DNA of 64,000 nucleotides. Source: an uncultured Oscillospiraceae bacterium. GTDB lineage: Bacteria > Bacillota > Clostridia > Oscillospirales > Oscillospiraceae. Positions within the stretch are counted from its first letter, which is position 1; each line of letters begins with the position of its first letter. The position numbers and the translations under genes are program-made. Under the pieces are notes generated by a model. The model saw only the letters and a list, made by a program, of their open reading frames with translations, was not told where the DNA came from and did not search any database. This document shows, in pieces, positions 1 to 64,000 of this stretch. The DNA is taken from positions 17,355 to 81,354 of the forward strand of contig CANQXK010000006.1 of the NCBI GenBank assembly GCA_947627715.1. Reading direction: 5' to 3'.

Positions 1-876
1 TTTGTAGGTGCCTGAGCCTGTAATGGTTTCTACCCATTGTTTGAACGGCTTACCCATGTTGCCTGTTTCAAAATTATTCGCGCTATTGGCCGCTGTATAT
101 TTTCTGCTATCAAGGGTATCCAGTGCAATCGTGCCGGTGTAATCACCCGAAAGCGTCTCAAATTTGAGATCAGCGTCTTCAATTATTTTACATTCCTCGC
201 TGCCGTTAATCAGTGTAATTGTCGTTTTAATACTTATATGTGTGCCAGTAAACCCAGCTCCCGGCACGGTGATGGTCAGCGCAAGTTCTTCGGCGTTGAT
301 CATCTGCGCCGACGGCAAGGGCGTCTGGCCGATGTTGGGACGCTCAATATAGGTGCCGCCGTAGTAGCCGACCATACGTCCGGCGTCAAGCCTCTTGTCC
401 TTTTCCGGCTTCACTTTGTCGTATGACTCGTTTGTATAGTCAAAGTCCTCCTTCTCCCAATACCACACCGCGTAGACCGCCCCGGTTTTCGCGTCGATCT
501 CCACCACATAGTGGTTATCATGGAGTTGGGATTCGATGGAGCCTCCCGGCACCAGGGAGGCGAGACTGTCGGCCTGCGCCGAGGTCACGGCAAGGAATCT
601 CCCCGTGCCGACGCCGGGATCGGGCTTCTCGTTTACCTCGACGGTGCTGAGAGCGTATAGGTTCGCCCCCGCGCTCTTCAACGCCGTCAGGCGGTTCTGC
701 GCTGCCACGAAGATGCTCCGGGCGCTGTCGTCCAGCTCCGTCAGCTTCAGGGAACGGTAGTAGCCGATCACGTTGGGGACGGCAATGGCCAGCAGGACCC
801 CGATGATTGCCACGACGATCAGGACCTCAGCCAGAGTGAAGCCATGGCTCTTCTTTCTTTTGGCTGATTTGAACAT
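1..876 (-). CDS. Prepilin-type N-terminal cleavage/methylation-domain protein (type IV pilin/pseudopilin-like); C-terminus lies beyond base 1
   Basis: My own reverse-strand translation from the ATG at 874-876 gives MFKSAKRKKSHG/FTLAEVLIVVAIIGVLLAIAVPN... This is a classic G/FTLxE prepilin-peptidase site followed by a hydrophobic helix. The frame stays open for 292 codons to base 1. It is not in the supplied ORF track because there is no stop codon in the window. A GAGG-like RBS lies upstream. Confidence 0.8.
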   Translation of the reverse strand, partial: MFKSAKRKKSHGFTLAEVLIVVAIIGVLLAIAVPNVIGYYRSLKLTELDDSARSIFVAAQNRLTALKSAGANLYALSTVEVNEKPDPGVGTGRFLAVTSAQADSLASLVPGGSIESQLHDNHYVVEIDAKTGAVYAVWYWEKEDFDYTNESYDKVKPEKDKRLDAGRMVGYYGGTYIERPNIGQTPLPSAQMINAEELALTITVPGAGFTGTHISIKTTITLINGSEECKIIEDADLKFETLSGDYTGTIALDTLDSRKYTAANSANNFETGNMGKPFKQWVETITGSGTYK

Positions 877-911
877 ATGGCGGATACCTCACTCGGATCG
901 GCCTCGCCGAC

Positions 912-939
912 TGTTCAATAAGGTACGCTTTTTGTAACA
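912..939. promoter_or_regulatory. Candidate serine-recombinase crossover site A (13-2-13 dyad, central dinucleotide AC)
   Basis: TGTTCAATAAGGT-AC-GCTTTTTGTAACA. The half-sites are imperfect inverted repeats with A-tracts, resembling hix/gix half-sites (TTATCAAAAACC). Confidence 0.45.
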
Positions 940-946
940 GGCCCTA

Positions 947-975
947 TTGAATTTGTTTCCGCCCCGTGATATAAT
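947..975 (+). promoter_or_regulatory. Near-consensus sigma-A promoter inside the segment bracketed by sites A and B
   Basis: TTGAAT (947-952), a 17-nt spacer, then TGnTATAAT (967-975, extended -10). It points rightwards, antisense to the recombinase gene. There is no plus-strand gene for more than 20 kb. Confidence 0.55.
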
Positions 976-976
976 G

Positions 977-1648
977 TTATGTAGCTATTTCCTTTATTAC
1001 TATGTACAAATTCCGGCTTTTCGCCTCTGTTCCAAAAGGTGTACTTTTTGTAACAGAGACTTCTCTGGCCCAACGCAAAAAAGTGTTGTACGAGATCCCC
1101 AGCTCCTTTGCCGCCTGCCGGGAGCCGATGTCGCCGGAGACATAGCGCGCCAGCACATCCGAAAATCCCTGGGGTCTGTTGAGGGGAGGCCGCCCGAACT
1201 GGACGCCCCGCTCCTTTGCCGCCGCGATGCCCTCCGCCTGACGCTGGCGAATGAATTCCCGCTCCGTCTGGGCCACGTAGCTCAAAAGCTGCAACACGAT
1301 GTCCGCGATCAACGTCCCCGTCAGGTCCCGTCCCTGCCGCGTGTCCAGAAGGGGCATATCCAGCACCACCACGGCGGCCTGCTTCTCCTTGGTGATGATC
1401 CGCCACTGCTCTAAAATTTCCTCATAGTTTCGCCCCAGCCGGTCGATGCTCTTGACCACAAGAGTGTCCCCGGCCCTTATTTTTCTCAGGAGCTTCTTGT
1501 AGCCGGGGCGCTCGAAGTCCTTCCCCGACTGCTTGTCCATAACGATGCAATTCTCCGCTACACCAAACTGCCTCATGGCGATGAGCTGCCTGTCCTCGTT
1601 CTGCTCCCGTGTGGACACACGGATATAACCGTACATTTTGCCTTCCAT
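977..1648 (-). CDS. Small serine recombinase (resolvase/DNA-invertase family) with C-terminal HTH
   Basis: MEGKMYGYIRVSTREQNEDRQ... contains the catalytic-Ser motif (YxRVST). The C-terminal HTH reads SRQAAKELGISYNTFLRW. An AAGGAGGAG RBS sits 5 nt upstream of the ATG at 1646-1648. The ORF-track start at 1666 is a TTG inside that RBS. Confidence 0.9.
   Translation of the reverse strand: MEGKMYGYIRVSTREQNEDRQLIAMRQFGVAENCIVMDKQSGKDFERPGYKKLLRKIRAGDTLVVKSIDRLGRNYEEILEQWRIITKEKQAAVVVLDMPLLDTRQGRDLTGTLIADIVLQLLSYVAQTEREFIRQRQAEGIAAAKERGVQFGRPPLNRPQGFSDVLARYVSGDIGSRQAAKELGISYNTFLRWAREVSVTKSTPFGTEAKSRNLYIVIKEIAT
1028..1055. promoter_or_regulatory. Candidate serine-recombinase crossover site B (13-2-13 dyad, central dinucleotide GT)
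   Basis: TGTTCCAAAAGGT-GT-ACTTTTTGTAACA. 11 of 13 positions match between the half-sites. The central GT is the reverse complement of the AC core in site A. Confidence 0.45.
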
Positions 1649-1740
1649 CCGATCTCCTCCTTGCAAAGATTACTCTTCCAAGAAGCAAACTAATATATTC
1701 CTCCACACGGCCGCAACCCCTAATTTAAAAAATGGATAAG

Positions 1741-1780
1741 CAAAACCCGTCATCGCGGCAAATCACCGTTATGACGGGTC
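1741..1780 (-). terminator. Rho-independent terminator downstream of giant gene 1
   Basis: A 9-bp stem (ACCCGTCAT/ATGACGGGT) is followed on the minus strand by a TTTTG run. Confidence 0.5.
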
Positions 1781-1930
1781 TTACAAGTATTGGTCTCTTT
1801 TTATGCTTTAGGGTAAGAGGGCGTAGGGGCCAGGCGGAGTTTGCGCGGGAATTGGGGATCGGTCATACGCCCCTTCAAAACCTCACCGCCACGTAGACAG
1901 GGTTGTCATGGTCCGTTGAGCCTGCGGGGT

Positions 1931-4900
1931 TTAGTACTTGAGGTTGGGGGCGAGCCAGCGTTTGAAGATCTCCGCCGACTCGGCGCGGGACGCGCGGCCG
2001 CCGGGAACAAGCTTCTCGCTCCCGCCGTAGCCCTTCACAAGCCCGGTCAGCGCGGCCCAGCGCATGGCGTCCTCCGCCCACGGGGACGTGTCGGCGGCAT
2101 CCGAGAAGGCCAGCACGTAGTCAGCCGGGACCTCCTTCAGTTCGCCGAACTTCTCCTCGTAGCGGTAGAGGATGGTGACCAGCTGCTCCCTGGTGATAAG
2201 GTCCTCCGGCCCGAAAACGGTGTCGGTGTAGCCCCTCACCACGTCCTCGCGCTGCGCCCAGGCGATGGCGTCCGCGTACCAGGTGCCAGGCTCCACGTCC
2301 ACGAAGGTGCTTGCGCCGCTGACTGCGGGGGTATCCATCATGTTGTAGAGCATCTGCGCCACCATGGCACGGGTCAGGCCCGCGTCGGGCAGGAAGATGT
2401 AGTTGCCGTAGCCCTTCATGATGCCGTTCTGGAGGACGAAGTGGACTCCGTCGTGATACCACGCCTTGGGCGAGGCATCCGTGTACTGGTCGATGGGGCA
2501 GGTTGCGTCCTTGGGGCAGTTGGCCGAGAAGATCACCTGCACGTCCACGTCGGAGGCCGGCATATTGAAGCTGTAGGTCCCGTCGCCGTTGTCGGTGACG
2601 GTGAGGACATTCCCCTGGGCGTCGGTGACGACAACGGAGTCAACGGTGCAGTCCGCGTCGGGCGTGACGGTGAGGGTGACCCTGGTTCCGGGGGCCGCCG
2701 TGTCGCGGTCCGCCGTGACGGTTCCGCCGTACTTCAGCTCAGGGACGTTGACCTCATACGCGCCGCCGCTGACGCCGCCGCTGCTGGGCGTGCTGTCCGG
2801 CACCGGCTGTTGAGAGACGCCGAAGGCGTACACGGAGAAGTTCCTGGCGCGGATCACGATGTAGGCCGTGCCCTCGCTTCCCTCGGTCACCTCGATATAG
2901 TAGCACTCCATGGTGGCTCTCGGTCCGTACTCCGGGGTGACGCGCCTCATCTGTTCAACAGTCTCCTTATCGCCCTGCTTGTGCTGGCGGTAGATGAAGA
3001 TGTGATCGTAGGCATCCTCAATGGGGATAAATTCTCCGCTGTCATCCGTAAGGGCTTCGAGCTTGTCAGCCATATCATTGGAAATCGGGAAGCGAAGCTC
3101 AATGAGGCTGGCGGTGGTGGGGATGGCTTCAGGGTCGCTCGTTGTCCCTCCGTCCCAACCTGAGCCGGTACTCGTGTACTCTGTCACCTGTTTTGTGACA
3201 GTCACATCGATCCAGTCGGAGATTTCTTTCGTATTCGATGCTGTCGGACTTTCATCGATCCCGGCTGCTTTATTGATTGCGTCCTTAATTCTACTCGCTT
3301 CATCTGCGGTCATTTCGATGCTCGAATCAACACCCAGTTCTTTTGCGTAGAGCGTAATATCGATCTCCGTCTTTGTAGTTGAGCCGCTGCCAGAATCGGG
3401 TATCGCCGCCTGCTGTTTTTCCGCATTGCTCAACACCCCGTCAAGGCCGCTGACCGTGGGTTCATTGCCATTTGATGAAAGGTTGCTTTCCATATTAGTG
3501 TCTATCGCAACGGTTTCAGCCTTGAACTCAACGGAAGCTGTGGGCGCGTTTACATTCAGCGACCCGGTTGTGCTGCTGACGCCATCGATTACCACTTCCA
3601 CAGTATAGGGACCATACTCAACATCCGTCAAATCTGTTGTCCACTCAGTAACCTTTCCGTCATCGCCGGTGGTGCCGGTGGCAACCACTTCTCCATCTTT
3701 GTCCTTTATGGTCACCGTTGCGCCGCTCACGGGAGCGCCGCTCTCGGAACTCTTGACGGTAATATCCGGCTCGCCCACGTAGGTCCACTTGGGATCTTCA
3801 GAAGGCTTACCCGGTTCATCTTCCTCCCACTCGTAGGCTTCGGTCTCCGCCGTGCCCTTGACGGTCACGTCGCCGGACTTCATGGTGATGTTGCCGTTCT
3901 TGTCCACGCTGAGGGTGGACTCCTTTCCGTCGCCCGCCTTGTCGGTCACGGTGGTGAGGGTATTGCCATTCTTGTCAAGGATGGTCAGGCTCTCGCCGTC
4001 GTTAAGGGTGATGTCGCCGGAGGCCTCGCCAAGGGTGACGGTCCTGCTCACGCTGCCGGTGACAGAGACATTTCCGTCCTTGTCCACGGTGATGGTGCAG
4101 CCACTCTCTCCGCCAACGTAGGTCACGCCGTCCACGGTCAGCTTCTCGCCTTCATCAAGGGAGAAGGACACATTTCCGCCGGACACAGAGGAGCTTGTCA
4201 ATTCCTTAGCTGCATCATCAGTACCATAAGCGCCCTTGACCTCAACGCCGTTGACCTTGGCGCTGCCGTTCTCAGGGATGGTGACAGAGGGGCCGCTGGC
4301 GTCCACGGCAACACTTCCGCTGCCGGTGTTCTCAAAGAGCGCGCCGCCGGCGCCGAGGGCATTGCCTTTTTCAAGTTCGACCTTGCCTTCGGCCAGCATG
4401 GGTCCGTCGGCTGTGAGTTCAACGGTGATTTCATCAGACCCTTCGGCGGGGGTGTAAGTGCCGGACTTGTCAGCGCCGGACTTGTCCTCGAATTTGACGC
4501 TGAGGTTCTCGCCCGCAGGAACGATGACCTTGGCTTTGTTGCCGTCCTCGGTCTCGACCGTCAGGCCGTCCTTGCTCTCCACGGTGAAGTCCCTGGTGTT
4601 CTCCCCGCTCCCGGCGGTGTAGCCAAGGCTGCCGTCTGTGGGAAGCTCAACGCTGCCAGACTGGAGGGACACGTTGCCCTCCCCGTCGGAGTGAAGCGTG
4701 AGTCTGTCGCTTCCGGCGTTCTTGTAGGTCACGTCCTTGCCGCCCTGCTGGACGGAGACGGAGCCGCCGTTGGAGACCTCAAGCTCGGCGTAAGGCTCGG
4801 TTGCGGGTGTATCTTCGCCGCCCTCGGTTCCCTTATAGGCCGTCACGGTGACTGTGTCGGAGGCGGGTTCTTCCTCCACAGGGTTTGTAAACCTGGTTTC

Positions 4901-7900
4901 CTCGAAGAGGATGTCCGCGCCGTCAGAAAGCTCCACAACGCCGTCCTTCAGGTACACGTTGCCCTGAGCGTCCATCCAGAGTTCGAGGCCGCCGTCTTTG
5001 GCGGTGTAGGTCTTGCCTTTGATGGTGACGCTGCCGCCTGCGGGGACGGAGATGTCCGCGCCCGTGCCGCCGTCAAGGGCGGTTCCGGCGGTGACGGTGA
5101 CTTCCTTGCTCTGAATCACCTGGCCGCTGACGGTAAGCTTTGCGCCAGCCTCATCGCTGCCGGTCACGGTCATCTTGCCCTCCGTCAACGTGACCTCGCC
5201 GGTCTCGTGGTTGACGGTGGCCTTTGTGTTGTCGGACGCGGCGGCGTAGTGGCCGATGGAGTCGCCCGCAGGTTCTTCAACCGTGCCCGTCACTTCGCCC
5301 TTGTCCTTGGGCTTTACGTCAAAGGCGGCACCATTATCAAGGTTCATGGCGGTGTTGCTGTCGTTCGTGCCGTTACGGTCTACATAGATGTTCTTTTCAG
5401 GGTCATTAGCGGGATCGGGCACAACAACATATTTCTGGCTGCTCTCGCCAGCCCTGTTGCCGTTGACCTTTTCCATCGCGGGAGGATCAAGCTGATTGTC
5501 CGTCCCGGAAGTGATGGCGGCATTGCCCTCATCGGAGGGGACGAAGTAATCATGCTTATTCTCAGGCGACGTACTCCCGGTCACGGTGACGGTGCCGCCG
5601 TCACGGCCGTCCTCGGCTTCGGTGTTGTCCACACCCTTGACGCCGGCCCTGCCGGCGTTGACTTCCACGTTCTGACCCTTGTAGGTGGTGGTGCCGCTGC
5701 CGTTCTCCACCTTCACGCTGGCGTTGTCAGTGCCAAAAGGCGTGGCCTGGGGCAGGATCACAGAACCCTGCTCCAGAGTGGCGGGGCCATTTTCATCTTC
5801 CTCAGCCAGGGTCAAAACTGTGTTGTCGGAGCCGGTGGTGAGCTTATCGGTACCAGCACCGGCGGGGACAAGAATCTCCGTTTCGGCGTCTCTAACCTCC
5901 ACGGTGCCGCCCGTCAGGGTGGTTTCGGGGGTCGGATTGTCGGAGTCCCCGTCCTTTTTGATGGTCAACTGAAGAGGTCCATCACCGGCGTTGGAGAAGT
6001 GGCCGACGACCTCATCAATCTCCTCGATTTCGTTGCCTTCCTCGTCCTTCTTGACGGTGACCGCCTCGACCTCGCCGTTCTCAACGTTGATCCAGGCCGG
6101 GCCGCCGGTAACTTCGATCTTTTTGCCGTCCTTTTCAACGGTCACGGTCTCGCCGTCCTCAATGTGGACAAGGCCGGCATCGGGATCGACAATAACGGTG
6201 AAATTCTCTCGGCCGGTTACATTGCCATCCTTGTCAACGGACAGTGAGGCTTCTTCCTGGCCTTCCTTCGGCCTGTAGGTCTTGCCATTGACGGTGACTT
6301 CGTTGCCCTCTCCGGGCTTAACCTTAATGCCGCCGTCATCGTCAAGCTCTACCGTAATGTCGTCGCCGCTGGCTACCACGGAGTTGTCGCCGATGTCCGC
6401 GCTGCCGCCGGAGAGGATTTCCACGGAGGCGTTCTCCAAATCGCCCTCGCCCTTGGCGTGGACGGTGATCGTCTTATCGCCGGTGTTCTCCACGGGGGTG
6501 CTGCTGTCGCCGGTCTTGACGTTCAGGCCCTCGCCGGGGTTGCCGCCCGCGGCGGGGTCAAGCTCGGCGGAGCCGTCCGTCAGCGTGGGATAGCCGTTCT
6601 CCGTATTCACGGGGACCTCGATCACCATGTCCTCGTCGGAGGGGTTGGTGTACTCAAGCTCCTTCTTATCGTCTGTGGGATTGCCCTCTTCGTCCAATAC
6701 GGGGACGTCCAGGGTGACAGAGTTTTTGTCACCCTCAGGCTCAGAGCCGGGGACGGTGACGGAGAATGTCTCGCCGTCCTTCTTTTCGACCTTCGTGCCG
6801 TCGGTGGGACTTTGGACCTCAGTGTCGCCCGCAGTAACGGGGGTGTCCGCAGGCAGGGTGACCTCGCCGCCGTGGAGCTTCACGTCTCCCTCCGGGGTGA
6901 CCTCAAGCTCAAGGTCGCCGGAGCCTTCGTTGGTATACGTCTTGGTATCGGGGTCTTTGCCCACGACAACGGAATTGCTGCCGGAATCGCCAGCGGCAGG
7001 CACCACGACCTTGGCGGAACCGTCTCCGTAACCATCATCGGCAGTCATAGGCGCGGTCACGGTGACCTGATCACTGCCGGAATCCGCCGGGTTTTCAAAC
7101 ACAATATCGCCAAACGGGATACTCTCGTTATCGTCCAGCACGATGGAGCCGTCCTTGAGGCTGACGTTTCCGTCCTCATCCACGTGCAGGGTCAGGCCGC
7201 TTTCGCCCTCAGCCGCCGTGTACTCGTCTTCGCCAATCTTGACAGACTTGCCAGCGGGAACCTTCACGTCCGCGCCGCCGTCATCATCGGTCATGGTGAC
7301 GGTGACGTCCTCGCCGGAAACCTCCAAGCCCTTGCCGCTCTCGTCTTCCGCAATGCCCTTGAGGGTGACGGAGGGATTATCTGTTTCGCCCAAATGCGGC
7401 TCAGTCTTCGTCATGTGCAGGCCGCCGTCTTCCAGCGTGACTTCGCCGGTGCCGTTGTCCACGGTGAAGTGGGAATCCGGCTCCGTGACCTCATAATGGC
7501 CGAGGGAACCTTCCTTGAGGTTCTCCTTATCCGACGTTCCCGGATTTGTTTTCTCCTTAATGTCGAAGGCCGCGCCCTTTTCGCCGAGTACGTGCGTCAC
7601 CGCTCCTTCGTCTGCTTCAGCCGGCTTGTCCGTCCAAAGAGTTCCCTGGCCGTCTACTTTTCCGTTATTTCCATCCGGCACCAAGACAAAATTTCCGTCG
7701 CCGGGGCCGTCCTTATTGTCGCTGATCTCGCCCTTGGCAGGATATTTCAGCGTGCCTTTCTCCATATCGGCGGCTCCACCATCTTCTCCCTCCGGGAAGA
7801 TGTATTCGGTGCCGTCCTGAACCTTGACCTTACCTGCGGGTGTCGTGGGAGCAACCTTGACAGACGGGTTCTCGCCGCCCTTTTCCGCAGCAAAGACTTC

Positions 7901-10900
7901 AACGTCCGTGCCTTCCAGCTTCTTCTCGCTATCACCATCTGTGGGGTCTTTGACCACGACGCTGCCCTTCGTTCCGTCCGAACCATCCGGGAAGATCACG
8001 TAACCCGACTCCAGCAGCGGGGGATTGCTCTTCTTTCCACTCTCTTCAGTACCGCTCTGCTTGAGGGTCGCGCCCTCCGCCCCGGCGGTCAGGGTATTGG
8101 GGTTTGCACCGCCATCATCGGTTATGGTGATGGACGAGTTGGGTCCGAGATCAAGACCCTTTTCGGGAATCTCATCGACTGTGACGTTACCGTTCCCGTC
8201 AACGGTGAAGGTAAGTTCACTGTCGCCGTTATTTTTATATGTATGCTCATTGCCATCGGCATCGGTGACGGTCAGGGTCTCGCCCGCGGGGACGGTGACC
8301 TTGGCCTTGCCGTCCTCCTGGACCTCGACCTTGACGGGATCCTTTGTGTCGCCATCAGGATCGGAATTACCGCTGCCAATCTCCACGCTGCCGAAGCCCA
8401 CGGACTCATCGTCGTCCAGGTCCACCGCGCCGGAGGTGATGTCGGGCTTGCCGTCCTCACCAATGACAAATTTGGTATTGCCCTCACCTTCGGGGACGCT
8501 GTACTCGGTCGCAGCTTCGCCCTCGCCGATTTCTACCGCGCCGCCGCTGGGGACGGTAACGGTGGGCTTGCCCTCAGCCTCGGTATCGGAACCGTTGACG
8601 GTGACGTCGCTTCCCTCGCCGCCCTTGTTGGTGACGGGGATATTCTTCTCATTCTCCCCTTCTCCGGCCTTGACGAGAATCGAAGCGTTAGTCTCCTCAT
8701 TTCCGGGGAGGGTCAAGGTGCCGCTGGTCAGAGTATTTCCGTCATCGTTGATCTCAATGACAAGAGGATCATCCCCGGCGTTGGTGTACTCGTCACCGCC
8801 GATTGTTACCTTGCCGTCTTCGGGCACAGTTACCGTGCCGGTTCCCTTTTCCTTATCGGCTCTAACGGTGATGTCTTTGTCGGTGTTGGGGTTGGTGACC
8901 TTTTCGCCGGCCACGTAGACAGAATTTTCGTGCGCTTCGGGGGTCCCGTCCTTCTTGGGCAGGGTGATCTCATCCTCCACCAGCTGGGCGTGGTCGCCTT
9001 TCTCGGCGTCCTTCACGAGGTCGAGCTTTGCGCCGGCCTCGCCAGCCGTATACTTGTTGTCATTGACCGTGACGGTATCGCCAGCGGGGACCTCCACCTG
9101 TCCGGCCACGTCGCCGTCGCCGCCCTTGGTGATCACGGTGTCGCCGGTGTTCCCCGCATCGGTCTTGACCGTGAAGCCGTCAGATTCAGTGCCGGTCACC
9201 TCAACAGTGGCCTCAGTTCCGCCGGGAATCGTGGCCTTTCCGCCGTCCTTAAGCCCGTCAAACGGCTTGTCCAGATCGTAGCCAGTATCTCCGCTGCCCT
9301 CGAACACCACGCCGTCAATGTCAACCGCAGTCTCCGGGTCGTCAGGCGTAACGGTGCCGGTTTTTTCCGCGCTATCAATATTAAAGGTAACAGGGCCTTC
9401 GGGAATGACGGTGTGATCTTCACCGTTGCCGTCTTTGACCTTCACGGAATTATCTTCCATGCCTTCGGGCAGGGCGTGGCTGTTGTCGCCCCGGTCAGGG
9501 TTAAACGTCACGGTTCCGTTTTCAACGGTGATCGTGCCGTCCGTCTCCACAGTGAGCGTGGCTTCAGCCCCGGCGGGCACAGTGTACGTCCGGCCATAGT
9601 AGTCCACAAAGGTCTTGGGGCCGGAGACGTTATTCCAGGTCTGCGCTTCATCCTTGGGAAGGCCCACGACGTTGACTGTGTTGTTGGCGGTCTGGTCATC
9701 TGTAAGGGCGTTCGTTGCCTCATCCACGTCGGTGCACATGGTGGAGCCGACCTGATAGACTACGGCCTTGGCGGTGCCGTCCGGGCCGACTACGACCGTG
9801 GCGGGACCATCAAATGTTTTGGGGCCTCCCTCTACTCCGTTGCCGGAGACTTGCGCACTGCCGCCGTCGGGAATCTCAATGACGGTATTGCCCTCGGTGG
9901 GATAGTCGTCCCTGACAAGCAGGTCCTTACTGCCGGTATTCTCAATCTTGGCATCATTGCCGCCATCACGGGGAAGGGTGACCTTCGCGTCAGAGGCTTC
10001 TTCGCTATCAGGCAGGACGATCTCGCCATCTTCCAGCGTCACGTCGCCGGAGGTGACGGCTTTGGAGCCGTCCGGGCGCAGCTCGACCTCGACCGGCTCT
10101 ACGCCGTTGTTGGAGTACACGTCGTCCCCGGTCTGCATCTTACCGCCAGCGGGGACGGTGACGGTGGCGCCATTTTCAGGCGAATCTGCATCAACGGTGA
10201 GTTGCGTGTCATCGTCCACGTTCTCAACCTTGACGTCCTCTTCGCCGACTTTGACGTGTACATCTTTCTCCGGGCCAACCTTCACGTCGCCGGATTCCAG
10301 CGTATAGACAGTAGGATCGCCTGTAGGATCAACCACAAGTACAGTGGGGCCTTCGGGAATCTCATACTCGCGTCCGTCAATTATTACCTTGCCGCCTGTT
10401 CCTTCGGGCGCGGTTACCTTGATATTACCGTCCTCGCTCTTTTCAACGGTAATATCCGTGCTGCCTGTATTCTCAACGACCTTGCCGTTGACCGTGACGG
10501 CGTTGTTGTGTTCACCGTCTTTCTTGGGCAGAGTGACGCTGCCCTCGGCAAGCTCCACGTGTCCCGCGCCCTCGCCTTCGTCCTTCACAAGGTCCAGCTT
10601 CGTGTTATCGGTCCCCTTGTAGCTGTTGTCGCCGACCTTGGCAGTCTTGCCGCTCTCAACCGTCGCCCGACCCACTTTGCCCGTGCCGTCTTCGCCGTCG
10701 GGAGCGGTCTTGGTCACTTCGGCTTCGCCGGTCACGGTAAGATTCGCATTGTCGCCGTCGGTCTTGAGGGTCTTGCCGGAGGGAACCGTCGCCGTCCCGT
10801 CAACCTCAAGCGCGGAATACGGGTCGTCAAGGGGGTATTCGGGGGCAGAGGGGCTGTTGAAGGTCACGCCGTCGATGGTGACGTTTTGAGCGGGCACACT

Positions 10901-12781
10901 CGGTGTCACCGTGCCCCCAGCCTCAGTCCCGGCCTTGACGGTGGCGTTTCCGTCCACGCTCACGTCATGAGCCGCACCGTTCTTATCGTTGGCCTTAAAG
11001 CTGGCCGTGCCGCTGGGGGTCACGTCCACCGTGCCGGAGGTGACGCTGCTCACGTTGCCGTTGGTGACGCCAACAGTGGCTTCGCCAGTCGCCGTAAAGG
11101 TGTTGCCAGCCGTATCTTTCAGCTTCACGCCGTCCGGGACAGTGGCGGAATCCTGACTAACGCCGTTGTGAGCGATTTCAACCGTCTCGCCATTCTTTGC
11201 CGCCTCAAGCGCCGCGTCAAGCGTCTCATAGTACTTATTAGTCGTTGTGTTCTTCGCAGCGGCTTGTTTCAGGGCGCTGGTAAGAGCAAGTGGCGTATCA
11301 TTTGAAATAGAATTTGGAGGGAATGTTATGGTGGCTATCCCGCTTACAGGGTCAACCGACACCGTTCCTCCCACAAGTCCTACAATTGCTTCTAACTGCC
11401 CCGCATCGAAGAAATATCCTGTATGCGGTGCCAACGTAAGCTTGCCACCTTTTTCAGGATTGACCGTAAACGTTGCTCCACTCCCGGTGATACCCTCTCC
11501 GTCAGGTAAGGCTGTGCAATTTTCCCCGCCTACCAAAGTGATTGTCGGCCACTTCTTAGCGTTTACAGTAACAACAATATTGCCAGTGACGCTCTTGATG
11601 CTGACAGTATTTGTTGCAGCATCATAATAATACTGGCCAAGGCCAAGTAATACTTTGTTTGTGACTGACGTTAAGGTCATGCCGCCCATGGTTACGCTTG
11701 CCACGCCGGTGACAGCGCCGCCTGTCGCGGTCATAACGCCATCCCACTCTTTTAATCTTTGAATAGTTGTATTAGGTATAATTGACACCGACACCGACGA
11801 CTCAGAGGAAGTAACACTCGCCGTATATGTCGGTCGGCTGGAGCTTGTATAGCCAGGTCCTGAAAAGCCGGGAAGGTCGTTCCTTGAAATACAAGTGATA
11901 CCCACTCCCCAAGGATAGAAATAGCCGCTTCCATCTCTTTGAAAGTATTGCGTATCATCGTTCAAGTCGTTCACGACTGCGGCGAGACTTCCCATGCGCG
12001 AGCCTATGCCAGAAGAACTATTGTATGTATACCAAGAACCACTTTCATAGGTGTAGCTGTGCTCAATTAAATTTGTACCACCATTCTTATTGCCAATAAA
12101 GCCATTTCCACCGCCCTTATGGGTACAAGTCACAGAAGCCCAGCAGTTATAAATATAGTTAACCTTACCTTCATTGTGTTCTGTCGTTCCAATAAAAGCC
12201 GCCGCGCCATAACTGCTTGTATAGCCAACCGCGCCACAGTTCAAAAAGGTTGCTCCAACTGCGCTTCCTGCGAAAAGTGATACCAAAGATTGATTTGATG
12301 TTTCATTGACATTCCCGGAAACAATCAAATTTTTTACAGTTCCGCCGTTAATCGTTCCAAAAAGGCCACTCTTATAAATTGAATCTGCTGCATCAGGATC
12401 GCCGCCATTATAAACCCTTGAAACATTGAAATTGTAAATTACATGGCCACAGCCATCAAATGTGCCGCCATAACCTGACGTCTTTTCCCATGTACCAGAT
12501 TCATCACTCTTGTTTGTCTGGCCTATTGGTTGAAATGATCCCACAATTGAAGTCATATCAATATCTCTAGTCAAATAAGCATCAAGCTTGCTTATTTGAC
12601 CGGCCTCTCTCGTTGCATTATTCACCTGTTGCGCAAACGCAAGAAGCTCTGCTGCACTCCCAATCGGCGTGCCGCTTGCCGCTTTCGCTTCCGTCCCGGC
12701 GATGCGCGTCGCGGGCAGTAGTCCTACCACCATGAACACCGCCATCGCAAAGGCCAACAGCTTGTATACCTTTCTCTTCAT
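1931..12781 (-). CDS. Giant (3616 aa) cell-surface protein: signal peptide, GLUG-like N-terminal domain, about 2800 aa of acidic T/G/D/E/V-rich repeats, Ig-like repeat, three C-terminal SLH domains
   Basis: - Signal peptide: MKRKVYKLLAFAMAVFMVVGLLPATRIAGTEAKA.
- Recurrent modules such as V(T/K)VPAGxxVxIxxxxYTxxxxxLxxxVDxxGNVxLxxGxVxL.
- C-terminal SLH motifs: WYHDGVHFVLQNGIMKG, FVDVEPGTWYADAIAWAQREDVVRGY, SPWAEDAMRWAALTGLVKGY. Confidence 0.9.
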   Translation of the reverse strand: MKRKVYKLLAFAMAVFMVVGLLPATRIAGTEAKAASGTPIGSAAELLAFAQQVNNATREAGQISKLDAYLTRDIDMTSIVGSFQPIGQTNKSDESGTWEKTSGYGGTFDGCGHVIYNFNVSRVYNGGDPDAADSIYKSGLFGTINGGTVKNLIVSGNVNETSNQSLVSLFAGSAVGATFLNCGAVGYTSSYGAAAFIGTTEHNEGKVNYIYNCWASVTCTHKGGGNGFIGNKNGGTNLIEHSYTYESGSWYTYNSSSGIGSRMGSLAAVVNDLNDDTQYFQRDGSGYFYPWGVGITCISRNDLPGFSGPGYTSSSRPTYTASVTSSESSVSVSIIPNTTIQRLKEWDGVMTATGGAVTGVASVTMGGMTLTSVTNKVLLGLGQYYYDAATNTVSIKSVTGNIVVTVNAKKWPTITLVGGENCTALPDGEGITGSGATFTVNPEKGGKLTLAPHTGYFFDAGQLEAIVGLVGGTVSVDPVSGIATITFPPNSISNDTPLALTSALKQAAAKNTTTNKYYETLDAALEAAKNGETVEIAHNGVSQDSATVPDGVKLKDTAGNTFTATGEATVGVTNGNVSSVTSGTVDVTPSGTASFKANDKNGAAHDVSVDGNATVKAGTEAGGTVTPSVPAQNVTIDGVTFNSPSAPEYPLDDPYSALEVDGTATVPSGKTLKTDGDNANLTVTGEAEVTKTAPDGEDGTGKVGRATVESGKTAKVGDNSYKGTDNTKLDLVKDEGEGAGHVELAEGSVTLPKKDGEHNNAVTVNGKVVENTGSTDITVEKSEDGNIKVTAPEGTGGKVIIDGREYEIPEGPTVLVVDPTGDPTVYTLESGDVKVGPEKDVHVKVGEEDVKVENVDDDTQLTVDADSPENGATVTVPAGGKMQTGDDVYSNNGVEPVEVELRPDGSKAVTSGDVTLEDGEIVLPDSEEASDAKVTLPRDGGNDAKIENTGSKDLLVRDDYPTEGNTVIEIPDGGSAQVSGNGVEGGPKTFDGPATVVVGPDGTAKAVVYQVGSTMCTDVDEATNALTDDQTANNTVNVVGLPKDEAQTWNNVSGPKTFVDYYGRTYTVPAGAEATLTVETDGTITVENGTVTFNPDRGDNSHALPEGMEDNSVKVKDGNGEDHTVIPEGPVTFNIDSAEKTGTVTPDDPETAVDIDGVVFEGSGDTGYDLDKPFDGLKDGGKATIPGGTEATVEVTGTESDGFTVKTDAGNTGDTVITKGGDGDVAGQVEVPAGDTVTVNDNKYTAGEAGAKLDLVKDAEKGDHAQLVEDEITLPKKDGTPEAHENSVYVAGEKVTNPNTDKDITVRADKEKGTGTVTVPEDGKVTIGGDEYTNAGDDPLVIEINDDGNTLTSGTLTLPGNEETNASILVKAGEGENEKNIPVTNKGGEGSDVTVNGSDTEAEGKPTVTVPSGGAVEIGEGEAATEYSVPEGEGNTKFVIGEDGKPDITSGAVDLDDDESVGFGSVEIGSGNSDPDGDTKDPVKVEVQEDGKAKVTVPAGETLTVTDADGNEHTYKNNGDSELTFTVDGNGNVTVDEIPEKGLDLGPNSSITITDDGGANPNTLTAGAEGATLKQSGTEESGKKSNPPLLESGYVIFPDGSDGTKGSVVVKDPTDGDSEKKLEGTDVEVFAAEKGGENPSVKVAPTTPAGKVKVQDGTEYIFPEGEDGGAADMEKGTLKYPAKGEISDNKDGPGDGNFVLVPDGNNGKVDGQGTLWTDKPAEADEGAVTHVLGEKGAAFDIKEKTNPGTSDKENLKEGSLGHYEVTEPDSHFTVDNGTGEVTLEDGGLHMTKTEPHLGETDNPSVTLKGIAEDESGKGLEVSGEDVTVTMTDDDGGADVKVPAGKSVKIGEDEYTAAEGESGLTLHVDEDGNVSLKDGSIVLDDNESIPFGDIVFENPADSGSDQVTVTAPMTADDGYGDGSAKVVVPAAGDSGSNSVVVGKDPDTKTYTNEGSGDLELEVTPEGDVKLHGGEVTLPADTPVTAGDTEVQSPTDGTKVEKKDGETFSVTVPGSEPEGDKNSVTLDVPVLDEEGNPTDDKKELEYTNPSDEDMVIEVPVNTENGYPTLTDGSAELDPAAGGNPGEGLNVKTGDSSTPVENTGDKTITVHAKGEGDLENASVEILSGGSADIGDNSVVASGDDITVELDDDGGIKVKPGEGNEVTVNGKTYRPKEGQEEASLSVDKDGNVTGRENFTVIVDPDAGLVHIEDGETVTVEKDGKKIEVTGGPAWINVENGEVEAVTVKKDEEGNEIEEIDEVVGHFSNAGDGPLQLTIKKDGDSDNPTPETTLTGGTVEVRDAETEILVPAGAGTDKLTTGSDNTVLTLAEEDENGPATLEQGSVILPQATPFGTDNASVKVENGSGTTTYKGQNVEVNAGRAGVKGVDNTEAEDGRDGGTVTVTGSTSPENKHDYFVPSDEGNAAITSGTDNQLDPPAMEKVNGNRAGESSQKYVVVPDPANDPEKNIYVDRNGTNDSNTAMNLDNGAAFDVKPKDKGEVTGTVEEPAGDSIGHYAAASDNTKATVNHETGEVTLTEGKMTVTGSDEAGAKLTVSGQVIQSKEVTVTAGTALDGGTGADISVPAGGSVTIKGKTYTAKDGGLELWMDAQGNVYLKDGVVELSDGADILFEETRFTNPVEEEPASDTVTVTAYKGTEGGEDTPATEPYAELEVSNGGSVSVQQGGKDVTYKNAGSDRLTLHSDGEGNVSLQSGSVELPTDGSLGYTAGSGENTRDFTVESKDGLTVETEDGNKAKVIVPAGENLSVKFEDKSGADKSGTYTPAEGSDEITVELTADGPMLAEGKVELEKGNALGAGGALFENTGSGSVAVDASGPSVTIPENGSAKVNGVEVKGAYGTDDAAKELTSSSVSGGNVSFSLDEGEKLTVDGVTYVGGESGCTITVDKDGNVSVTGSVSRTVTLGEASGDITLNDGESLTILDKNGNTLTTVTDKAGDGKESTLSVDKNGNITMKSGDVTVKGTAETEAYEWEEDEPGKPSEDPKWTYVGEPDITVKSSESGAPVSGATVTIKDKDGEVVATGTTGDDGKVTEWTTDLTDVEYGPYTVEVVIDGVSSTTGSLNVNAPTASVEFKAETVAIDTNMESNLSSNGNEPTVSGLDGVLSNAEKQQAAIPDSGSGSTTKTEIDITLYAKELGVDSSIEMTADEASRIKDAINKAAGIDESPTASNTKEISDWIDVTVTKQVTEYTSTGSGWDGGTTSDPEAIPTTASLIELRFPISNDMADKLEALTDDSGEFIPIEDAYDHIFIYRQHKQGDKETVEQMRRVTPEYGPRATMECYYIEVTEGSEGTAYIVIRARNFSVYAFGVSQQPVPDSTPSSGGVSGGAYEVNVPELKYGGTVTADRDTAAPGTRVTLTVTPDADCTVDSVVVTDAQGNVLTVTDNGDGTYSFNMPASDVDVQVIFSANCPKDATCPIDQYTDASPKAWYHDGVHFVLQNGIMKGYGNYIFLPDAGLTRAMVAQMLYNMMDTPAVSGASTFVDVEPGTWYADAIAWAQREDVVRGYTDTVFGPEDLITREQLVTILYRYEEKFGELKEVPADYVLAFSDAADTSPWAEDAMRWAALTGLVKGYGGSEKLVPGGRASRAESAEIFKRWLAPNLKY

Positions 12782-12796
12782 ACGCTCACCTCATAC

Positions 12797-12832
12797 ATAA
12801 AAATATTGCCACCCCCGGATGACGGGTGTGGC
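12797..12832 (-). promoter_or_regulatory. Terminator-like hairpin plus U-run in the 5' leader of giant gene 1 (possible attenuator)
   Basis: On the minus strand: GCCACACCC-GTCATCC-GGGGGTGGC, followed by AATATTTTTAT. It lies immediately upstream of the GAGGTGA RBS and the ATG at 12781. Confidence 0.35.
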
Positions 12833-12922
12833 CGGGGCTTGTCCCTAAGGTCTTTTCAGTCATTCCGCAAGGAATGACTGACTCCCCCGGGGGAGTCGGC
12901 CGAAGGATATTCCGTTGTGACC

Positions 12923-12951
12923 ATTATACACGACCACTCAGAATTTGACAA
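12923..12951 (-). promoter_or_regulatory. Sigma-A promoter of giant gene 1
   Basis: On the minus strand: TTGTCA, a 17-nt spacer, then TATAAT. The leader of about 140 nt carries two GC-rich hairpins (12857-12880 and 12880-12897). Confidence 0.6.
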
Positions 12952-12997
12952 GCCCTTTTTTTCTTTTTTTCGGGAATTTAACAGAAAAATGGAAAAT

Positions 12998-13423
12998 TTA
13001 CTCCGCCTCGGACTTGAGATCCGCCAAAAGCTCCGCCGGGGAACACACACGCACGGGAGATTTTGCGTAGTCCCGCCCGTTGCGCGTAACGATGACGTCC
13101 ATCCCGGCGCGGAGGGCGGTTTCGACCATGAGCGCGTCCTCATAGTCCGAAACGTCCGACGAGATGGCCTTCCGGCAGTCGATCCCCGCCGTGTCCAGCA
13201 GGTCCAGCGGGATAAGCAGGGCGGAAAGCACCCGGCGGGCCTCCTTTCCGTCATGGGTGAAACGGTGAGTCAAATAGTAAATATCTGTAAGAGACTTGGC
13301 CGTCACAAACCCGTCAAAGCGCCGGTTGGCCGCCGCCAGAAACAGCGCGTAGGCATCGTCACAAAACGGCTCGCGCCGCCGCAAAAAGTCCACCACTACG
13401 CAGGTGTCCAGCAATACCCTCAT
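12998..13423 (-). CDS. vapC: PIN-domain toxin (VapC family)
   Basis: MRVLLDTCVVVDFL... shows the conserved N-terminal Asp, and the protein is 141 aa. A 4-nt ATGA overlap joins it to the upstream antitoxin gene. Confidence 0.85.
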   Translation of the reverse strand: MRVLLDTCVVVDFLRRREPFCDDAYALFLAAANRRFDGFVTAKSLTDIYYLTHRFTHDGKEARRVLSALLIPLDLLDTAGIDCRKAISSDVSDYEDALMVETALRAGMDVIVTRNGRDYAKSPVRVCSPAELLADLKSEAE

Positions 13424-13635
13424 ATCCTGTCAAGCCTCTCGTTCCGCGCTTCCTCCAGCGTCACGTCCGCCGGAAGGACCCCATAGAGGGACTTGACCAC
13501 GTCCACCCGGTCCTGATAGGGGTTGGTCAGCTTGGCGATGACTTTGCCGTTGCGGGTGATGTATATGTCCTCGCTCTCGGCAAGCTGGAGGTATTTTCCC
13601 AGATTGAGCTTTAATTCAGTGGAGGTGATCAACAT
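13420..13635 (-). CDS. Phd/YefM-type antitoxin
   Basis: MLITSTELKLNLGKYLQLAESEDIYITRNGKVIAKL... (71 aa). An AAGGGGG RBS precedes the ATG at 13633-13635. The upstream part of the ORF-track frame (to 13737) has no support. Confidence 0.8.
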   Translation of the reverse strand: MLITSTELKLNLGKYLQLAESEDIYITRNGKVIAKLTNPYQDRVDVVKSLYGVLPADVTLEEARNERLDRI

Positions 13636-13667
13636 TGTAAGCGCCCCCTTTCGCCGATGACGTCTCC

Positions 13668-13715
13668 CTATACAGTATAGCAAAATCGTTCGATTTATGC
13701 AAGCCAATCGAACGA
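13668..13715 (-). promoter_or_regulatory. Toxin-antitoxin promoter with two palindromic operators
   Basis: On the minus strand: TTGCAT (13697-13702), a 17-nt spacer, then TATACT (13674-13679). A 10-bp perfect inverted repeat (TCGTTCGATT/AATCGAACGA, 13686-13715) flanks the -35. The palindrome CTATAC-A-GTATAG (13668-13680) lies over the -10. Confidence 0.55.
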
Positions 13716-13732
13716 AAAATTTTTGCCTTTCG

Positions 13733-13770
13733 CACAAAAAACAGGGGCGCGAGAAACCTCGCGCCCCTGT
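13733..13770 (-). terminator. Rho-independent terminator of giant gene 2
   Basis: A 12-bp stem (CAGGGGCGCGAG/CTCGCGCCCCTG) with a 4-nt loop, followed by TTTTTTG on the minus strand. Confidence 0.8.
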
Positions 13771-13777
13771 TCATGGG

Positions 13778-16700
13778 TCACTTCTCTTCCGGCTCAAGCT
13801 GGCAATAGCGCATGAGGACCGCGGCCATCTCATTGCGCCGGGCATAGCCGCGAGGATCGAACACGCCGCTGTCCCGGCCCTTGATGACGCCGTTCATGTT
13901 GCACCACGCCACCGCCTCAATCGCCCAGTCGGACATCTTGTCAAGGTCGGTGAAGGGCAGGCGGTACATCCAGTCGCCCGTGAAGCCGCCCTGGCCGTAC
14001 TCCTGCTCGTAGCGGTAGAGCATGGCCGCCATCTGCTCGCGGGTGATGGGATCGTCCGGGCCAAACCTGTTGTTGCCGTAGCCGCCCGCGATTTCCTCGC
14101 TGGCCGCCCAGCGGATGGCCTCGGCGTACCACGCCCCCTCGCTGACGTCGGAATAGGTCATGTAATAGTTGACCACCGGGCTGCCGCTCATGTTCCACAG
14201 TACCATGACCATCTGGGCGCGGGTGACCGTGTCTTCGGGGAGGAAGCGGTCAACGCTTATGCCGTGCATCAGGTCATGGGCGAGGACATAATCGGTATAC
14301 TCATGGTACCAGGCGTTCACATCGAGGTCCGCAAACTTCCGGCCCGGACAGTTCTCGCCGCCGAGGCACTTGAAGACGGCCTTCACGGTGACGCCGCCAT
14401 AGGGCATCTTGAAGGTGTAGGTGCCGTCGCCGTTGTCGGTGAGGGCGACTTCCTTGCCGTCCTTGTCGGTGACGGTGAGTTCGCCCAGGGCGTAGCCCTC
14501 CTCCGGCGTTACGGTGAGGGTGACGGTGGAGCCGCGAAGGGCGTTGCGGTGATTGACCGTCACGCTGCCGTTCTCCACGCGCTCCGGGAGCTTCACGGTG
14601 TAGTAGACGCCGGTGCTCTGGGTCCAGGTCAGCACATATGTGGAGTAGAACTTCGCGTGGATCTCGATGGCCGTGCCGTCCCGGATGACCCTCAGATACT
14701 CGCCGTCCCTGTTGGCGGACGTGGTGATGGTCTGCATATCCGCACTACCGTCACCGTCCGTATCGTGGAAGCGGTAGACGGTGTAGCTGGACTTGCCCTG
14801 TATCTCCGCGGGCAGGTGGATCACGGTGGTGATGAGCTGTTTGGAGTCGTGAATCTCCGTGGTTCCGTCACTACTACTACCCGTCACCGTCTTTGTCAGC
14901 TCCAGATCGACCACCAGGCCGATGCGGTCCTCCGGCACGGGAACCTGCTCCTCCTGGGTGGAATTAAGCTCCGTGCCCTTGACGGTCATCTTGAACTCCA
15001 CAGAGCCGCCATTCTTGACTGTCTCTTCATCGTCAGTGGTGTATATCCCCTCGTCGGCGGTGGCGCTGGGAGTTTCCACGATTTCCTCCATGTCCACCAC
15101 GGCGGTGACGTCGGCCTCCACCACGGTGTTCAGCGCCCCGTCGGGCAGGATGTAGTCCCCGGTAAGGTTATCCTTTTCCACGTCCACCAGGAAGGTCTTG
15201 ACCACGGTGGAGCTTCCGTTAAAATAGCGGACCTCCAGGTTGTAGATGCCGGGCACAAGGTTTTTAAACGAGAAATTACCGTCGGCGTCGGTGATCGCCT
15301 CGCCAGCCTCGTTATCGCCCTGCTTCAGGGTCACTGTCGCGCCCAGCAGCGACTTGGGTTCGTTGCCCTCCACCTCCTGCTTCACGGTGCCGCCGACCGT
15401 GCGGGTCTCCTTCACGTCCAGCCACTCGGCCTTGAAGGTCACGTCGGAAGCCGGCATGGGGAACTCCTCGTTGGGCCGGTACGTGATGCCGCCGAAGCTC
15501 CATCCCTGGAAGAGGTAACCGTCGCGGGTCAGGCCCGCGGGGAGGATCACCATCTGGCCCTCAAGGAGGTTCTCCATGGCCTCAGGGGCCGCGCCGCCCT
15601 CATAACCGGCGTCGAAGGTGACCTTGTAGGTCTTGACGCTGGCGAGGTTGTTGGTGAGGACCAGCTCTCCCACCTTGTGGAACGCGCCGTCGGAGGTGGC
15701 GGAGTGGCGGAAGTTCGTGTTGCCGATTGCCACCCAGACCTCGTATGTTCCGGCATCGGTGGGCGTTACCTCCTCGCCGTTCTTCTTGTAGACGATCGTT
15801 GTATCAAGCTCCGACACGACCGCCGTTCCCGGATCGGGATACTGGTGGTCGGTGCCCTCGTCCTTATCCGGCGTTGTGGACACCACGCCCCAGACGGGGG
15901 TCAGCTTAACCTCGGTGGGGTGACTTTCATCAGTGAGATCCCACACGTTATTGCTCACGGTGAAGGTCACCGGCGCGGGGACGATGCTCACGGTCGCCGT
16001 GGGGTTCTTCACAGTGTAGTTCCCGGCGTTCTGGCCGTAGAGGCCCGCCGTCACGGTGTACTCCTTCACATCCGAGTCATCAGTGGCGGCGAAGGCCACC
16101 AGGTACGCACCGGAGTAGCTTTCGGGATTATCAATATTGAAATCGGAAGGCAGCCCCTGCCCCGGAGGCAGCTGTTTGTTATCGTTCTCGAAGGGATCCT
16201 GCACCCGAATGTCGGGGTGCATGGGGTGGGCGTGGTAGACGTAGCTCAGGTGGGTCCAGATCACCGTGACCTCGTAGGGCTTTATCTCGATCGTGCCGAT
16301 TTTCAACTCGCGGGTGGCGGTTTCCTGGTCGCTAAAGGCGTAGTTGTAGATGCCGTCAGCCGTGGGTGTGAAGGTCACGATGATGTCATACGTCCCGGCG
16401 TTGCGCACCTCGTTAACATCGGTGCTACCCTTGCGGTAGGTCACCTTGTAGCCGTTGCTGGCGGCGGCGTTGATGGCGACCGGCTCGCCCGTAGTCTGGC
16501 TCACGTTGGCCTTGTGGTTATAGCTGTCGTAGGTCATGGTGAGGGCGAAATCCGTGCCGCTGCCGGTGAGGGTGTAGCCGCCCAGGTTGGGATCGTCGTT
16601 GGTCTCGCCCCTTGTGGACCAGTCAACCTTGGCCTCCGCGCCGATGGTAAAGCTCACCGTGGCAGGGGCAATGGTGTATTCCTGAGAGTCGTCTGTAAGC

Positions 16701-19700
16701 GTGTAATTTGTGGCGTCCGCGCCCGCAAGGCTCGCTTTGGCGGTATAGGTCCCCGCGTCGGTCTCGGCGTTGCCGGAGAACGTAAGTCTGACGCTGCTGT
16801 TCTCTGTGTCTGCCGCCACAAAATCCGTTGTTGTGGCGGTGACGCTTACAGGTTCGCCGGAGTACACAAGATCAGTATACCCATCCCACGTCAATGTGAC
16901 CTCTTTGGCCGTGATCTTCGCGGTTGTCGCAGCATCGGAGATTGAACTCTCTTTAAGGGCGTAATCCGTGGAGTTATTGAGCGTGATGCCGGACACGTTG
17001 ACGTGCTTATTCTCCCCCACGTTCTTGTCGGTGAAGGTGAAGGTCCCTGTCGCGGTGGGCTTGTTGTCTTTGAACGGCACTATGTCCAGATTCTCAGCAA
17101 ATTTCAGCGTGCCGTTTTGGGCATTTACATTCCCATCGTAGGTCTTGCTGTCCACCGAATCCACCTGCGGCGTAAGCTGATAGGGATTGACGGTGATTGT
17201 CACAGTCGTTTTGAGCGTGGAGGTCTCAAAATTGCCCGCGTAGGTCTCACTGGGCGTAAAGACCGCCACATAGTCGTGACTCTTATCGGAGGGCTTGGGA
17301 TAGGTGTCAACCTGAATCTCCCACGCCCAGGTGCCGGGGATAGTCGCTCCGCCGTCGCCCGCAATCGTCGCCGTGCCGGTGAGATTGCTCTCGTTCAGCG
17401 TATCGCCGTATGTGATGGCGGAACCTGTGACCGTCAGCTCCAGCGTGGCCTGCTCGATGGTCATGGTGCCGACTTTGACCTTTCCTTGCTTACCTTCAAA
17501 CTCGTAGTTATTTTTGGCGTTGTCGCTGGTCAGCTCGACCCAAACGCCGTAAGTCCCAACGTTGGTCTCGCTCGGATTGGCGTCAGTCGTGCCTCTCTCA
17601 TCACTGTTGGCGCGGTAGGTAACGCTGTAATCGCTGCCCTGCGTCAGCGCGGGAGCGCCGCCGGTTTTGACCGTGACATCGCCCACGGTCTGCGGCTGCG
17701 TGGTATAGGTAAGCTCCATCGTGATATTATCCACGCTGACAGTGGCCTTTTTGATGGTGTAGGTCTGGGTCTTTACCTCGGGCAGGGTGTAGTTTGCATC
17801 ATCGCTAAGTGCGGCAGTGGCGGTGTAGGTATTCGCGTCTGTCTTGTCGCCATCGGTGACGGTGACGGTGCAGGGGTATTTCTCCACAGGGTTCGTCACT
17901 GTGGCCGTGACCGTGTGGGAGTTGCCATCGTAGGTAATCTCGAAAGCATTCTCGCCATCCAGCTTCCACTCAAGCATCACCACCCGCTTGCCGATGGACG
18001 CCGTGGTATTCTGCTTGCTGAGTTCCGTTGTGGTCAGCTCATAGTTGGCTCCCCAGTCGCCCGTCAGAGTGATGCCTGTGACGGTGACGGTCTTGTTCTC
18101 GCCGGCGGTGGGGGTATCGAAGTTGAATGTCCCCGTCGCCGTGGGGTTCTCGTCGCGCACCGCGCCGGTGAGCTTGATGGTCCCTGTGGTTTCGGTTTCG
18201 CCGCTGAACTGGTCGATGTTCTGAACAGTGTCGATGCTGGGCGTCAGCTTCGCCTTGTTGACGGTGATTGTGATGGTTTTGCTCAGGCTTTCGGAGGTAA
18301 AGTTGCTTGCATCACTGCTGGTGGGTGTAAACTTTACCGTGTACTCAGTGTTCTCACTGTCCTTACTAACACTGGGATATTTCGCGGCATCCGTCGTATC
18401 CCACGCCCAGGTGCCGGTGATTTCCGTGCCGTCACTGATCTTCGCCGTGCCGGTGAGTTCACTCGCGCTCAGCGTCTGCCCGTAGGTGATGGCAGAGCCG
18501 GTGACGGAGAGGGTCAGCTCGGCCTGCTTGATGGTCAGCTTGTCGTCCAGCTTCAGCTCGCGGGTCTCGTCGGCCTCGTCCTTAAACTTGAAGTTGTCGT
18601 TCTTGAGGGTAACGTAGATGTCGTAGGTGCCCACATTGGTCTTATTTGCGGTCTTATCTGCGGCTCCTTCCGTGCCATATGTAACGCTGAAATCGTCCTC
18701 GCTCAGTTTGGGGGTCTCGCTGTCAGTCTGCTTCACCGTGGCGGTGTGGGCCTTGGTGTCGTAGGTGACCGTGTAATCCGTCACCTCAAAGCTCACCGGG
18801 GCTTTCTTGATGGTGAAATCCTGCGTGGGGTTATCATCAGGCAACTTATAGTTCCCCGCCGCGCTCCCGGTGAGCTGTGTGGCCTCAGCTGTGTAGCTCC
18901 CGGCGTTGGTTGCAGTTGCGCCGGTCGCCCCAGTCTCGCCGCCGTTGGCCTTTACCTCCACGGTCACATTGACCTCATCGCCGCTTTCCTTGTTGTTAAC
19001 GGTGGCAGTGATGGTATGCGCCGATCCAGTGTAGGTCAGGCTCTCGTGGCCCGTCCACGTCAGCGTGACCTCTTTCTGCTCAATCTGAACGGTGATGCTG
19101 TCGGGATCAGTGTCGTTGTGGTTATCGTCGCCCACGACCTTATACCACACGGTATACGTCCCCGCGTCCTTGCCGGTGATAGCGTCGGAGTCTTGCCAAA
19201 CTACATCTGCGCCGGGTTGAGTCGCAACGCCCTTCTCGCCGACATAATACTTCATCGTGCCGCCAGTGGCACTTCCAACGGTTTCAATCAACTTCTGATT
19301 CCCGCCGTTGTACACAAGGCCGCTCTCACCTGTTGGCTCGGACATACTACTTTCGGCCTTGGCGATTTCTATGCTATTGCTGGTAGCCTCTCCCGGCGTA
19401 TAGTACTTCGCGTCTTTACCCTTCAATGAAGAGACTGTCACCGTGACAGGTTTGTTCTTCCCGACATTTGCATCGTTGGCTTTGGCGGTAAAGGAATCGA
19501 CCTCCACCGCGTCGCCACTCACAAGCTGACTCGAAAAATCAGCAAAATTGCCGCTGACATTCTCGTTACCGTCGTATGTCTTATTACTCGCGTTAAATGT
19601 AAACGTCAGCGTCTTCTGGCTGACTTTCACTTCAGTTGCGTCGCTGGTTTTCTCAGTGATGTTGTTATTCCCGCTGTAAGCAGCGGTGACGCTCACAGTC

Positions 19701-22700
19701 CCGTTCTCGCCGAAAAGTGTATGCTGCTTCTCCTGATCGTTCGCCTCGATTGTCAGCGTCGCCTTGCCAGAAGCATCCACGTTCACGGCGGCGCCGAAGT
19801 TTTCGCCGCCAACCTTAAACTGCACCGTTGCGCCGCTGAATTTGTCGGCGGTGATGGAGCCGGACGTGACCTTTGCCGTCAGAGTGAAGTTGCTGCCGTA
19901 GGTGGCGGAATCCACTTCGCCGACGGTGACCGTCGATTCGGCTTTGCTGATTTCGACTGTCCCGACTTTCGTCGGCCCCACGTCCGCGTGGTTCCCGTCG
20001 CCGGTGACCTTATACCACACTTCGTATGTCTTTGCGTCGGTCCCGGTGGGAACGTCGTCCTGATAAACGCCTGCCTCCGAAAGGCTGTACTGAATTGTAC
20101 CGTCCTTGGTGTCTCCAGCGTCCACCAGCTGTTGCGCCTCGCCGGTGTAGACGAGTCCAGTCTTCGCCGTTGGCGCGGTATAGCTTGGCGTTTCCTTGCT
20201 TATGGTTGCCGTGACGCTCTGAGGTATCGTGTCGTTGTGGTTATCATCACCCTTGACATAGTACCAGATAGTGTACTCCTTGGCATCTGTGCCCTTGATG
20301 GTAGAAGCATCCTCTGTCCAGCTATCAGCCGTTGTGCCGGGGTTTGTAGTCCCTAAATAGTACTTCATCGTACCGCCTGTAGCCGTACCGGCGGTAATCA
20401 GCTCTTGCGCTACGCCAGTATATTTAAGCTCCTTCCCCGTGGGTGCGGAAAACTCTGTAATATCCGCCTTGCTGATGTTCACCGTCACGCCTGCGGGATT
20501 CGTGGCCTTGTAATAGTCCGCATCGTCCCCGGCCAGCGTGACCACCACCGTGACTTCCTTGTCAGTTCCCGCGTCAGCGTCGTTCATTTCAGCGGAGTAA
20601 TTCGCCGTCACGGTATCGGTGCCCACAAGCCCCGTGGTTACTTTGCCAGTTTCGTCCGTCTCGTTCAACTTTCCCGTTATAGTTGTATTGCCCGCCTCAT
20701 AGTCACGGGGTTCCGGCGTGAACGTAAACGTCAGCGGCTTGGGGTTCACCGTGACGGTGATCTTGGTGGTGCCCTGTTTCAGGTTGTCGCCCCCGCCATA
20801 GTTGACGGTTACGGTATTATCCGAACCTGCGTTGAAGTAGTTTTTAACTTGGTCCGCCGAGATTGTGACGGTGGCTTTGCCTCCCTCGGCAGGAATATTA
20901 TCAACAATCTCCGTTTTGCCGCCCTTCGGGAACACAAACTCAACCTGATTTGCCTCTGCGCTGGTGAGCGCAATGCCCGCCGCAGCCGCCTTATTCGGCG
21001 CGACCGTGACCTCAAGCGTGATTCCGCTCTCGTTGCCATAATCGTAAGTAATTGTACCCTGAGTCGGCGTAATATCAGCATCGGACTGGCCTATAGTCAC
21101 ATTGACAGTCCCGCTGGTCCCGTTAGTATAGGTATAATTATCCGTGTCCGCGCCGTCTATCTTCCAGTAGACAGTATAAGAGCCAACATCTTTCCCTGTC
21201 GGAACGTCCGTTGAATAATCTCCAGCCTCATCAAGGCTGTACTGCATCTCGCCGCAGCCCGAAACACTTGAAACACTTTCAACGCTTCCCGCGTCGATCA
21301 GCTCCTGCGCCGTGCCGGTGTAGGTCAGCGGCGCCTTTGCCGTGGGCGGGGTCACCGTGGCCGGGGCCTTGGCGATGGTCACCTTGACCGTGAGCGTCAC
21401 AGCTTCCGTGCCGTAGCTATCCACGCTCATAAGCGAATACTGCGGCGTTTTTTCCGTTGCCGTAACAGTAATCGTATAATCATTCGCGTTAAGCCCTGTG
21501 GGAACTGACAGCGTATTCTCGTTTTCTATGCTCGCGTTCGTGTTGCCCTTATCGCTTATTGCGTATGTAAACTTACCCGCAGCCTCAACATCCTCGTTCG
21601 CGTACTTCATATGCTCGTCCAAATTGACCGTAAGTGGCGCCTTGTAGCCGTAAGTCTCACTCAGCGTAATGTCCGCACTGTCTCCGCCGAAATGGTCGCG
21701 TCCCACGGCGTACACCGTCATATCCTCGGTAACGGGGGTTTCCTCGTCAAACTTTTCACCGTCCGCGTTCTGCGTCTTTGCCCACTTCTCAAACGTATAA
21801 TTATCCTTTACGGGGGTTTCCGGCATTTCCACAGTGCCGTTCGGATTTGTATATTTCGCGTCGTATGCCTCGTTTTCCTGCGTCGCGAACGTAACCTTCA
21901 AAACCTTTTTACTTTCCTCACTCGTAAGCACGGGGTAATCGTCCGCCTCGTCGCTGAGCTTCTGCCCCCACGCTTGCGGCTCCTGCTTGTTTTGCAGCAG
22001 CCACGCCACCTCGCCGGAATTAAACGCGTCCTCCGTTTTTGACGTGCCTTCACCTTTCGCGCCGCAGGTATCGAGGTAGTAGCAATTTTCGATGCTGCCG
22101 CCGGAGTTATATCCCGCAATGCCGCCAATACTGGTGTTTGTGTTGCTGCTTACCGTTCCCGTGTTATAGCAATTTTTAACGCTGCCGGAATTAGATCCCG
22201 CAATGCCGCCTATTCTACTATAGGAACTGGAACTGCCTTTTATCGCGCCCGCGTTACAGCAATTTTCAATGCTGCCGCCCTCGTTGTATCCCGCAATGCC
22301 GCCTACAGCGTAGCTGCCGTTTACCGCGTTCGTGTTACAGCAATTTTCGACGCTGCCGCCATTGTTGTATCCCACAATGCCGCCTACATCGTTTTTGCCT
22401 GTGACGCTGCCCGAAACGGTGAGATTTTTGATCGTGCCGGTGGAAAACCCAAACAGACCTTGGTAATCATCCGTAGTGTTTATGTAAATTCCGCTTATCG
22501 TGAAGTTGCCACCGTCAAATGTGCCGTTAAACGGCTTTCCAAACGTTCCGATGGGCGTCCATGATGTGCCGCTCGCGCTGTACTTTGACGACATATCTAT
22601 CTTCGCCGTCTGCTCAAAATATTCACCGCTGCCGCCGTTCGCATCAGTGTTAATATATTCACAAAACGCCTCCAGGTCGGTAAGGTTTGCGATTTTGTAC

Positions 22701-23734
22701 GGATCGCCCTCAGTACCCATACCGCCGCCCGTGCCCGCAAATTCGGCGTTCGCCGTAAGCAAGGGACGACCTAAAGCGGCGCAGTCATACCACACTTTCA
22801 ATCCGTCGTTGAGTGTCGACGCGAGTGTCTTAAATCCCTCGGCATTCTTTTTCTCAACCTTTTCCACCGTACCCTCTTCGTCGCCGATACCCTTTTCCGC
22901 CGTACCTGTAAGATAATAGCAGATTGATACCGTTCCGTATCCTCCCGTTCCCGCAATACAGCCGACGGCAGCGGCACCGCCGACGGCAAGCGTTATATTG
23001 CCCACGTTATAGCAGCTCATTATCGCTTGGTGATTTTTACCAACAATACCGCCCGTTCCGTCAGAACTGTCTGTCGAACTGTTTGTAATATTGCCCGTGT
23101 TATAAGAGTTGATTATAGATCCATATGAATTCATTCCCACAATGCCGCCGATCGAACCCTTTCCGGTGATATTTACGCTGCTGTAACAGCTTTCTATTCT
23201 GCAATTACCGCTGTTTTGTCCCACGATGCCACCGATAGCAGTTACATCGGCAGTACTGTTTATTGAACCCGATACGCCGAGATTGCTTATCGCGCCTCCG
23301 TCGCCGATGATGCTGCCTGTCGTTCCAAATAAGCCTACATATGTAACGGTATTATCGGTATATAACAACGACACTTTTATCGTATGACCGGCTCCGTCAA
23401 ATTCACCGTTAAACCCTGTTGACGACGTTCCTATCGGCGTCCAACTGTTACCGCCCGCGTACTTTTCGGACATATCTATATTCGCCGTCAGCTTGAAATA
23501 CTCGCCCTTGCCGCCGTCAGCATCCGCGTTGATATAGTCCCGGAACTTCTCAAGGTCGTCAAGATTGGAAATAAGATACGGTTCATCCTCCGTGCCGCTG
23601 CCGCCCGAGCCGACAAATTCCGCCGACGCGGCGATTTCCGCCACTCCGCCGGGCTGATCCGCCCACGCCGCCGTGGGGAGCAGGGTAAAGACCATCCCTA
23701 TGGCCAGCAACGCGCTCATAATCCGTTTTTTCAT
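13778..23734 (-). CDS. Giant (3318 aa) cell-surface protein: signal peptide, two tandem GLUG-repeat head domains, Listeria-Bacteroides-type repeats, more than 20 Ig/MBG-like repeats, CarboxypepD_reg-like domain, three C-terminal SLH domains
   Basis: - Signal peptide: MKKRIMSALLAIGMVFTLLPTAAWA.
- GLUG repeats: GGIVGxNxGxIxNCYNTG.
- Listeria-Bacteroides repeats: ...DNYTFEKWAK and DGYLFQGWSF.
- Repeating motifs L(T/V)YTGxAQEL and Y(T/E)VWYKVxGDDNHND.
- SLH motifs: FADLDVNAWYHEYTDYVLAHDLMHG, YSDVSEGAWYAEAIRWAASEEIAGGY, MSDWAIEAVAWCNMNGVIKG. Confidence 0.9.
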   Translation of the reverse strand: MKKRIMSALLAIGMVFTLLPTAAWADQPGGVAEIAASAEFVGSGGSGTEDEPYLISNLDDLEKFRDYINADADGGKGEYFKLTANIDMSEKYAGGNSWTPIGTSSTGFNGEFDGAGHTIKVSLLYTDNTVTYVGLFGTTGSIIGDGGAISNLGVSGSINSTADVTAIGGIVGQNSGNCRIESCYSSVNITGKGSIGGIVGMNSYGSIINSYNTGNITNSSTDSSDGTGGIVGKNHQAIMSCYNVGNITLAVGGAAAVGCIAGTGGYGTVSICYYLTGTAEKGIGDEEGTVEKVEKKNAEGFKTLASTLNDGLKVWYDCAALGRPLLTANAEFAGTGGGMGTEGDPYKIANLTDLEAFCEYINTDANGGSGEYFEQTAKIDMSSKYSASGTSWTPIGTFGKPFNGTFDGGNFTISGIYINTTDDYQGLFGFSTGTIKNLTVSGSVTGKNDVGGIVGYNNGGSVENCCNTNAVNGSYAVGGIAGYNEGGSIENCCNAGAIKGSSSSYSRIGGIAGSNSGSVKNCYNTGTVSSNTNTSIGGIAGYNSGGSIENCYYLDTCGAKGEGTSKTEDAFNSGEVAWLLQNKQEPQAWGQKLSDEADDYPVLTSEESKKVLKVTFATQENEAYDAKYTNPNGTVEMPETPVKDNYTFEKWAKTQNADGEKFDEETPVTEDMTVYAVGRDHFGGDSADITLSETYGYKAPLTVNLDEHMKYANEDVEAAGKFTYAISDKGNTNASIENENTLSVPTGLNANDYTITVTATEKTPQYSLMSVDSYGTEAVTLTVKVTIAKAPATVTPPTAKAPLTYTGTAQELIDAGSVESVSSVSGCGEMQYSLDEAGDYSTDVPTGKDVGSYTVYWKIDGADTDNYTYTNGTSGTVNVTIGQSDADITPTQGTITYDYGNESGITLEVTVAPNKAAAAGIALTSAEANQVEFVFPKGGKTEIVDNIPAEGGKATVTISADQVKNYFNAGSDNTVTVNYGGGDNLKQGTTKITVTVNPKPLTFTFTPEPRDYEAGNTTITGKLNETDETGKVTTGLVGTDTVTANYSAEMNDADAGTDKEVTVVVTLAGDDADYYKATNPAGVTVNISKADITEFSAPTGKELKYTGVAQELITAGTATGGTMKYYLGTTNPGTTADSWTEDASTIKGTDAKEYTIWYYVKGDDNHNDTIPQSVTATISKETPSYTAPTAKTGLVYTGEAQQLVDAGDTKDGTIQYSLSEAGVYQDDVPTGTDAKTYEVWYKVTGDGNHADVGPTKVGTVEISKAESTVTVGEVDSATYGSNFTLTAKVTSGSITADKFSGATVQFKVGGENFGAAVNVDASGKATLTIEANDQEKQHTLFGENGTVSVTAAYSGNNNITEKTSDATEVKVSQKTLTFTFNASNKTYDGNENVSGNFADFSSQLVSGDAVEVDSFTAKANDANVGKNKPVTVTVSSLKGKDAKYYTPGEATSNSIEIAKAESSMSEPTGESGLVYNGGNQKLIETVGSATGGTMKYYVGEKGVATQPGADVVWQDSDAITGKDAGTYTVWYKVVGDDNHNDTDPDSITVQIEQKEVTLTWTGHESLTYTGSAHTITATVNNKESGDEVNVTVEVKANGGETGATGATATNAGSYTAEATQLTGSAAGNYKLPDDNPTQDFTIKKAPVSFEVTDYTVTYDTKAHTATVKQTDSETPKLSEDDFSVTYGTEGAADKTANKTNVGTYDIYVTLKNDNFKFKDEADETRELKLDDKLTIKQAELTLSVTGSAITYGQTLSASELTGTAKISDGTEITGTWAWDTTDAAKYPSVSKDSENTEYTVKFTPTSSDASNFTSESLSKTITITVNKAKLTPSIDTVQNIDQFSGETETTGTIKLTGAVRDENPTATGTFNFDTPTAGENKTVTVTGITLTGDWGANYELTTTELSKQNTTASIGKRVVMLEWKLDGENAFEITYDGNSHTVTATVTNPVEKYPCTVTVTDGDKTDANTYTATAALSDDANYTLPEVKTQTYTIKKATVSVDNITMELTYTTQPQTVGDVTVKTGGAPALTQGSDYSVTYRANSDERGTTDANPSETNVGTYGVWVELTSDNAKNNYEFEGKQGKVKVGTMTIEQATLELTVTGSAITYGDTLNESNLTGTATIAGDGGATIPGTWAWEIQVDTYPKPSDKSHDYVAVFTPSETYAGNFETSTLKTTVTITVNPYQLTPQVDSVDSKTYDGNVNAQNGTLKFAENLDIVPFKDNKPTATGTFTFTDKNVGENKHVNVSGITLNNSTDYALKESSISDAATTAKITAKEVTLTWDGYTDLVYSGEPVSVTATTTDFVAADTENSSVRLTFSGNAETDAGTYTAKASLAGADATNYTLTDDSQEYTIAPATVSFTIGAEAKVDWSTRGETNDDPNLGGYTLTGSGTDFALTMTYDSYNHKANVSQTTGEPVAINAAASNGYKVTYRKGSTDVNEVRNAGTYDIIVTFTPTADGIYNYAFSDQETATRELKIGTIEIKPYEVTVIWTHLSYVYHAHPMHPDIRVQDPFENDNKQLPPGQGLPSDFNIDNPESYSGAYLVAFAATDDSDVKEYTVTAGLYGQNAGNYTVKNPTATVSIVPAPVTFTVSNNVWDLTDESHPTEVKLTPVWGVVSTTPDKDEGTDHQYPDPGTAVVSELDTTIVYKKNGEEVTPTDAGTYEVWVAIGNTNFRHSATSDGAFHKVGELVLTNNLASVKTYKVTFDAGYEGGAAPEAMENLLEGQMVILPAGLTRDGYLFQGWSFGGITYRPNEEFPMPASDVTFKAEWLDVKETRTVGGTVKQEVEGNEPKSLLGATVTLKQGDNEAGEAITDADGNFSFKNLVPGIYNLEVRYFNGSSTVVKTFLVDVEKDNLTGDYILPDGALNTVVEADVTAVVDMEEIVETPSATADEGIYTTDDEETVKNGGSVEFKMTVKGTELNSTQEEQVPVPEDRIGLVVDLELTKTVTGSSSDGTTEIHDSKQLITTVIHLPAEIQGKSSYTVYRFHDTDGDGSADMQTITTSANRDGEYLRVIRDGTAIEIHAKFYSTYVLTWTQSTGVYYTVKLPERVENGSVTVNHRNALRGSTVTLTVTPEEGYALGELTVTDKDGKEVALTDNGDGTYTFKMPYGGVTVKAVFKCLGGENCPGRKFADLDVNAWYHEYTDYVLAHDLMHGISVDRFLPEDTVTRAQMVMVLWNMSGSPVVNYYMTYSDVSEGAWYAEAIRWAASEEIAGGYGNNRFGPDDPITREQMAAMLYRYEQEYGQGGFTGDWMYRLPFTDLDKMSDWAIEAVAWCNMNGVIKGRDSGVFDPRGYARRNEMAAVLMRYCQLEPEEK

Positions 23735-23868
23735 TATCCCATCCTCGCTTTCATATTGGTAGTTTAAGTTCGTTCGGTCCGTGGAACCCCACGGACCGGG
23801 CTGGGCCGGCCCAGCCTTGATGAAAATTTTTCATTACGCACTTGACAAATCACATTTCTTCATTTATC

Positions 23869-23899
23869 ATTATATCATGTTCACCCGTGAACAAGTCAA
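23869..23899 (-). promoter_or_regulatory. MerR-type promoter of giant gene 2 (19-bp spacer containing a perfect dyad)
   Basis: On the minus strand: TTGACT (23894-23899), a 19-nt spacer, then TGATATAAT (23869-23877). The spacer holds TGTTCAC-GG-GTGAACA (23878-23893). A divergent plus-strand promoter overlaps it: TTGACA (23842-23847), 17 nt, TATCAT (23865-23870). Confidence 0.6.
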
Positions 23900-23917
23900 G
23901 AGAGAAAGCGAAAAAAG

Positions 23918-24022
23918 TTGAATAATTTTTTCTCGATCAATCAGGTGGGCCAGAGCTGCGGAGTGTCCCGGTCTACGCTCCTGCGGCTGGAGGAACGCGG
24001 GCTGCTCACCCCGGCCAGTTAG
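23918..24022 (+). pseudogene. Truncated MerR-family regulator (only the N-terminal HTH, 34 codons)
   Basis: (TTG)NNFFSINQVGQSCGVSRSTLLRLEERGLLTPAS* matches the MerR N-terminal HTH pattern (I.evA...GVS..TLR.YE..GLL.P) and then stops. The effector and dimerisation parts are missing. Confidence 0.65.
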
Positions 24023-24107
24023 TCAGCGCCGCTCCCGCCCTCAGCCGCATGAAAGGCCGGGAAATACCGATTTTTGATGCGGCGGAGGTAAAAATAGGCG
24101 CAGAAAA

Positions 24108-24144
24108 CTTAAGCCGCAAAACGATTGCTTTTTTGCGGCTTAAG
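24108..24144. terminator. Hairpin (bidirectional terminator-like)
   Basis: A 14-bp perfect stem (CTTAAGCCGCAAAA/TTTTGCGGCTTAAG), flanked by A and T runs. Confidence 0.6.
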
Positions 24145-24147
24145 TTT

Positions 24148-24569
24148 TTATGCCATTTTCAAACAAATGTCTTGTATTTTCGACGCGCTTTCGGACAGCT
24201 TCACGATGTCGCGGGTGACGCGGTAGAACATCCGGGCGAACAGATGCCGCAGGTTGTGGGGGAACACCTTGGAGCGTTCCACCCCCCTCTTCGCACAGGG
24301 CCTTCATCTCCGCCCAGATCTGCCGCCGCGTCAGCCCCTTTCCGCTTCTGGTGAGAAAAGATCTCGCCGGAGGCGATTTTTTGTTGCCTGGCGTACTTTA
24401 TAAGCTTCCGGCACAGCTTGCCGGGGAGCATGATGCCGCGAATTTTCCCCTTGAGGGAGATCTGCGTCTGGCCGTCCCGCGCCGCCTCCACGGTGATATA
24501 CTGTACTTCGCTGACACGGATGCCGGTGGAGCAGATGGTCTCCATCAAGAGCGCCAACCGGGGCGTCAT
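24148..24569 (-). pseudogene. Tyrosine recombinase (phage-integrase family) remnant: N-terminally truncated, frameshifted, and lacking the C-terminal Tyr region
   Basis: One frame reads TPRLALLMETICSTGIRVSEV...KGKIRGIMLPGKLCRKLIKYARQQKIASGEIF. A second frame continues ...GVERSKVFPHNLRHLFARMFYRVTRDIVKL and then diverges to a stop at 24148-24150. Confidence 0.7.
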
Positions 24570-24741
24570 TGTCAATATGAATGAGATCACCAGCATGGAC
24601 CTGGAGACCTGCGCCCTGTCCGACGGCTCTGTCCTGCCCGTGAAGCAGAAGGACCGCGCCGTCATAAGGAAGCAGTACAGCGACTTCCTCTTCCACGAGC
24701 TTCACCTTATGGCCGCGTCAAAGAGGAGGGAGAAGCCGTGA
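24570..24741 (+). pseudogene. C-terminal fragment of a LytTR-family response regulator (5' part replaced by the integrase remnant)
   Basis: ...IVNMNEITSMDLETCALSDGSVLPVKQKDRAVIRKQYSDFL... fits the end of a LytTR DNA-binding domain. No receiver domain lies upstream. Its stop overlaps the GTG start of the downstream kinase (GTGA). Confidence 0.55.
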
Positions 24742-26114
24742 CCCTGTTGCTCTATCTCGTTGAGGCGGTGGGGTTCCTCTTTCAGTTCCTCCCCTGCGCC
24801 ATCATGTGCTTCGTGCCCTTTGACGACGACAAGCTGAAAATACGCAAGAGGACCCTGTTCCTTTTGCTGACTCTCTGCGTCCTCGCCGTCTCGGCGCTTT
24901 TCCCCTTCGCGGCCCACGCGGTCCCGACCCTCGACGTCATGATACACATTGCAGACTCCTATATGCTCCTTGTTGTGGTCGTCTCCGTCGCGGCTTACGG
25001 CGTCCTCGTCCGGGAGCATATCATGAAAAAGCTCCTTGTTATCTACATCATCATTTTCTACGCGGCGCTTATATTCTGGCTGACGAACCTCGTGGGGTCG
25101 ATCTGGGACCCGCTCTTCCCCCGCTTTCCCGACGACACCCTGTCGGTCTACCTCCCCAAACATCTGGCGTTTTACCTCCTGTCCTATGTGACCATTTTGC
25201 CGGTGTTCGTGATCTTCCTGCGCCGCTATGTGTCCTCCTTTTTGCGGGAGATCGAGCCGCAGCGGCTGAAGCGGGAGTTCCGCTACGCCACTATCTCCAC
25301 CGTCTCCTTCCTCATCCTCATGATGACCGCCCATACGCTCTTTGATATATACCCGTACAACTTCCTGTTAAATTCCCTGCTTCTCTTCCTGGTGCTGAAT
25401 CAGGCCATCCTGTACTGGATGATCGTTACCAGCGCCGTGAACCGCTCCCGCGAGGAGACCGCCCACCGCGCCCTTGAGGCGCAGAAGCTCCAGTACGACC
25501 GCATCAGCGCCGACATGGAGCGCACGGCGCGGCTCCGGCACGATATGCGCCACCACTGGAATTACCTCTATTCCCTGGCGGAGGAGGGGGACCTTACGAA
25601 GATGAGGTCGTACCTGTCGGCCCTGGCGGAGCAGACGGGACATCTGCAAAACGAGGTGTTCTGCGAAAATCCCACCGTGAACGCCCTCTTGCAGTACTAC
25701 GCGGAACGGGCCAGGAGCGACGGGGTGACCTGCACCGTGGCGGCCCAGTGCGGCGAGCTTGACGTGCGGCCGGAGGACCTGACGGTGATGGTGGGGAATG
25801 TGATGGAAAACGCCCTGACCTCCTACATGAAAGCGCCGGAGCCGCGGAAGATGGAGGTGGCTGTGGGGCAGTTCCACGGGTCCTTCACGCTGGAGGTCAC
25901 CAACTCCTGCCCAGGGGTCCGAGTCTCCAGGGGCTTTACGCCGGACGCGGAGGGCTTCCTGCCCGCCGGGGCCTTCCAGAGCACCCGGAACGGCGGCGGC
26001 CACGGCATGGCGTCGGTGGCGGACCTGGCAAAGGTCTACTCCGGCTCCGCCACGTTTAAGTTCGACCCGGAGAGAATGGTATTCGTGTCGAGGATCATAT
26101 TGAATCGGGCGTAG
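24738..26114 (+). CDS. AgrC/VirS-like (HPK10-type) membrane sensor histidine kinase
   Basis: About 6 N-terminal transmembrane helices, an H-box RLRHDMRHHWNYL, and a GHKL ATPase region (VMENAL...NGGGHGMASV). Confidence 0.8.
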   Translation: MTLLLYLVEAVGFLFQFLPCAIMCFVPFDDDKLKIRKRTLFLLLTLCVLAVSALFPFAAHAVPTLDVMIHIADSYMLLVVVVSVAAYGVLVREHIMKKLLVIYIIIFYAALIFWLTNLVGSIWDPLFPRFPDDTLSVYLPKHLAFYLLSYVTILPVFVIFLRRYVSSFLREIEPQRLKREFRYATISTVSFLILMMTAHTLFDIYPYNFLLNSLLLFLVLNQAILYWMIVTSAVNRSREETAHRALEAQKLQYDRISADMERTARLRHDMRHHWNYLYSLAEEGDLTKMRSYLSALAEQTGHLQNEVFCENPTVNALLQYYAERARSDGVTCTVAAQCGELDVRPEDLTVMVGNVMENALTSYMKAPEPRKMEVAVGQFHGSFTLEVTNSCPGVRVSRGFTPDAEGFLPAGAFQSTRNGGGHGMASVADLAKVYSGSATFKFDPERMVFVSRIILNRA

Positions 26115-26200
26115 AGGGACCGTCAGGGTCCCCCCCTCGAAATTAATAGCAGCTCCACAAGAAAACGCACCAGTCCGCGGACTGGTGCGTTTTCTTGTGG
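26115..26200. repeat. Copy A of an ~86-bp double-hairpin module (second copy at 47659-47750)
   Basis: About 90% identical by eye to the sequence flanking the 3' end of tRNA-Thr. It contains GGGACC-GTCA-GGTCCC and a 23-bp perfect stem (26153-26175 / 26178-26200). It sits between convergent genes, so it probably also acts as a terminator. Confidence 0.7.
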
Positions 26201-26256
26201 AATAAGTGGTTAAAAGTCCTATTATTGAGAAAGCCTTGCGACGCAAGGGATTTGGG

Positions 26257-26997
26257 TTATTGGTTCATCCAGCCAAAGAGTGCGCTCCAGTAGTTGAGTA
26301 TCAGCATGGCTCCGCCGAGGAGGGTCAGCACGGCGCCGGTGGCAAGTCCCACGGTGCGTGCGGGGACACGGTTGGCAAACCGGGCGGACAGAAGGCTGGA
26401 GACCGTGGCAACGGCGATGCACAGGATCATCACATCCCACTTTTCCAGTACGATGGCCGGGTGGATGAAGATGTGGCTAACGGAGGCAATCAGGGCCGTG
26501 AAGGTCATGATGAAGGTGCTGGTTCCCACCGCCGTCTTCAGCTCCATGCCCAGGAACGCCGTGAAGGCTACCAGCATCATCATTCCGCCGCCGGTGCCCA
26601 CAAAGCCCGTTCCGAAACCGATTGTCAGCCCGAAAAAGAGGGAGATGACCACGCCTTTCCAGTCCAGCCTCTGGCCCCTTGCCGCCTGATGCTCCCGGCT
26701 GGTGTCGGGCTTTACCAGGAAGCGGATGCCGATGAAAAAGGTGAGAAAAAGAGTGAAGCTCCCCAGCACCACATTCCCCGCCAGGTACGCCACGTAGCTG
26801 CCCACGGTGCTCATGGCAAGGATGCACACCAGCATGATCCATCCTCGTCGGAGGTCGATGTTTTTGTGCCTTGCGTATGTCCAGGTGGTGACGGCGGAGC
26901 CCAGGATGTCCGAGGCCAGGGCGATGGCCGTGGCTTGGTAGACCCCCGTCTCCCCGGAGAAAGAAGGACACAGTACGATCAAAATCGGCACCATCAC
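26257..26997 (-). CDS. TSUP (TauE/SafE) family membrane transporter, possibly 5'-truncated
   Basis: A polytopic membrane protein with GTGFVGTGGGMMM and other Gly-rich TM motifs typical of TauE/SafE. The in-frame upstream sequence (GIGTGLAGLSAATV) continues the family's first conserved motif but has no start codon. Confidence 0.75.
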   Translation of the reverse strand: MMVPILIVLCPSFSGETGVYQATAIALASDILGSAVTTWTYARHKNIDLRRGWIMLVCILAMSTVGSYVAYLAGNVVLGSFTLFLTFFIGIRFLVKPDTSREHQAARGQRLDWKGVVISLFFGLTIGFGTGFVGTGGGMMMLVAFTAFLGMELKTAVGTSTFIMTFTALIASVSHIFIHPAIVLEKWDVMILCIAVATVSSLLSARFANRVPARTVGLATGAVLTLLGGAMLILNYWSALFGWMNQ

Positions 26998-34727: not shown

Positions 34728-35513
34728 TTAAGTATTGCCTAACAAGAAATTGATTGCAGGCATGCTGTGCTTAAATAAGGGAACTTTGAGCTTATTACAA
34801 ATTTTATCTAAATGTGCTATTTCATCAGAAACATCTACATATTTCATAGATTCTGCTAATGCTCCTTGCAAATATTCTGTATCACCATTGCAATATTTGA
34901 GAGTTTTTTCTCCTATATTTAAACGCATTAATATTTTATCATTGACCATAAGAGGCCCCGTGATTATACAATGGGCACTATTAGCAGCAAGTTCTACAAT
35001 TTTCTCTATTTCACTGTTTGGAATAATAAAGGAAGGGAAAAGAGGTCTAATTAGTAGCATAGTTCTAATGTTGCTGGTTTTTAGTTTTGATAAAAACTTT
35101 ATGCGTTCTGTTGTCTTAGGGATTAAGTGAGTATTTTCTGAAACATTTGCAGATTCCATTCCTATTACAGAACACGCCCAAAAAAGCATTTTATTTTGAG
35201 CTGTCATAATTTTGTTGAGTTCCAAGAGGCGCTGGTACTGGTTGTTATCCAATATATTTCTTGTAATGATCAATATATTACATTTGTAACGTTGAAAAAC
35301 TTTTTCACATAGTTCTAAACCTACTGCCGGATCAGCAAAGCTGTCACTACGTTGAGAAATATATACTATATCAAATTTTTCATTGGCAATCGAGGCAACA
35401 ATTTGATCGATGGTACGTTTTACGTCCCTTTCTATTTGATATGTATAACAGTGTTTACATTGAAACGGGCAGAAATCATCAACGGAAATTAACACACGTT
35501 TTTGTATATTCAT
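34728..35513 (-). CDS. Radical SAM enzyme (261 aa, no SPASM/twitch extension), unknown substrate
   Basis: An N-terminal CxxxCxxC motif: VDDFCPFQCKHCYTY. About 30% GC. Its ATG overlaps the stop of the upstream gene (ATGA at 35510-35513). Confidence 0.75.
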   Translation of the reverse strand: MNIQKRVLISVDDFCPFQCKHCYTYQIERDVKRTIDQIVASIANEKFDIVYISQRSDSFADPAVGLELCEKVFQRYKCNILIITRNILDNNQYQRLLELNKIMTAQNKMLFWACSVIGMESANVSENTHLIPKTTERIKFLSKLKTSNIRTMLLIRPLFPSFIIPNSEIEKIVELAANSAHCIITGPLMVNDKILMRLNIGEKTLKYCNGDTEYLQGALAESMKYVDVSDEIAHLDKICNKLKVPLFKHSMPAINFLLGNT

Positions 35514-36214
35514 CTATTTTCCCCTCCAATAATAACTTCAATTTTTTTGATCAAACCTATAGTATCAGTTTTGCTGATTTCTTCGAAAAGGTTTTTAATA
35601 ACGTAAAGCGCTTTAAAAATAAAGTTAATTTCATTTTCCCTAAAAACAAATGCTGGATAATTTTCTGTTTTTGTAGTAAAATCTATAGAACATGCGCCTA
35701 TAACCTTTGCGTCTCTTTTAATCAAAGTGGTAGCAATAGCAAAAATTTTATTGTTCACATCCCATATTGGTTTATTATATAGAGGAAATATATCATCATA
35801 ATCATCTGTAGATATCATTGTTAATTTATCATTTTCGTAAATATATGCGTTTTTCGGAGAATTATCGTTATACTGAAATTGTGCGAAAAGTGATTTGTTG
35901 TTTTTCCTAGTATTTTCAAAAAGGGCTCCAACAACTCCATATTTTATTGGCTTACTATCTATAGTTGCTTTTTTCCCTTCAATAATCGAATATCGTTTTT
36001 GGCTTTTTCTATCCAGCAATACTATATGATAATCTACTTTTAAATCATATGATATGTTTCCGAGAATATCTGTTATAGGAGATAGAACGCTTTCAAACAT
36101 ATTATTTAACGAATTGTCTGATAAAACTGATTGGAGATTTAGCAAAGTAATATCTTGACAATAGGGTTCTTGTTTTTTATTGTGTGGATTTTCTTGCGCT
36201 CCTATACTGGTCAT
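35510..36214 (-). CDS. Hypothetical 234-aa protein, possibly a GAF-like ligand-binding fold
   Basis: No catalytic motif was recognised. The alternating pattern (...HIVLLD...YGVVGALFEN...IFAIATTLIKRDAKVIGACSIDF...FIFKALYVIKNLFEEI) is reminiscent of GAF domains. It is translationally coupled on both sides. Confidence 0.4.
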   Translation of the reverse strand: MTSIGAQENPHNKKQEPYCQDITLLNLQSVLSDNSLNNMFESVLSPITDILGNISYDLKVDYHIVLLDRKSQKRYSIIEGKKATIDSKPIKYGVVGALFENTRKNNKSLFAQFQYNDNSPKNAYIYENDKLTMISTDDYDDIFPLYNKPIWDVNNKIFAIATTLIKRDAKVIGACSIDFTTKTENYPAFVFRENEINFIFKALYVIKNLFEEISKTDTIGLIKKIEVIIGGENR

Positions 36215-36410
36215 TTTTTCCTCCTATGTAAATCCTCTTCAATTTTTGCAATAATATCGGTTATTCTCATCTCTAATTCAGCAATATGATTGTCGGCTAT
36301 TTCGATATCTTCGAATTTATGGTTTGTACGCCATGTGTGCCAACTGTTATATTCGTTAATTAAATCATAAAATCATAAAATAGAAAAATGTTATTTTTGC
36401 TATCTTGGCT

Positions 36411-36698
36411 TTAAAATTCCTTGCATTGAAAAAGCAACTCCATTTTTTGCCCATATATCCATGCATCAAATACTGGCGTAGAAACAGGTTCGATATAATA
36501 ATATACTGCATCCTTATCTTTTCTTTGAATATCACGAATCGTTTTCTTGACGCAATCCAATTCAGATATAATATTATCTTTTATATTATTCCTTTCTCTC
36601 CGTATATTCCTTTTATCATATATGCTAGTAAAAAATATAGCCAATGTACAGCCAACACAAGTGGAAATTAAAGTCGGTATAAACTGTGACCAATCCAT
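36411..36698 (-). CDS. Small membrane-anchored protein (96 aa, one N-terminal TM helix), possibly the 5' part of a disrupted longer gene
   Basis: MDWSQFIPTLISTCVGCTLAIFFTSIYDKRNIRRERN..., preceded by an AGGGGA RBS. Downstream, a start-less 50-codon frame (36215-36367: ...NEYNSWHTWRTNHKFEDIEIADNHIAELEMRITDIIAKIEEDLHRRKK*) ends in a TGA that overlaps the ATG of the next gene. Confidence 0.45.
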   Translation of the reverse strand: MDWSQFIPTLISTCVGCTLAIFFTSIYDKRNIRRERNNIKDNIISELDCVKKTIRDIQRKDKDAVYYYIEPVSTPVFDAWIYGQKMELLFQCKEF

Positions 36699-37097
36699 AA
36701 TAGCATCCCCTAAGCTAATTATTTTGATATTTTCTTCTATCGTGCCGCCCATTCTCCAAAAATGCAACAAAGAGCATAAACATTTGTTAAATTTTCATAT
36801 AAAAACGTTCCTAAAAGCTATATGTTTTATCTAATAGTTTTTGTTACACAGTTTCTGTATTTTTTGATTTTTTGTGAAAGGAATATTTAAACATCATGCT
36901 TTCTTCAAACGCTTTTGATGTCAACGCTACCTGTAATGGCAAATTATGGCCCAACAGGACTGCTTTGGAGCTGAACATTGCATAACGTAATGTTTGTACT
37001 AATATTTAATTTATTAAAGATCTTTAACCGAGCGGCGAGATTTTTTCGTACAAGGCAAGAAAGACGGTGCCGGGAATGCAAATGTTCAACCGCGATA

Positions 37098-37181
37098 CCT
37101 CAAATTCTGCGGGGGGACCCCCTGCAATTTTTGGGAGGGGAATCATATTAACAAGACGTAAGGCAGCAAGAATAAAGCCCT
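37098..37181. repeat. Direct repeat R2 (~84 bp) flanking the AT-rich cassette
   Basis: CCTCAAATTCTGCGGGGGGACCCCCTGCAATTTTTGGGAGGGGAATCATATTAACAAGACGTAAGGCAGCAAGAATAAAGCCCT, in the same orientation as R1. Confidence 0.8.
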
Positions 37182-37201
37182 CTGCCAATGCGGGTACGTA
37201 G

Positions 37202-38011
37202 CTACCCTGCCGCCTTCATCGCCAGCACCCCGTCCGCGATGGCCTGGGCGATGGTGTCTTGATAGGCTTCCGACTGGAGCCGGGCGCGCTCGGCGGGGTT
37301 GGAGAGAAAGCCGATCTCCACAAGCGAAGCGGGCATGACAGTGTCCCGAATGACCTGGTAGTTGGCGTCCTTGACGCTGCGGGTCTTGACGCCCAGTTCG
37401 CCGGCCGCCGCCAATATGTACTCTGCCAGGCGCTGCCCCTTTTTGCCGTTGTGGTAGTAGCTCTCAAGGCCGTTTATGGAGCTGTCCTCATAGGAATTGC
37501 AGTGGACGCTCACAAAAAGGTCCGCGCCGGCATCGTTGGCGATCCGGCACCGCTCGTCTAAGGACACGTCCGTATCGTCCTCCCGCGTCAGGATGACCGT
37601 CACGCCCTCGGCCCTCAGCTTTTCGGCGGCAAGCAAAGTTACTGCGAGAGTGATGTCCTTTTCCAGCACGCCGTCAAAGGCACAGCCGGACTGGACGCCG
37701 CCGTGGCCCGCGTCCAGAACGACCACATACGCTTCGGCACCGGCCTCCGTCGCGGGATCGTTCCCCGTTTCTGCCCCGCCTGAACCCGCGATCGTCTCCC
37801 CCTTTGGCTGGGCATCGCCGCCGCTTTTGGGGAAGAGATGCTCCCTGACGTACAAAACGCCGCAGATCAGGAGCGCGGCCAGCAGCGCCGCCAGCAGGGC
37901 AAACAGCGCCTGAAGGGCATACGCCGCCGCCAATCTCGCCCCGCGCTTTCTCCTTCTCCCCGCCGGGCGGGGACGTGTGGAGGCAAGGTTTTCGTTTCGC
38001 TGTCCGTCCAT
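37202..38011 (-). CDS. N-acetylmuramoyl-L-alanine amidase (Amidase_3 family) with N-terminal membrane anchor
   Basis: VVLDAGHGG...LFVSVHCNS...ASLVEIGFLSNP motifs. The N-terminal TM segment reads LAAAYALQALFALLAALLAALLICGVLY. Confidence 0.85.
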   Translation of the reverse strand: MDGQRNENLASTRPRPAGRRRKRGARLAAAYALQALFALLAALLAALLICGVLYVREHLFPKSGGDAQPKGETIAGSGGAETGNDPATEAGAEAYVVVLDAGHGGVQSGCAFDGVLEKDITLAVTLLAAEKLRAEGVTVILTREDDTDVSLDERCRIANDAGADLFVSVHCNSYEDSSINGLESYYHNGKKGQRLAEYILAAAGELGVKTRSVKDANYQVIRDTVMPASLVEIGFLSNPAERARLQSEAYQDTIAQAIADGVLAMKAAG

Positions 38012-39793
38012 TTAGTCGAACGCTCCGTCCGGCATGACGTTCTCCCGTTCGGAGGCGGTGACGCGCAGTCCTTCCGCCGTCAGGCGAAAATCGCTGACCG
38101 CCTCCTCGCTCACAAGGGCGGTCTCCCCGGTTTTTGTGTCGCGGCGCGTCAGGAACCCCTGGGCGCTTATATAATAGATCGCTTCGCCGTCAAAGGCGAC
38201 GTTGCGGGTTGAAGGGATCCCAAGCGCGGAGACCTTCCCGGTCCGAAGCTCCACCCGGCGGATGTCGGAACCCAGGAGGTAGACGTACCTGTCATCCACG
38301 AAGAAATCCCCGCCGATGGGGACGCTCAGGTCTTGCCCGGTGGGCACGTCGATCCCCAACACCGTATGCTGGACCACCCTCTCAAACACCACCCGTGAGG
38401 TAAACGTGTCGAGGTTTACGCAGATGAGGGAGGTTATGTAGGTCTTCCCGGTATCTGACGAGAGCTTCTGCCCGTACCCCGCCGAGGCCTGCCTCCACAG
38501 ATAAACGCAGTTTCCGGCGGCGTAGAAATTGGCGTCATACGCCGCCCCGTTCACGCTCTTGAGGGCGTCGCGGATAAGCGGGGCCGAGCGGCCGGAGCTG
38601 TCCGTCACGGCAAGCTCCCCGTCCCTGACGCTGACAGTGAGGCCGTTATATTGATAGCTTCGATGGTCGCGGCTGTTGTATATGGGGTCCGCGCCGGGGG
38701 CTGGCGCCTCTTTCGCGCATCCGGCCAGCGTGAGGCAGAGGGCCAGGGAGAGACACAGCGCGGCAGCCTTTCTCTTCGGCCCACACCCGCCCGAAAGGGC
38801 CGTTTGGTATCGCTTACGGATAAACAGAACGCCGGTCACGCCGATCAGCAAAGCGCCCGCGGCGGTCAGGGCGAGCTTCTCCCAGCCCACCTCCCGGAAC
38901 ACCGCCACGCTTTGGCCGGTTATGGCATCGACCCCATACTCGCTTCCCTGTATAAAACCGACCGCCGTTATAAAAGAGGAGGGCAACGGGAGGGCATATT
39001 GAACGGACCTGCCAAGCCCGATCCACGGAAGGACCGCGACGGCGGTTCCAAGGAACGCGGACAGGGCGAACTGGCCGCAGAGGGCGGAGAAGGCAAGGGC
39101 GATTATGGCAAGCTCCATTGCCCCCAGGAGCCGGAGGCCCACCGCCAGGGTCTCCGCGCCCCACAGCGGCAGGGTCTTCACGGCGGAGCCGAGGCTCTCC
39201 ACGCTCTGCATGGGATAGCCGCCGTGGGGCAGCCCGTACTTTACCGCGAAAAACACAAGGCGCACAAGGTCGGACGACAGCGACAGCACGGCCGCGACAG
39301 TCAGCGTCAGGACGATCTTATGCCGCGCAAAGAGGCGCCTTCCGTTCCGGGAGGTCAGCGCCAGCGGCTCCATGCCGCCGGCCGCCTCGCCGCAGTAGAC
39401 GGGGACCGCCAGCAGAATGACGGCCGCGACGAGAGGGAGATCCAACGCCCTGTCCGCCAAAAGGCCCGCCCAGCCGTTGGCATCCAGAAAATAGCGGTTT
39501 TCTTTTCCCTCGTTTACATAGAGGTACTGCTTATAAAGCACATCGAATCCCTCACTGCCCCGCGCCGTATCCCGCGCCTCTTTTTCCAGGAAGGCGGCCT
39601 TTTCCGATGTCCACGGCCCCTCCACTTTCTCAAGCTCGCTGAGATACTGCTCCCTGTAAAGCGCCGCGCCGGCGTTGACCGGGGCGTCTCCCAGAATCAG
39701 CACGGCAAGCTCGGACATAAGGAACAGCGCGATGATGAGGACACCGCGGTTCCTTTTAAACATTTTCCGCACCTCAAGCTTCCACAGCGTCAT
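38012..39793 (-). CDS. ABC-2-type permease-like membrane domain fused to a C-terminal extracytoplasmic (beta-propeller-like) domain
   Basis: The true start is probably MTLWKLEVRKMFKRNRGVLIIALFL (ATG at 39791-39793), overlapping the upstream stop (ATGA). There are six or so TM helices. After LSLALCLTLAGC comes a soluble domain with repeated ...YVYLLG.../...AIYYIS... strands. Confidence 0.6.
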   Translation of the reverse strand: MTLWKLEVRKMFKRNRGVLIIALFLMSELAVLILGDAPVNAGAALYREQYLSELEKVEGPWTSEKAAFLEKEARDTARGSEGFDVLYKQYLYVNEGKENRYFLDANGWAGLLADRALDLPLVAAVILLAVPVYCGEAAGGMEPLALTSRNGRRLFARHKIVLTLTVAAVLSLSSDLVRLVFFAVKYGLPHGGYPMQSVESLGSAVKTLPLWGAETLAVGLRLLGAMELAIIALAFSALCGQFALSAFLGTAVAVLPWIGLGRSVQYALPLPSSFITAVGFIQGSEYGVDAITGQSVAVFREVGWEKLALTAAGALLIGVTGVLFIRKRYQTALSGGCGPKRKAAALCLSLALCLTLAGCAKEAPAPGADPIYNSRDHRSYQYNGLTVSVRDGELAVTDSSGRSAPLIRDALKSVNGAAYDANFYAAGNCVYLWRQASAGYGQKLSSDTGKTYITSLICVNLDTFTSRVVFERVVQHTVLGIDVPTGQDLSVPIGGDFFVDDRYVYLLGSDIRRVELRTGKVSALGIPSTRNVAFDGEAIYYISAQGFLTRRDTKTGETALVSEEAVSDFRLTAEGLRVTASERENVMPDGAFD

Positions 39794-40995
39794 CGCAAGG
39801 CCCCCTTTCGCAGTTTGCTTTTGCCGCCGAAAAGGACGGCCAGCGCGGCGGCGGCAATACCCAGCAGGGCCGTGAACACAAGTCCCGCCTGCCAGGTAAG
39901 GACGGGTACGCCGAAGATGCTTACAAACTCCGTCCTGCCAAAGAGGAGCCGGTTCACCACCACGGAATAGGGGTTCAGCACCTTCGCAAGCGCACCGCTT
40001 GAATAGCCCCACCTGACCCCCGCCAGAGTGCAGATGAGGAACACGCCCGCGCCCAGGGCGAAGGGCAGAAGGGCATGATTTCCGGCCTCGCCAAGCGCCA
40101 GGAATACCATACCCAGCGTCCAGAAGCCCAGGGCGCGGCTGAGGGCGCTGACGGCGCTGTAGGCGAAGAGCGTCATGTTGACCGACGCCTCCCTGAAGGT
40201 CTCCGCCGCGTAGACCGGGAGGCCGCCCGCGTCCGTGAGGTTGGAAAACGCCTCAAAGCCCGCGAAGTCCACGGCGGAAAACCACAGGGAGACGGCGAAT
40301 ATGTAGATCGAGGCCGCCGCGATCTTCGCAAATATCGTGGCGGGTCCTCCGCCGGGTGAGGTCAGCATCAGCTCCGTCATGCGGCACTCCTTGTCACGGG
40401 TGAAGGTCTGGGAGAGGGCGTAAAGCGCCAGCAGGAGGATGAGCATGGTGGAGAAATCATAGTTTAAGTAAAGCTTGTACCCCTCCGTGTAGTAAAACCG
40501 CGTGACGCGCCGGCCCTGGTAGAGCCTCGCTATGGCCGCGTTTTTCCGGGCCTCACAGGTATTTCCCAGACTTTCGTAAAATTGCGCGTTCTCACGGGCC
40601 GCCCGCACCACCTCCGCCGCGTCCGTTCGGTAGGTGTAGAACCGCTCCATGGGGTCAACGAAGTATCGCTCAAGCAGGTTCTTGTCGCTGTATACGTTCC
40701 CGGTCAGCGTCCCCTCCACATCGCCCCGCGTCGTGGCGGTGAGGTCGTTGACCGCTGTTTCCAAGGGCTTGTAGACGTCCAACAGCGCGTTTATCTTGGC
40801 AAGGGTGATCTCCCCTCTGTAGTTTTCATACTGCTCCCAGTAGACCCGGTCCCAGGCCGCGTCCTCATGCAGATAGGAGATGCTGTCCACAGTGGCGTAA
40901 ATTTTCGCAAGGTCAAAAACCGTGAATGCCGCCAGAGCGACGAGGACAGGCAGCCGCAAAAAGAGCTTTTTCAGTTCAAAACCCACAAGCCTCAC
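39790..40995 (-). CDS. ABC-2-type transporter permease
   Basis: MRLVGFELKKLFLRLPVLVALAAF..., polytopic. Its GTG start overlaps the ATPase stop (GTGA). Confidence 0.7.
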   Translation of the reverse strand: MRLVGFELKKLFLRLPVLVALAAFTVFDLAKIYATVDSISYLHEDAAWDRVYWEQYENYRGEITLAKINALLDVYKPLETAVNDLTATTRGDVEGTLTGNVYSDKNLLERYFVDPMERFYTYRTDAAEVVRAARENAQFYESLGNTCEARKNAAIARLYQGRRVTRFYYTEGYKLYLNYDFSTMLILLLALYALSQTFTRDKECRMTELMLTSPGGGPATIFAKIAAASIYIFAVSLWFSAVDFAGFEAFSNLTDAGGLPVYAAETFREASVNMTLFAYSAVSALSRALGFWTLGMVFLALGEAGNHALLPFALGAGVFLICTLAGVRWGYSSGALAKVLNPYSVVVNRLLFGRTEFVSIFGVPVLTWQAGLVFTALLGIAAAALAVLFGGKSKLRKGALR

Positions 40996-41861
40996 AGCTC
41001 CACCTCCCCAAAGTGGGAGAGGAACACGTCCTCAAGATTAGGCTCCGCGTGGACCGCGCCGGGGTGGGGCATCCCCCGGCAGACGATGCGCATGGTGACG
41101 CCCGCGTCGGTCCTGCGCATATTGCTGATGTTGAATTTGTCAAACTGCCCCAGGTCCTCCCCCTCCGGCACCGTCACCGTCCAGACGAGTCCCGCGCACT
41201 CCCGCTCCAGCTCATGGGGCGTGTCCTGACAGATAAGCCGGCCCTCCTTCAAAAGAATGACCTCGTTGGCGATGAATTCCACATCGGAGACGATGTGGGT
41301 GGCCAGAAGGACCATCCGATCCTTGGAAAATCGGGTGATCAGGTTGCGGAACCGAATCCGCTCCTGGGGGTCAAGCCCCGCCGTGGGTTCATCGAGAATG
41401 AGGATGGCGGGATCCGACAGCATGGCCTGGACAATGCCCACGCGCTGGCGCATACCGCCGGACAGCGCCCCCACCTTCTTGTCTCCGGCGTCAGAGAGGT
41501 TGACCACCGCCAAAAGCTCCGACGCCCGCTTTTTGCCTTCAGCCGCCGGGATGCCCTTCAGGGCGCACATATAGGCCAGAAAGTCCGTCACCGTGAAGTC
41601 CCGGTAGAACTCCGGGTACTGGGGCAGGTAGCCGATTTTTGACAAAAACTCCCGCCCCAGCTCCCGCACGTCTGTGCCCTCCACGGTTATTCTGCCGGAA
41701 TCGGGCTTCACCAGGCCCACAAGAATGCTTATGAGCGTGGTTTTCCCCGCGCCGTTGGCGCCTAAAAGCCCATAGACGCCGCTTGAAAGCGCGGCGGAGA
41801 ACTCCCGGAGGGCGTACTTCCGGCGGTATCGCTTGGAGATATTTTCAAACCTGATTTCCAT
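40992..41861 (-). CDS. ABC transporter ATP-binding protein
   Basis: Walker A GANGAGKTT, signature LSGGMRQR, Walker B ILILDEPTAGLD. The ATG at 41859-41861 lies 7 nt after a GAGG; the ORF-track TTG at 41867 is less likely. Confidence 0.9.
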   Translation of the reverse strand: MEIRFENISKRYRRKYALREFSAALSSGVYGLLGANGAGKTTLISILVGLVKPDSGRITVEGTDVRELGREFLSKIGYLPQYPEFYRDFTVTDFLAYMCALKGIPAAEGKKRASELLAVVNLSDAGDKKVGALSGGMRQRVGIVQAMLSDPAILILDEPTAGLDPQERIRFRNLITRFSKDRMVLLATHIVSDVEFIANEVILLKEGRLICQDTPHELERECAGLVWTVTVPEGEDLGQFDKFNISNMRRTDAGVTMRIVCRGMPHPGAVHAEPNLEDVFLSHFGEVEL

Positions 41862-41870
41862 ATTCAAGCC

Positions 41871-43997
41871 TCACGCGAAGGACAGCGCCACGACCCGCGC
41901 CGGTACGTCTGAAAATCCTCCGATCTTCACAAGGCACAGCTTCAGGTCGTCCAAAATGACGAGGCCGGGAGCGGCGCCGAAAACATCCCCGTTCTTGTCC
42001 GTGATGGTGTACTCCAGACGCAGGCTGTCATCCTCCGTCCCGTAGATACGCACAGTCAGGCTTCCGTCAAACGCCGTGGTGGCAAAATATTCGCCGTCGC
42101 GGGAGATATAGAGATCCCCTCTGCCCTCCGGCGCTGAGTGCCTGTAAATCGCGCTGGTCAATCCGTCCACATCCACCACGGCCATGGCCCCGGAGGCGGT
42201 AAAGAAGTTTTCATTGAAAAGCATCCTTCCCCCGGCGTACCCCACCGGCCCCTGGGGGTCGAAGCCATCAAACCCGGCGCAGACAAAGCCCTCGCCGTCA
42301 AGCCCCACGCTGCCGAAATGGGCGTTGTCGGAAAAAACGAGCTTCGAGGAGTCCCCGCTGAACCACAGGCCCGTGGCCATGGTGATGCCGCTGTTCTCCT
42401 CCCGGCGGTCGCGGGCCAGATCGCGCAGGAGCGTGACCTTATCGTTGCCGCGGTCATAGAGGTAGATCCCGTCATTCATAACGGAGAAAGCCGCATAACG
42501 CCCGTCCGGGGAGACGGCGGCACACATGATGTTCTTATCCCCTCCGGCGAGAGCGGAGAGGGAAACCCTGTCTGTTTCCGATAGCGTGCTGTCGAGGAAA
42601 ACGCACACCGTGTCGCTCCCTTCGGAAGCGGCCTCGGTCAACGCGGCGGCCCCGCCGCCTCCCTCCGCCTCGCCCACGGCGCAGAAGCCTCCGTTGATTG
42701 GATGGTATGCGGCGTTCTTGAGAGCAGGAACCGGCCCCTCGGCCAGGACCTCGCCGGATCTCATGTCTACAAGGCATACTGTGTCCGCCTTTCGGACAAG
42801 CACAGTGTCCCCTGTGCCGTACCACAGGGAACGGACGTTTTCGTCCATCGCCTCAGGGATTTCCGCCACGCTGCAGGCGGGTGTGCCGCTTTCGGTCTGA
42901 TTCCCGCTGTCTTGAGGCCCGCCCGCGTCAAGCTTGTCCTGAGACCATATGGGCAGGGAGTCTGTTTTGATCAGCCCCCAGCTTCGGGCGTTGCCGTCCT
43001 CGCCGTCCCTGATGCAGGCGACGGCATAGAAGGTGGTCACCCCCTCCAGACCGTCCAGGCTGAGGTCGCCTTCCACTCTCGCGACCTTCCCTTTTTCCAA
43101 GGTCACCTCCCAAACCGCATCGGCCCCGTCCGCCAGGGGCACGTGGTCCGCGAAAAAGGAGACCTCGTAGGTGATCCCCGGTATTCCGCAGATGTCCAGC
43201 GCCACGTGGAGAGAATCTCTTCCCGTGACTTCAAGGTCGTTGAGTTCCTGCTTTCCGTCATAGGTGTCGAAAACGTAGACGGTCTTGTCGAGTCTGTCCT
43301 GGCGCGTCTCGCCGTCCAAGGCGGTCATGCCGGTCTGCGCGCCGAGGTTTTTTTCCACAAATTCCGCGGTCATCAGCTCATTTGTGACCGTAACGCTGGT
43401 TAGCGCCTTTAAGGGTTCCGCGCCGGGGGCCCCGGTTTCGGGGCCGGCGGAGAAATGGATGAAGTTTATGGTGCTGAGCGCGTCTCCGTAGAGGCCGAAG
43501 TTAGACGAGTTCACCATATCCGGCTCAAAATCGGCGTTGAAAATATTGGCCACGGTAAACGTCAGCGTCTCCCCGGCCGCCCCCGTAACAGGGACAAAGT
43601 TGAAGGTGAACTGCTCCTCCACGTTATCCTCGCGGAGGGTGAACGGGTGCATATAGCCGTACTCGCCCTGGCCGTTCAACCTGTAGGGCTGGGGTATGCC
43701 GTTAAGGAACAGCAGGAACCCCACGTTTCTTCCCGTCCCATCGCCCTCGGCGCGGTAGGGGACCTCAAGCTCGCCGCCGGTATACTCCAGCGGCACGTCT
43801 TCTTCGCGCCCCGACCAATTTCCGCTGTGTGAAACATAGCCGAGGATCTCCGGCGGCCCTTCGTAGTCGAAGGGGTTGCTCTCCGCCTCCATCCCCGCGT
43901 CCCCGCTGCTCTCTTCGGGATCCCCGTTTGTCCCGCAGCCGGACAGAAGGGAAAGCAGCAGGCAGACCGTCAGAAATAACGCCGTCCTGGTTTTCAT
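41871..43997 (-). CDS. Large lipoprotein (708 aa) with a C-terminal TolB/WD40-like beta-propeller region
   Basis: MKTRTALFLTVCLLLSLLSGC has a lipobox, with an AGGAGCG RBS. The C-terminus contains SPDGRYAAFSVMNDGIYLYD-type repeats. The 60 extra N-terminal codons in the ORF track overlap the terminator region and are rejected. Confidence 0.7.
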   Translation of the reverse strand: MKTRTALFLTVCLLLSLLSGCGTNGDPEESSGDAGMEAESNPFDYEGPPEILGYVSHSGNWSGREEDVPLEYTGGELEVPYRAEGDGTGRNVGFLLFLNGIPQPYRLNGQGEYGYMHPFTLREDNVEEQFTFNFVPVTGAAGETLTFTVANIFNADFEPDMVNSSNFGLYGDALSTINFIHFSAGPETGAPGAEPLKALTSVTVTNELMTAEFVEKNLGAQTGMTALDGETRQDRLDKTVYVFDTYDGKQELNDLEVTGRDSLHVALDICGIPGITYEVSFFADHVPLADGADAVWEVTLEKGKVARVEGDLSLDGLEGVTTFYAVACIRDGEDGNARSWGLIKTDSLPIWSQDKLDAGGPQDSGNQTESGTPACSVAEIPEAMDENVRSLWYGTGDTVLVRKADTVCLVDMRSGEVLAEGPVPALKNAAYHPINGGFCAVGEAEGGGGAAALTEAASEGSDTVCVFLDSTLSETDRVSLSALAGGDKNIMCAAVSPDGRYAAFSVMNDGIYLYDRGNDKVTLLRDLARDRREENSGITMATGLWFSGDSSKLVFSDNAHFGSVGLDGEGFVCAGFDGFDPQGPVGYAGGRMLFNENFFTASGAMAVVDVDGLTSAIYRHSAPEGRGDLYISRDGEYFATTAFDGSLTVRIYGTEDDSLRLEYTITDKNGDVFGAAPGLVILDDLKLCLVKIGGFSDVPARVVALSFA

Positions 43998-44116
43998 GAA
44001 AATCGCTCCTTTCCAAACGATGGCCTGAGTATACAGTCGAAAGGTCAACTTTTGGACAAGGCCGCGAAAAAAGCCGCCCACTTTTTTGTGAGCGGCCTTT
44101 TTATACAAATTGAATA

Positions 44117-45427
44117 TTAGTCTTCTATTCTTTTGACAGTCACCGCGACCTCCACCGCCGCCCCGCCGGATGGACAATTACCGAGCCTGAGCGCGCCGCC
44201 GTGCCTTTCGCAGAGGATCTTCCCGACGGCGAGGCCCAGCCCCATGTGTTGGCCGGAGGCGTCCTCGGAATAGTATAGGCTGTTTTTCTTCATCAGCATC
44301 CGTCGGGAAAAGCCCGGCCCGTCGTCGGTCACCCGCACGCAAAGCGTCTCCCCGCGAAGCTCAAACGCAAGCTCGATGCGGCTTTGGGCGTACCGCGCCG
44401 CGTTGGAGAACACATTCTCCAGCACCCGGTAAAATATCTCCACGTCCAGCCCGATCTTCGCGTCAGGCGCGTCGAAGGACGCCGCGACCTCAAGCGCCCT
44501 CCCCTCCGTCAGCACCTTCACCGTCTCCGCCGCCCGGTATAGAAAGTCCGGGACGGACACCTCGGTCAGGCGCACCTCGGTATCTTCCAGCGCGTCAAGG
44601 TCGCGGATATGGTCCGTGTAGCGTTCCATCCGTTTCGCGGTCACCGCGAGACCGTCGAGGGCGGCGTCCAGCCTCTCGCCCGTCAGCTCCCCGGCGGCCG
44701 CCAGCTTGCGCATATGTTCCACACTCCCCTCCATGATGGTCAGGGGATTGCGGAGGTCGTGAGCCACACACTGCTGCATGGTCCGCCGCTCCTCCATGGA
44801 GCGCCATAGCTTCAGATTGTTCTCATAGAGGGCGCGGCGCATCTTCTCAAAGGACCCGCAAAGCCGGCCAAGCTCGTTACGAAGCGGACACTCCACGGTG
44901 AAGTCCAGATCCTGCCCGCTTATGTGGCGGGCGGCGTCATCCAGAGCGGTGATGGCCGGAGCCACCCTTTTTCGGTAGAACCACAGCGCGCAAAAAAGGA
45001 CCCCCGCCATCGCGTAGGTCACAGGGAGGGCCACCGCCAGGACGCCAGCCGCCGTGTAGACGGCGCGCTCGCCGAGATCGAGCTGCGAGACGCTGGCCTC
45101 GATGCGCTCCACGGAGAAATCGGCTTCTCCCACCAAAATGCTCGGATCGTCTATGAAATCAGGCTTTGTCATCTCCTTGGACATCCATATGACCGGCTCC
45201 GCCTTTTCGTCCAGCGTAAGCTCGACGCGGTTTCTCTGATACTCTTTCCCGTCCGCCGAGGTCTCCTCGATAATAAGCGCCACCTTGTTTGGCTCCGGGA
45301 GGATAGTGTGCCGTACCGCCCAGCACTCCCACGCGGTGAGGGCGGAGGCGAGGACGACGGCGAGCATTGTGACCGCCACAGCGGCGGAAAATTCGCCCCT
45401 CAGAGATCTTCCCTTCACTTTTTCCAT
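44117..45427 (-). CDS. Sensor histidine kinase (HisKA + HATPase_c), two TM helices
   Basis: H-box VAHDLRNPLT and G-box GLGLAVGKILCERHGG. The start is either 45427 (MEKVK) or 45445; both overlap the end of the response-regulator gene. Confidence 0.85.
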   Translation of the reverse strand: MEKVKGRSLRGEFSAAVAVTMLAVVLASALTAWECWAVRHTILPEPNKVALIIEETSADGKEYQRNRVELTLDEKAEPVIWMSKEMTKPDFIDDPSILVGEADFSVERIEASVSQLDLGERAVYTAAGVLAVALPVTYAMAGVLFCALWFYRKRVAPAITALDDAARHISGQDLDFTVECPLRNELGRLCGSFEKMRRALYENNLKLWRSMEERRTMQQCVAHDLRNPLTIMEGSVEHMRKLAAAGELTGERLDAALDGLAVTAKRMERYTDHIRDLDALEDTEVRLTEVSVPDFLYRAAETVKVLTEGRALEVAASFDAPDAKIGLDVEIFYRVLENVFSNAARYAQSRIELAFELRGETLCVRVTDDGPGFSRRMLMKKNSLYYSEDASGQHMGLGLAVGKILCERHGGALRLGNCPSGGAAVEVAVTVKRIED

Positions 45428-46089
45428 CTGTACCCCATCCCCCATACCGTCTCGATGAACTCCCGCCCCGTGACCTCCAAGAGCTTATTTCGTATTTTGC
45501 GGATATGCTCCTTGATGACCCGGCTGTCTCCCTCGGCGTCCAGGCCCCAGATAAGCTCGTACATCCGCTCACGGTCAAAGACCTGGTTTTGGTTCATGGC
45601 GAGAAACTCGATGATCTCGTATTCCCGCCTGGAGAATCGAATCTCCTCGCCCTGCCACAACACTCTCCTGCCTGTGAGGTCCACGATCAGCCCATGGGAG
45701 GAGATGAGGCTTGCGCTTCTCCTCTGCCGCCGGTCCCGCCGCAGATGCGCCTCGATCCGCGCCGACAGCTCCGCGAGGCTGAAGGGCTTGGTGATGTAGT
45801 CGTCGCCCCCGGCCTGAAACCCCCGGACCTTGTCCTGTTCCGTGATCCGCGCCGTGAGGAAAAGGATAGGGCAGCTCACCGCGTCCCGGATGGCCCTGCA
45901 CAGCTCCAGCCCGTCCATTCCCGGCATATTGATGTCCAGGAGGATCATATCCGGTCCCTTCGATAGAAGCTCCAGGGCCTTCTCCGCGTTCCCCGCCGTC
46001 ATCGGGATGTACCCCTCCCGCTTTAAATGCTCCGCAACGATCTCCACCAGCATCTCCTCGTCATCGGCAATCAAAATCTTGTACGCCAT
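45415..46089 (-). CDS. OmpR-family response regulator
   Basis: The receiver reads MAYKILIADDEEML...ILLDINMPGMDG. The winged-helix C-terminus reads ...RREYEIIEFLAMNQNQVFDRERMYELIWG...VIKEHIRKIRNKL. A GAGGTGA RBS is present. A candidate promoter is TTGACT-17-TAACAT (46116-46144, minus strand). Confidence 0.9.
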   Translation of the reverse strand: MAYKILIADDEEMLVEIVAEHLKREGYIPMTAGNAEKALELLSKGPDMILLDINMPGMDGLELCRAIRDAVSCPILFLTARITEQDKVRGFQAGGDDYITKPFSLAELSARIEAHLRRDRRQRRSASLISSHGLIVDLTGRRVLWQGEEIRFSRREYEIIEFLAMNQNQVFDRERMYELIWGLDAEGDSRVIKEHIRKIRNKLLEVTGREFIETVWGMGYRWKK

Positions 46090-46362
46090 GCCGTCACCTC
46101 GCTATCATGACTATCATGTTAAAAACATACCGCAAAAAAGTCAAGAAAAAGTCAAAAACAAACTCTCCCGCTTGGGAGAGGCAAGCATCGCATTTGTCTG
46201 TACACCGGGCAAGCCCGGCGTCCGGCAAATGCTTTTCCGGGCAGAAGCCCGCACCCACTGAGAGTGAAAAGTTATCCGTTTGTACACAATTTTCCCCTGG
46301 CTATTTGGCGAGAAAGCTGGTATGTTGTGTGTTTGCCGAAGGGCGGAAAGGAGATACGTAGC

Positions 46363-47511
46363 ATGGCAAAACGGAGAGCCAACGGCGAGGGTAATATACG
46401 AAAAAGGCCAGACGGTCGATGGGAAGGAAGGTATATCGCAGGCCACGACGAGAACGGGAAAGCGATTCGGAAGAACGTGCTCGGCAGGACCCAAGCGGAG
46501 GTTAAGGAGAAGCTGAAGCGAGCCATTGGGGAGTGCGCGGAGGTAGACGTTGAACGAGCGGAGGAATACACGGTGGGAGCTTGGGTTAAGACCTGGTACG
46601 AAACCTACTCCAAGCCGCACGTCAGAGAGAGTACACAGAGGTTCTACGAGGACTACATCGAGCACCATGTGGTGCCCCGTATTGGCGGTATCAAGCTCAC
46701 CAAATTGACTGGCAGAGACATACAGAAGATGTACAACGACGTCAAGGCAAAGGGGCGCATCAGGAAAAAGGCAGACGGGGACACCAGTATGAGCGCAAGC
46801 TACGTCCGCGGCCTCCATATGATGCTGCACAACTGCCTTGGGCGGGCAGTAAAAGAGAGGCTCATTCTGCGAAACCCCACAGAGGACTGCATCGTGCCGA
46901 AGCTGGAAAAGAAGGAAATGCACATCCTCCACCCCGAAGACATCAGCGCCTACCTCAAAGAGGCGGACCGGCGGGGCGTGCTGGCGATGTTCTTCCTCGA
47001 ATTGACCATCGGTCTCCGAAAAGGTGAACTTGTCGCCCTTCTGTGGAGCGACCTCGATGAAACGTCAATTGCCCTGAACGTCTGCAAACAGGCCGTCAGG
47101 GTCAAAGGCGGAGGGGTGAAGGTCACACGTCCAAAAACTGAAACCTCCATCCGCAGAATCTCACTGTCCCAGGAAACGATAGACGTCCTCAAAGCGGAAC
47201 ATGAAAAGCACCCGGAAATCGAGATCATGTTCCCCTCCCCGGTAACGCTCGGCATGTACTACCCTGATTCCGTCACAGCCATCCACAACAAAATCCTCAA
47301 ATCCGCCGGGCTCCCACACATCCGTCTGCACGACCTCCGCCACACCTTCGCCACCTTGGCGCTGCAAAACGGCGTGGACGTGAAAACGGTCTCCTCCATC
47401 CTCGGCCACTACGACGCCGGCTTCACCCTCCGAACTTACACCCACGTCACAACAAAAATGCAGGAAGAAGCCGCAGCAACGATGGGAAAGTTGATAGGAG
47501 CGAATGTATGA
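46363..47511 (+). CDS. int: Tyrosine integrase of the tRNA-Thr island
   Basis: MAKRRANGEGNIRKRPDGRWEGRY... is a typical phage-integrase N-terminal arm-binding/SAM-like region. The catalytic region is ...LRKGEL...HDLRHTFATLALQNGVDVKTVSSILGHYDAGFTLRTYTH. A GGAAAGGAG RBS precedes the ATG at 46363. Confidence 0.9.
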   Translation: MAKRRANGEGNIRKRPDGRWEGRYIAGHDENGKAIRKNVLGRTQAEVKEKLKRAIGECAEVDVERAEEYTVGAWVKTWYETYSKPHVRESTQRFYEDYIEHHVVPRIGGIKLTKLTGRDIQKMYNDVKAKGRIRKKADGDTSMSASYVRGLHMMLHNCLGRAVKERLILRNPTEDCIVPKLEKKEMHILHPEDISAYLKEADRRGVLAMFFLELTIGLRKGELVALLWSDLDETSIALNVCKQAVRVKGGGVKVTRPKTETSIRRISLSQETIDVLKAEHEKHPEIEIMFPSPVTLGMYYPDSVTAIHNKILKSAGLPHIRLHDLRHTFATLALQNGVDVKTVSSILGHYDAGFTLRTYTHVTTKMQEEAAATMGKLIGANV

Positions 47512-47696
47512 GTAAAAACTACACAGCCATAACTAAAAAAGGCCGTGGGACGCAAAATCCCACGGCTTTGTGCTATCCTATCCTTTCCGCTCCGAAATCC
47601 CGTTGGTGCCAGAAGTGGGTCAACGGCAGGCTGAAATCTGTCGGAGGGAGGGGTGCTCGAGGGGGACCGTCAGGGTCCCCCTCGAATTTTAATAGT

Positions 47697-47750
47697 AGCT
47701 CCAAAAGAAAACGCACCAGTCCGCGGACTGGTGCGTTTTCTTTTGGAGCT
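47697..47750 (-). terminator. 26-bp perfect hairpin directly 3' of tRNA-Thr; its stem includes the last 7 nt of the tRNA
   Basis: AGCTCCAAAAGAAAACGCACCAGTCC-GC-GGACTGGTGCGTTTTCTTTTGGAGCT (47697-47722 pairs with 47725-47750). Confidence 0.6.
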
Positions 47751-47819
47751 GGATGCGAGATTCGAACTCGCGACCTCATGATTACGAATCAGGCGCTCTA
47801 CCGGCTGAGCTAATCCAGC
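47744..47819 (-). tRNA. tRNA-Thr: tRNA-Thr (anticodon CGU)
   Basis: The reverse strand reads GCTGGAT TA GCTC AGCCGGTA GAGC G CCTGA TTCGTAA TCATG AGGTC GCGAG TTCGAAT CTCGC ATCCAGC T CCA. It is 76 nt and forms a cloverleaf with one C-U mismatch in the anticodon stem. The CCA end is encoded. Confidence 0.85.
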
Positions 47820-47841
47820 GTCCGGGCGGGGCAACGGGAGA

Positions 47842-47870
47842 ATTATAGCACATCCCCGCCCCGTAGTCAA
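47842..47870 (-). promoter_or_regulatory. Sigma-A promoter of tRNA-Thr
   Basis: On the minus strand: TTGACT, a 17-nt spacer, then TGCTATAAT. It lies about 22 nt upstream of the mature 5' end. Confidence 0.65.
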
Positions 47871-47900
47871 TGGGTAAATTCCCGGACGGGGCGGATTTTT

Positions 47901-48380
47901 TCAAAGGAGGCGGATGACGCCGTACGCCGCCGCAGTGGTGAGCGCCGCCGCCGCCAGCAGCCCCAGCAGGATGGCCGGTACGGCCCGCCGCACACGCATA
48001 TCCAGGATCGCCGCCACCAGCGCCCCTGTCCACGCGCCCGTCCCCGGCAGGGGGATCCCCACCAGCAGCACAAGGCCGAGGAAGCTGTATTTCGTGACGA
48101 TGCGCCCCTTGAGGTGCGCCTTCTTCTCAAGGGAAGAGATCACGCCGTCAAAGCGGCTGCTGCGCCGCCGGAGCCACGCGAATACGCGCTTGATATAGAG
48201 TATGATAAAGGGAACAGGCAGGAAGTTGCCAAGCAGCGCGCACATCAGCGCCGTGGGGTAGTGAAGCCCCAGCGCCATGGCGTAGGGGATCCCGCCCCGC
48301 AGCTCCACCACGGGCAGCATGGAGATGAGAAACGTCGCCGTCATCTTCCCGAGCTCTGTCCCGGTCAGCCAGTCCAGCAT
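47901..48380 (-). CDS. Small multidrug-export-like membrane protein (COG2426 / Sm_multidrug_ex family)
   Basis: ...FLISMLPVVELRGGIPYAMALGLHYPTALMCALLGNFLPVPFIILYIKRVFAWL... This pattern is typical for the family as I recall it. Confidence 0.6.
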   Translation of the reverse strand: MLDWLTGTELGKMTATFLISMLPVVELRGGIPYAMALGLHYPTALMCALLGNFLPVPFIILYIKRVFAWLRRRSSRFDGVISSLEKKAHLKGRIVTKYSFLGLVLLVGIPLPGTGAWTGALVAAILDMRVRRAVPAILLGLLAAAALTTAAAYGVIRLL

Positions 48381-48515
48381 AAAACTTGTCCACCTTCGCA
48401 GTTACTCGTATTATGTCAATTCTATCTTACCGGGCGGGAAAATGCAAGGGGAAAATTCCTTAATTTTGCACAAAACCCCTCGGCGAAAAATTTTTAACTT
48501 TTTCATTTTGCCCTA

Positions 48516-48544
48516 TTGAAAAGCGGGAACGGCGGTGTTATAAT
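48516..48544 (+). promoter_or_regulatory. Sigma-A promoter upstream of metY-cysK
   Basis: TTGAAA, a 17-nt spacer, then TGTTATAAT. It is followed by a ~240-nt structured leader. Confidence 0.65.
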
Positions 48545-48789
48545 GCAAACAATTTCCCCGGCGTCCCAGGATGCCGGGCGGGATCGCCCGGCGTTTTGCC
48601 CCGGCAAGACGTCCTTTCATTTTTTGAACCGGGCTTCATTGAAGCGCCGATTTAATAAATTAAGAGGAAGGGTAGATCATGAAAAACCGCTTCGAGATAC
48701 TCGTGCGGCACAATTTCCGTTTCGGCCGAATGTGCGGGGCTTATGCGTTTTGACCCCCATTATTCTAAAATTGAAAGGAAATTGATAAA

Positions 48790-50070
48790 ATGTCCGCATA
48801 TCATTTTGAGACCCTCCAGCTCCACGTGGGGCAGGAGCAGGCCGACCCCGCCACCGATTCCAGGGCGGTGCCCATCTATCAGACCACCAGCTATGTGTTC
48901 CACAACTGCCAGCACGCGGCGGACCGCTTCGGCCTCGCCGACCCCGGCAACATCTACGGGCGGCTCACCAACTCCACCCAGGACGTGCTGGAAAAGCGCG
49001 TGGCGGCCCTTGAGGGGGGCGTAGCGGCTCTGGCCGTGGCCTCCGGCGCGGCGGCCATCACCTACGCCATCGAGGCTCTTACCCAGAAGGGCGACCACAT
49101 CGTGGCCCAGAAGACCATATACGGCGGCAGCTACAACCTGCTGGCCCACACCCTGCCCCTCTACGGGGTGGAGACCACCTTCGTGGACATCCACGATTTG
49201 AATGAGGTCACGGCGGCCATCCGGCCCAACACCAAGGCCATCTTCATCGAGACGCTGGGCAACCCCAACTCCGACATCCCCGACATCGACGCATTAAGCG
49301 CCATCGCCCACGCCCACGGCATCCCCCTGGTGATCGACAACACCTTCGGCACGCCCTACCTCATCCGGCCCATCGAGCACGGCGCGGACATCGTGGTCCA
49401 CTCCGCCACCAAGTTCCTGGGCGGTCACGGCACCACCCTGGGCGGCGTCATCGTGGACAGTGGCAAGTTCGACTGGAAGGCAAGCGGCAAATACGCCCCC
49501 ATCGCGGAGCCGAATCCCAGCTACCACGGCATCAGCTTTGTGGACGCGGTGGGACCGGCGGCCTTCGTGACGTACATTCGCGCCATCCTTCTCCGGGACA
49601 CCGGCGCGGCCATCTCGCCCTTCAACGCCTTCCTGCTTTTGCAGGGCATCGAGACGCTGTCCCTGCGTTTAGAGCGCCACGCCGAGAACACGAAGAAGGT
49701 GGTGGAGTACCTGGCCCATCACCCCAAGGTCGCGAAAGTCAACCACCCCAGCCTGCCGGACCACCCCCAGCACGCGCTCTACGAGAAGTACTTCCCCAAC
49801 GGCGGCGGGTCCATCTTCACCTTTGAGATAAAGGGCGGCAAGGACGCGGCCTTCCGATTCATCGACAGCCTGGAGATCTTCTCTCTGCTGGCGAACGTGG
49901 CGGACGTGAAGAGCCTGGTCATCCACCCGGCCTCCACCACCCACAGCCAGCTGAGTCCCGAAGAGCTTGCCAGCCAGGGCATCACCCCCGGCACCGTGCG
50001 CCTCAGTATCGGCACGGAGCACATTGACGACATCATCGCAGACCTTGAAAAAGGCTTCGCGGCGGTATGA
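48790..50070 (+). CDS. metY: O-acetylhomoserine sulfhydrylase/aminocarboxypropyltransferase (PLP-dependent, Cys/Met metabolism family)
   Basis: MSAYHFETLQLHVGQEQADPATDSRAVPIYQTTSYVF...HSATKFLGGHGTTLGG, where the ATK contains the PLP-binding lysine. Confidence 0.9.
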   Translation: MSAYHFETLQLHVGQEQADPATDSRAVPIYQTTSYVFHNCQHAADRFGLADPGNIYGRLTNSTQDVLEKRVAALEGGVAALAVASGAAAITYAIEALTQKGDHIVAQKTIYGGSYNLLAHTLPLYGVETTFVDIHDLNEVTAAIRPNTKAIFIETLGNPNSDIPDIDALSAIAHAHGIPLVIDNTFGTPYLIRPIEHGADIVVHSATKFLGGHGTTLGGVIVDSGKFDWKASGKYAPIAEPNPSYHGISFVDAVGPAAFVTYIRAILLRDTGAAISPFNAFLLLQGIETLSLRLERHAENTKKVVEYLAHHPKVAKVNHPSLPDHPQHALYEKYFPNGGGSIFTFEIKGGKDAAFRFIDSLEIFSLLANVADVKSLVIHPASTTHSQLSPEELASQGITPGTVRLSIGTEHIDDIIADLEKGFAAV

Positions 50071-50100
50071 GAGGCTTGAAATCGTAAGGAGGTTTCTATT

Positions 50101-51027
50101 ATGAAGGTCTATCAAAGCGCATCTGAGCTGGTGGGGCATACGCCCCTGCTGGAGCTGACACATATCGAGAAGGAGTACGGCCTGAAGGCGCGGCTCCTGG
50201 GCAAGCTTGAGTATTTCAATCCCGCCGGTTCCGTCAAGGACCGCATCGCCCTGGCAATGATCGAGGACGCCGAGGCGTCCGGGGCGCTGAAGCCGGGGTC
50301 CGTCATCATCGAACCCACCTCCGGGAACACCGGCATCGGCCTTGCGTCCGTGGCTGCCGCCAAGGGCTACCGCATCATCATCGTCATGCCGGAGACCATG
50401 TCCGTGGAGCGCCGCCAGATCATGAAGGCGTACGGGGCGGAGCTGGTCCTCACCGAGGGCGCCAAGGGGATGCCCGGCGCTATCGCCCGTGCGGAGGAGC
50501 TGGCAAAGGAGACCCCCAACGCCTTCATCCCCGGCCAGTTTGTGAATCCCGCGAACCCCAAGGCCCACCGTGAGACCACCGGCCCGGAGATCTGGGAGGA
50601 CACGGACGGCCAGGTGGACGTGTTCGTGGCCGGCGTGGGCACGGGTGGCACCGTCACCGGCGTGGGCGAGTTCCTGAAGTCGAAAAAGCCCTCCGTCAAG
50701 GTGGTGGCCGTGGAGCCTGCCAGCTCCCCCGTCCTCTCCAAGGGCGTCTCAGGCCCCCACAAGATCCAGGGCATCGGCGCGGGCTTCGTGCCCGACGTGC
50801 TGAACACCGGAATCTACGACGAGGTGATCCCCGTGGAGAACGAGGCGGCCTTTGCCGCCGGGAAGCTCATCGGACGCCGTGAGGGCGTGCTGGTGGGCAT
50901 CTCCTCCGGCGCGGCCCTGTGGGCCGCCGTCCAGGTGGCTCAGCGCCTGGAGAACGAGGGCAAAACCATCGTCGTCCTCCTCCCCGACACCGGCGATCGG
51001 TATCTGTCCACGCCGTTATTTGACTGA
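50101..51027 (+). CDS. cysK: Cysteine synthase A (O-acetylserine sulfhydrylase)
   Basis: ...[25 protein letters not shown]...[14 protein letters not shown]...[10 protein letters not shown]... A GGAGG RBS is present. Confidence 0.92.
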
Positions 51028-51046
51028 GTAAGACCCCTTCAACAGC

Positions 51047-51076
51047 AAAAAAGAGCGCCGCAAGGCGCTCTTTTTT
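51047..51076. terminator. Bidirectional rho-independent terminator
   Basis: AAAAAAGAGCGCC-GCAA-GGCGCTCTTTTTT, between the convergent cysK and rubredoxin genes. Confidence 0.8.
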
Positions 51077-51080
51077 CCTT

Positions 51081-51236
51081 TTACTCCTTGGAAAAGCTGT
51101 CCTTGCCCACGCCGCACACGGGGCAGACAAAATCGTCGGGCAGGTCCTCGAACTTGGTGCCGGGGGCGATACCGTTGTCGGGATCGCCAACAGCCTCGTC
51201 GTACTCCCAGCCGCAGACATCGCAGACGTATTTCAT
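51081..51236 (-). CDS. Rubredoxin (51 aa)
   Basis: My own translation gives [51 protein letters not shown], with the two CxxCG knuckles. It is too short for the ORF track. Confidence 0.9.
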
Positions 51237-51267
51237 GCGCTTTGTTCTCCTTTCCGATCAAATCGTC

Positions 51268-53058
51268 TCACTGTATAGGCTCAAAGTCCGCCGCGCCGTG
51301 CTTGCACAGGGGGCAGACAAAGTCCTCAGGCAGCTCGTCCCCCTCGTAGACGTAGCCGCAGACCTTGCAGACCCAGCCCTTCTTGCCCTCGGTCTTGGGC
51401 TTGGGTTTGACGTTCTGCTGGTAGTAGTTGTAGGTCATGGTCTCCCGGTCGCTCATGACCCGCGCCTCGGTGACGGTGCAGATGAACATACCGTGGGTGT
51501 CCATGTCCAGGTACTGCTCCACCTTCAGGGACATGAAGGAGTTGATGTACTGGGGCAGGAACACAAGGCCGTTGTCGCTGCGAAGCACCTCACTCCCCTG
51601 GAACTTGTCCATGTTCCGGCCGCTTCTGAAGCCGAAGCACTCGAAGACGGAGAAGGGCGCGTCGGTGCTGAGGCAGTTGACGTTCATCTTCCCGGTCTGC
51701 TTGATGATGTGGTGGGAGTAGTTGTCCTTGTTGATGCAGACGGCAATGCGGTTGGGGGAGCTGGTGACCTGGGCGACCGTGTTGACGATGAGGCCGTTGT
51801 CCCGCTTGCCGTCGTTGGAGGTGACCACGTAGAGGCCGTAGCCGATCTTGAAGAGGGCGGACATATCGCTCTTGTTGGCGGTCTCGCCGTTGCGGGCCAC
51901 GTAGTCGCGGGTAAGCTCCTCCGCCAGGGCGTCCAGCTGTGCCTTGCTCTCGTCGCTCAGGGCGGACAGGATATGCACCGTGGCGTCCGTCCAGGTGATG
52001 TTCTTGCAGCCCTCCATCATGGACTTCATCACCTTGGCCGCCTGGGGCGCCCAGGAGCCGTTTTCAATGAGGCCCACGGTGCGGTTCTTGTAGCCCCGCT
52101 CGGTGAGGTGATCGATGAACTCCCGCATGAAGGGGAAGATCTCCGCGTTGTAGGTGGTGGTGGCCAGCACTAACTTTCCATAGCGGAAGGCGTCCTCCAC
52201 CGCCTCGGCCATATCGCACCGGGCAAGGTCGGTGACCACCACCTTGGGGCAGCCGCGGGCCGTCAGCTTCTCCGCCAGCAGCTCCACGGCCTTCTTCGTG
52301 TGGCCATAGACGGAGGTGTAGGCGATGACCACGCCCTCGCTCTCCACCGCGTAGCTGGACCAAATGTTGTAAAGGTTCAGGTAGTAGCCCAGGTTCTCCG
52401 TGAGCACCGGCCCGTGGAGGGGGCAGATGATCTGAATATCCAGGCCCGCCGCCTTCTTCAAAAGCACCTGCACCTGCGCGCCGTACTTGCCCACGATGCC
52501 GATGTAGTACCGCCGCGCCTCGCAGGCCCAGTCCTCCTCCACGTCCAGCGCGCCGAATTTGCCAAAGCCGTCGGCGGAGAAGAGGACCTTGTCGGTGCTA
52601 TCGTAGGTCACGATGACCTCCGGCCAGTGGACCATGGGCGCGGTGACGAAGGTGAGGGTGTGGCGGCCCAGCGTCAGGGTGTCCCCCTCCCCCACCACGA
52701 TCCGCCTGTCGGCGAAATCCGTGCCGAAGAAGTTCTTCATCATCGTAAACGCCTTCTGGGAGGAGACGACCACCGCCTCCGGGTAGGCTTTCACAAAGCT
52801 CATGATATTGGCCGAGTGGTCCGGCTCCATGTGTTGCACCACCAGGTAGTCGGGCTTCCGCCCGCCAAGGGCCTCGCTGAGGTTGTCAAGCCACTCGTGG
52901 GTGAAGTTCCGATCCACCGTGTCCATGACCGCGACCTTCTCGTCCAGAATGACGTAGGAGTTGTAGGCCATGCCGTTGGGGACCACGTACTGCCCCTCAA
53001 AGAGGTCCACCTTGTGGTCGTTGACGCCGACGTACTTTATGTCTTTTGTAATGTTCAT
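51268..53058 (-). CDS. Multidomain flavodiiron protein (metallo-beta-lactamase-like diiron + flavodoxin + flavin-reductase-like + C-terminal rubredoxin domain)
   Basis: The N-terminus reads ...YVILDEKVAVMDTV...VVQHMEPDHSANI (diiron ligands). The C-terminus reads WVCKVCGYVYEGDELPEDFVCPLCKHG. A GGAGG RBS is present. Confidence 0.85.
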   Translation of the reverse strand: MNITKDIKYVGVNDHKVDLFEGQYVVPNGMAYNSYVILDEKVAVMDTVDRNFTHEWLDNLSEALGGRKPDYLVVQHMEPDHSANIMSFVKAYPEAVVVSSQKAFTMMKNFFGTDFADRRIVVGEGDTLTLGRHTLTFVTAPMVHWPEVIVTYDSTDKVLFSADGFGKFGALDVEEDWACEARRYYIGIVGKYGAQVQVLLKKAAGLDIQIICPLHGPVLTENLGYYLNLYNIWSSYAVESEGVVIAYTSVYGHTKKAVELLAEKLTARGCPKVVVTDLARCDMAEAVEDAFRYGKLVLATTTYNAEIFPFMREFIDHLTERGYKNRTVGLIENGSWAPQAAKVMKSMMEGCKNITWTDATVHILSALSDESKAQLDALAEELTRDYVARNGETANKSDMSALFKIGYGLYVVTSNDGKRDNGLIVNTVAQVTSSPNRIAVCINKDNYSHHIIKQTGKMNVNCLSTDAPFSVFECFGFRSGRNMDKFQGSEVLRSDNGLVFLPQYINSFMSLKVEQYLDMDTHGMFICTVTEARVMSDRETMTYNYYQQNVKPKPKTEGKKGWVCKVCGYVYEGDELPEDFVCPLCKHGAADFEPIQ

Positions 53059-53163
53059 TCCAAAACCTCCAAAACCGTGTGGATAGACCTCATTTTACCA
53101 CGGCGCTTTCGTTTTCGCAACGGGTGACGGAAAACTTCCTTCCAAAATTTTTTGAAAAAGTGG

Positions 53164-53217
53164 TTGACATTTGTTATCCTCCCTGCTATAGTATAGATAA
53201 CAGCTGTTATCTATACT
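53164..53217 (+). promoter_or_regulatory. Promoter plus a 28-bp perfect palindromic operator upstream of the BlaI-like repressor gene
   Basis: TTGACA (53164-53169), a 17-nt spacer, then TATAGT (53187-53192). The palindrome AGTATAGATAACAG/CTGTTATCTATACT (53190-53217) overlaps the -10 and the transcription start region. Confidence 0.7.
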
Positions 53218-53234
53218 GACAGGAGGAGCCTGAA

Positions 53235-53609
53235 ATGGAAAAACTGTCCCTTTCCGACGGAGAATGGAAGCTCATGAACCTTCTGTGGGATGAAAGCCCC
53301 CTGACCATCGGCACAATGGTGAACGCCCTGCGGGACGACACGGCCTGGACGAAGGCCACGGTGAACATCATGCTGGGCCGCCTTGCGGACAAGGGGGCCG
53401 TCCGGGTGGACGACTCCGGGCGGGCAAAAAAGTTTTACCCCCTGATCTCGCGGGACGACGCGGTGCGTCAGGAGGCGAGGAACACGCTGGCCAGGATCCG
53501 AACGGGCGGTCTGGGTCTGCTGGTCAGCACCATGGCGCGGGACTGCGACCTCACGGACGAGGAGATCGACGACCTCTACCGCGTCCTCAAGGAAGGGAGG
53601 AAAAAGTGA
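53235..53609 (+). CDS. BlaI/MecI/CopY-family transcriptional repressor
   Basis: The winged-helix N-terminus reads LSDGEWKLMNLLWDESPLTIGTMVNALRDDTAWTKATVNIMLGRLADKGAV. The protein is 124 aa, with an AGGAGGAG RBS. Confidence 0.85.
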   Translation: MEKLSLSDGEWKLMNLLWDESPLTIGTMVNALRDDTAWTKATVNIMLGRLADKGAVRVDDSGRAKKFYPLISRDDAVRQEARNTLARIRTGGLGLLVSTMARDCDLTDEEIDDLYRVLKEGRKK

Positions 53610-56434
53610 TGGATGTGCTCATCTGGATCTTATCCTCCAGCGTGCTGATTTTGGCGGTCCTTGCCATCCGGGCGCTCTTCGGGCGGAAGCTGCGCCCCGG
53701 CCTTCGGTATGCCCTGTGGGCGTTGGTGCTGGTGCGCCTGCTGGTCCCCGGAAGCTTCTGGCAAAGCCCCGTGAGCGTGGAGTCCGCGGCCTCCGGGGCC
53801 GGGCTTGTCCGGGAACTCAGCGCCCTTGAGAACGTGGAGTCCCTGACCCTCTCCCCTGACGGACGCCTCACCGGCACCCTGCGGGGGGACGCGCCCTCCC
53901 CCGCCGCTCCGGCTCAGCCGGAAACCGTCCCCGGCAAGACCGGCGGCACGGCCTCCGGCGACAGGCAGCGCGTCACCATCGCCGAGAACGTCACCCTGAG
54001 CGAATACACCCGCATGAACAGGACCCTCACCGTGCGACGGGCGGCCCAGACCGTCTGGGTCACAGGCTGCGTGGCGGTGCTGACCCTGTTTGTCCTGACC
54101 AACATCACGTTTTATGTCAACCTTCACCGCCGCCGCAGGCGGCTGGACGCGGACTGCCCCGTCAGGGTCTACGAGGTGGAGGGGCTTTCTTCCTCCTGCC
54201 TCTTCCTGAACGCGGTCTACGTCAACGCCGAGGCGGCGGAGGACGAGCTGAAGCTCCGCCACGTGCTGGCCCACGAGCTGAGCCACCGGCGGCATCTGGA
54301 CGGGCTGTGGACGCTCCTTCGCTGTGCCGCGCTGACGGTCCACTGGTTCAACCCCTTGGTGTGGCTGGCCGCCTCCGCCTCCCGGCAGGACAGCGAGCTT
54401 TTTGCCGACGCCGGCGCTCTCCGGCGGCTGGGGGACGGGGAGCGGGAGCTTTACGGCCAGACGCTCATCCGCCTCTCGGTACACGCCCCCCACTCCGTCT
54501 CTCCCCTGTGCGCCGCCACCGCCATGTCCGGCGGGAAGAAGGCCCTGCGCCAGCGGGTGGAGCTGATAGCCCGCAGTCCCCGCGCCACCGTGGCCGTCCT
54601 GCTGGCCGTGGCCTTCATCGCCGGGATCGCCGTGGGCTGTACCTTCGCAGGCGCTGTCAGCGAGGAACCCGCCGTCCAGCAAAATATCGGCCCCTCCCCC
54701 GCCGGGACCCCCTCTGAGGGGACCGGGACGCCCACGCTCCCGGATATTGAGTCCACCGGCGGGGAGACGGACCCTGCGCCCATTCCCCCCGCCGCTCCAA
54801 GCGACCCCAACCACTATTTCTACACAGGCGACGGCTGGACCATGGAGGCCCCGAAGCTCCTGGGCGGCGACCCGGCGCTCCCCTTTGAGGCCACGGTCAC
54901 CTCCGGGGACGGGTCCCTTTACTACGCCTTCTCAGCGCCGGACGGCTCGTCCCTCACCGTCTACCGGGACAGATACGCCACCGCCGCGGAGCGGTTCGGC
55001 TTCATGTCCTCCCAGGACGGCAGCACAGGCGATGCGGATTCCCTCACCGTCTCCTATACGGACGAGGACGGAACGCCCCGGGAGGAGCGTTACATCGACT
55101 GCCCGGAGGGGGAGGGCGGTCATTGGGAGATCTGCGTCACCGGCTCCGGCCACCTGGAGGAGCTGCGCCAGATGGCCTCCTCCTTCCGCGTCACCCCCGG
55201 CACAGAGCCGGTGATCGAGAGCGATGTGACGCTGAGACGCCTTTTCGCGGACGCAGAGCTTGACGATATGACCATCACCCGGATCGAGAGAGGCGCGGTG
55301 TGGCCCGCTGCCAGCGCCGCCGGGTCCTGCCACGGGGTGGAGTATCTTGACATTCTCCGCTCCCTGCGCTGGGCGGACGATCTGGCCCCCTATGAGGGCG
55401 AGGACCCCGGCTGGTGCGTGATTCTGGAGACACCCGATTTCCGCATTGCCATGAACGACGTGGGCTGGGCCGGTGTGACCACCGCCCAAGGGAGCTTCGC
55501 GGCGTGGATCGTGGATTATGAGGAGCTTTATCACGGGTCCGGCCTCTTCGGCTGGGACCGGCTCACCGAATGGTACGACGAGGCGGTCGCCGCAGAAAAT
55601 CTCACCGGCGAGCCTACCCAAACGTCCGAGCTTTCGGTCTATGAGAGTGCGGCGCTGAACGCCGCCCTCCTGTACCCCGCGTGGTGGAACGGGACCGTCA
55701 CGCTGTCTGACGGCCAAATCCGCGACGGCTTCTTCCCCGGCTTCTCCGAAGGTGTGCCCTGCGTCCGTATCGACCTTCGGGAGGACGTCTTTGGCGTGCC
55801 GCCCTACGACGCCTTTGATCAGAACGTCGTCTATGAAAATGGCGTGGGATACGTCTACTGGCTCCCCGCCGGCATGAGCGGCCCCGAGGCGGAATCCGGC
55901 GAGAGCGTGACCCTGTACTTCGCCGGGGACGGCAGCGAGCTTCGGTGCTGGCTGCCCATGAACTCGAAGCTCAATTGGCTGGGTGCCGACGCCGGCTCGG
56001 AGGGCGAGCGGATCTTCAACGCCTATGATACCATCGAGTGGGATATCCGGGGCGGGAGCCTGATCGCGCGTCCGGCGGACCAGGCTGAAGGAGAGTCCTA
56101 TGGATCAAATCAGGCGGGGTCCGTTTCCTTTTATGCTGCGCCGATAGATGAAGCGCCATATGTAAACAGGTTAAAACCCGTTCGATACCGTGCCCAACTC
56201 ACCGCGGAACAGGCGGACAGAATCAACCGAATCCTGAACAGCGTAGAATTGTGGCATGATGACAATATCGTTGACAGGATCACGTTTTACTTCGACGGTG
56301 AGTTTCAGCTTGCCGACAGCGATTTTGTGGTTTATTTTTCTGATGAAAACAATGTTCTTTATTACGACTGTTATTTTGCAGAAATTTCAGAGGAGGATAT
56401 TCGGTATATCATGGGCATTGGACAGCCGGATTAA
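53606..56434 (+). CDS. BlaR1/MecR1-like M56 peptidase-domain membrane protein with a ~600-aa uncharacterised C-terminal extracellular region
   Basis: N-terminal TM helices and the HExxH motif in LAHELSHRRHLD. The start is either the GTG at 53606 or the ATG at 53609, overlapping the blaI-like stop. Confidence 0.8.
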   Translation: MMDVLIWILSSSVLILAVLAIRALFGRKLRPGLRYALWALVLVRLLVPGSFWQSPVSVESAASGAGLVRELSALENVESLTLSPDGRLTGTLRGDAPSPAAPAQPETVPGKTGGTASGDRQRVTIAENVTLSEYTRMNRTLTVRRAAQTVWVTGCVAVLTLFVLTNITFYVNLHRRRRRLDADCPVRVYEVEGLSSSCLFLNAVYVNAEAAEDELKLRHVLAHELSHRRHLDGLWTLLRCAALTVHWFNPLVWLAASASRQDSELFADAGALRRLGDGERELYGQTLIRLSVHAPHSVSPLCAATAMSGGKKALRQRVELIARSPRATVAVLLAVAFIAGIAVGCTFAGAVSEEPAVQQNIGPSPAGTPSEGTGTPTLPDIESTGGETDPAPIPPAAPSDPNHYFYTGDGWTMEAPKLLGGDPALPFEATVTSGDGSLYYAFSAPDGSSLTVYRDRYATAAERFGFMSSQDGSTGDADSLTVSYTDEDGTPREERYIDCPEGEGGHWEICVTGSGHLEELRQMASSFRVTPGTEPVIESDVTLRRLFADAELDDMTITRIERGAVWPAASAAGSCHGVEYLDILRSLRWADDLAPYEGEDPGWCVILETPDFRIAMNDVGWAGVTTAQGSFAAWIVDYEELYHGSGLFGWDRLTEWYDEAVAAENLTGEPTQTSELSVYESAALNAALLYPAWWNGTVTLSDGQIRDGFFPGFSEGVPCVRIDLREDVFGVPPYDAFDQNVVYENGVGYVYWLPAGMSGPEAESGESVTLYFAGDGSELRCWLPMNSKLNWLGADAGSEGERIFNAYDTIEWDIRGGSLIARPADQAEGESYGSNQAGSVSFYAAPIDEAPYVNRLKPVRYRAQLTAEQADRINRILNSVELWHDDNIVDRITFYFDGEFQLADSDFVVYFSDENNVLYYDCYFAEISEEDIRYIMGIGQPD

Positions 56435-56448
56435 GCCATGCAAAGAAG

Positions 56449-56553
56449 TAAGGGCGGGTTTGGAACCCGCCCTTACCGTTTGTGTCACATGAACCCCCGG
56501 CTATGCCGGGGGTTCATGTGACACAAACGGACGCGCCGCCCTTTCGGGCGGCG
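56449..56553. terminator. Cluster of three hairpins between convergent genes, including a 26-bp perfect stem with a 3-nt loop
   Basis: - 56449-56475: TAAGGGCGGG...CCCGCCCTTA.
- 56476-56530: CCGTTTGTGTCACATGAACCCCCGGC-TAT-GCCGGGGGTTCATGTGACACAAACGG.
- 56535-56552: GCCGCCC-TTTC-GGGCGGC. Confidence 0.65.
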
Positions 56554-56570
56554 GCATCTTTCTTATTCTC

Positions 56571-57323
56571 CTATTCCTCGTCGTAGATCGTGGAGACCTT
56601 GTAGCGGATGCGCTCCGGGGCGCGGCCGATGGGGAACGTGCGGTAGTGGGCGCGGATGGCCGCCGCGTCGTCCAAGGCCCCAAGCTCCGCCGCGGAGGAA
56701 TACATCTCGTCCCGGATCCGTATAAAGTCCACCAGGACGATCCCCAGCTCGGAGAGGCATTCGCTGATGCGCCTGGCGTTTCGCAGATTCCCCGCCGATA
56801 GAGACGGAAACTCCGACAAACTCCCGCCCGCCAGAATGACGGCGGTGGAGCCGCACATGGCGGCCTTCCCCGTCACGGCCCGGATCAAAAGCTCATCGGA
56901 CCCCACGATGTCACAGCTCAGGGGCCGGAAGTTTTCGTCGAGGCAGATGACGTACATGACCTCGCTCTTCACAAATCTCAGGCGCGGGGAGATAAAGCGC
57001 CGCACCTCCTCCGGGGAGGAGAGAATACACGTGCGCCGCCGCTGTTCCTCGCACCGCCTTGACGCCTCCCCGGCCAGGGTGATGAGAAAAGCGGTGCTCT
57101 CCCCCACGCCGGGCAGCTTCATCAGGTCCTCCTCCGGCATAGCCAGCAGCTCCCCCAGACTCCCGGCCTCCCGGATCAGCTCCTCGGCCATGGGCCGCAC
57201 GTCGCGCCGGGGGATGGCGTTGAAAAGAAGTAGCTCCAAAAGCTGTGCGTCCGTGGGGTCGGTCAGCCTGCCGGATTTAAATTTCTGTCTCATTCTTTTG
57301 CGGTGTCCGTCGTGGTCGCCCAT
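56571..57323 (-). CDS. RadC-like protein with a degenerate JAMM motif
   Basis: A RadC-type N-terminus (HRKRMRQKF...LLELLL...HhH-like LMKLPGVGESTA). Where HNHPSG...D is expected, the sequence is AVILAGGSLSEFPSLSAGN. A GGAGG RBS precedes the ATG at 57321-57323. Confidence 0.65.
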   Translation of the reverse strand: MGDHDGHRKRMRQKFKSGRLTDPTDAQLLELLLFNAIPRRDVRPMAEELIREAGSLGELLAMPEEDLMKLPGVGESTAFLITLAGEASRRCEEQRRRTCILSSPEEVRRFISPRLRFVKSEVMYVICLDENFRPLSCDIVGSDELLIRAVTGKAAMCGSTAVILAGGSLSEFPSLSAGNLRNARRISECLSELGIVLVDFIRIRDEMYSSAAELGALDDAAAIRAHYRTFPIGRAPERIRYKVSTIYDEE

Positions 57324-57325
57324 AC

Positions 57326-58069
57326 TCAAGCCTCCGTCCCCTCTGCGTCCGTGTCCCGGCACGGGCAGTAGATCTGCCGCTCCGGCTCCGTCTCCCCGCG
57401 AAAATCCCCGTGCGCGGCCATGGAGACATAGCTTACGCCGGAGACGACGATGTGGTCAAGGAGCGTGATCCCGGCGTTTTTCAGGCTGTGCAGGAGACTT
57501 TGGGTCACCATCACGTCTGCGTCGGACGGCTCCGGCCCGCCGACGACGTGGTTGTGGGCCAGGATCACGATATGGGTGCCGGAGTTGAACGCCGCGCTCA
57601 CAATGGGAAACGTCCCCGCCTGCGTGGAGAATGCGCCGCCCTCGCCCACGAAGCGGCACTGCTCGCAGCGCAGGTCGTCCGTTAGGCACAGCAGAAGCGC
57701 CGCCTCCCGGTCAAGGAACCGCAGCTTCGGCGCGATATACTTCGCCGCCGCGGCGGGGCTGTCGATGAACCGCGACGCCTCGCGCTCCTCCTCCGCGCGG
57801 GCGCACACCCGCGCCGTGACGCTGAGAAATTCCGCCGTCTCCCGGCTTACGTCCGCGATGCGCTCCAACTCGCTCAGGGAGACGGCGGTGAACCGCTCAA
57901 ACCCGTTCATATGCCCGCAGAGCCGGGTGCCCAGGTCGCGGCTCTTCTGCGCCACGGACGGCGCGCAGAACGTGAGGAGCGACTCGTAGATCTCCTCGTC
58001 CCTCATCTCCGCCACGCCGACACGACGGGAGTGCTCCAGAAGTCTCTCCCTCTTCTCCGGGCGTCCCAT
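57326..58069 (-). CDS. RadC-family JAB/MPN-domain protein
   Basis: ...IVILAHNHVVGGPEPSDADVMVTQSLLHSLKNAGITLLDHIVV retains an HxH...D JAMM-like motif. Confidence 0.7.
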   Translation of the reverse strand: MGRPEKRERLLEHSRRVGVAEMRDEEIYESLLTFCAPSVAQKSRDLGTRLCGHMNGFERFTAVSLSELERIADVSRETAEFLSVTARVCARAEEEREASRFIDSPAAAAKYIAPKLRFLDREAALLLCLTDDLRCEQCRFVGEGGAFSTQAGTFPIVSAAFNSGTHIVILAHNHVVGGPEPSDADVMVTQSLLHSLKNAGITLLDHIVVSGVSYVSMAAHGDFRGETEPERQIYCPCRDTDAEGTEA

Positions 58070-58217
58070 TCCAATTCATCTCCCCAGCTCGTCGATTCCG
58101 TCATAGAGAGCGCGGGCCGCCGCTCGCGCCCGGCCTCCGCAGGCCCCTCTCCCCGCCCGCGCTCCCTCCCCGCCGGGGGCGGAGCCTGCCCTGTCAGGCG
58201 GGCCTTATTTTTATTTT

Positions 58218-58245
58218 ATTATAGCATTTTCAACGCTTCAGTCAA
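58218..58245 (-). promoter_or_regulatory. Sigma-A promoter of the radC-like pair
   Basis: On the minus strand: TTGACT, a 16-nt spacer, then TGCTATAAT. It is followed by a ~150-nt very G-rich leader. Confidence 0.55.
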
Positions 58246-58684
58246 TAGGAAAGCCCTTACGGCGCGGCATTTTTCGCCGCTTTTGCGCCCCCATAGACAG
58301 CAATCGCCCCGCAACCGTCCAACGCGATTGCGGGGCTACGCCACGTGTTCAGTTGTCAAGCTTGAAATGCTCCTTCCATTGTCCCTCTGCCCTTCATTCT
58401 TTCGCTCAGTCCTACCCAGCTTCTTTCATACGCGGGAACCTCCGCTGACGGTGCTGTGGTCTGTGCTCCGGGATGGCGCGCTTCGGGTTTGGCTTGTCAT
58501 TCCGCCTTGAACTCAGCTTTGGCGGAACCGTGTAACCTGTACATCGGAATCCCCTCCTTTGCTGTGACTACAATATACCATATTGCACAAAGAACGTCAA
58601 CCCCATATTTTATTTTTCAGCACAATGACGTCGTTTTTCCTGTTTCCGTTTTTAACCTCTCCCTGTGAGGTTCTGAAAAGCAGG

Positions 58685-58721
58685 AAAAAAGGCCGTTTTA
58701 TGCTCTAAAACGGCCTTTTTT
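58685..58721. terminator. Bidirectional rho-independent terminator after the hybrid kinase gene
   Basis: AAAAAAGGCCGTTTTA-TGCTC-TAAAACGGCCTTTTTT. Confidence 0.8.
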
Positions 58722-58728
58722 ATTCCGA

Positions 58729-64000: not shown

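Follow-up and report, generated by a model that had tools for sequence, protein, structure and literature searches.

A 116-bp segment in the genome of an uncultured gut bacterium very probably acts as a genetic switch that turns a giant pilin-like surface protein ON or OFF. The segment carries a predicted promoter and lies, in the 64-kb stretch of DNA analysed here (the window), between a small serine recombinase gene and the start of the pilin-like gene. Judged from its sequence, the locus would be a self-contained promoter-inversion switch (inverton) for the pilin-like gene, a reading to which we give a probability of about 85%. In the mechanism proposed, the recombinase (977–1648) most likely binds two 28-bp dyads as dimers, and would cut their 2-bp cores (925–926 and 1041–1042) and invert the 116-bp unit with its one strong sigma-70-type promoter. 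In the orientation found in the window (OFF), the transcript would start at approximately position 982, at the recombinase stop codon, and run antisense to the whole recombinase mRNA. In the opposite orientation (ON), the promoter would transcribe the type-IV-pilin-like gene (ATG at 876) via a leader of about 109 nt. We infer that it is this recombinase that flips this segment and that the promoter is active. Switching presumably persists at phase-variation frequency in this strain, and antisense transcription may bias the switch towards OFF.

Crossover sites, recombinase, promoter and target gene

The preliminary description had placed two sites with AC and GT cores 116 bp apart, and the sites were found with precisely the coordinates, cores and spacing given there. 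The distal site (site A, 912–939), which reads TGTTCAATAAGGT-AC-GCTTTTTGTAACA, is made up of an outer half-site (912–924), a core (925–926) and an inner half-site (927–939), and its core, AC on the plus strand, is GT in the recombinase sense. The proximal site (site B, 1028–1055), which reads TGTTCCAAAAGGT-GT-ACTTTTTGTAACA, has its inner half-site at 1028–1040, its core at 1041–1042 and its outer half-site at 1043–1055. It is located inside the recombinase coding sequence, where the outer half-site codes for V-T-K-S and the core, AC in the recombinase sense, falls within the Thr203 codon. The spacing of 116 bp is measured from start to start. As the cores are asymmetric and are reverse complements of each other, the two sites are in inverted orientation, and they flank a short segment as expected of an inverton. 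This invertible unit (925–1042, without strand, core to core with 116-bp spacing) consists of the two inner half-sites and 88 bp of inner DNA (940–1027). In the recombinase sense, the order at every locus was outer half-AC-inner half followed by inner half-GT-outer half.

A repeat finder grouped the two sites as a 30-nt repeat family with 83% identity. When a degenerate 28-nt pattern was used to search the 64 kb, sites A and B were the only matches (0.00 expected from 100 shuffles), and no further full crossover site was found within the window. Site B is a good dyad, with 22 of 28 positions self-complementary. Site A is weaker (16 of 28, the poorest dyad), and in its outer half-site (AATAAGG) a T breaks up the A-tract. 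The interrupted A-tract was considered as a marker of a locked OFF state and rejected, as a relative that flips has ACATAAGGT half-sites. No terminator-like site was found between the recombinase and pilin-like genes, and no accessory site or enhancer was identified. The DNA between the sites is only 88 bp long. A loop of 116 bp is very short for a serine recombinase synapse.

The recombinase gene (977–1648, minus strand) is intact and encodes 223 aa in the window orientation. Residues 6–149 match PF00239 (E 7e-31) and include the catalytic motifs YGYIRVST (Ser12) and SIDRLGRN, and a weak match to a C-terminal helix-turn-helix (HTH) was found at residues 167–195. The protein therefore has the catalytic serine, DRLGR motif and HTH of a small serine recombinase. 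The best matches among solved relatives were Sin/Bin3 (1e-30), gamma-delta/Tn3 (~1e-20) and a Gin-type DNA invertase (1e-17), and as the Gin-type ranks behind the other two, closest sequence does not place the protein in the Hin/Gin/Cin/Pin subfamily. The score against the Mpi family model (NF009949) was 56.6 bits, well below the cut-off of 272.

The proximal site falls on the K-S-T codons of the recombinase gene, so that a flip swaps the last 13 or 20 residues of the protein, and in the window the last 20 codons are within the invertible unit. Inversion in silico yields a recombinase of 223 aa (window) or 216 aa (flipped), in agreement with the earlier proposal that site B sits in the C-terminal tail of the gene at 977–1648 and that either orientation gives a short tail. 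The alternative stop codons (967–979) bracket the −10 element, with TAA at 977–979 on the minus strand used in the window and TGA at 967–969 on the plus strand used after inversion. When all orthologues were inverted and translated in this way, one of the states gave 223/224 aa and the other 216/217 aa. K201-S202-T203 is invariant in 12 aligned relatives, and beyond it the tails split into two types. Both predicted tail isoforms (...KSTPFGTEAKSRNLYIVIKEIAT and ...KSTLFVTAPIEFISAP) were found in databases. The exact window protein (P0001) is present in public data, and the 216-aa tail type was found in P0123, P0124, P0122 and P0006. The swapped tails lie beyond the DNA-binding recognition helix. 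For annotation, this recombinase has two legitimate C-termini.

The promoter, described earlier as almost perfect, is present at 947–975 on the plus strand (−35 TTGAAT at 947–952, a 17-nt spacer, TG at 967–968 and −10 TATAAT at 970–975). TTGAAT-17-TGnTATAAT was the sole promoter-like match between positions 600 and 2000, a count that is not significant by itself as shuffles yield 0.7 matches. The predicted promoter is credible because its elements are conserved across orthologues rather than because of the match count. Once the segments are set in one orientation, all orthologues share the −35, TG and −10 elements, and although the inner sequence of the unit diverges, these elements and the exact 116-bp spacing are kept in all orthologous lineages. 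In the window orientation the predicted promoter is directed away from the pilin-like gene and reads into the recombinase gene in antisense, and it would face the pilin-like gene only in the other orientation. In the fixed part of the leader (877–911, minus strand), a GAGGT resembling a Shine-Dalgarno sequence is located some 9 nt ahead of the ATG, and every orthologue retains both GAGGT and the context of the ATG. By arithmetic from the sequence, the leader after a flip would be about 109 nt, close to the ~110 nt originally suggested, and across orthologues the promoter would be ~105–110 nt upstream of the ribosome-binding site and ATG.

In Clostridioides difficile, c-di-GMP riboswitches precede pilA1 and flgB. 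An Rfam search of the window, L001 and L004 at gathering thresholds found no riboswitch or leader family, and the ON-state leader of L001 folds no better than shuffles (z −1.5), and a c-di-GMP riboswitch in the leader was dropped on these grounds. The sole Rfam match was a tRNA at 47747–47819.

The target gene (1–876, minus strand, ATG at 876) continues beyond the start of the window, which includes its first 292 codons. The predicted product starts with a type IV prepilin signal (MFKSAKRKKSHG|FTLAEV...), with the basic leader, Gly-1, hydrophobic helix and Glu+5 of a class III signal peptide (MFKSAKRKKSHG|FTLAEVLIVVAIIGVLLAIAVPNV). The open reading frame matches PF07963 (N_methyl, E 8.5e-9) and, in target orthologues, TIGR02532 scored above its cut-off. 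The prepilin motif thus bears out the earlier identification of the target as pilin-like, but this is the 5′ end of a giant gene and not of a small pilin. The product was called at 1238 aa in a contig from the same strain (L093), and the orthologues, with a type-IV-pilin-like GFTLAE, range from 1238 to 1758 aa and include weak matches to Glug (GLUG) and Peptidase_M26_N. The N-terminus of the target is 61% identical to that of the 1533-aa protein of L001 and 52% identical to that of the 1758-aa protein of L004, in each case the protein encoded after the orthologous recombinase. The giant pilin-like protein is probably an adhesive surface protein. No PilB/C/D-like or other type IV pilus assembly genes were found in the 64-kb window.

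Recombinase, 116-bp switch and target make up a compact three-part module, and this recombinase-switch-giant N_methyl gene module is kept in differing genomic neighbourhoods. Two giant SLH adhesin genes, which the preliminary description had linked to the switch, adjoin the module only in window-like strains and hence are outside the conserved module.

Orientation of the segment at orthologous loci

The comparison of orthologous loci that had been proposed as a check, made here on related MAGs and contigs, revealed flipped versions. The OFF orientation, with the promoter antisense to the recombinase, was found in the window and in L002, L003, L085–L094 and L097. The ON orientation, in which the segment and the inner half-sites are reverse-complemented and the promoter is directed toward the pilin-like gene, was found in L001, L096 and L098, which are from three samples, and in L004 and L095. 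The orientation of L095 was assigned from the colinear alignment and the tail type, and the alignment shows a TTGAAT-17-TGnTAAAAT element. In the ON orthologues the outer half of the distal site stays put while the inner half moves with the segment, and the breakpoints between ON and OFF loci are at the AC/GT cores. After an in silico flip, all loci align colinearly. The segments of the window and L001 match at 82.5% when one is reverse-complemented versus 61.4% on the same strand (flanks 92.6% and 76.0%), and for L004 the corresponding values are 76.3% versus 57.0%. Pairs of OFF loci showed the opposite pattern, with the same-strand alignment better.

Allele P0123, which is ON, shares 90% identity with the window protein and is nested within a set of OFF alleles (P0002, 88%; P0003, 87%; P0004, 82%), while ON alleles P0005 and P0006 are 80% identical, which implies at least two flips. 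Both orientations, with breakpoints at the repeats, are therefore found in nature between orthologous lineages. The existence of both orientations and both tails supports the central claim of the preliminary description, namely that a promoter invertible by a serine recombinase is located between the recombinase and pilin-like genes. For the window allele, the predicted ON junctions are ...AAAAAGT-AC-GCTTTTTGTAACAGGCCC... beside the recombinase and ...GGAACAGAGG...-derived sequence beside the pilin gene. Two contigs (L091 and L092) both end 112 nt past the recombinase gene. An assembly break caused by mixed orientations was considered here and rejected, as the break is ~45 nt beyond the distal site and variation in the pilin-like gene is likelier.

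Within allele groups a single state was found. The window allele comes from rabbit-gut metagenomes and is present in assemblies ERZ27249059, ERZ27249352, ERZ27249546 and ERZ27249610, among others. All of the approximately seven contigs of the window allele group (P0001, P0121, P0125) and all of the approximately 20 contigs of the P0002 group were OFF, and the three contigs of the P0123 group were all ON. No mixed orientations within one allele or strain at the window locus were found in consensus contigs, a weak result as consensus assemblies hide minority orientations; assemblies of these organisms show an arbitrary majority state of the switch. None of nine predicted opposite-state isoforms (those of the window allele, L001, L004, L085, L093, L095, P0125, P0126 and P0127) was present in a collection of 15 billion proteins examined by exact look-up. 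Metagenome contigs from JGI were also scanned for exact matches to the degenerate promoter pattern CCCTATTGAAWTTRTWTCCGCSCCRTGATAYAAT; there were none, and no orthologues were added. A protein search queried with just the C-terminal 75 residues of the predicted ON form returned 13 candidates, none of which scored, the word index being unsuited to short queries.

The single state of each allele group, the lack of a same-allele opposite isoform on record and the weak dyad of the distal site in the window would all be expected if the inversion were a fossil or locked by lineage, with flips in the past, no appreciable switching now and a pilin-like gene that is promoterless or constitutively low. 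We consider this unlikely, though it deserves to be taken seriously. The recombinase is intact with its catalytic motifs, and lineages with 80–99% identity have kept both sites, the AC/GT cores and the 116-bp spacing. Interrupted A-tracts (ACATAAGGT) are also found in the half-sites of a relative that flips within one allele, and a consensus assembly shows only the majority state. It is rather improbable that the switch mainly regulates the recombinase, through antisense RNA and two C-terminal isoforms, with any effect on the pilin-like gene incidental. RNA made in the window orientation would indeed be antisense to the whole recombinase gene, starting from its stop codon, and inversion does swap the tail, with the lengths of 223/224 and 216/217 aa conserved. 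However, the tails are past the recognition helix, and the promoter and site DNA that they overlap account for their sequence. In addition, the ON promoter is ~105–110 nt upstream of a conserved ribosome-binding site and ATG in all orthologues, and in relatives the cassette precedes very different genes, as expected of a portable expression switch.

Two further explanations have very little probability. If the sites were res or dimer-resolution sites of a transposon or plasmid resolvase, recombination would give deletion or resolution. Resolvases (Sin/Bin3, gamma-delta, Tn3) are indeed the solved proteins nearest in sequence, and on one strand the sites can also be read as a direct repeat (83%), but the AC/GT cores make them inverted and the natural variants are inversions, not deletions. 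Only two sites exist, with no other copies in 64 kb, and both are single dyads that lack subsites II and III, unlike the directly repeated composite sites of Tn3, gamma-delta or Sin. No transposon ends are nearby and the module is found in different chromosomal contexts, so that this explanation is largely refuted. The dyads could also be operators of another DNA-binding protein, palindromic sites near promoters being typical of operators, and the differences in orientation would then be assembly artefacts. Against this, independent assemblies of three samples gave the ON state and more than 20 contigs gave the OFF state, the breakpoints lie at the cores, and the outer half of the proximal site is embedded in conserved recombinase codons throughout the family. 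The 116-bp unit is also shorter than typical Illumina reads, and its orientation should therefore be read directly.

Relation to known inversion systems

Promoter inversion is a classic bet-hedging device, and the mechanism is known mostly from Proteobacteria (Hin, Fim), Bacteroides (Mpi, tyrosine invertases) and C. difficile (RecV). This kind of switch is already well known and the locus adds a new example, one that is cleanly defined by sequence in uncultured, probably Oscillospiraceae-like, gut Clostridia.

Hin/hix of Salmonella and Gin, Cin and Pin likewise combine a small serine recombinase that has a C-terminal HTH with two inverted dyads and a 2-bp core, and in Hin a promoter-bearing invertible segment also switches a surface-structure gene. 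However, the segments in the Hin/Gin systems are ~1 kb or more, compared with 116 bp here, and here the recombinase gene is outside the segment except for its last codons and is nearer in sequence to Sin/Bin3 and gamma-delta. The earlier label of hix/gix-like sites is hence appropriate for the architecture (two 13-bp half-sites and a 2-bp core) but not for the recombinase sequence, which is closer to Sin/Bin3 and gamma-delta/Tn3. The A-tract of the half-sites presumably resembles that of Hin/Gin sites. To our knowledge, Firmicutes lack Fis, and together with the lack of an identified enhancer this means that control must differ from that of Hin/Gin.

The Mpi system of polysaccharide invertons in Bacteroides fragilis is similar in that a serine recombinase acts on short promoter segments for surface structures in a gut commensal. 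Mpi, however, acts globally on many distant promoters, whereas here a single site pair adjoins the gene, the 64-kb window holds no dispersed sites, and the site sequence differs. Sin (Tn552 Bin3) and the beta recombinase of Gram-positive plasmids, which come nearest among solved proteins (E 1e-30), are likewise from Firmicutes. Both serve in resolution and act at composite res/six sites (site I with an accessory site), in contrast to the single dyads found here and to natural products that are inversions. Both also rely on an architectural protein of the HU type, and beta is able to invert DNA between inversely oriented sites, so that they plausibly model how a reaction could proceed on a tight loop independently of Fis. 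An architectural protein such as HU may help to bend the very short loop here. If activity is confirmed, the family could be of use as a minimal serine invertase for studies of mechanism or for synthetic biology, given its very short loop and the absence of any obvious accessory site.

Short inverted-repeat promoter switches are also found before surface and motility genes in C. difficile (flgB, cwpV, cmrRST), but these depend on the tyrosine recombinase RecV and not on a serine recombinase. The flg switch has been described (PMC5386303). Invertons of Clostridia-like Firmicutes_A have been catalogued, and Clostridia-rich groups were linked to tyrosine-type recombinases (PMC11892184).

Pilin-plus-M26-family modules are among the modular pilin architectures (PMC8179133). 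Modular type IV pilins (Streptococcus sanguinis PilB/PilC; IPR012902-GLUG/M26) share with the target the class III signal peptide G|FTLAE; in the target, the remainder of the protein is very large, is not pilin and matches GLUG/M26_N weakly. Among the modular pilins that PMC8179133 cites, the one richest in domains has 860 residues, compared with 1238–1758 aa for the orthologues here. The target has no pilus machinery nearby (in the window), and its incorporation into a filament is putative. Piv of Moraxella likewise governs pilin expression by DNA inversion, but it is of DEDD type and inverts pilin coding segments, whereas here a promoter is inverted and the recombinase is of the serine type.

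The wider recombinase family

A relative with 71% identity provided an exact inversion within the same allele, in front of a restriction-modification gene. The cores of P0157 and P0159 are 100% identical and end in two different tails, and the corresponding contigs (L103 and L106) are identical except for a 100-nt stretch that is exactly reverse-complemented between AC and GT dyad sites. The flipped stretch includes TTGCGA-17-TGcTATACT and is in front of an Eco57I-type gene. Using a threshold of 16 nt with ≤2 mismatches, inverted-repeat pairs 98–214 nt apart were found at the recombinase 3′ end in 25 of 72 relatives, compared with 4 of 240 control windows. The cassette precedes very different genes in the relatives, which are from human and animal gut metagenomes, and the candidate targets are surface proteins, restriction-modification/helicase genes and regulators. 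More than 8000 relatives of the recombinase are on record in databases. Invertons could be annotated directly from genomes by means of the site rule, which combines a 13-bp half-site, an AC or GT core and K/Q-S-T codons at the 3′ end of the recombinase gene.

Within the literature collection searched, no paper described this family of serine recombinases or a site inside the recombinase's own 3′ end. It is conceivable, though we put it forward only tentatively, that these are undescribed, widespread and portable phase-variation cassettes in gut Clostridia. Each would comprise a Sin-like recombinase with a site in its own last codons (K/Q-S-T) and a promoter segment of ~100–150 bp, possibly helically phased, without a Fis-type enhancer. 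The OFF promoter would run antisense through the recombinase as feedback on switching, and the targets would include giant pilin-like adhesins, BspA-LRR surface proteins, restriction-modification/helicase genes of defence and regulators.

Core-to-core spacings in the family were 103, 107, 116, 126–128, 134–137, 149 and 153 bp. A Rayleigh test for helical phasing of the spacings gave p ~0.004 (n=14) with a broad peak at 9–12 bp from loci that are not independent, a hint of helical phasing in the wider family.

Candidate crossover sites and the promoter-like sequence between them

The two candidate crossover sites, read from the sequence as a distal site at 912–939 (TGTTCAATAAGGT-AC-GCTTTTTGTAACA) and a proximal site at 1028–1055 (TGTTCCAAAAGGT-GT-ACTTTTTGTAACA), formed a single 30-nt repeat family, 116 bp apart, in a repeat-finder search. 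They were also the sole matches to a degenerate 28-nt pattern in the 64 kb (0.00 expected from shuffles), and searching the window with the 12-nt half-site TGTTACAAAAAG revealed no further convincing paired occurrence. Dyad symmetry was good at the proximal site (22/28 positions) and weaker at the distal site (16/28), and the AC core of the one is the reverse complement of the GT core of the other. The sequence, the repeat finder and the pattern scan thus bear out the two AC/GT dyads of the preliminary description. The promoter-like sequence it had placed between the sites is also present, as TTGAAT-17-TATAAT with TG ahead of the -10, on the forward strand at 947–975. This was the sole such match in 600–2000, a count that is not significant on its own (0.7 in shuffles).

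In the orientation found in the window (OFF), the transcript predicted from this promoter begins near 982, where the recombinase gene has its stop codon, and crosses that entire gene in antisense; as had been noted, no plus-strand gene lies in its path for more than 20 kb. After inversion (ON), the promoter would read the pilin-like gene via a leader computed at about 109 nt, close to the ~110 nt first estimated. The terminator scan found no terminator-like site between the recombinase and pilin-like genes, no Rfam family matched at the switch or leader, and the ON-state leader was not unusual in structure. In the OFF state, antisense transcription may dampen expression of the recombinase and bias the switch towards OFF, which fits OFF being the commoner state among the assembled loci.

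Orientation at orthologous loci

Comparison of orthologous loci, a check put forward in the preliminary description, was positive and revealed both orientations. The segment and its inner half-sites were reverse-complemented relative to the window in three database loci, L001 (encoding recombinase P0123), L004 (P0006) and L095 (P0005). In L001 and L004 the promoter was read as pointing at the pilin-like gene, L095 was assigned by colinear alignment and tail type, and two further samples (L096 and L098) were in the same state as L001. The promoter was antisense to the recombinase in the window, L002, L003, L085–L094 and L097. Flanks of the window and L001 were 92.6 and 76.0% identical and the segment 61.4% identical on the same strand versus 82.5% when reverse-complemented; for L004 the flanks were 77.3 and 75.3% identical and the segment 57.0 versus 76.3%. 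With L085, which is OFF like the window, the flanks were 81.6 and 88.0% identical and the segment 87.7% on the same strand versus 53.5% reverse-complemented. When the OFF segments were flipped in silico, all orthologous loci aligned colinearly. In the recombinase sense, every locus had the order outer half-site, AC, inner half-site, then inner half-site, GT, outer half-site. Core-to-core spacing never departed from 116 bp among the orthologous lineages, though the inner sequence diverges, and the promoter is conserved (-35 TTGAAT, TTGAAA or TTGCAA; TG; -10 TATAAT, TACAAT, TAAAAT or TATCAT). By similarity, the ON allele P0123 nests among OFF alleles, and P0005 and P0006 (80% identical) are likewise ON, so at least two independent flips are needed. 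The opposite orientations show the original invertible-promoter reading to be essentially right, and we consider it very likely (probability about 0.85) that the giant pilin-like gene is gated by a promoter element inverted through site-specific recombination.

Whether the window's strain still switches is a separate matter. The window allele group (P0001, the window's own recombinase, with P0121 and P0125) comprised about 7 contigs, all OFF, the P0002 group about 20 contigs, also OFF, and the P0123 group three contigs, all ON. The window's own group gave no evidence of mixed orientation in its about 7 assembled contigs, which report the majority state only. Because of this property of assemblies, a single state per allele group neither proves nor excludes current phase variation. 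None of nine predicted opposite-state recombinase isoforms was present in the protein collection searched, and a scan of JGI metagenomes found no orthologue of the locus. On balance, we think it rather likely that the strain still switches at phase-variation frequency.

The distal outer half-site (912–924) has a T interrupting the A-tract in three OFF lineages (window/L093, L085 and L097; AATAAGG or CATAAAG) and an unbroken A-tract in three ON lineages (L001, L004 and L095; CAAAAAG or CAAAAGG). The lineages are few and the comparison is confounded by phylogeny; in the relative represented by contigs L103 and L106, half-sites with such an interruption are active. In L096 (1395–1412; P0122), a low-coverage L001-type contig, the inner half-site beside the proximal core reads ACACCTTTTGTAACA, a mosaic of the strain's two inner half-sites, ACACTTTTTGTAACA and ACACCTTTTGGAACA, giving the tail ...KSTPFVTAPIEF; a point mutation, sequencing error (coverage is 1.9x) or past exchange between the half-sites could each explain it. 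Two short contigs from different samples, L091 and L092, both end 112 nt past the recombinase stop; this is ~45 nt past the distal site and within the very beginning of the pilin-like gene, suggesting that variation among strains there broke the assembly graph.

The recombinase, its two tails and its relatives

The recombinase gene (977–1648, reverse strand) encodes a Resolvase domain with the catalytic serine (YGYIRVST), SIDRLGRN and a C-terminal HTH. As proposed, the proximal site lies in the C-terminal tail, directly past the recognition helix: its outer half (GTTACAAAAAGT) codes for V-T-K-S and its AC core falls within the Thr203 codon, so that the recombinase's presumed target is built into its own last codons. 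In-silico inversion of 925–1042 converts the tail ...VSVTKSTPFGTEAKSRNLYIVIKEIAT (223 aa) to ...VSVTKSTLFVTGPIEFVSAP (216 aa), a short tail after the HTH in either orientation, as predicted. The alternative stop codons, TAA at 977–979 (reverse strand, window orientation) and TGA at 967–969 (forward strand, after inversion), bracket the -10 element. All orthologues yield a protein of 223/224 aa in one orientation and of 216/217 aa in the opposite one. A homology search recovered a very large family (>8000 proteins), all the closest members of which share V-[TAS]-K-S-T and, beyond it, have one or other of precisely the two predicted tail types. Both tails occur naturally; P0123, 90% identical to the window recombinase and in the same 90% cluster, ends in ...KSTLFVTAPIEFISAP.

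Among 72 usable relatives (58–75% identical, spread over many Clostridia; from L005–L084), 25 carried, at the 3' end of the recombinase gene, a pair of 16-nt inverted repeats with no more than 2 mismatches, 98–214 nt apart, versus 4 of 240 control windows. In clear dyads the cores were again reverse complements, AC/GT or AG/CT. Several segments hold strong promoter-like motifs, most antisense to the recombinase and some sense in the assembled state. Genes downstream encode ResIII/HA helicases, Eco57I- and MmeI-type methylases, response regulators, BspA-LRR and Flg_new surface proteins, an NRPS and Zn-ribbon proteins. Core-to-core spacings in the relatives (L010, L017, L018, L026, L031, L039, L044, L045, L053, L068, L072, L074 and L075) were 103, 107, 116, 126–128, 134–137, 149 and 153 bp. 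Together with the orthologues (window 925–1042, L001, L004, L085, L095 and L097), these hint at a periodicity of about 10.5–11 bp (Rayleigh p ~0.004, with a broad peak, n=14 and loci that are not independent). The invariant 116 bp may reflect helical phasing, and by analogy with Sin and beta recombinase a loop of this size would probably require HU or a similar architectural protein.

Direct proof of activity comes from a relative 71% identical to the window protein, in which P0157 (24 contigs) matches P0159 (11 contigs) fully over a 206-aa core and differs from it in the tail. When gut metagenome contigs L103 and L106 (ENA, Logan) were compared at positions 881–1260, flanks of 86 and 194 nt were identical and the 100 nt between were exact reverse complements, an exact same-allele inversion. 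The inverted stretch is bounded by ...CCAAAGC-AC-ACCTTATGTTCCG and CGGAACATAAGGT-GT-GCTTTTTG... and holds TTGCGA-17-TGcTATACT, which faces the Eco57I-type gene in L106. The segment fronts an Eco57I-type methylase/ResIII helicase pair; 24 contigs show one orientation and 11 the opposite, and the locus is probably a phase-variable restriction-modification or defence system. P0158 versus P0166 was noted as a further comparison of this kind.

The sites had been called hix/gix-like, which holds for their architecture; by sequence, among solved relatives of the recombinase, Sin/Bin3 (E 1e-30) and gamma-delta/Tn3 (~1e-20) score better than Gin-type invertases (1e-17). A res-system reading, to which such kinship might point, was rejected on the single dyads, the inverted cores and natural products that are inversions. 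The element resembles Hin and Mpi in function, promoter inversion by a serine recombinase, but by sequence the recombinase belongs to neither family (56.6 bits against the Mpi model, cut-off 272). A gut inverton survey covering Clostridia ties Clostridia-rich groups to tyrosine recombinases (PMC11892184) and C. difficile switches use RecV (PMC5386303 and others). No description of this recombinase family was found in the literature searched, and earlier catalogues may list such invertons. Three features are modestly unusual: one crossover site lies within the end of the recombinase coding sequence, so that there are two isoforms; the invertible unit is very short and fixed at 116 bp; and in the OFF state the promoter is oriented antisense to the recombinase gene. 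The result is a generalisable, well-supported annotation rule for gut Clostridia, within a familiar class in concept.

The target gene and its neighbourhood

The target ORF (ATG at 876, reverse strand, running off the window) carries a prepilin N-methylation motif, as the pilin-like label implied, but its product is far larger than a plain pilin. In all orthologues a very large gene, ~100 nt past the distal site, follows the recombinase and switch; its products are 1238, 1242, 1533, 1704 and 1758 aa, each starting with a canonical class III signal peptide. The 292 target residues in the window match the N-terminus of the L001 protein at 61% identity and that of the L004 protein at 52%. Besides N_methyl, Glug and Peptidase_M26_N gave weak matches, and Raynaud et al. 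count pilin-plus-M26-family modules among modular pilin architectures (PMC8179133). On these grounds the most fitting description of the predicted product is a giant modular type-IV-pilin-like protein, probably an adhesin. No pilus machinery genes were found in the 64-kb window.

The conserved module is the recombinase, switch and pilin-like gene; its upstream neighbours, among them sugar ABC transporter genes, MotA/ExbB, UvrA-like and glycosyltransferase, vary by genome. Directly upstream of the recombinase are indeed the two giant adhesin genes described beside the switch, encoding SLH-anchored surface proteins of 3616 aa (1931–12781) and 3318 aa (13778–23734), both on the reverse strand, with SLH, Glug, YDG, Flg_new, Big_3_5 and CarboxypepD_reg domains. 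They are not part of the module, being common only to window-like strains (L002, L003, L093 and L094) and missing from other orthologous loci. An imperfect hairpin at 1742–1782, followed by minus-strand T-runs, resembles a terminator of the first giant SLH gene and was not called by the terminator scan.

A 614-aa large serine recombinase (Resolvase, Recombinase and Zn_ribbon_recom; 29875–31719, reverse strand) adjoins an IS3-type transposase (rve, HTH_Tnp_1; 32110–33258, forward strand), and the two probably make up an integrated or mobile element of their own that has nothing to do with the switch. The window encodes cyclic-di-GMP signalling proteins, but no c-di-GMP riboswitch was found anywhere in it. 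The far end of the window encodes a hybrid histidine kinase (58729–61329) and a response-regulator/HD-GYP-like/GGDEF protein (61685–63814), both on the reverse strand.

Follow-up and report, generated by a model that had tools for sequence, protein, structure and literature searches.

The closest known counterparts of the control region reported here are BmrR of Bacillus subtilis and EcmrR of E. coli, multidrug-sensing regulators that join a winged helix-turn-helix and a coiled coil to a GyrI-like ligand pocket, and whose target promoters have a TTGACT −35 hexamer and a 19 bp spacer with a pseudo-palindrome inside it. This class is documented to activate by distorting the spacer, and cryo-EM shows that the regulator puts a kink in the 19 bp spacer and under-twists it, such that the −35 hexamer and the −10 realign (PMC8113463, PMC9909328). 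In the mer systems of Tn21 and Tn501 the regulator and target promoters are divergent and overlapping, the target promoter again has a 19 bp spacer with a 16 bp MerR-binding symmetric sequence at −31 to −16, and without MerR the classical promoter is not activated (PMC11049809). MerR of mer is also positioned to repress its own promoter, and senses Hg(II) with cysteines in a short C-terminal region. The MerR-like BrlR of Pseudomonas aeruginosa binds c-di-GMP and pyocyanin, is tied to the biofilm lifestyle, and activates efflux pumps. MerR-family control of a surface adhesive structure occurs in E. coli and Salmonella, where the MerR-like MlrA activates csgD and curli.

The locus described here shares the 19 bp spacer, the TTGACT hexamer and the spacer-borne palindrome with BmrR and EcmrR targets, and the divergent overlapping promoters with mer. 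It differs from the former in that the regulator family is only 15–19% identical to BmrR and EcmrR, adjoins genes for Flg_new/SLH giants, GGDEF cyclases or ECF-sigma operons rather than efflux pumps, and has lost its regulator gene in the DNA studied; from mer in having a 150 aa GyrI-like domain as sensor and a consensus extended −10 where the mer −10 hexamer is weak; and from BrlR in the adjoining genes, although some family members do lie beside GGDEF cyclase genes. MlrA acts indirectly through csgD, has another C-terminal domain and promoter layout, and is not divergently paired with a structural gene. The mechanism is thus of the known MerR kind, in the BmrR/EcmrR class, and the novelty lies in the subfamily and its operator, in its pairing with giant surface proteins and other surface-lifestyle genes, and in the regulator having been lost repeatedly; because the mechanism is an established one, the gain is in biology and annotation and not in principle. 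Uncultured gut Clostridia commonly encode giant SLH-anchored surface proteins, and to our knowledge almost nothing is known about their control. The initial annotation of this DNA knew of no description of MerR control of a giant surface protein, and the literature we searched likewise yielded none, whether for SLH or giant surface proteins under MerR-type control or for MerR together with an adhesin, nor any account of this subfamily, its operator or the recurrent regulator loss.

The giant-gene promoter and its predicted operator

The target gene (13778–23734, minus strand) lies within the 64 kb stretch of DNA that was analyzed (the window), and is a single ORF predicted from the ORF list and a domain search to encode a 3318 aa secreted surface protein with a signal peptide, GLUG, Flg_new, Big_3_5 and YDG domains, and three C-terminal SLH domains; an exact look-up found no record of the protein. 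Reading of the sequence upstream places a −35 hexamer TTGACT at 23894–23899 and an extended −10, TGATATAAT, at 23869–23877, both on the minus strand. TATAAT occupies 23874–23869 and is directly preceded by TGn (TGA, 23877–23875), a consensus extended −10. Between the two hexamers lie 19 bp (23893–23875, minus strand), and spacer positions 1–16, corresponding to −31 to −16, are filled by the dyad TGTTCA-CGGG-TGAACA (minus-strand reading; TGTTCACCCGTGAACA, 23878–23893), which is a perfect 7-2-7 palindrome. Two features of MerR-type promoters are therefore present, the over-long spacer, which recurs in every related promoter matching the pattern, and a 16 bp dyad-symmetric operator within it. The initial annotation had proposed the 19 bp spacer, a perfect dyad occupying 16 of its positions and a MerR-type geometry; the coordinates are borne out on direct reading, and both spacer and dyad placement are kept in relatives with the same arrangement as in mer. 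Its 7-2-7 description of the operator holds for the window dyad, but the family-wide operator is 6-4-6.

A second promoter, TTGACA-17-TATCAT, reads in the opposite direction (23842–23870, plus strand; TTGACA 23842–23847, TATCAT 23865–23870), matches at 11 of 12 positions in a promoter scan, and leads toward the merR remnant. Its −10 shares 2 bp with that of the giant gene, so the promoters, already recognized as divergent and overlapping in the initial annotation, are mutually exclusive for RNA polymerase. With the transcription start placed from the −10, the operator would lie at about +1 to +16 of the merR promoter, a position from which, as in mer, the regulator could repress its own synthesis. 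The divergent promoter is retained in L001, L002 and L005, and is degenerate in L003, where merR is gone.

The dyad taken singly is statistically unremarkable. A search of the 64 kb window with up to three mismatches gave two matches against 2.2 expected by chance, and a search for TGTYCA-N4-TGRACA with up to one mismatch gave this site as the sole match (0.37 expected), with no second operator of that type in the window. The weight of the case therefore comes from conservation among relatives.

The inferred 5′ UTR of the giant gene is about 128 nt (23735–23862, minus strand; start placed from the −10 position) and contains two perfect GC-rich hairpins (23800–23815 and 23776–23797) with no trailing T-run. 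The predicted fold is −42.6 kcal/mol (z = −2.84), and an Rfam search of 23600–24200 returned chance-level matches only. These hairpins might be mRNA stabilizers or another leader element. We note that GC-rich palindromes of differing sequence are present in the leaders of L002, L007, L008 and L011, downstream of the promoter.

The merR remnant and the intact regulator

The plus-strand ORF at 23918–24022 has a TTG start, 34 codons and a TAG stop (translation LNNFFSINQVGQSCGVSRSTLLRLEERGLLTPAS), and the ORF list together with tblastn resolves it into 33 authentic codons encoding a helix-turn-helix, one junction codon, and the stop. Thirty-two of its 33 N-terminal residues are identical to those of P0068, an intact 265 aa MerR encoded at L005, the only difference being the alternative start codon position; the P0068 gene has the same TTG start and upstream sequence. 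When the L005 protein was compared with the window by tblastn, only residues 1–33 matched (23918–24016), and neither further merR segments nor a MerR paralogue was found elsewhere in the 64 kb.

Comparison with L005 by blastn shows what happened to the remainder of the gene. Window positions 23811–24018 correspond to L005 5889–6101 at 89% identity, and 24019–24190 to L005 6841–7011 at 92% identity, such that 739 bp of L005 (6102–6840) are absent at the 24018/24019 junction. The missing segment comprises codons 35–265, the stop codon and 42 bp beyond, and the junction falls inside codon 34, where AGG has become AG|T with TAG immediately after; the junction read-out revealed no microhomology. 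A second deletion of 185 bp (L005 7012–7196) lies 170 bp from the first, at 24190/24191 in a decayed integrase gene. A bidirectional terminator-like hairpin at 24104–24148, read from the sequence and not among the sites of a simple terminator scan, has a counterpart in L005 that comes after the intact merR. The window ORF thus ends at codon 34 without the coiled-coil dimerization helix, and the C-terminal GyrI-like effector domain is deleted, in agreement with the initial annotation, which had considered both parts gone. Judged from its sequence, the window copy is a deletion remnant and not a functional member of the family, and lacking both the dimerization helix and the ligand domain it cannot act as a regulator.

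The identity of the remnant is not apparent from the stub alone. All of its Pfam matches are below their cut-offs, the best being AbiEi_4 (24.7 bits), with MerR at 21.9 bits against a cut-off of 28.2 and MerR_1 at 18.6 against 21.6. The intact orthologue at L002, by comparison, scores 45 bits with MerR_1 (cut-off 21.6) and 29.8 with MerR (cut-off 28.2). An AbiEi antitoxin identity was ruled out, as the intact orthologues are clear MerR_1 proteins, and the proposal in the initial annotation that the ORF is a MerR helix-turn-helix stands on these orthologues and on the near-identity to the L005 protein, the stub itself being sub-threshold in the profile search. A HMMER search with the stub over 1.8 billion representatives gave 67 matches, most of them N-terminal, 55–70% identical, and in proteins no longer than about 285 aa. 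The best phmmer matches (P0001–P0005) are odd tandem-HTH proteins of 600–2100 aa, four of them with 5–10 separate HTH-like stretches.

Two other interpretations of the stub were discarded. Loss of an ATG start, suggested by L002, was ruled out because L005 and many intact genes start with TTG; such a start is normal for this MerR subfamily and no sign of decay. Continuation of merR in another frame was also ruled out, as the sequence past 24018 is the region downstream of merR in L005; a composite query of the stub plus the frame-shifted continuation (..RMKGREIPIFDAAEV..) had no match. TTG starts are common in the subfamily (L007, L020 and many others), and gene callers began P0071 and P0108 at an internal Met, giving products of 244 and 242 aa with the HTH cut off.

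Intact regulators are present at the same position in relatives. Three rabbit-gut Oscillospiraceae MAG loci were retrieved when the giant protein's N-terminus was used as query. The divergent gene of L002 encodes an intact 268 aa protein beginning MKKLDTFFSINQVSRSCGVSRSTLLRLEERGLLTPAKVDGETGYRWYD, and P0068 is likewise divergent in L005, as are regulators at other loci. Homologues of the L002 protein form 381 clusters (E ≤ 1e-10), nearly all of about 265 aa, among which P0068, on loci L005 and L006, is the closest. A 31-sequence family profile searched against the PDB matched EcmrR (6xl5_G, E = 1e-12) over residues 10–242; designer PPR proteins that topped this search were discarded as sums of many weak repeat matches. 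The AlphaFold model of P0068 (mean pLDDT 90.5) has a coiled coil in helix 79–104, and Foldseek ranks full-length EcmrR, BrlR (the second best) and BmrR as its top matches in the PDB. Compared alone by Foldseek, the EcmrR C-terminal domain matches the model with a TM-score of 0.80, normalized by target length. As modeled, the intact regulator has the BmrR architecture, in which a winged HTH and a coiled coil are followed by a GyrI-like ligand pocket. Every NCBIfam model stays below its cut-off for this MerR subfamily, which is therefore uncharacterized.

Conservation of the operator and its partner genes

The same promoter layout, consisting of the −35 hexamer, the 16 bp dyad, 3 bp and the −10 hexamer, is common to the window, L001–L003 and nine further loci (13 of 13). 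In a second set of loci, from MerR homologues on metagenome contigs, 16 of 21 have it; these include all of those at ≥49% MerR identity, together with L043 and L045 at 42%. The five without the pattern are four full-length homologues of about 42–45% MerR identity (L041, L042, L044 and L047) and L046, a fragment at the end of a contig that has just 70 bp upstream. The dyad thus recurs in the same place in the 19 bp spacer in both sets, and there are 22 distinct loci in which the layout accompanies an intact regulator gene. A scan of metagenome contigs for the exact promoter pattern gave no matches.

Among 25 distinct promoters, TTGACT is present in 23 (the exceptions being L001, TTGACC, and L007, TTGAGA), and the 25 distinct operators give the consensus TGTYCA-N4-TGRACA. 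Operator positions 4 and 13 are T:A in 13, C:G in ten and mixed in two. At the outermost pair, L011 has both bases altered (CGTTCA..TGAACG), and six other operators have just one. There is also a suggestive correspondence with the regulator sequences, in that Arg at MerR residue 8 is found only with TGTCCA..TGGACA (C:G) operators (5 of 5), and Asn, Ser or Gly at this position accompany T:A operators (TGTTCA..TGAACA). This pairing would represent protein-DNA co-variation, although it is confounded by phylogeny and the TGTCCA..TGGACA group may derive from only one or two events. Residue 8 (window codon 23939–23941) is a candidate specificity contact.

In nine of the ten lineages whose genomic context was sampled, merR is divergent from genes for large Flg_new/SLH or other extracellular proteins, directly or via an operon. 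A large Flg_new/SLH protein is opposite merR in L002, L005, L007, L008, L011, L022, L026, L027 and L035, a Flg_new/Cu_amine_oxidN1 protein in L017, and a dockerin protein in L043. The partner in L020 is an ECF-sigma-led operon ending in SLH giants, and in L024 an operon led by unannotated genes that ends in an SLH giant; the operons in L029 and L030 start with an ECF sigma factor, with no SLH domain detected in the portion scanned. Exceptions to the surface-protein partner are L014, L031 and L034, where merR faces GGDEF diguanylate cyclases. The other flank of merR varies from locus to locus, and the regulator, operator and surface-related gene therefore constitute a conserved module. From their sequences, the GGDEF, ECF-sigma and dockerin partners suggest a wider surface-lifestyle role for the MerR/operator unit. 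A more speculative extension, which we put forward tentatively and hold to be somewhat doubtful, is that this GyrI-like, ligand-sensing subfamily is a dedicated surface-lifestyle switch of gut Oscillospiraceae, with one conserved operator directly gating giant SLH adhesins, c-di-GMP cyclases and ECF-sigma operons, and with recurrent, independent loss of the sensor adaptively locking adhesin expression. The comparison provides a concrete candidate regulator-operator pair, a 265 aa BmrR/EcmrR-like sensor with a 16 bp site in a 19 bp spacer, as well as a range of adjoining genes (adhesins, diguanylate cyclases and ECF sigma factors), and the close relatives supply natural knock-outs of the regulator.

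Regulator loss and its possible consequences

Five close relatives (the window, L001, L002, L003 and L005) were compared for the state of merR, and a working gene is absent in three of them, each by a different route. In the window it is the 739 bp deletion; in L001 two frameshifts have spread merR over three frames; and in L003 there is a replacement, in which the leader is kept to about the start codon and is followed by a RelB antitoxin/YafQ toxin pair (L003 5168–5705). The giant-gene promoter is kept in all three. The L003 operator (TGCTCA..TGAACA) has one uncompensated change, at a core position. All three merR-defective loci have TGn with a perfect TATAAT, compared with four of the 22 intact loci (a hand-computed Fisher value of about 0.015, with the defective loci related to each other), and this could reflect compensation for loss of the regulator or a pre-condition for it.

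We regard it as probable that 23842–23899 is a bidirectional MerR-type control region whose regulator gene has been deleted, with the cis switch lost. By analogy with the MerR family, TGTYCA-N4-TGRACA, at −31 to −16 in the surface-protein promoter, would be bound by a dimer of the intact regulator. The 19 bp spacer would leave the −35 hexamer out of register with the −10, and the ligand-bound form would activate transcription by kinking and under-twisting the spacer. Lying at about +1 to +16 of the merR promoter, this bound dimer would also provide autoregulation. With deletion of the regulator in the window, the giant-gene promoter would have lost its cis-encoded switch and the divergent promoter, now derepressed, would compete with giant-gene transcription. 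As the likeliest outcome we favor signal-blind transcription driven by the consensus extended −10, which is less dependent on alignment with the −35, given that all three merR-defective loci have TGn and TATAAT, compared with the minority of intact loci. Alternatively, the promoter could be nearly silent, as mer is without MerR.

A different possibility, already raised in the initial annotation, is that the promoter is regulated in trans by a MerR paralogue of the same subfamily encoded elsewhere in the genome, the cis copy having become dispensable. The window dyad, which matches the family consensus, is perfectly symmetric and so perfectly preserved that it argues mildly for continued use, and the three merR-defective loci have all kept promoter and dyad. 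The subfamily is also large (the 381 clusters), with many members having the same operator, making cross-recognition plausible. However, neither a paralogue nor a second operator is within the 64 kb window, and the uncompensated core change in the merR-less L003 is as expected of early decay; we consider regulation in trans a serious but rather unlikely alternative to loss of the switch. A further possibility is that the truncation is an assembly or sequencing artefact, with the gene intact in the organism. The source does look like a metagenome-type assembly, and the relatives are MAGs and Logan contigs, but the junction is clean with 89% and 92% identity on its two sides, a separate 185 bp deletion is only 170 bp away, and the independent losses in L001 and L003 show that such loss occurs in the clade, so that an artefact is very improbable.

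The least probable of the explanations, with hardly any likelihood in our view, is that the dyad binds some unrelated factor or folds into a small hairpin of the merR leader RNA, its spacer position being incidental. Symmetric changes in the palindrome are as compatible with a hairpin, in RNA or DNA, as with a site for a dimeric protein, and a hairpin would show compensated changes equally. Against this, the dyad accompanies this MerR gene in the 22 distinct intact loci, with the other merR flank differing where the neighborhood was examined; the 19 bp spacer is invariant among pattern-matching promoters; the MerR-binding symmetric sequence of mer has the identical placement, at −31 to −16 (PMC11049809); Arg at residue 8 follows the operator type; and a 6 bp stem with a 4 nt loop is a weak RNA element. 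A MerR-type control region deprived of its regulator is our preferred reading.

The surroundings of the control region include several other features. The giant gene is the second of two tandem giant SLH genes (1931–12781 and 13778–23734), between which a PIN_3 toxin (141 aa) and a Phd/YefM-like antitoxin are encoded (12998–13635, minus strand). The first of these giant genes has an ordinary promoter, TTGTCA-17-TATAAT, with no dyad. On the other side, 24140–33300 is a mosaic stretch rich in mobile elements, containing the decayed tyrosine-integrase gene, a GHKL-domain ORF, TauE, ribosomal protein L1, a serine recombinase and an IS3-type transposase, as well as a low-GC patch (35–40%) that carries a TNT-like toxin domain.

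Follow-up and report, generated by a model that had tools for sequence, protein, structure and literature searches.

The 64,000-nucleotide stretch of DNA analysed here (the window) carries a cassette, two of whose genes encode a divergent radical SAM enzyme (rSAM) and a GAF-like protein, the partners of a rare, modular system of gut Firmicutes/Bacillota. This system is undescribed, being covered by none of the PADLOC models, Pfam families and literature searched. The two proteins very probably constitute a conserved, functional system, and a role in conflict or defence is likely from the context of the loci. The reading of the cassette as a minimal ('type A') version of a modular conflict or anti-phage system, with an rSAM core, a GAF switch and a swappable output, is in our judgement about as likely to be right as wrong.

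The three genes of the cassette are co-directional and overlapping on the minus strand and form a 2.3-kb block of about 30% GC, at the positions given for their reading frames in a preliminary description of this DNA (Table 1). At both junctions the genes overlap by ATGA, and a good ribosome-binding site is present at each. The GC profile showed values of 0.27-0.36 from about 34,720 to about 37,000, compared to about 0.6 in the right flank and 0.41-0.53 in the left flank; the cassette is compositionally foreign, as had been proposed. Its island also holds a serine recombinase, an IS3 element and a tmRNA-fragment att-like site, and the recombinases and toxin-type module reported nearby (serine recombinase, IS3-type transposase and TNT-like protein) are all real. 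A 70-nt direct repeat with a terminator-like hairpin and promoter-like hexamers brackets the DUF6809 gene, a 470-nt non-coding stretch and the three-gene cassette; the window contains just two copies of it, where none is expected by chance, and the right copy is a candidate recombination boundary. A tmRNA fragment was the sole Rfam match in 26-40 kb, and no group II intron, retron or riboswitch was matched by Rfam in the non-coding stretch 34260-34727. A promoter-consensus scan of the AT-rich leader gave 16 sites versus 12.5 +/- 3.5 in shuffled sequence, that is, no excess, and the DUF6809 and non-coding segment had no match among plasmids.

Table 1. Coordinates of the cassette and neighbouring features in the window
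Feature	Position	Strand	Description and basis
Large serine recombinase	29875-31719		Pfam domains precomputed for identical genes, contigs L004/L005
IS3-type transposase	32110-33258		Pfam domains precomputed for identical genes, contigs L004/L005
TNT-like protein	28073-28666		Toxin-type gene
70-nt direct repeat, left copy	33822-33891	+	90% identical; upstream of DUF6809 gene
DUF6809 gene	33927-34259		Domain match, E 4e-21
Radical SAM (rSAM) gene	34728-35513	-	261 aa, CPFQCKHC at residues 15-22; ORF, homologues
GAF-fold protein gene	35510-36214	-	234 aa; ORF, homologues, AF2/Foldseek
Membrane-protein gene, 3' remnant	36211-36410	-	Three-frame translation, tblastn
Membrane-protein gene, 5' part	36411-36698	-	96 codons; ends at premature TAA 36411-36413
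Upstream non-coding leader of cassette	36699-37111	-	AT-rich up to ~37,000 (GC profile)
70-nt direct repeat, right copy	37112-37181	+	Cassette/host amidase gene junction

Homology indicates that these are real genes and not chance ORFs: 22 clusters match the 261-aa protein (35-55% identity, E down to 5e-88), and homologues of the 234-aa protein share 41-42% identity with it. In the rSAM, C15-x3-C19-x-H21-C22 is invariant in 22/22 homologues, and the window copy has all of the family invariants, including the CxxxCxxC motif that ligates the [4Fe-4S] cluster in the radical SAM superfamily. The predicted structure (AF2 pLDDT 90.9, pTM 0.89) is a partial (beta/alpha)6 TIM barrel whose top Foldseek PDB matches are radical SAM enzymes with probability 1.0, among them NifB 7bi7 (TMq 0.63), CysS, SuiB and viperin-like 9dfu; generic TIM-barrel enzymes come further down. 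The reading of CPFQCKHC as a radical SAM motif is thereby upheld. PF04055 scored 21.1 bits on the window rSAM, under its gathering score of 29.5, and has a precomputed match in just four of the 22 homologues, the family having diverged beyond what the model recognises; motif and fold are still present. A PDB sequence search with the rSAM profile found no relative, and none of the three window proteins passed a threshold in Pfam, NCBIfam or PADLOC. The radical SAM fold of the 261-aa protein is genuine, and the protein is very divergent, with no close family. Foldseek against viral structures returned generic radical SAM matches only, and no rSAM relative was found in IMG/VR contigs, GenBank phages or PLSDB plasmids, which is neutral for the defence model. 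In one relative (L056) the second Cys is replaced (CPFEYKHC) and the gene is split into two ORFs; the split marks that copy as a pseudogene.

Several known families were tried for this enzyme and rejected. The NCBIfam models PA0069, Rv2578c and 'radical SAM mobile pair B', which we take to belong to a SplB/COG1533-like group, recurred as weak matches in 14, 12 and 11 of the 22 members, respectively (best E 1e-5 to 2.5e-4), and the PA0069 model scored 16.4 bits on the window rSAM against a cut-off of 360; membership of the spore photoproduct lyases was rejected on scores far under the family cut-offs and a context with no DNA-binding or repair genes. The enzyme had been described as not viperin-like, and no viperin model was among the Pfam/NCBIfam matches for any of the 22 members, the structural similarity to viperins (TMq about 0.5-0.6, 8-11% identity in Foldseek) being at the superfamily level. 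No activase model for glycyl-radical enzymes was matched, and a cognate glycyl-radical enzyme, said earlier to be missing nearby, was found in no neighbourhood inspected. The 22-member alignment contains one further invariant Cys, C239, and no SPASM/twitch cysteine cluster, in agreement with the preliminary description; with no conserved short precursor ORF in the loci either, a SPASM RiPP maturase was rejected.

The 234-aa protein carries an 'rSAM-associated GAF-like domain' of ~190 aa, in which R74, G93, G96 and G173 are invariant and D178 is invariant in an 18-sequence alignment and nearly so in a 33-sequence one. Its model, of moderate confidence (AF2 pLDDT 77.3), has the six-stranded antiparallel sheet flanked by helices of a GAF fold, and every one of its top 50 Foldseek PDB matches was a GAF domain or a protein containing one (target-normalised TM 0.5-0.6, query-normalised TM 0.34-0.44), with cAMP/cGMP-binding GAFs among the best. 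Within the confidence of that model the protein is a GAF fold, and the GAF-like periodicity noticed earlier in its sequence was a sound lead. Pfam GAF models did not match the protein even at E<=1, and the best match of the GAF-like profile among PDB sequences was marginal (Nlh1 GAF domain, E 7e-4). From the model and the alignments, the domain may bind a small ligand through R74 and a G93-x-x-G96 helix cap. BLASTP left the free 234-aa protein unconnected to its trypsin- and TM-fused counterparts (E 0.013-3), so profile methods were needed; iterated HMM searches and hhalign joined it to the trypsin-, TM-, GT4- and DUF4062-fused versions.

The small one-TM membrane protein of the preliminary description was confirmed, though its gene is broken in the window. 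The ORF at 36411-36770 encodes 119 aa from a TTG and 96 aa from an ATG preceded by an AGGGGA ribosome-binding site, with a single TM helix at about residues 5-25. Intact homologues of 175-198 aa (including L001, 198 aa, and L011, 180 aa) cover both window pieces in tblastn. The start-less 50-codon frame had been suspected to be the detached C-terminus of this gene; tblastn and the repaired alignment bear this out, while its coordinates, given as 36215-36367, are in reality 36211-36366. An 8-bp tandem duplication at 36365-36380 (TTTTATGA x2) puts the 3' remnant, encoding ...NEYNSWHTWRTN...HRRKK*, out of frame, and the remnant's TGA overlaps the GAF-like gene at its ATG. When the premature TAA was replaced and one TTTTATGA copy deleted, a 159-aa protein resulted that aligned end to end with those of L058, L001 and L011. 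The membrane-protein gene is a pseudogene carrying a nonsense codon and an 8-bp tandem duplication, and the same broken gene is present in identical metagenome contigs (L006, L008, L009, L038-L040). Two inactivating lesions imply that the window copy is probably no longer a complete system, and it is probably effector-dead.

The pairing of the 234-aa and 261-aa proteins is conserved in other genomes: in 27 of 35 distinct loci the gene for the GAF-like domain ends between an overlap and ~55 nt before the rSAM start. The two families are alike in rarity (22 rSAM and 33 GAF-like clusters among 5.8 billion), and rSAM clades track partner type in a rough NJ tree. The GAF-like domain is free and beside a 1-TM protein in the window, L001, L010/11, L017 and L058; it bears a fused N-terminal TM helix in L018, L020, L023-25, L027 and L046-48; it is fused to trypsin, with Trypco1, in L012-16, L019, L022, L045 and L049, to GT4-conflict in L026 and L042, to DUF4062 in L033 and to an 869-aa protein in L060. 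Single chains of GT4-conflict, GAF-like domain and rSAM also occur (P0070, P0074 and P0076, with P0098 as a partial or truncated example), implying that a diffusible messenger is unnecessary. In eight loci (Bacilli type D, L030/31, L034 and L056) a search to E<=10 still detected no GAF-like domain, suggesting that the enzyme can work without it, which fits metabolite-making at least as well as signalling. Copies of the system are often pseudogenised and its distribution is patchy.

Homologous loci lie among mobile-element and known defence genes. In all six loci picked by eye, a choice that is not an unbiased test of enrichment, a neighbour within ~5 kb matched a PADLOC defence or candidate-defence model: IetA/IetS (1e-142 / 1e-282), AbiD, SpbK-like TIR, DitA and PDC-M19A/B, the match in L060 being to an ATPase at family level only (PD-T4-4/HEC-02-like). 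Integrases, recombinases and IS elements are also present around homologous loci. The cassette had been said to match no nameable system, and indeed none of its three proteins scored above threshold in PADLOC. In PADLOC-DB v2.0.0 there was no match for the rSAM, GAF-like, TM, CYTH, Trypco1, GT4-GAF or DUF4062-GAF proteins, the trypsin domain alone matching LmuA weakly (E 2e-7), and full-text literature searches returned no account of the system or of TIGR04470/71.

The neighbours of the rSAM relatives point to nucleotide metabolism. A CYTH triphosphate-tunnel enzyme, absent from the window, adjoins the rSAM in many loci; its E-x-E-x-K, R131/R133, K144, E159/E161, K187/R189 and E212/E214 are invariant in nine sequences, so that the ExExK motif and the basic and acidic tunnel residues of CYTH/TTM proteins are in place. 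In the PDB the enzyme is closest to the TTM Saci_0718 (E 3e-9) and to class IV adenylyl cyclases, and its Pfam CYTH score was 23.0 bits against a cut-off of 23.2. Bacilli operons have the order dCMP deaminase-CYTH-NDK-rSAM. In L060 two NTP_transferases follow the rSAM, and with an epimerase/dehydratase and a DegT aminotransferase the surroundings resemble a nucleotide-sugar biosynthesis cluster. Distant rSAM relatives are fused to NUDIX, HAD and PfkB and also to a GFO/IDH/MocA oxidoreductase. The CYTH, NDK, dCMP deaminase and NTP-transferase neighbours and the NUDIX, HAD and PfkB fusions together point to a nucleotide-type substrate, which we hold to be slightly favoured.

For substrate class, signalling direction and defence function we infer the following. 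The variable partners of the GAF-like domain (TM, trypsin, GT4 and DUF4062) look like effectors, so the rSAM is more likely the enzymatic core, a maker of a signal or metabolite; in the sensor, effector and membrane protein picture drawn previously, the sensor-like GAF and the membrane protein stand and the rSAM is less likely to be the effector. This core would most likely carry out radical chemistry on a nucleotide or nucleotide-sugar. Upon infection, the rSAM would make a modified nucleotide that the GAF-like domain would bind via its invariant Arg and Gly-x-x-Gly helix cap, and the ligand-bound domain would switch on the output module. In the window type this module would be the separate single-pass membrane protein, acting through membrane damage and abortive infection; elsewhere it would be an N-terminal TM helix, trypsin with Trypco1, 'conflict-system' GT4, DUF4062 or others. 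That the rSAM product is the ligand of the GAF domain is a tentative proposal, which falls somewhat short of an even chance. Still more speculative, and on balance unlikely, is an rSAM that generates an immune signal, making a new second messenger from a nucleotide, or from SAM and a nucleotide together, for a GAF receptor with interchangeable effectors, including a TIR-like DUF4062.

Alternatively, the rSAM product might itself be antiviral, as with viperins, a chain-terminating or toxic nucleotide analogue, with the GAF domain as trigger sensor or allosteric switch and the TM, protease and GT4 proteins as accessory or second effectors. Prokaryotic viperins often adjoin nucleotide kinases, an arrangement similar to the dCMP deaminase-CYTH-NDK-rSAM operons, which are GAF-less and resemble a self-contained nucleotide-analogue pathway. 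The Foldseek matches include the fungal viperin-like 9dfu (rank 7) and viperin 5vsm (rank 22), the top structural matches of the GAF partner are GAF-regulated enzymes, the CyaB2 cyclase among them, and allosteric control suits the single-chain GAF-rSAM fusions. However, by sequence the rSAM is no member of the viperin family, neither a nucleotide kinase nor CYTH occurs in systems of types A and C, and the systematic swapping of effector modules on the GAF-like domain would go unexplained if the rSAM were the sole effector; we consider this possibility rather unlikely.

It is less probable, with a small chance only, that the rSAM acts like an activase or maturase on its GAF-like partner, modifying it post-translationally at a site such as the invariant YG-V-V-G loop, and so arms or disarms the output module. 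The strict one-to-one, translationally coupled pairing, the co-varying clades and the covalent fusions would suit such a role, as would the invariant glycines of the partner, the compact size (~260 aa) and N-terminal cluster motif that the rSAM shares with glycyl-radical activases, and the viral PFL-activase at rank 8 of the structural matches. Against this, activase families of NCBIfam and Pfam gave no matches, the eight loci without any GAF-like protein still have the rSAM, and the enzymes encoded beside relatives or fused to them act on small molecules, namely nucleotides or sugar phosphates.

Another possibility is that the pair is non-immune cargo of mobile elements, a regulated step of nucleotide-sugar, envelope or secondary-metabolite chemistry. 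The gene context in L060, the distant fusions to oxidoreductase, PfkB and HAD, and the sugar-modifying rSAMs BlsE and AprD4 among the Foldseek matches are in keeping with this, and the GT4 glycosyltransferase fusions could hint at chemistry of the envelope or of glycans. The GT4 domain, however, belongs to the Pfam 'conflict systems' family PF20706, and trypsin with Trypco1, DUF4062 and bare TM partners are unfit for a biosynthetic pathway; the defence neighbours of the six picked loci, the patchy distribution, the foreign composition and the frequent pseudogenisation also make a purely biosynthetic pair improbable. A RiPP or peptide maturase or a DNA-repair enzyme resembling spore photoproduct lyase is very improbable, since the weak PA0069, Rv2578c and mobile pair B similarities and the presence of SuiB and anSME among the Foldseek matches are outweighed by 16 bits against a cut-off of 360, C239 as the sole extra invariant Cys, and loci with neither a precursor ORF nor a repair context.

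Among named families, weak matches recur for PA0069, Rv2578c and TIGR04470 alone, and scores of ~16-25 bits against cut-offs in the hundreds do not amount to membership. TIGR04470, by its NCBIfam name, is likewise a paired radical SAM gene of mobile elements, with no function given; we know of no GAF-like partner for any of the three families. The GAF-regulated cyanobacterial cyclases CyaB1/CyaB2 and PDE2/5/6/10 are the best structural matches of the partner and have a GAF that controls an attached catalytic or output domain, whereas the domain here is unrelated to Pfam GAF models, differs in its conserved R74, YGxxG and SxDF, and has a radical SAM partner. Prokaryotic viperins (pVips) convert an NTP to 3'-deoxy-3',4'-didehydro-NTP. 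They, too, are compact radical SAM enzymes in defence islands without SPASM, and the nucleotide substrate suggested here by the NDK and deaminase neighbours would be a further likeness, but they share no sequence membership and are without the GAF-like partner and effector modules. If the present system is immune, it would be a second, unrelated radical SAM family in bacterial antiviral defence after the viperins.

The effectors of NTP-dependent conflict systems, Trypco1 (PF19493) with trypsin and GT4-conflict (PF20706), are the same as those found here on a GAF-like domain, and GAF is listed among the nucleotide-binding domains of those systems (Kaur et al., 2020; PMC7159879). They are built on vWA-MoxR or STAND NTPases, which are not present in the rSAM/GAF system, and the radical SAM described with them is a peptide-modifying enzyme of FtsH ternary systems, a different enzyme.

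Three 'hypothetical' families, the rSAM, the GAF-like domain and the 1-TM partner, can now be named and linked in annotation, and the intact operons L058, L001 and L012, the single-chain fusions P0070, P0074 and P0076 and the invariant residues offer experimental handles. If immune, the system would link a GAF-type receptor and its exchangeable effectors to radical chemistry, and would imply a nucleotide-derived messenger or an antiviral nucleotide analogue, in either case a new one. Each of these has a precedent of broader consequence: viperin products are chain terminators of antiviral interest, and CBASS and Thoeris messengers have revealed eukaryotic parallels. Were the messenger reading true, no earlier immune signalling system would have relied on radical chemistry, and GAF domains would gain a new class of ligand.

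Pycsar, CBASS, Thoeris and type III CRISPR-CARF follow the same operon logic, an enzyme and a small-ligand domain with interchangeable effectors (TM, protease, TIR-like), in the same defence-island and mobile-element setting; in the window copy the effector gene appears lost or decaying. Their enzymes are a CD-NTase, class III cyclase, TIR or Cas10, whereas here it is a radical SAM, and their receptors are SAVED, CARF, STING, cNMP-binding or SLOG domains, in place of which a private GAF-like family is found here. Membership of CBASS, Pycsar or Thoeris was rejected, as the operons have no CD-NTase, pyrimidine cyclase or TIR (ThsB) domain by Pfam and their components no PADLOC match to such a system; unlike in those systems, enzyme and receptor are sometimes one polypeptide. 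By analogy only, the GAF-like system would share with CBASS, Pycsar and Thoeris the combination of a sensor with interchangeable effectors.

The three overlapping minus-strand open reading frames (ORFs) claimed in the preliminary description were found where it had placed them. Since long ORFs are unlikely to arise by chance at 30% GC and clear homologues exist for both larger products (234 and 261 aa), the three ORFs represent a real observation. An AGGGGA Shine-Dalgarno sequence precedes the ATG of the membrane-protein ORF, and ribosome-binding sites (AGGAGG and GGAGGGG) with ATGA stop/start overlaps are present at both downstream junctions. From ~34,720 to ~37,000 the GC content of the cassette is 0.27-0.36, compared with ~0.6 in the right flank and 0.41-0.53 in the left. 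Very probably, the cassette represents a system that functions, moves horizontally and has so far gone undescribed.

Positions of the cassette, its lesions and neighbouring features in the window
Feature	Position	Strand	Remarks
Membrane-protein ORF	36411-36770	-	119 aa from TTG; 96 aa from ATG at 36698
Lesion 1 of the membrane-protein gene	36411-36413		In-frame TAA
Lesion 2 of the membrane-protein gene	36365-36380		8-bp tandem duplication, TTTTATGA-TTTTATGA
GAF-like protein ORF	35510-36214	-	234 aa
Radical SAM ORF	34728-35513	-	261 aa; CPFQCKHC, residues 15-22
Non-coding stretch	34260-34727		470 nt, DUF6809 stop to radical SAM stop; GC 0.41-0.50 (intermediate)
70-nt direct repeat, left copy	33822-33891		Before DUF6809 gene
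70-nt direct repeat, right copy	37112-37181		Abuts 3' end of host amidase gene
tmRNA 3'-end fragment	33430-33523	-	Rfam E 2e-6; not a full gene
~300-nt segment	33128-33429		Adjoins tmRNA fragment
~300-nt segment, second copy	27349-27644		5.8 kb upstream; 82-89% identity
Palindrome	26154-26201		Perfect, 24+24 nt, zero loop
Second low-GC block	28073-29644		GC 0.39-0.42; 197-aa then 322-aa protein genes, directly adjoining
Giant ORF	1931-12781	-	3616 aa; upstream of island
Giant ORF	13778-23734	-	3318 aa; upstream of island

The 261-aa protein scored 21.1 bits against Pfam Radical_SAM, under the threshold of 29.5, and a PDB sequence search returned no relative. The AlphaFold model built from 22 homologues was confident (pLDDT 90.9), and its best Foldseek matches, at 8-16% identity, were radical SAM enzymes drawn from a wide range of subfamilies, including NifB (TMq 0.63), CysS, SuiB, a viperin-like enzyme and TokK, with further matches to BioB, anSME, BlsE, AprD4 and MoaA. 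The family alignment showed that C15, C19, H21, C22, several arginines (R6, R85, R137 and R156) and C239 are invariant and contained no SPASM/twitch cluster, in agreement with the compact radical SAM enzyme lacking such cysteines that had been proposed. The only named families matched recurrently by the 22 members were PA0069, Rv2578c and "radical SAM mobile pair B", all weakly and far under cut-off. No component of the cassette is a member of the viperins, the glycyl-radical enzyme activases or the SPASM maturases.

The 234-aa protein belongs to no family in Pfam, NCBIfam or PADLOC. Its structure model (pLDDT 77) matched GAF domains only in Foldseek (CyaB2, PDE2A/5/6/10, PtsP, fRMsr and phytochromes), and its family profile gave a marginal sequence match to the Nlh1 GAF domain; the protein is therefore a GAF protein at fold level, the level at which the earlier "GAF-like" guess was right. 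Its ~190-aa domain was also found in other proteins. R74, G93, G96 and G173 were invariant in both alignments (18 and 33 sequences), and D178 was invariant among the 18 and nearly so among the 33. In hhalign comparisons, the trypsin-fused and TM-fused forms of the domain matched with 97% probability and the free and trypsin-fused forms with 63% probability (E 7e-5), and an iterated HMM drew in all forms at E<1e-39. With 33 clusters, the domain family is as rare as the radical SAM family.

The radical SAM family comprises 22 clusters among 5.8 billion and occurs in 19 species-level genomes, all of them gut or rumen Clostridia (Oscillospiraceae and Lachnospiraceae) or Bacilli MAGs; scanning metagenomes brought in a further 17 loci. 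When 1.84 billion representatives were searched exhaustively with an HMM, 42 clusters passed E<=1e-30 and 361 passed E<=1e-3. The survey of homologue neighbourhoods suggested in the preliminary description showed that the pairing holds in 27 of 35 distinct loci (here given L-numbers), where the GAF-like-domain gene ends between overlap and ~55 nt upstream of the radical SAM start. In architecture A (window, L001, L010/11, L017 and L058), a protein with one TM helix is followed by a free GAF-like protein and the radical SAM protein; architecture B, intact in L012, consists of Trypco1, a trypsin-GAF-like fusion, the radical SAM protein and a CYTH protein; in architecture C, an N-terminal TM helix is fused to the GAF-like domain upstream of the radical SAM protein. 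Elsewhere the domain is fused to the GT4-conflict glycosyltransferase (PF20706), with or without CYTH, to DUF4062, to an 869-aa protein or to two unknown N-terminal regions. Four representatives (P0070, P0074, P0076 and the partial P0098) carry GT4-conflict, GAF-like and radical SAM domains in one chain, and in a rough NJ tree the radical SAM proteins cluster by partner type. These results demonstrate that the radical SAM and GAF-fold pair is conserved, translationally coupled and at times covalently fused, and that the GAF-fold domain bears or accompanies swappable modules of conflict-system effector kinds.

In the remaining eight loci no GAF-like domain was detected even at E<=10. These GAF-less arrangements include a dCMP deaminase-CYTH-NDK-radical SAM operon in Bacilli (four distinct loci), a radical SAM gene with a HAD-like gene (L030/31), a locus with a metallophosphoesterase neighbour (L034) and a decayed copy (L056, 795-1606) in which the radical SAM gene is split into two ORFs and the second cluster cysteine is lost (CPFEYKHC).

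Where the small membrane protein is intact (L058, L011 and L001), it is 175-198 aa long. In a tblastn search of 36200-36790 these homologues matched the 96-aa ORF and then, in another frame, continued through the "start-less" frame. When one TTTTATGA copy was deleted and the TAA read through, a 159-aa protein was obtained that aligned end to end with the homologues and has the conserved DWSQF-TM helix and WHTWRTN motif. The restored frame ends in a TGA that overlaps the start codon (ATG) of the 234-aa gene, the arrangement seen in intact operons. The start-less frame is thus the detached C-terminus of the first gene, as had been suspected, and the membrane-protein gene is lost in the window copy of the system. 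Identical metagenome contigs from several samples show the same broken state (L006, L008, L009 and L038-L040). Both larger window proteins keep all family-invariant residues.

Pseudogenisation of the module seems frequent. In L027 (395-1188), the TM-GAF-like gene is broken into two. Separately, a break within the 3'-terminal part of the GAF-like gene recurs in metagenome assemblies, with contigs that stop at residue 221 or begin 139 nt before the radical SAM gene (L004/L005/L007 versus L038-L040, from the samples that also contain the identical window sequence). Identity of the truncated variant is 97% and not 100%, a hint that strains differ at this junction.

The two copies of the 70-nt direct repeat, 90% identical and present only twice in the window, contain a hairpin resembling a plus-strand terminator (TGCGGGGGACCCCCTGCA with a T-run) and hexamers resembling a promoter (TTAACA-17-TATAAA). 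As they enclose the DUF6809 gene, the non-coding stretch and the cassette, they are candidates for the boundary of a recombination or insertion event. The non-coding stretch had no convincing ORF on either strand (only short overlapping ORFs of 44-70 aa) and neither an Rfam nor a plasmid match. The tmRNA fragment and the duplicated segment suggest that integration occurred in tandem at an attachment site of the ssrA type; the window contains no complete tmRNA gene. The left arm of the palindrome resembles a tmRNA 3' end (CAGCTCCACAAGAA...), and the palindrome may be a terminator or att-related site. The island also carries a large serine recombinase and an IS3 transposase. In its second low-GC block, the 197-aa protein has a TNT-like (tuberculosis necrotizing toxin) domain (E 3.8e-5, under the Pfam threshold) and the 322-aa protein a complete Ribosomal_L1 domain with a ~110-aa N-terminal extension, an odd toxin/L1 combination also present in contigs L004/L005.

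PADLOC matched IetA/IetS (L012), AbiD (L017), PDC-M19A/B (L018), an SpbK-like TIR (L058), DitA (L035, also beside a serine recombinase) and a PD-T4-4/HEC-02-like ATPase (L060) within a few kb of the module; because these loci were chosen by eye, the defence neighbours are suggestive and carry no statistic. Other frequent neighbours are integrases, serine recombinases, IS elements, TnpV and a CAT resistance gene. Viral, phage and plasmid collections yielded no radical SAM relatives.

Neighbours and fusions point to a nucleotide or sugar-phosphate small molecule as the probable radical SAM substrate. The CYTH proteins of relatives keep the complete ExExK/R/K/E tunnel signature and have the archaeal TTM Saci_0718 and class IV adenylyl cyclases as their nearest relatives; NDK and dCMP deaminase are operon partners in Bacilli; two NTP_transferases lie downstream in L060; and in more distant family members the fusion partner is a NUDIX, HAD phosphatase, PfkB kinase or GFO/IDH/MocA oxidoreductase domain. 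The dCMP deaminase-CYTH-NDK-radical SAM operon of Bacilli MAGs (L028/L029/L035/L051/L052/L055, e.g. L029 6202-8786) looks like a self-contained nucleotide-modifying pathway.

In the proposed working, the radical SAM enzyme would modify a nucleotide-type molecule and the GAF-like domain would bind a small ligand; its invariant Arg, located on beta-2, and the G-x-x-G motif capping the next helix would be suited to a phosphate. Ligand binding would switch the output module, which in type A would be the single-pass membrane protein, leading to membrane damage and abortive infection. The ligand is possibly the radical SAM product itself, a tentative reading favoured because the combination of one enzyme with a sensor whose effectors are swapped characterises Pycsar, CBASS, Thoeris and CARF systems. 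A viperin-like working, with the GAF domain sensing the trigger and the radical SAM product serving as the weapon, is rather unlikely; the nucleotide operons lacking GAF and the single-chain GT4-GAF-radical SAM fusions both speak for it. A protein-directed activase role for the radical SAM protein and a non-immune nucleotide-sugar role are each improbable.

The comparative evidence for the module is strong and free of internal conflict, and the chemistry that it may perform is out of the ordinary; the weight of the find is limited by the rarity of the family, its confinement to gut Bacillota and the loss of the membrane-protein gene in the window copy. PADLOC models placed no component in a known defence family, so the earlier view that the cassette matched no nameable system held, and none of the components has a CD-NTase, cyclase or TIR family identity. 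Full-text literature searches found no paper on a radical SAM and GAF (and CYTH) module. Trypco1 was defined by Kaur et al. 2020 (PMC7159879), who listed GAF and glycosyltransferases among conflict-system domains and whose radical SAM context differs from that of the present module. The defence-island logic of enzyme, sensor and effector is known in kind, and the protein families are new: the module shares its pattern with Pycsar, CBASS, Thoeris and CARF systems and resembles signalling-type or viperin-type defence in its proposed working, but belongs to neither.
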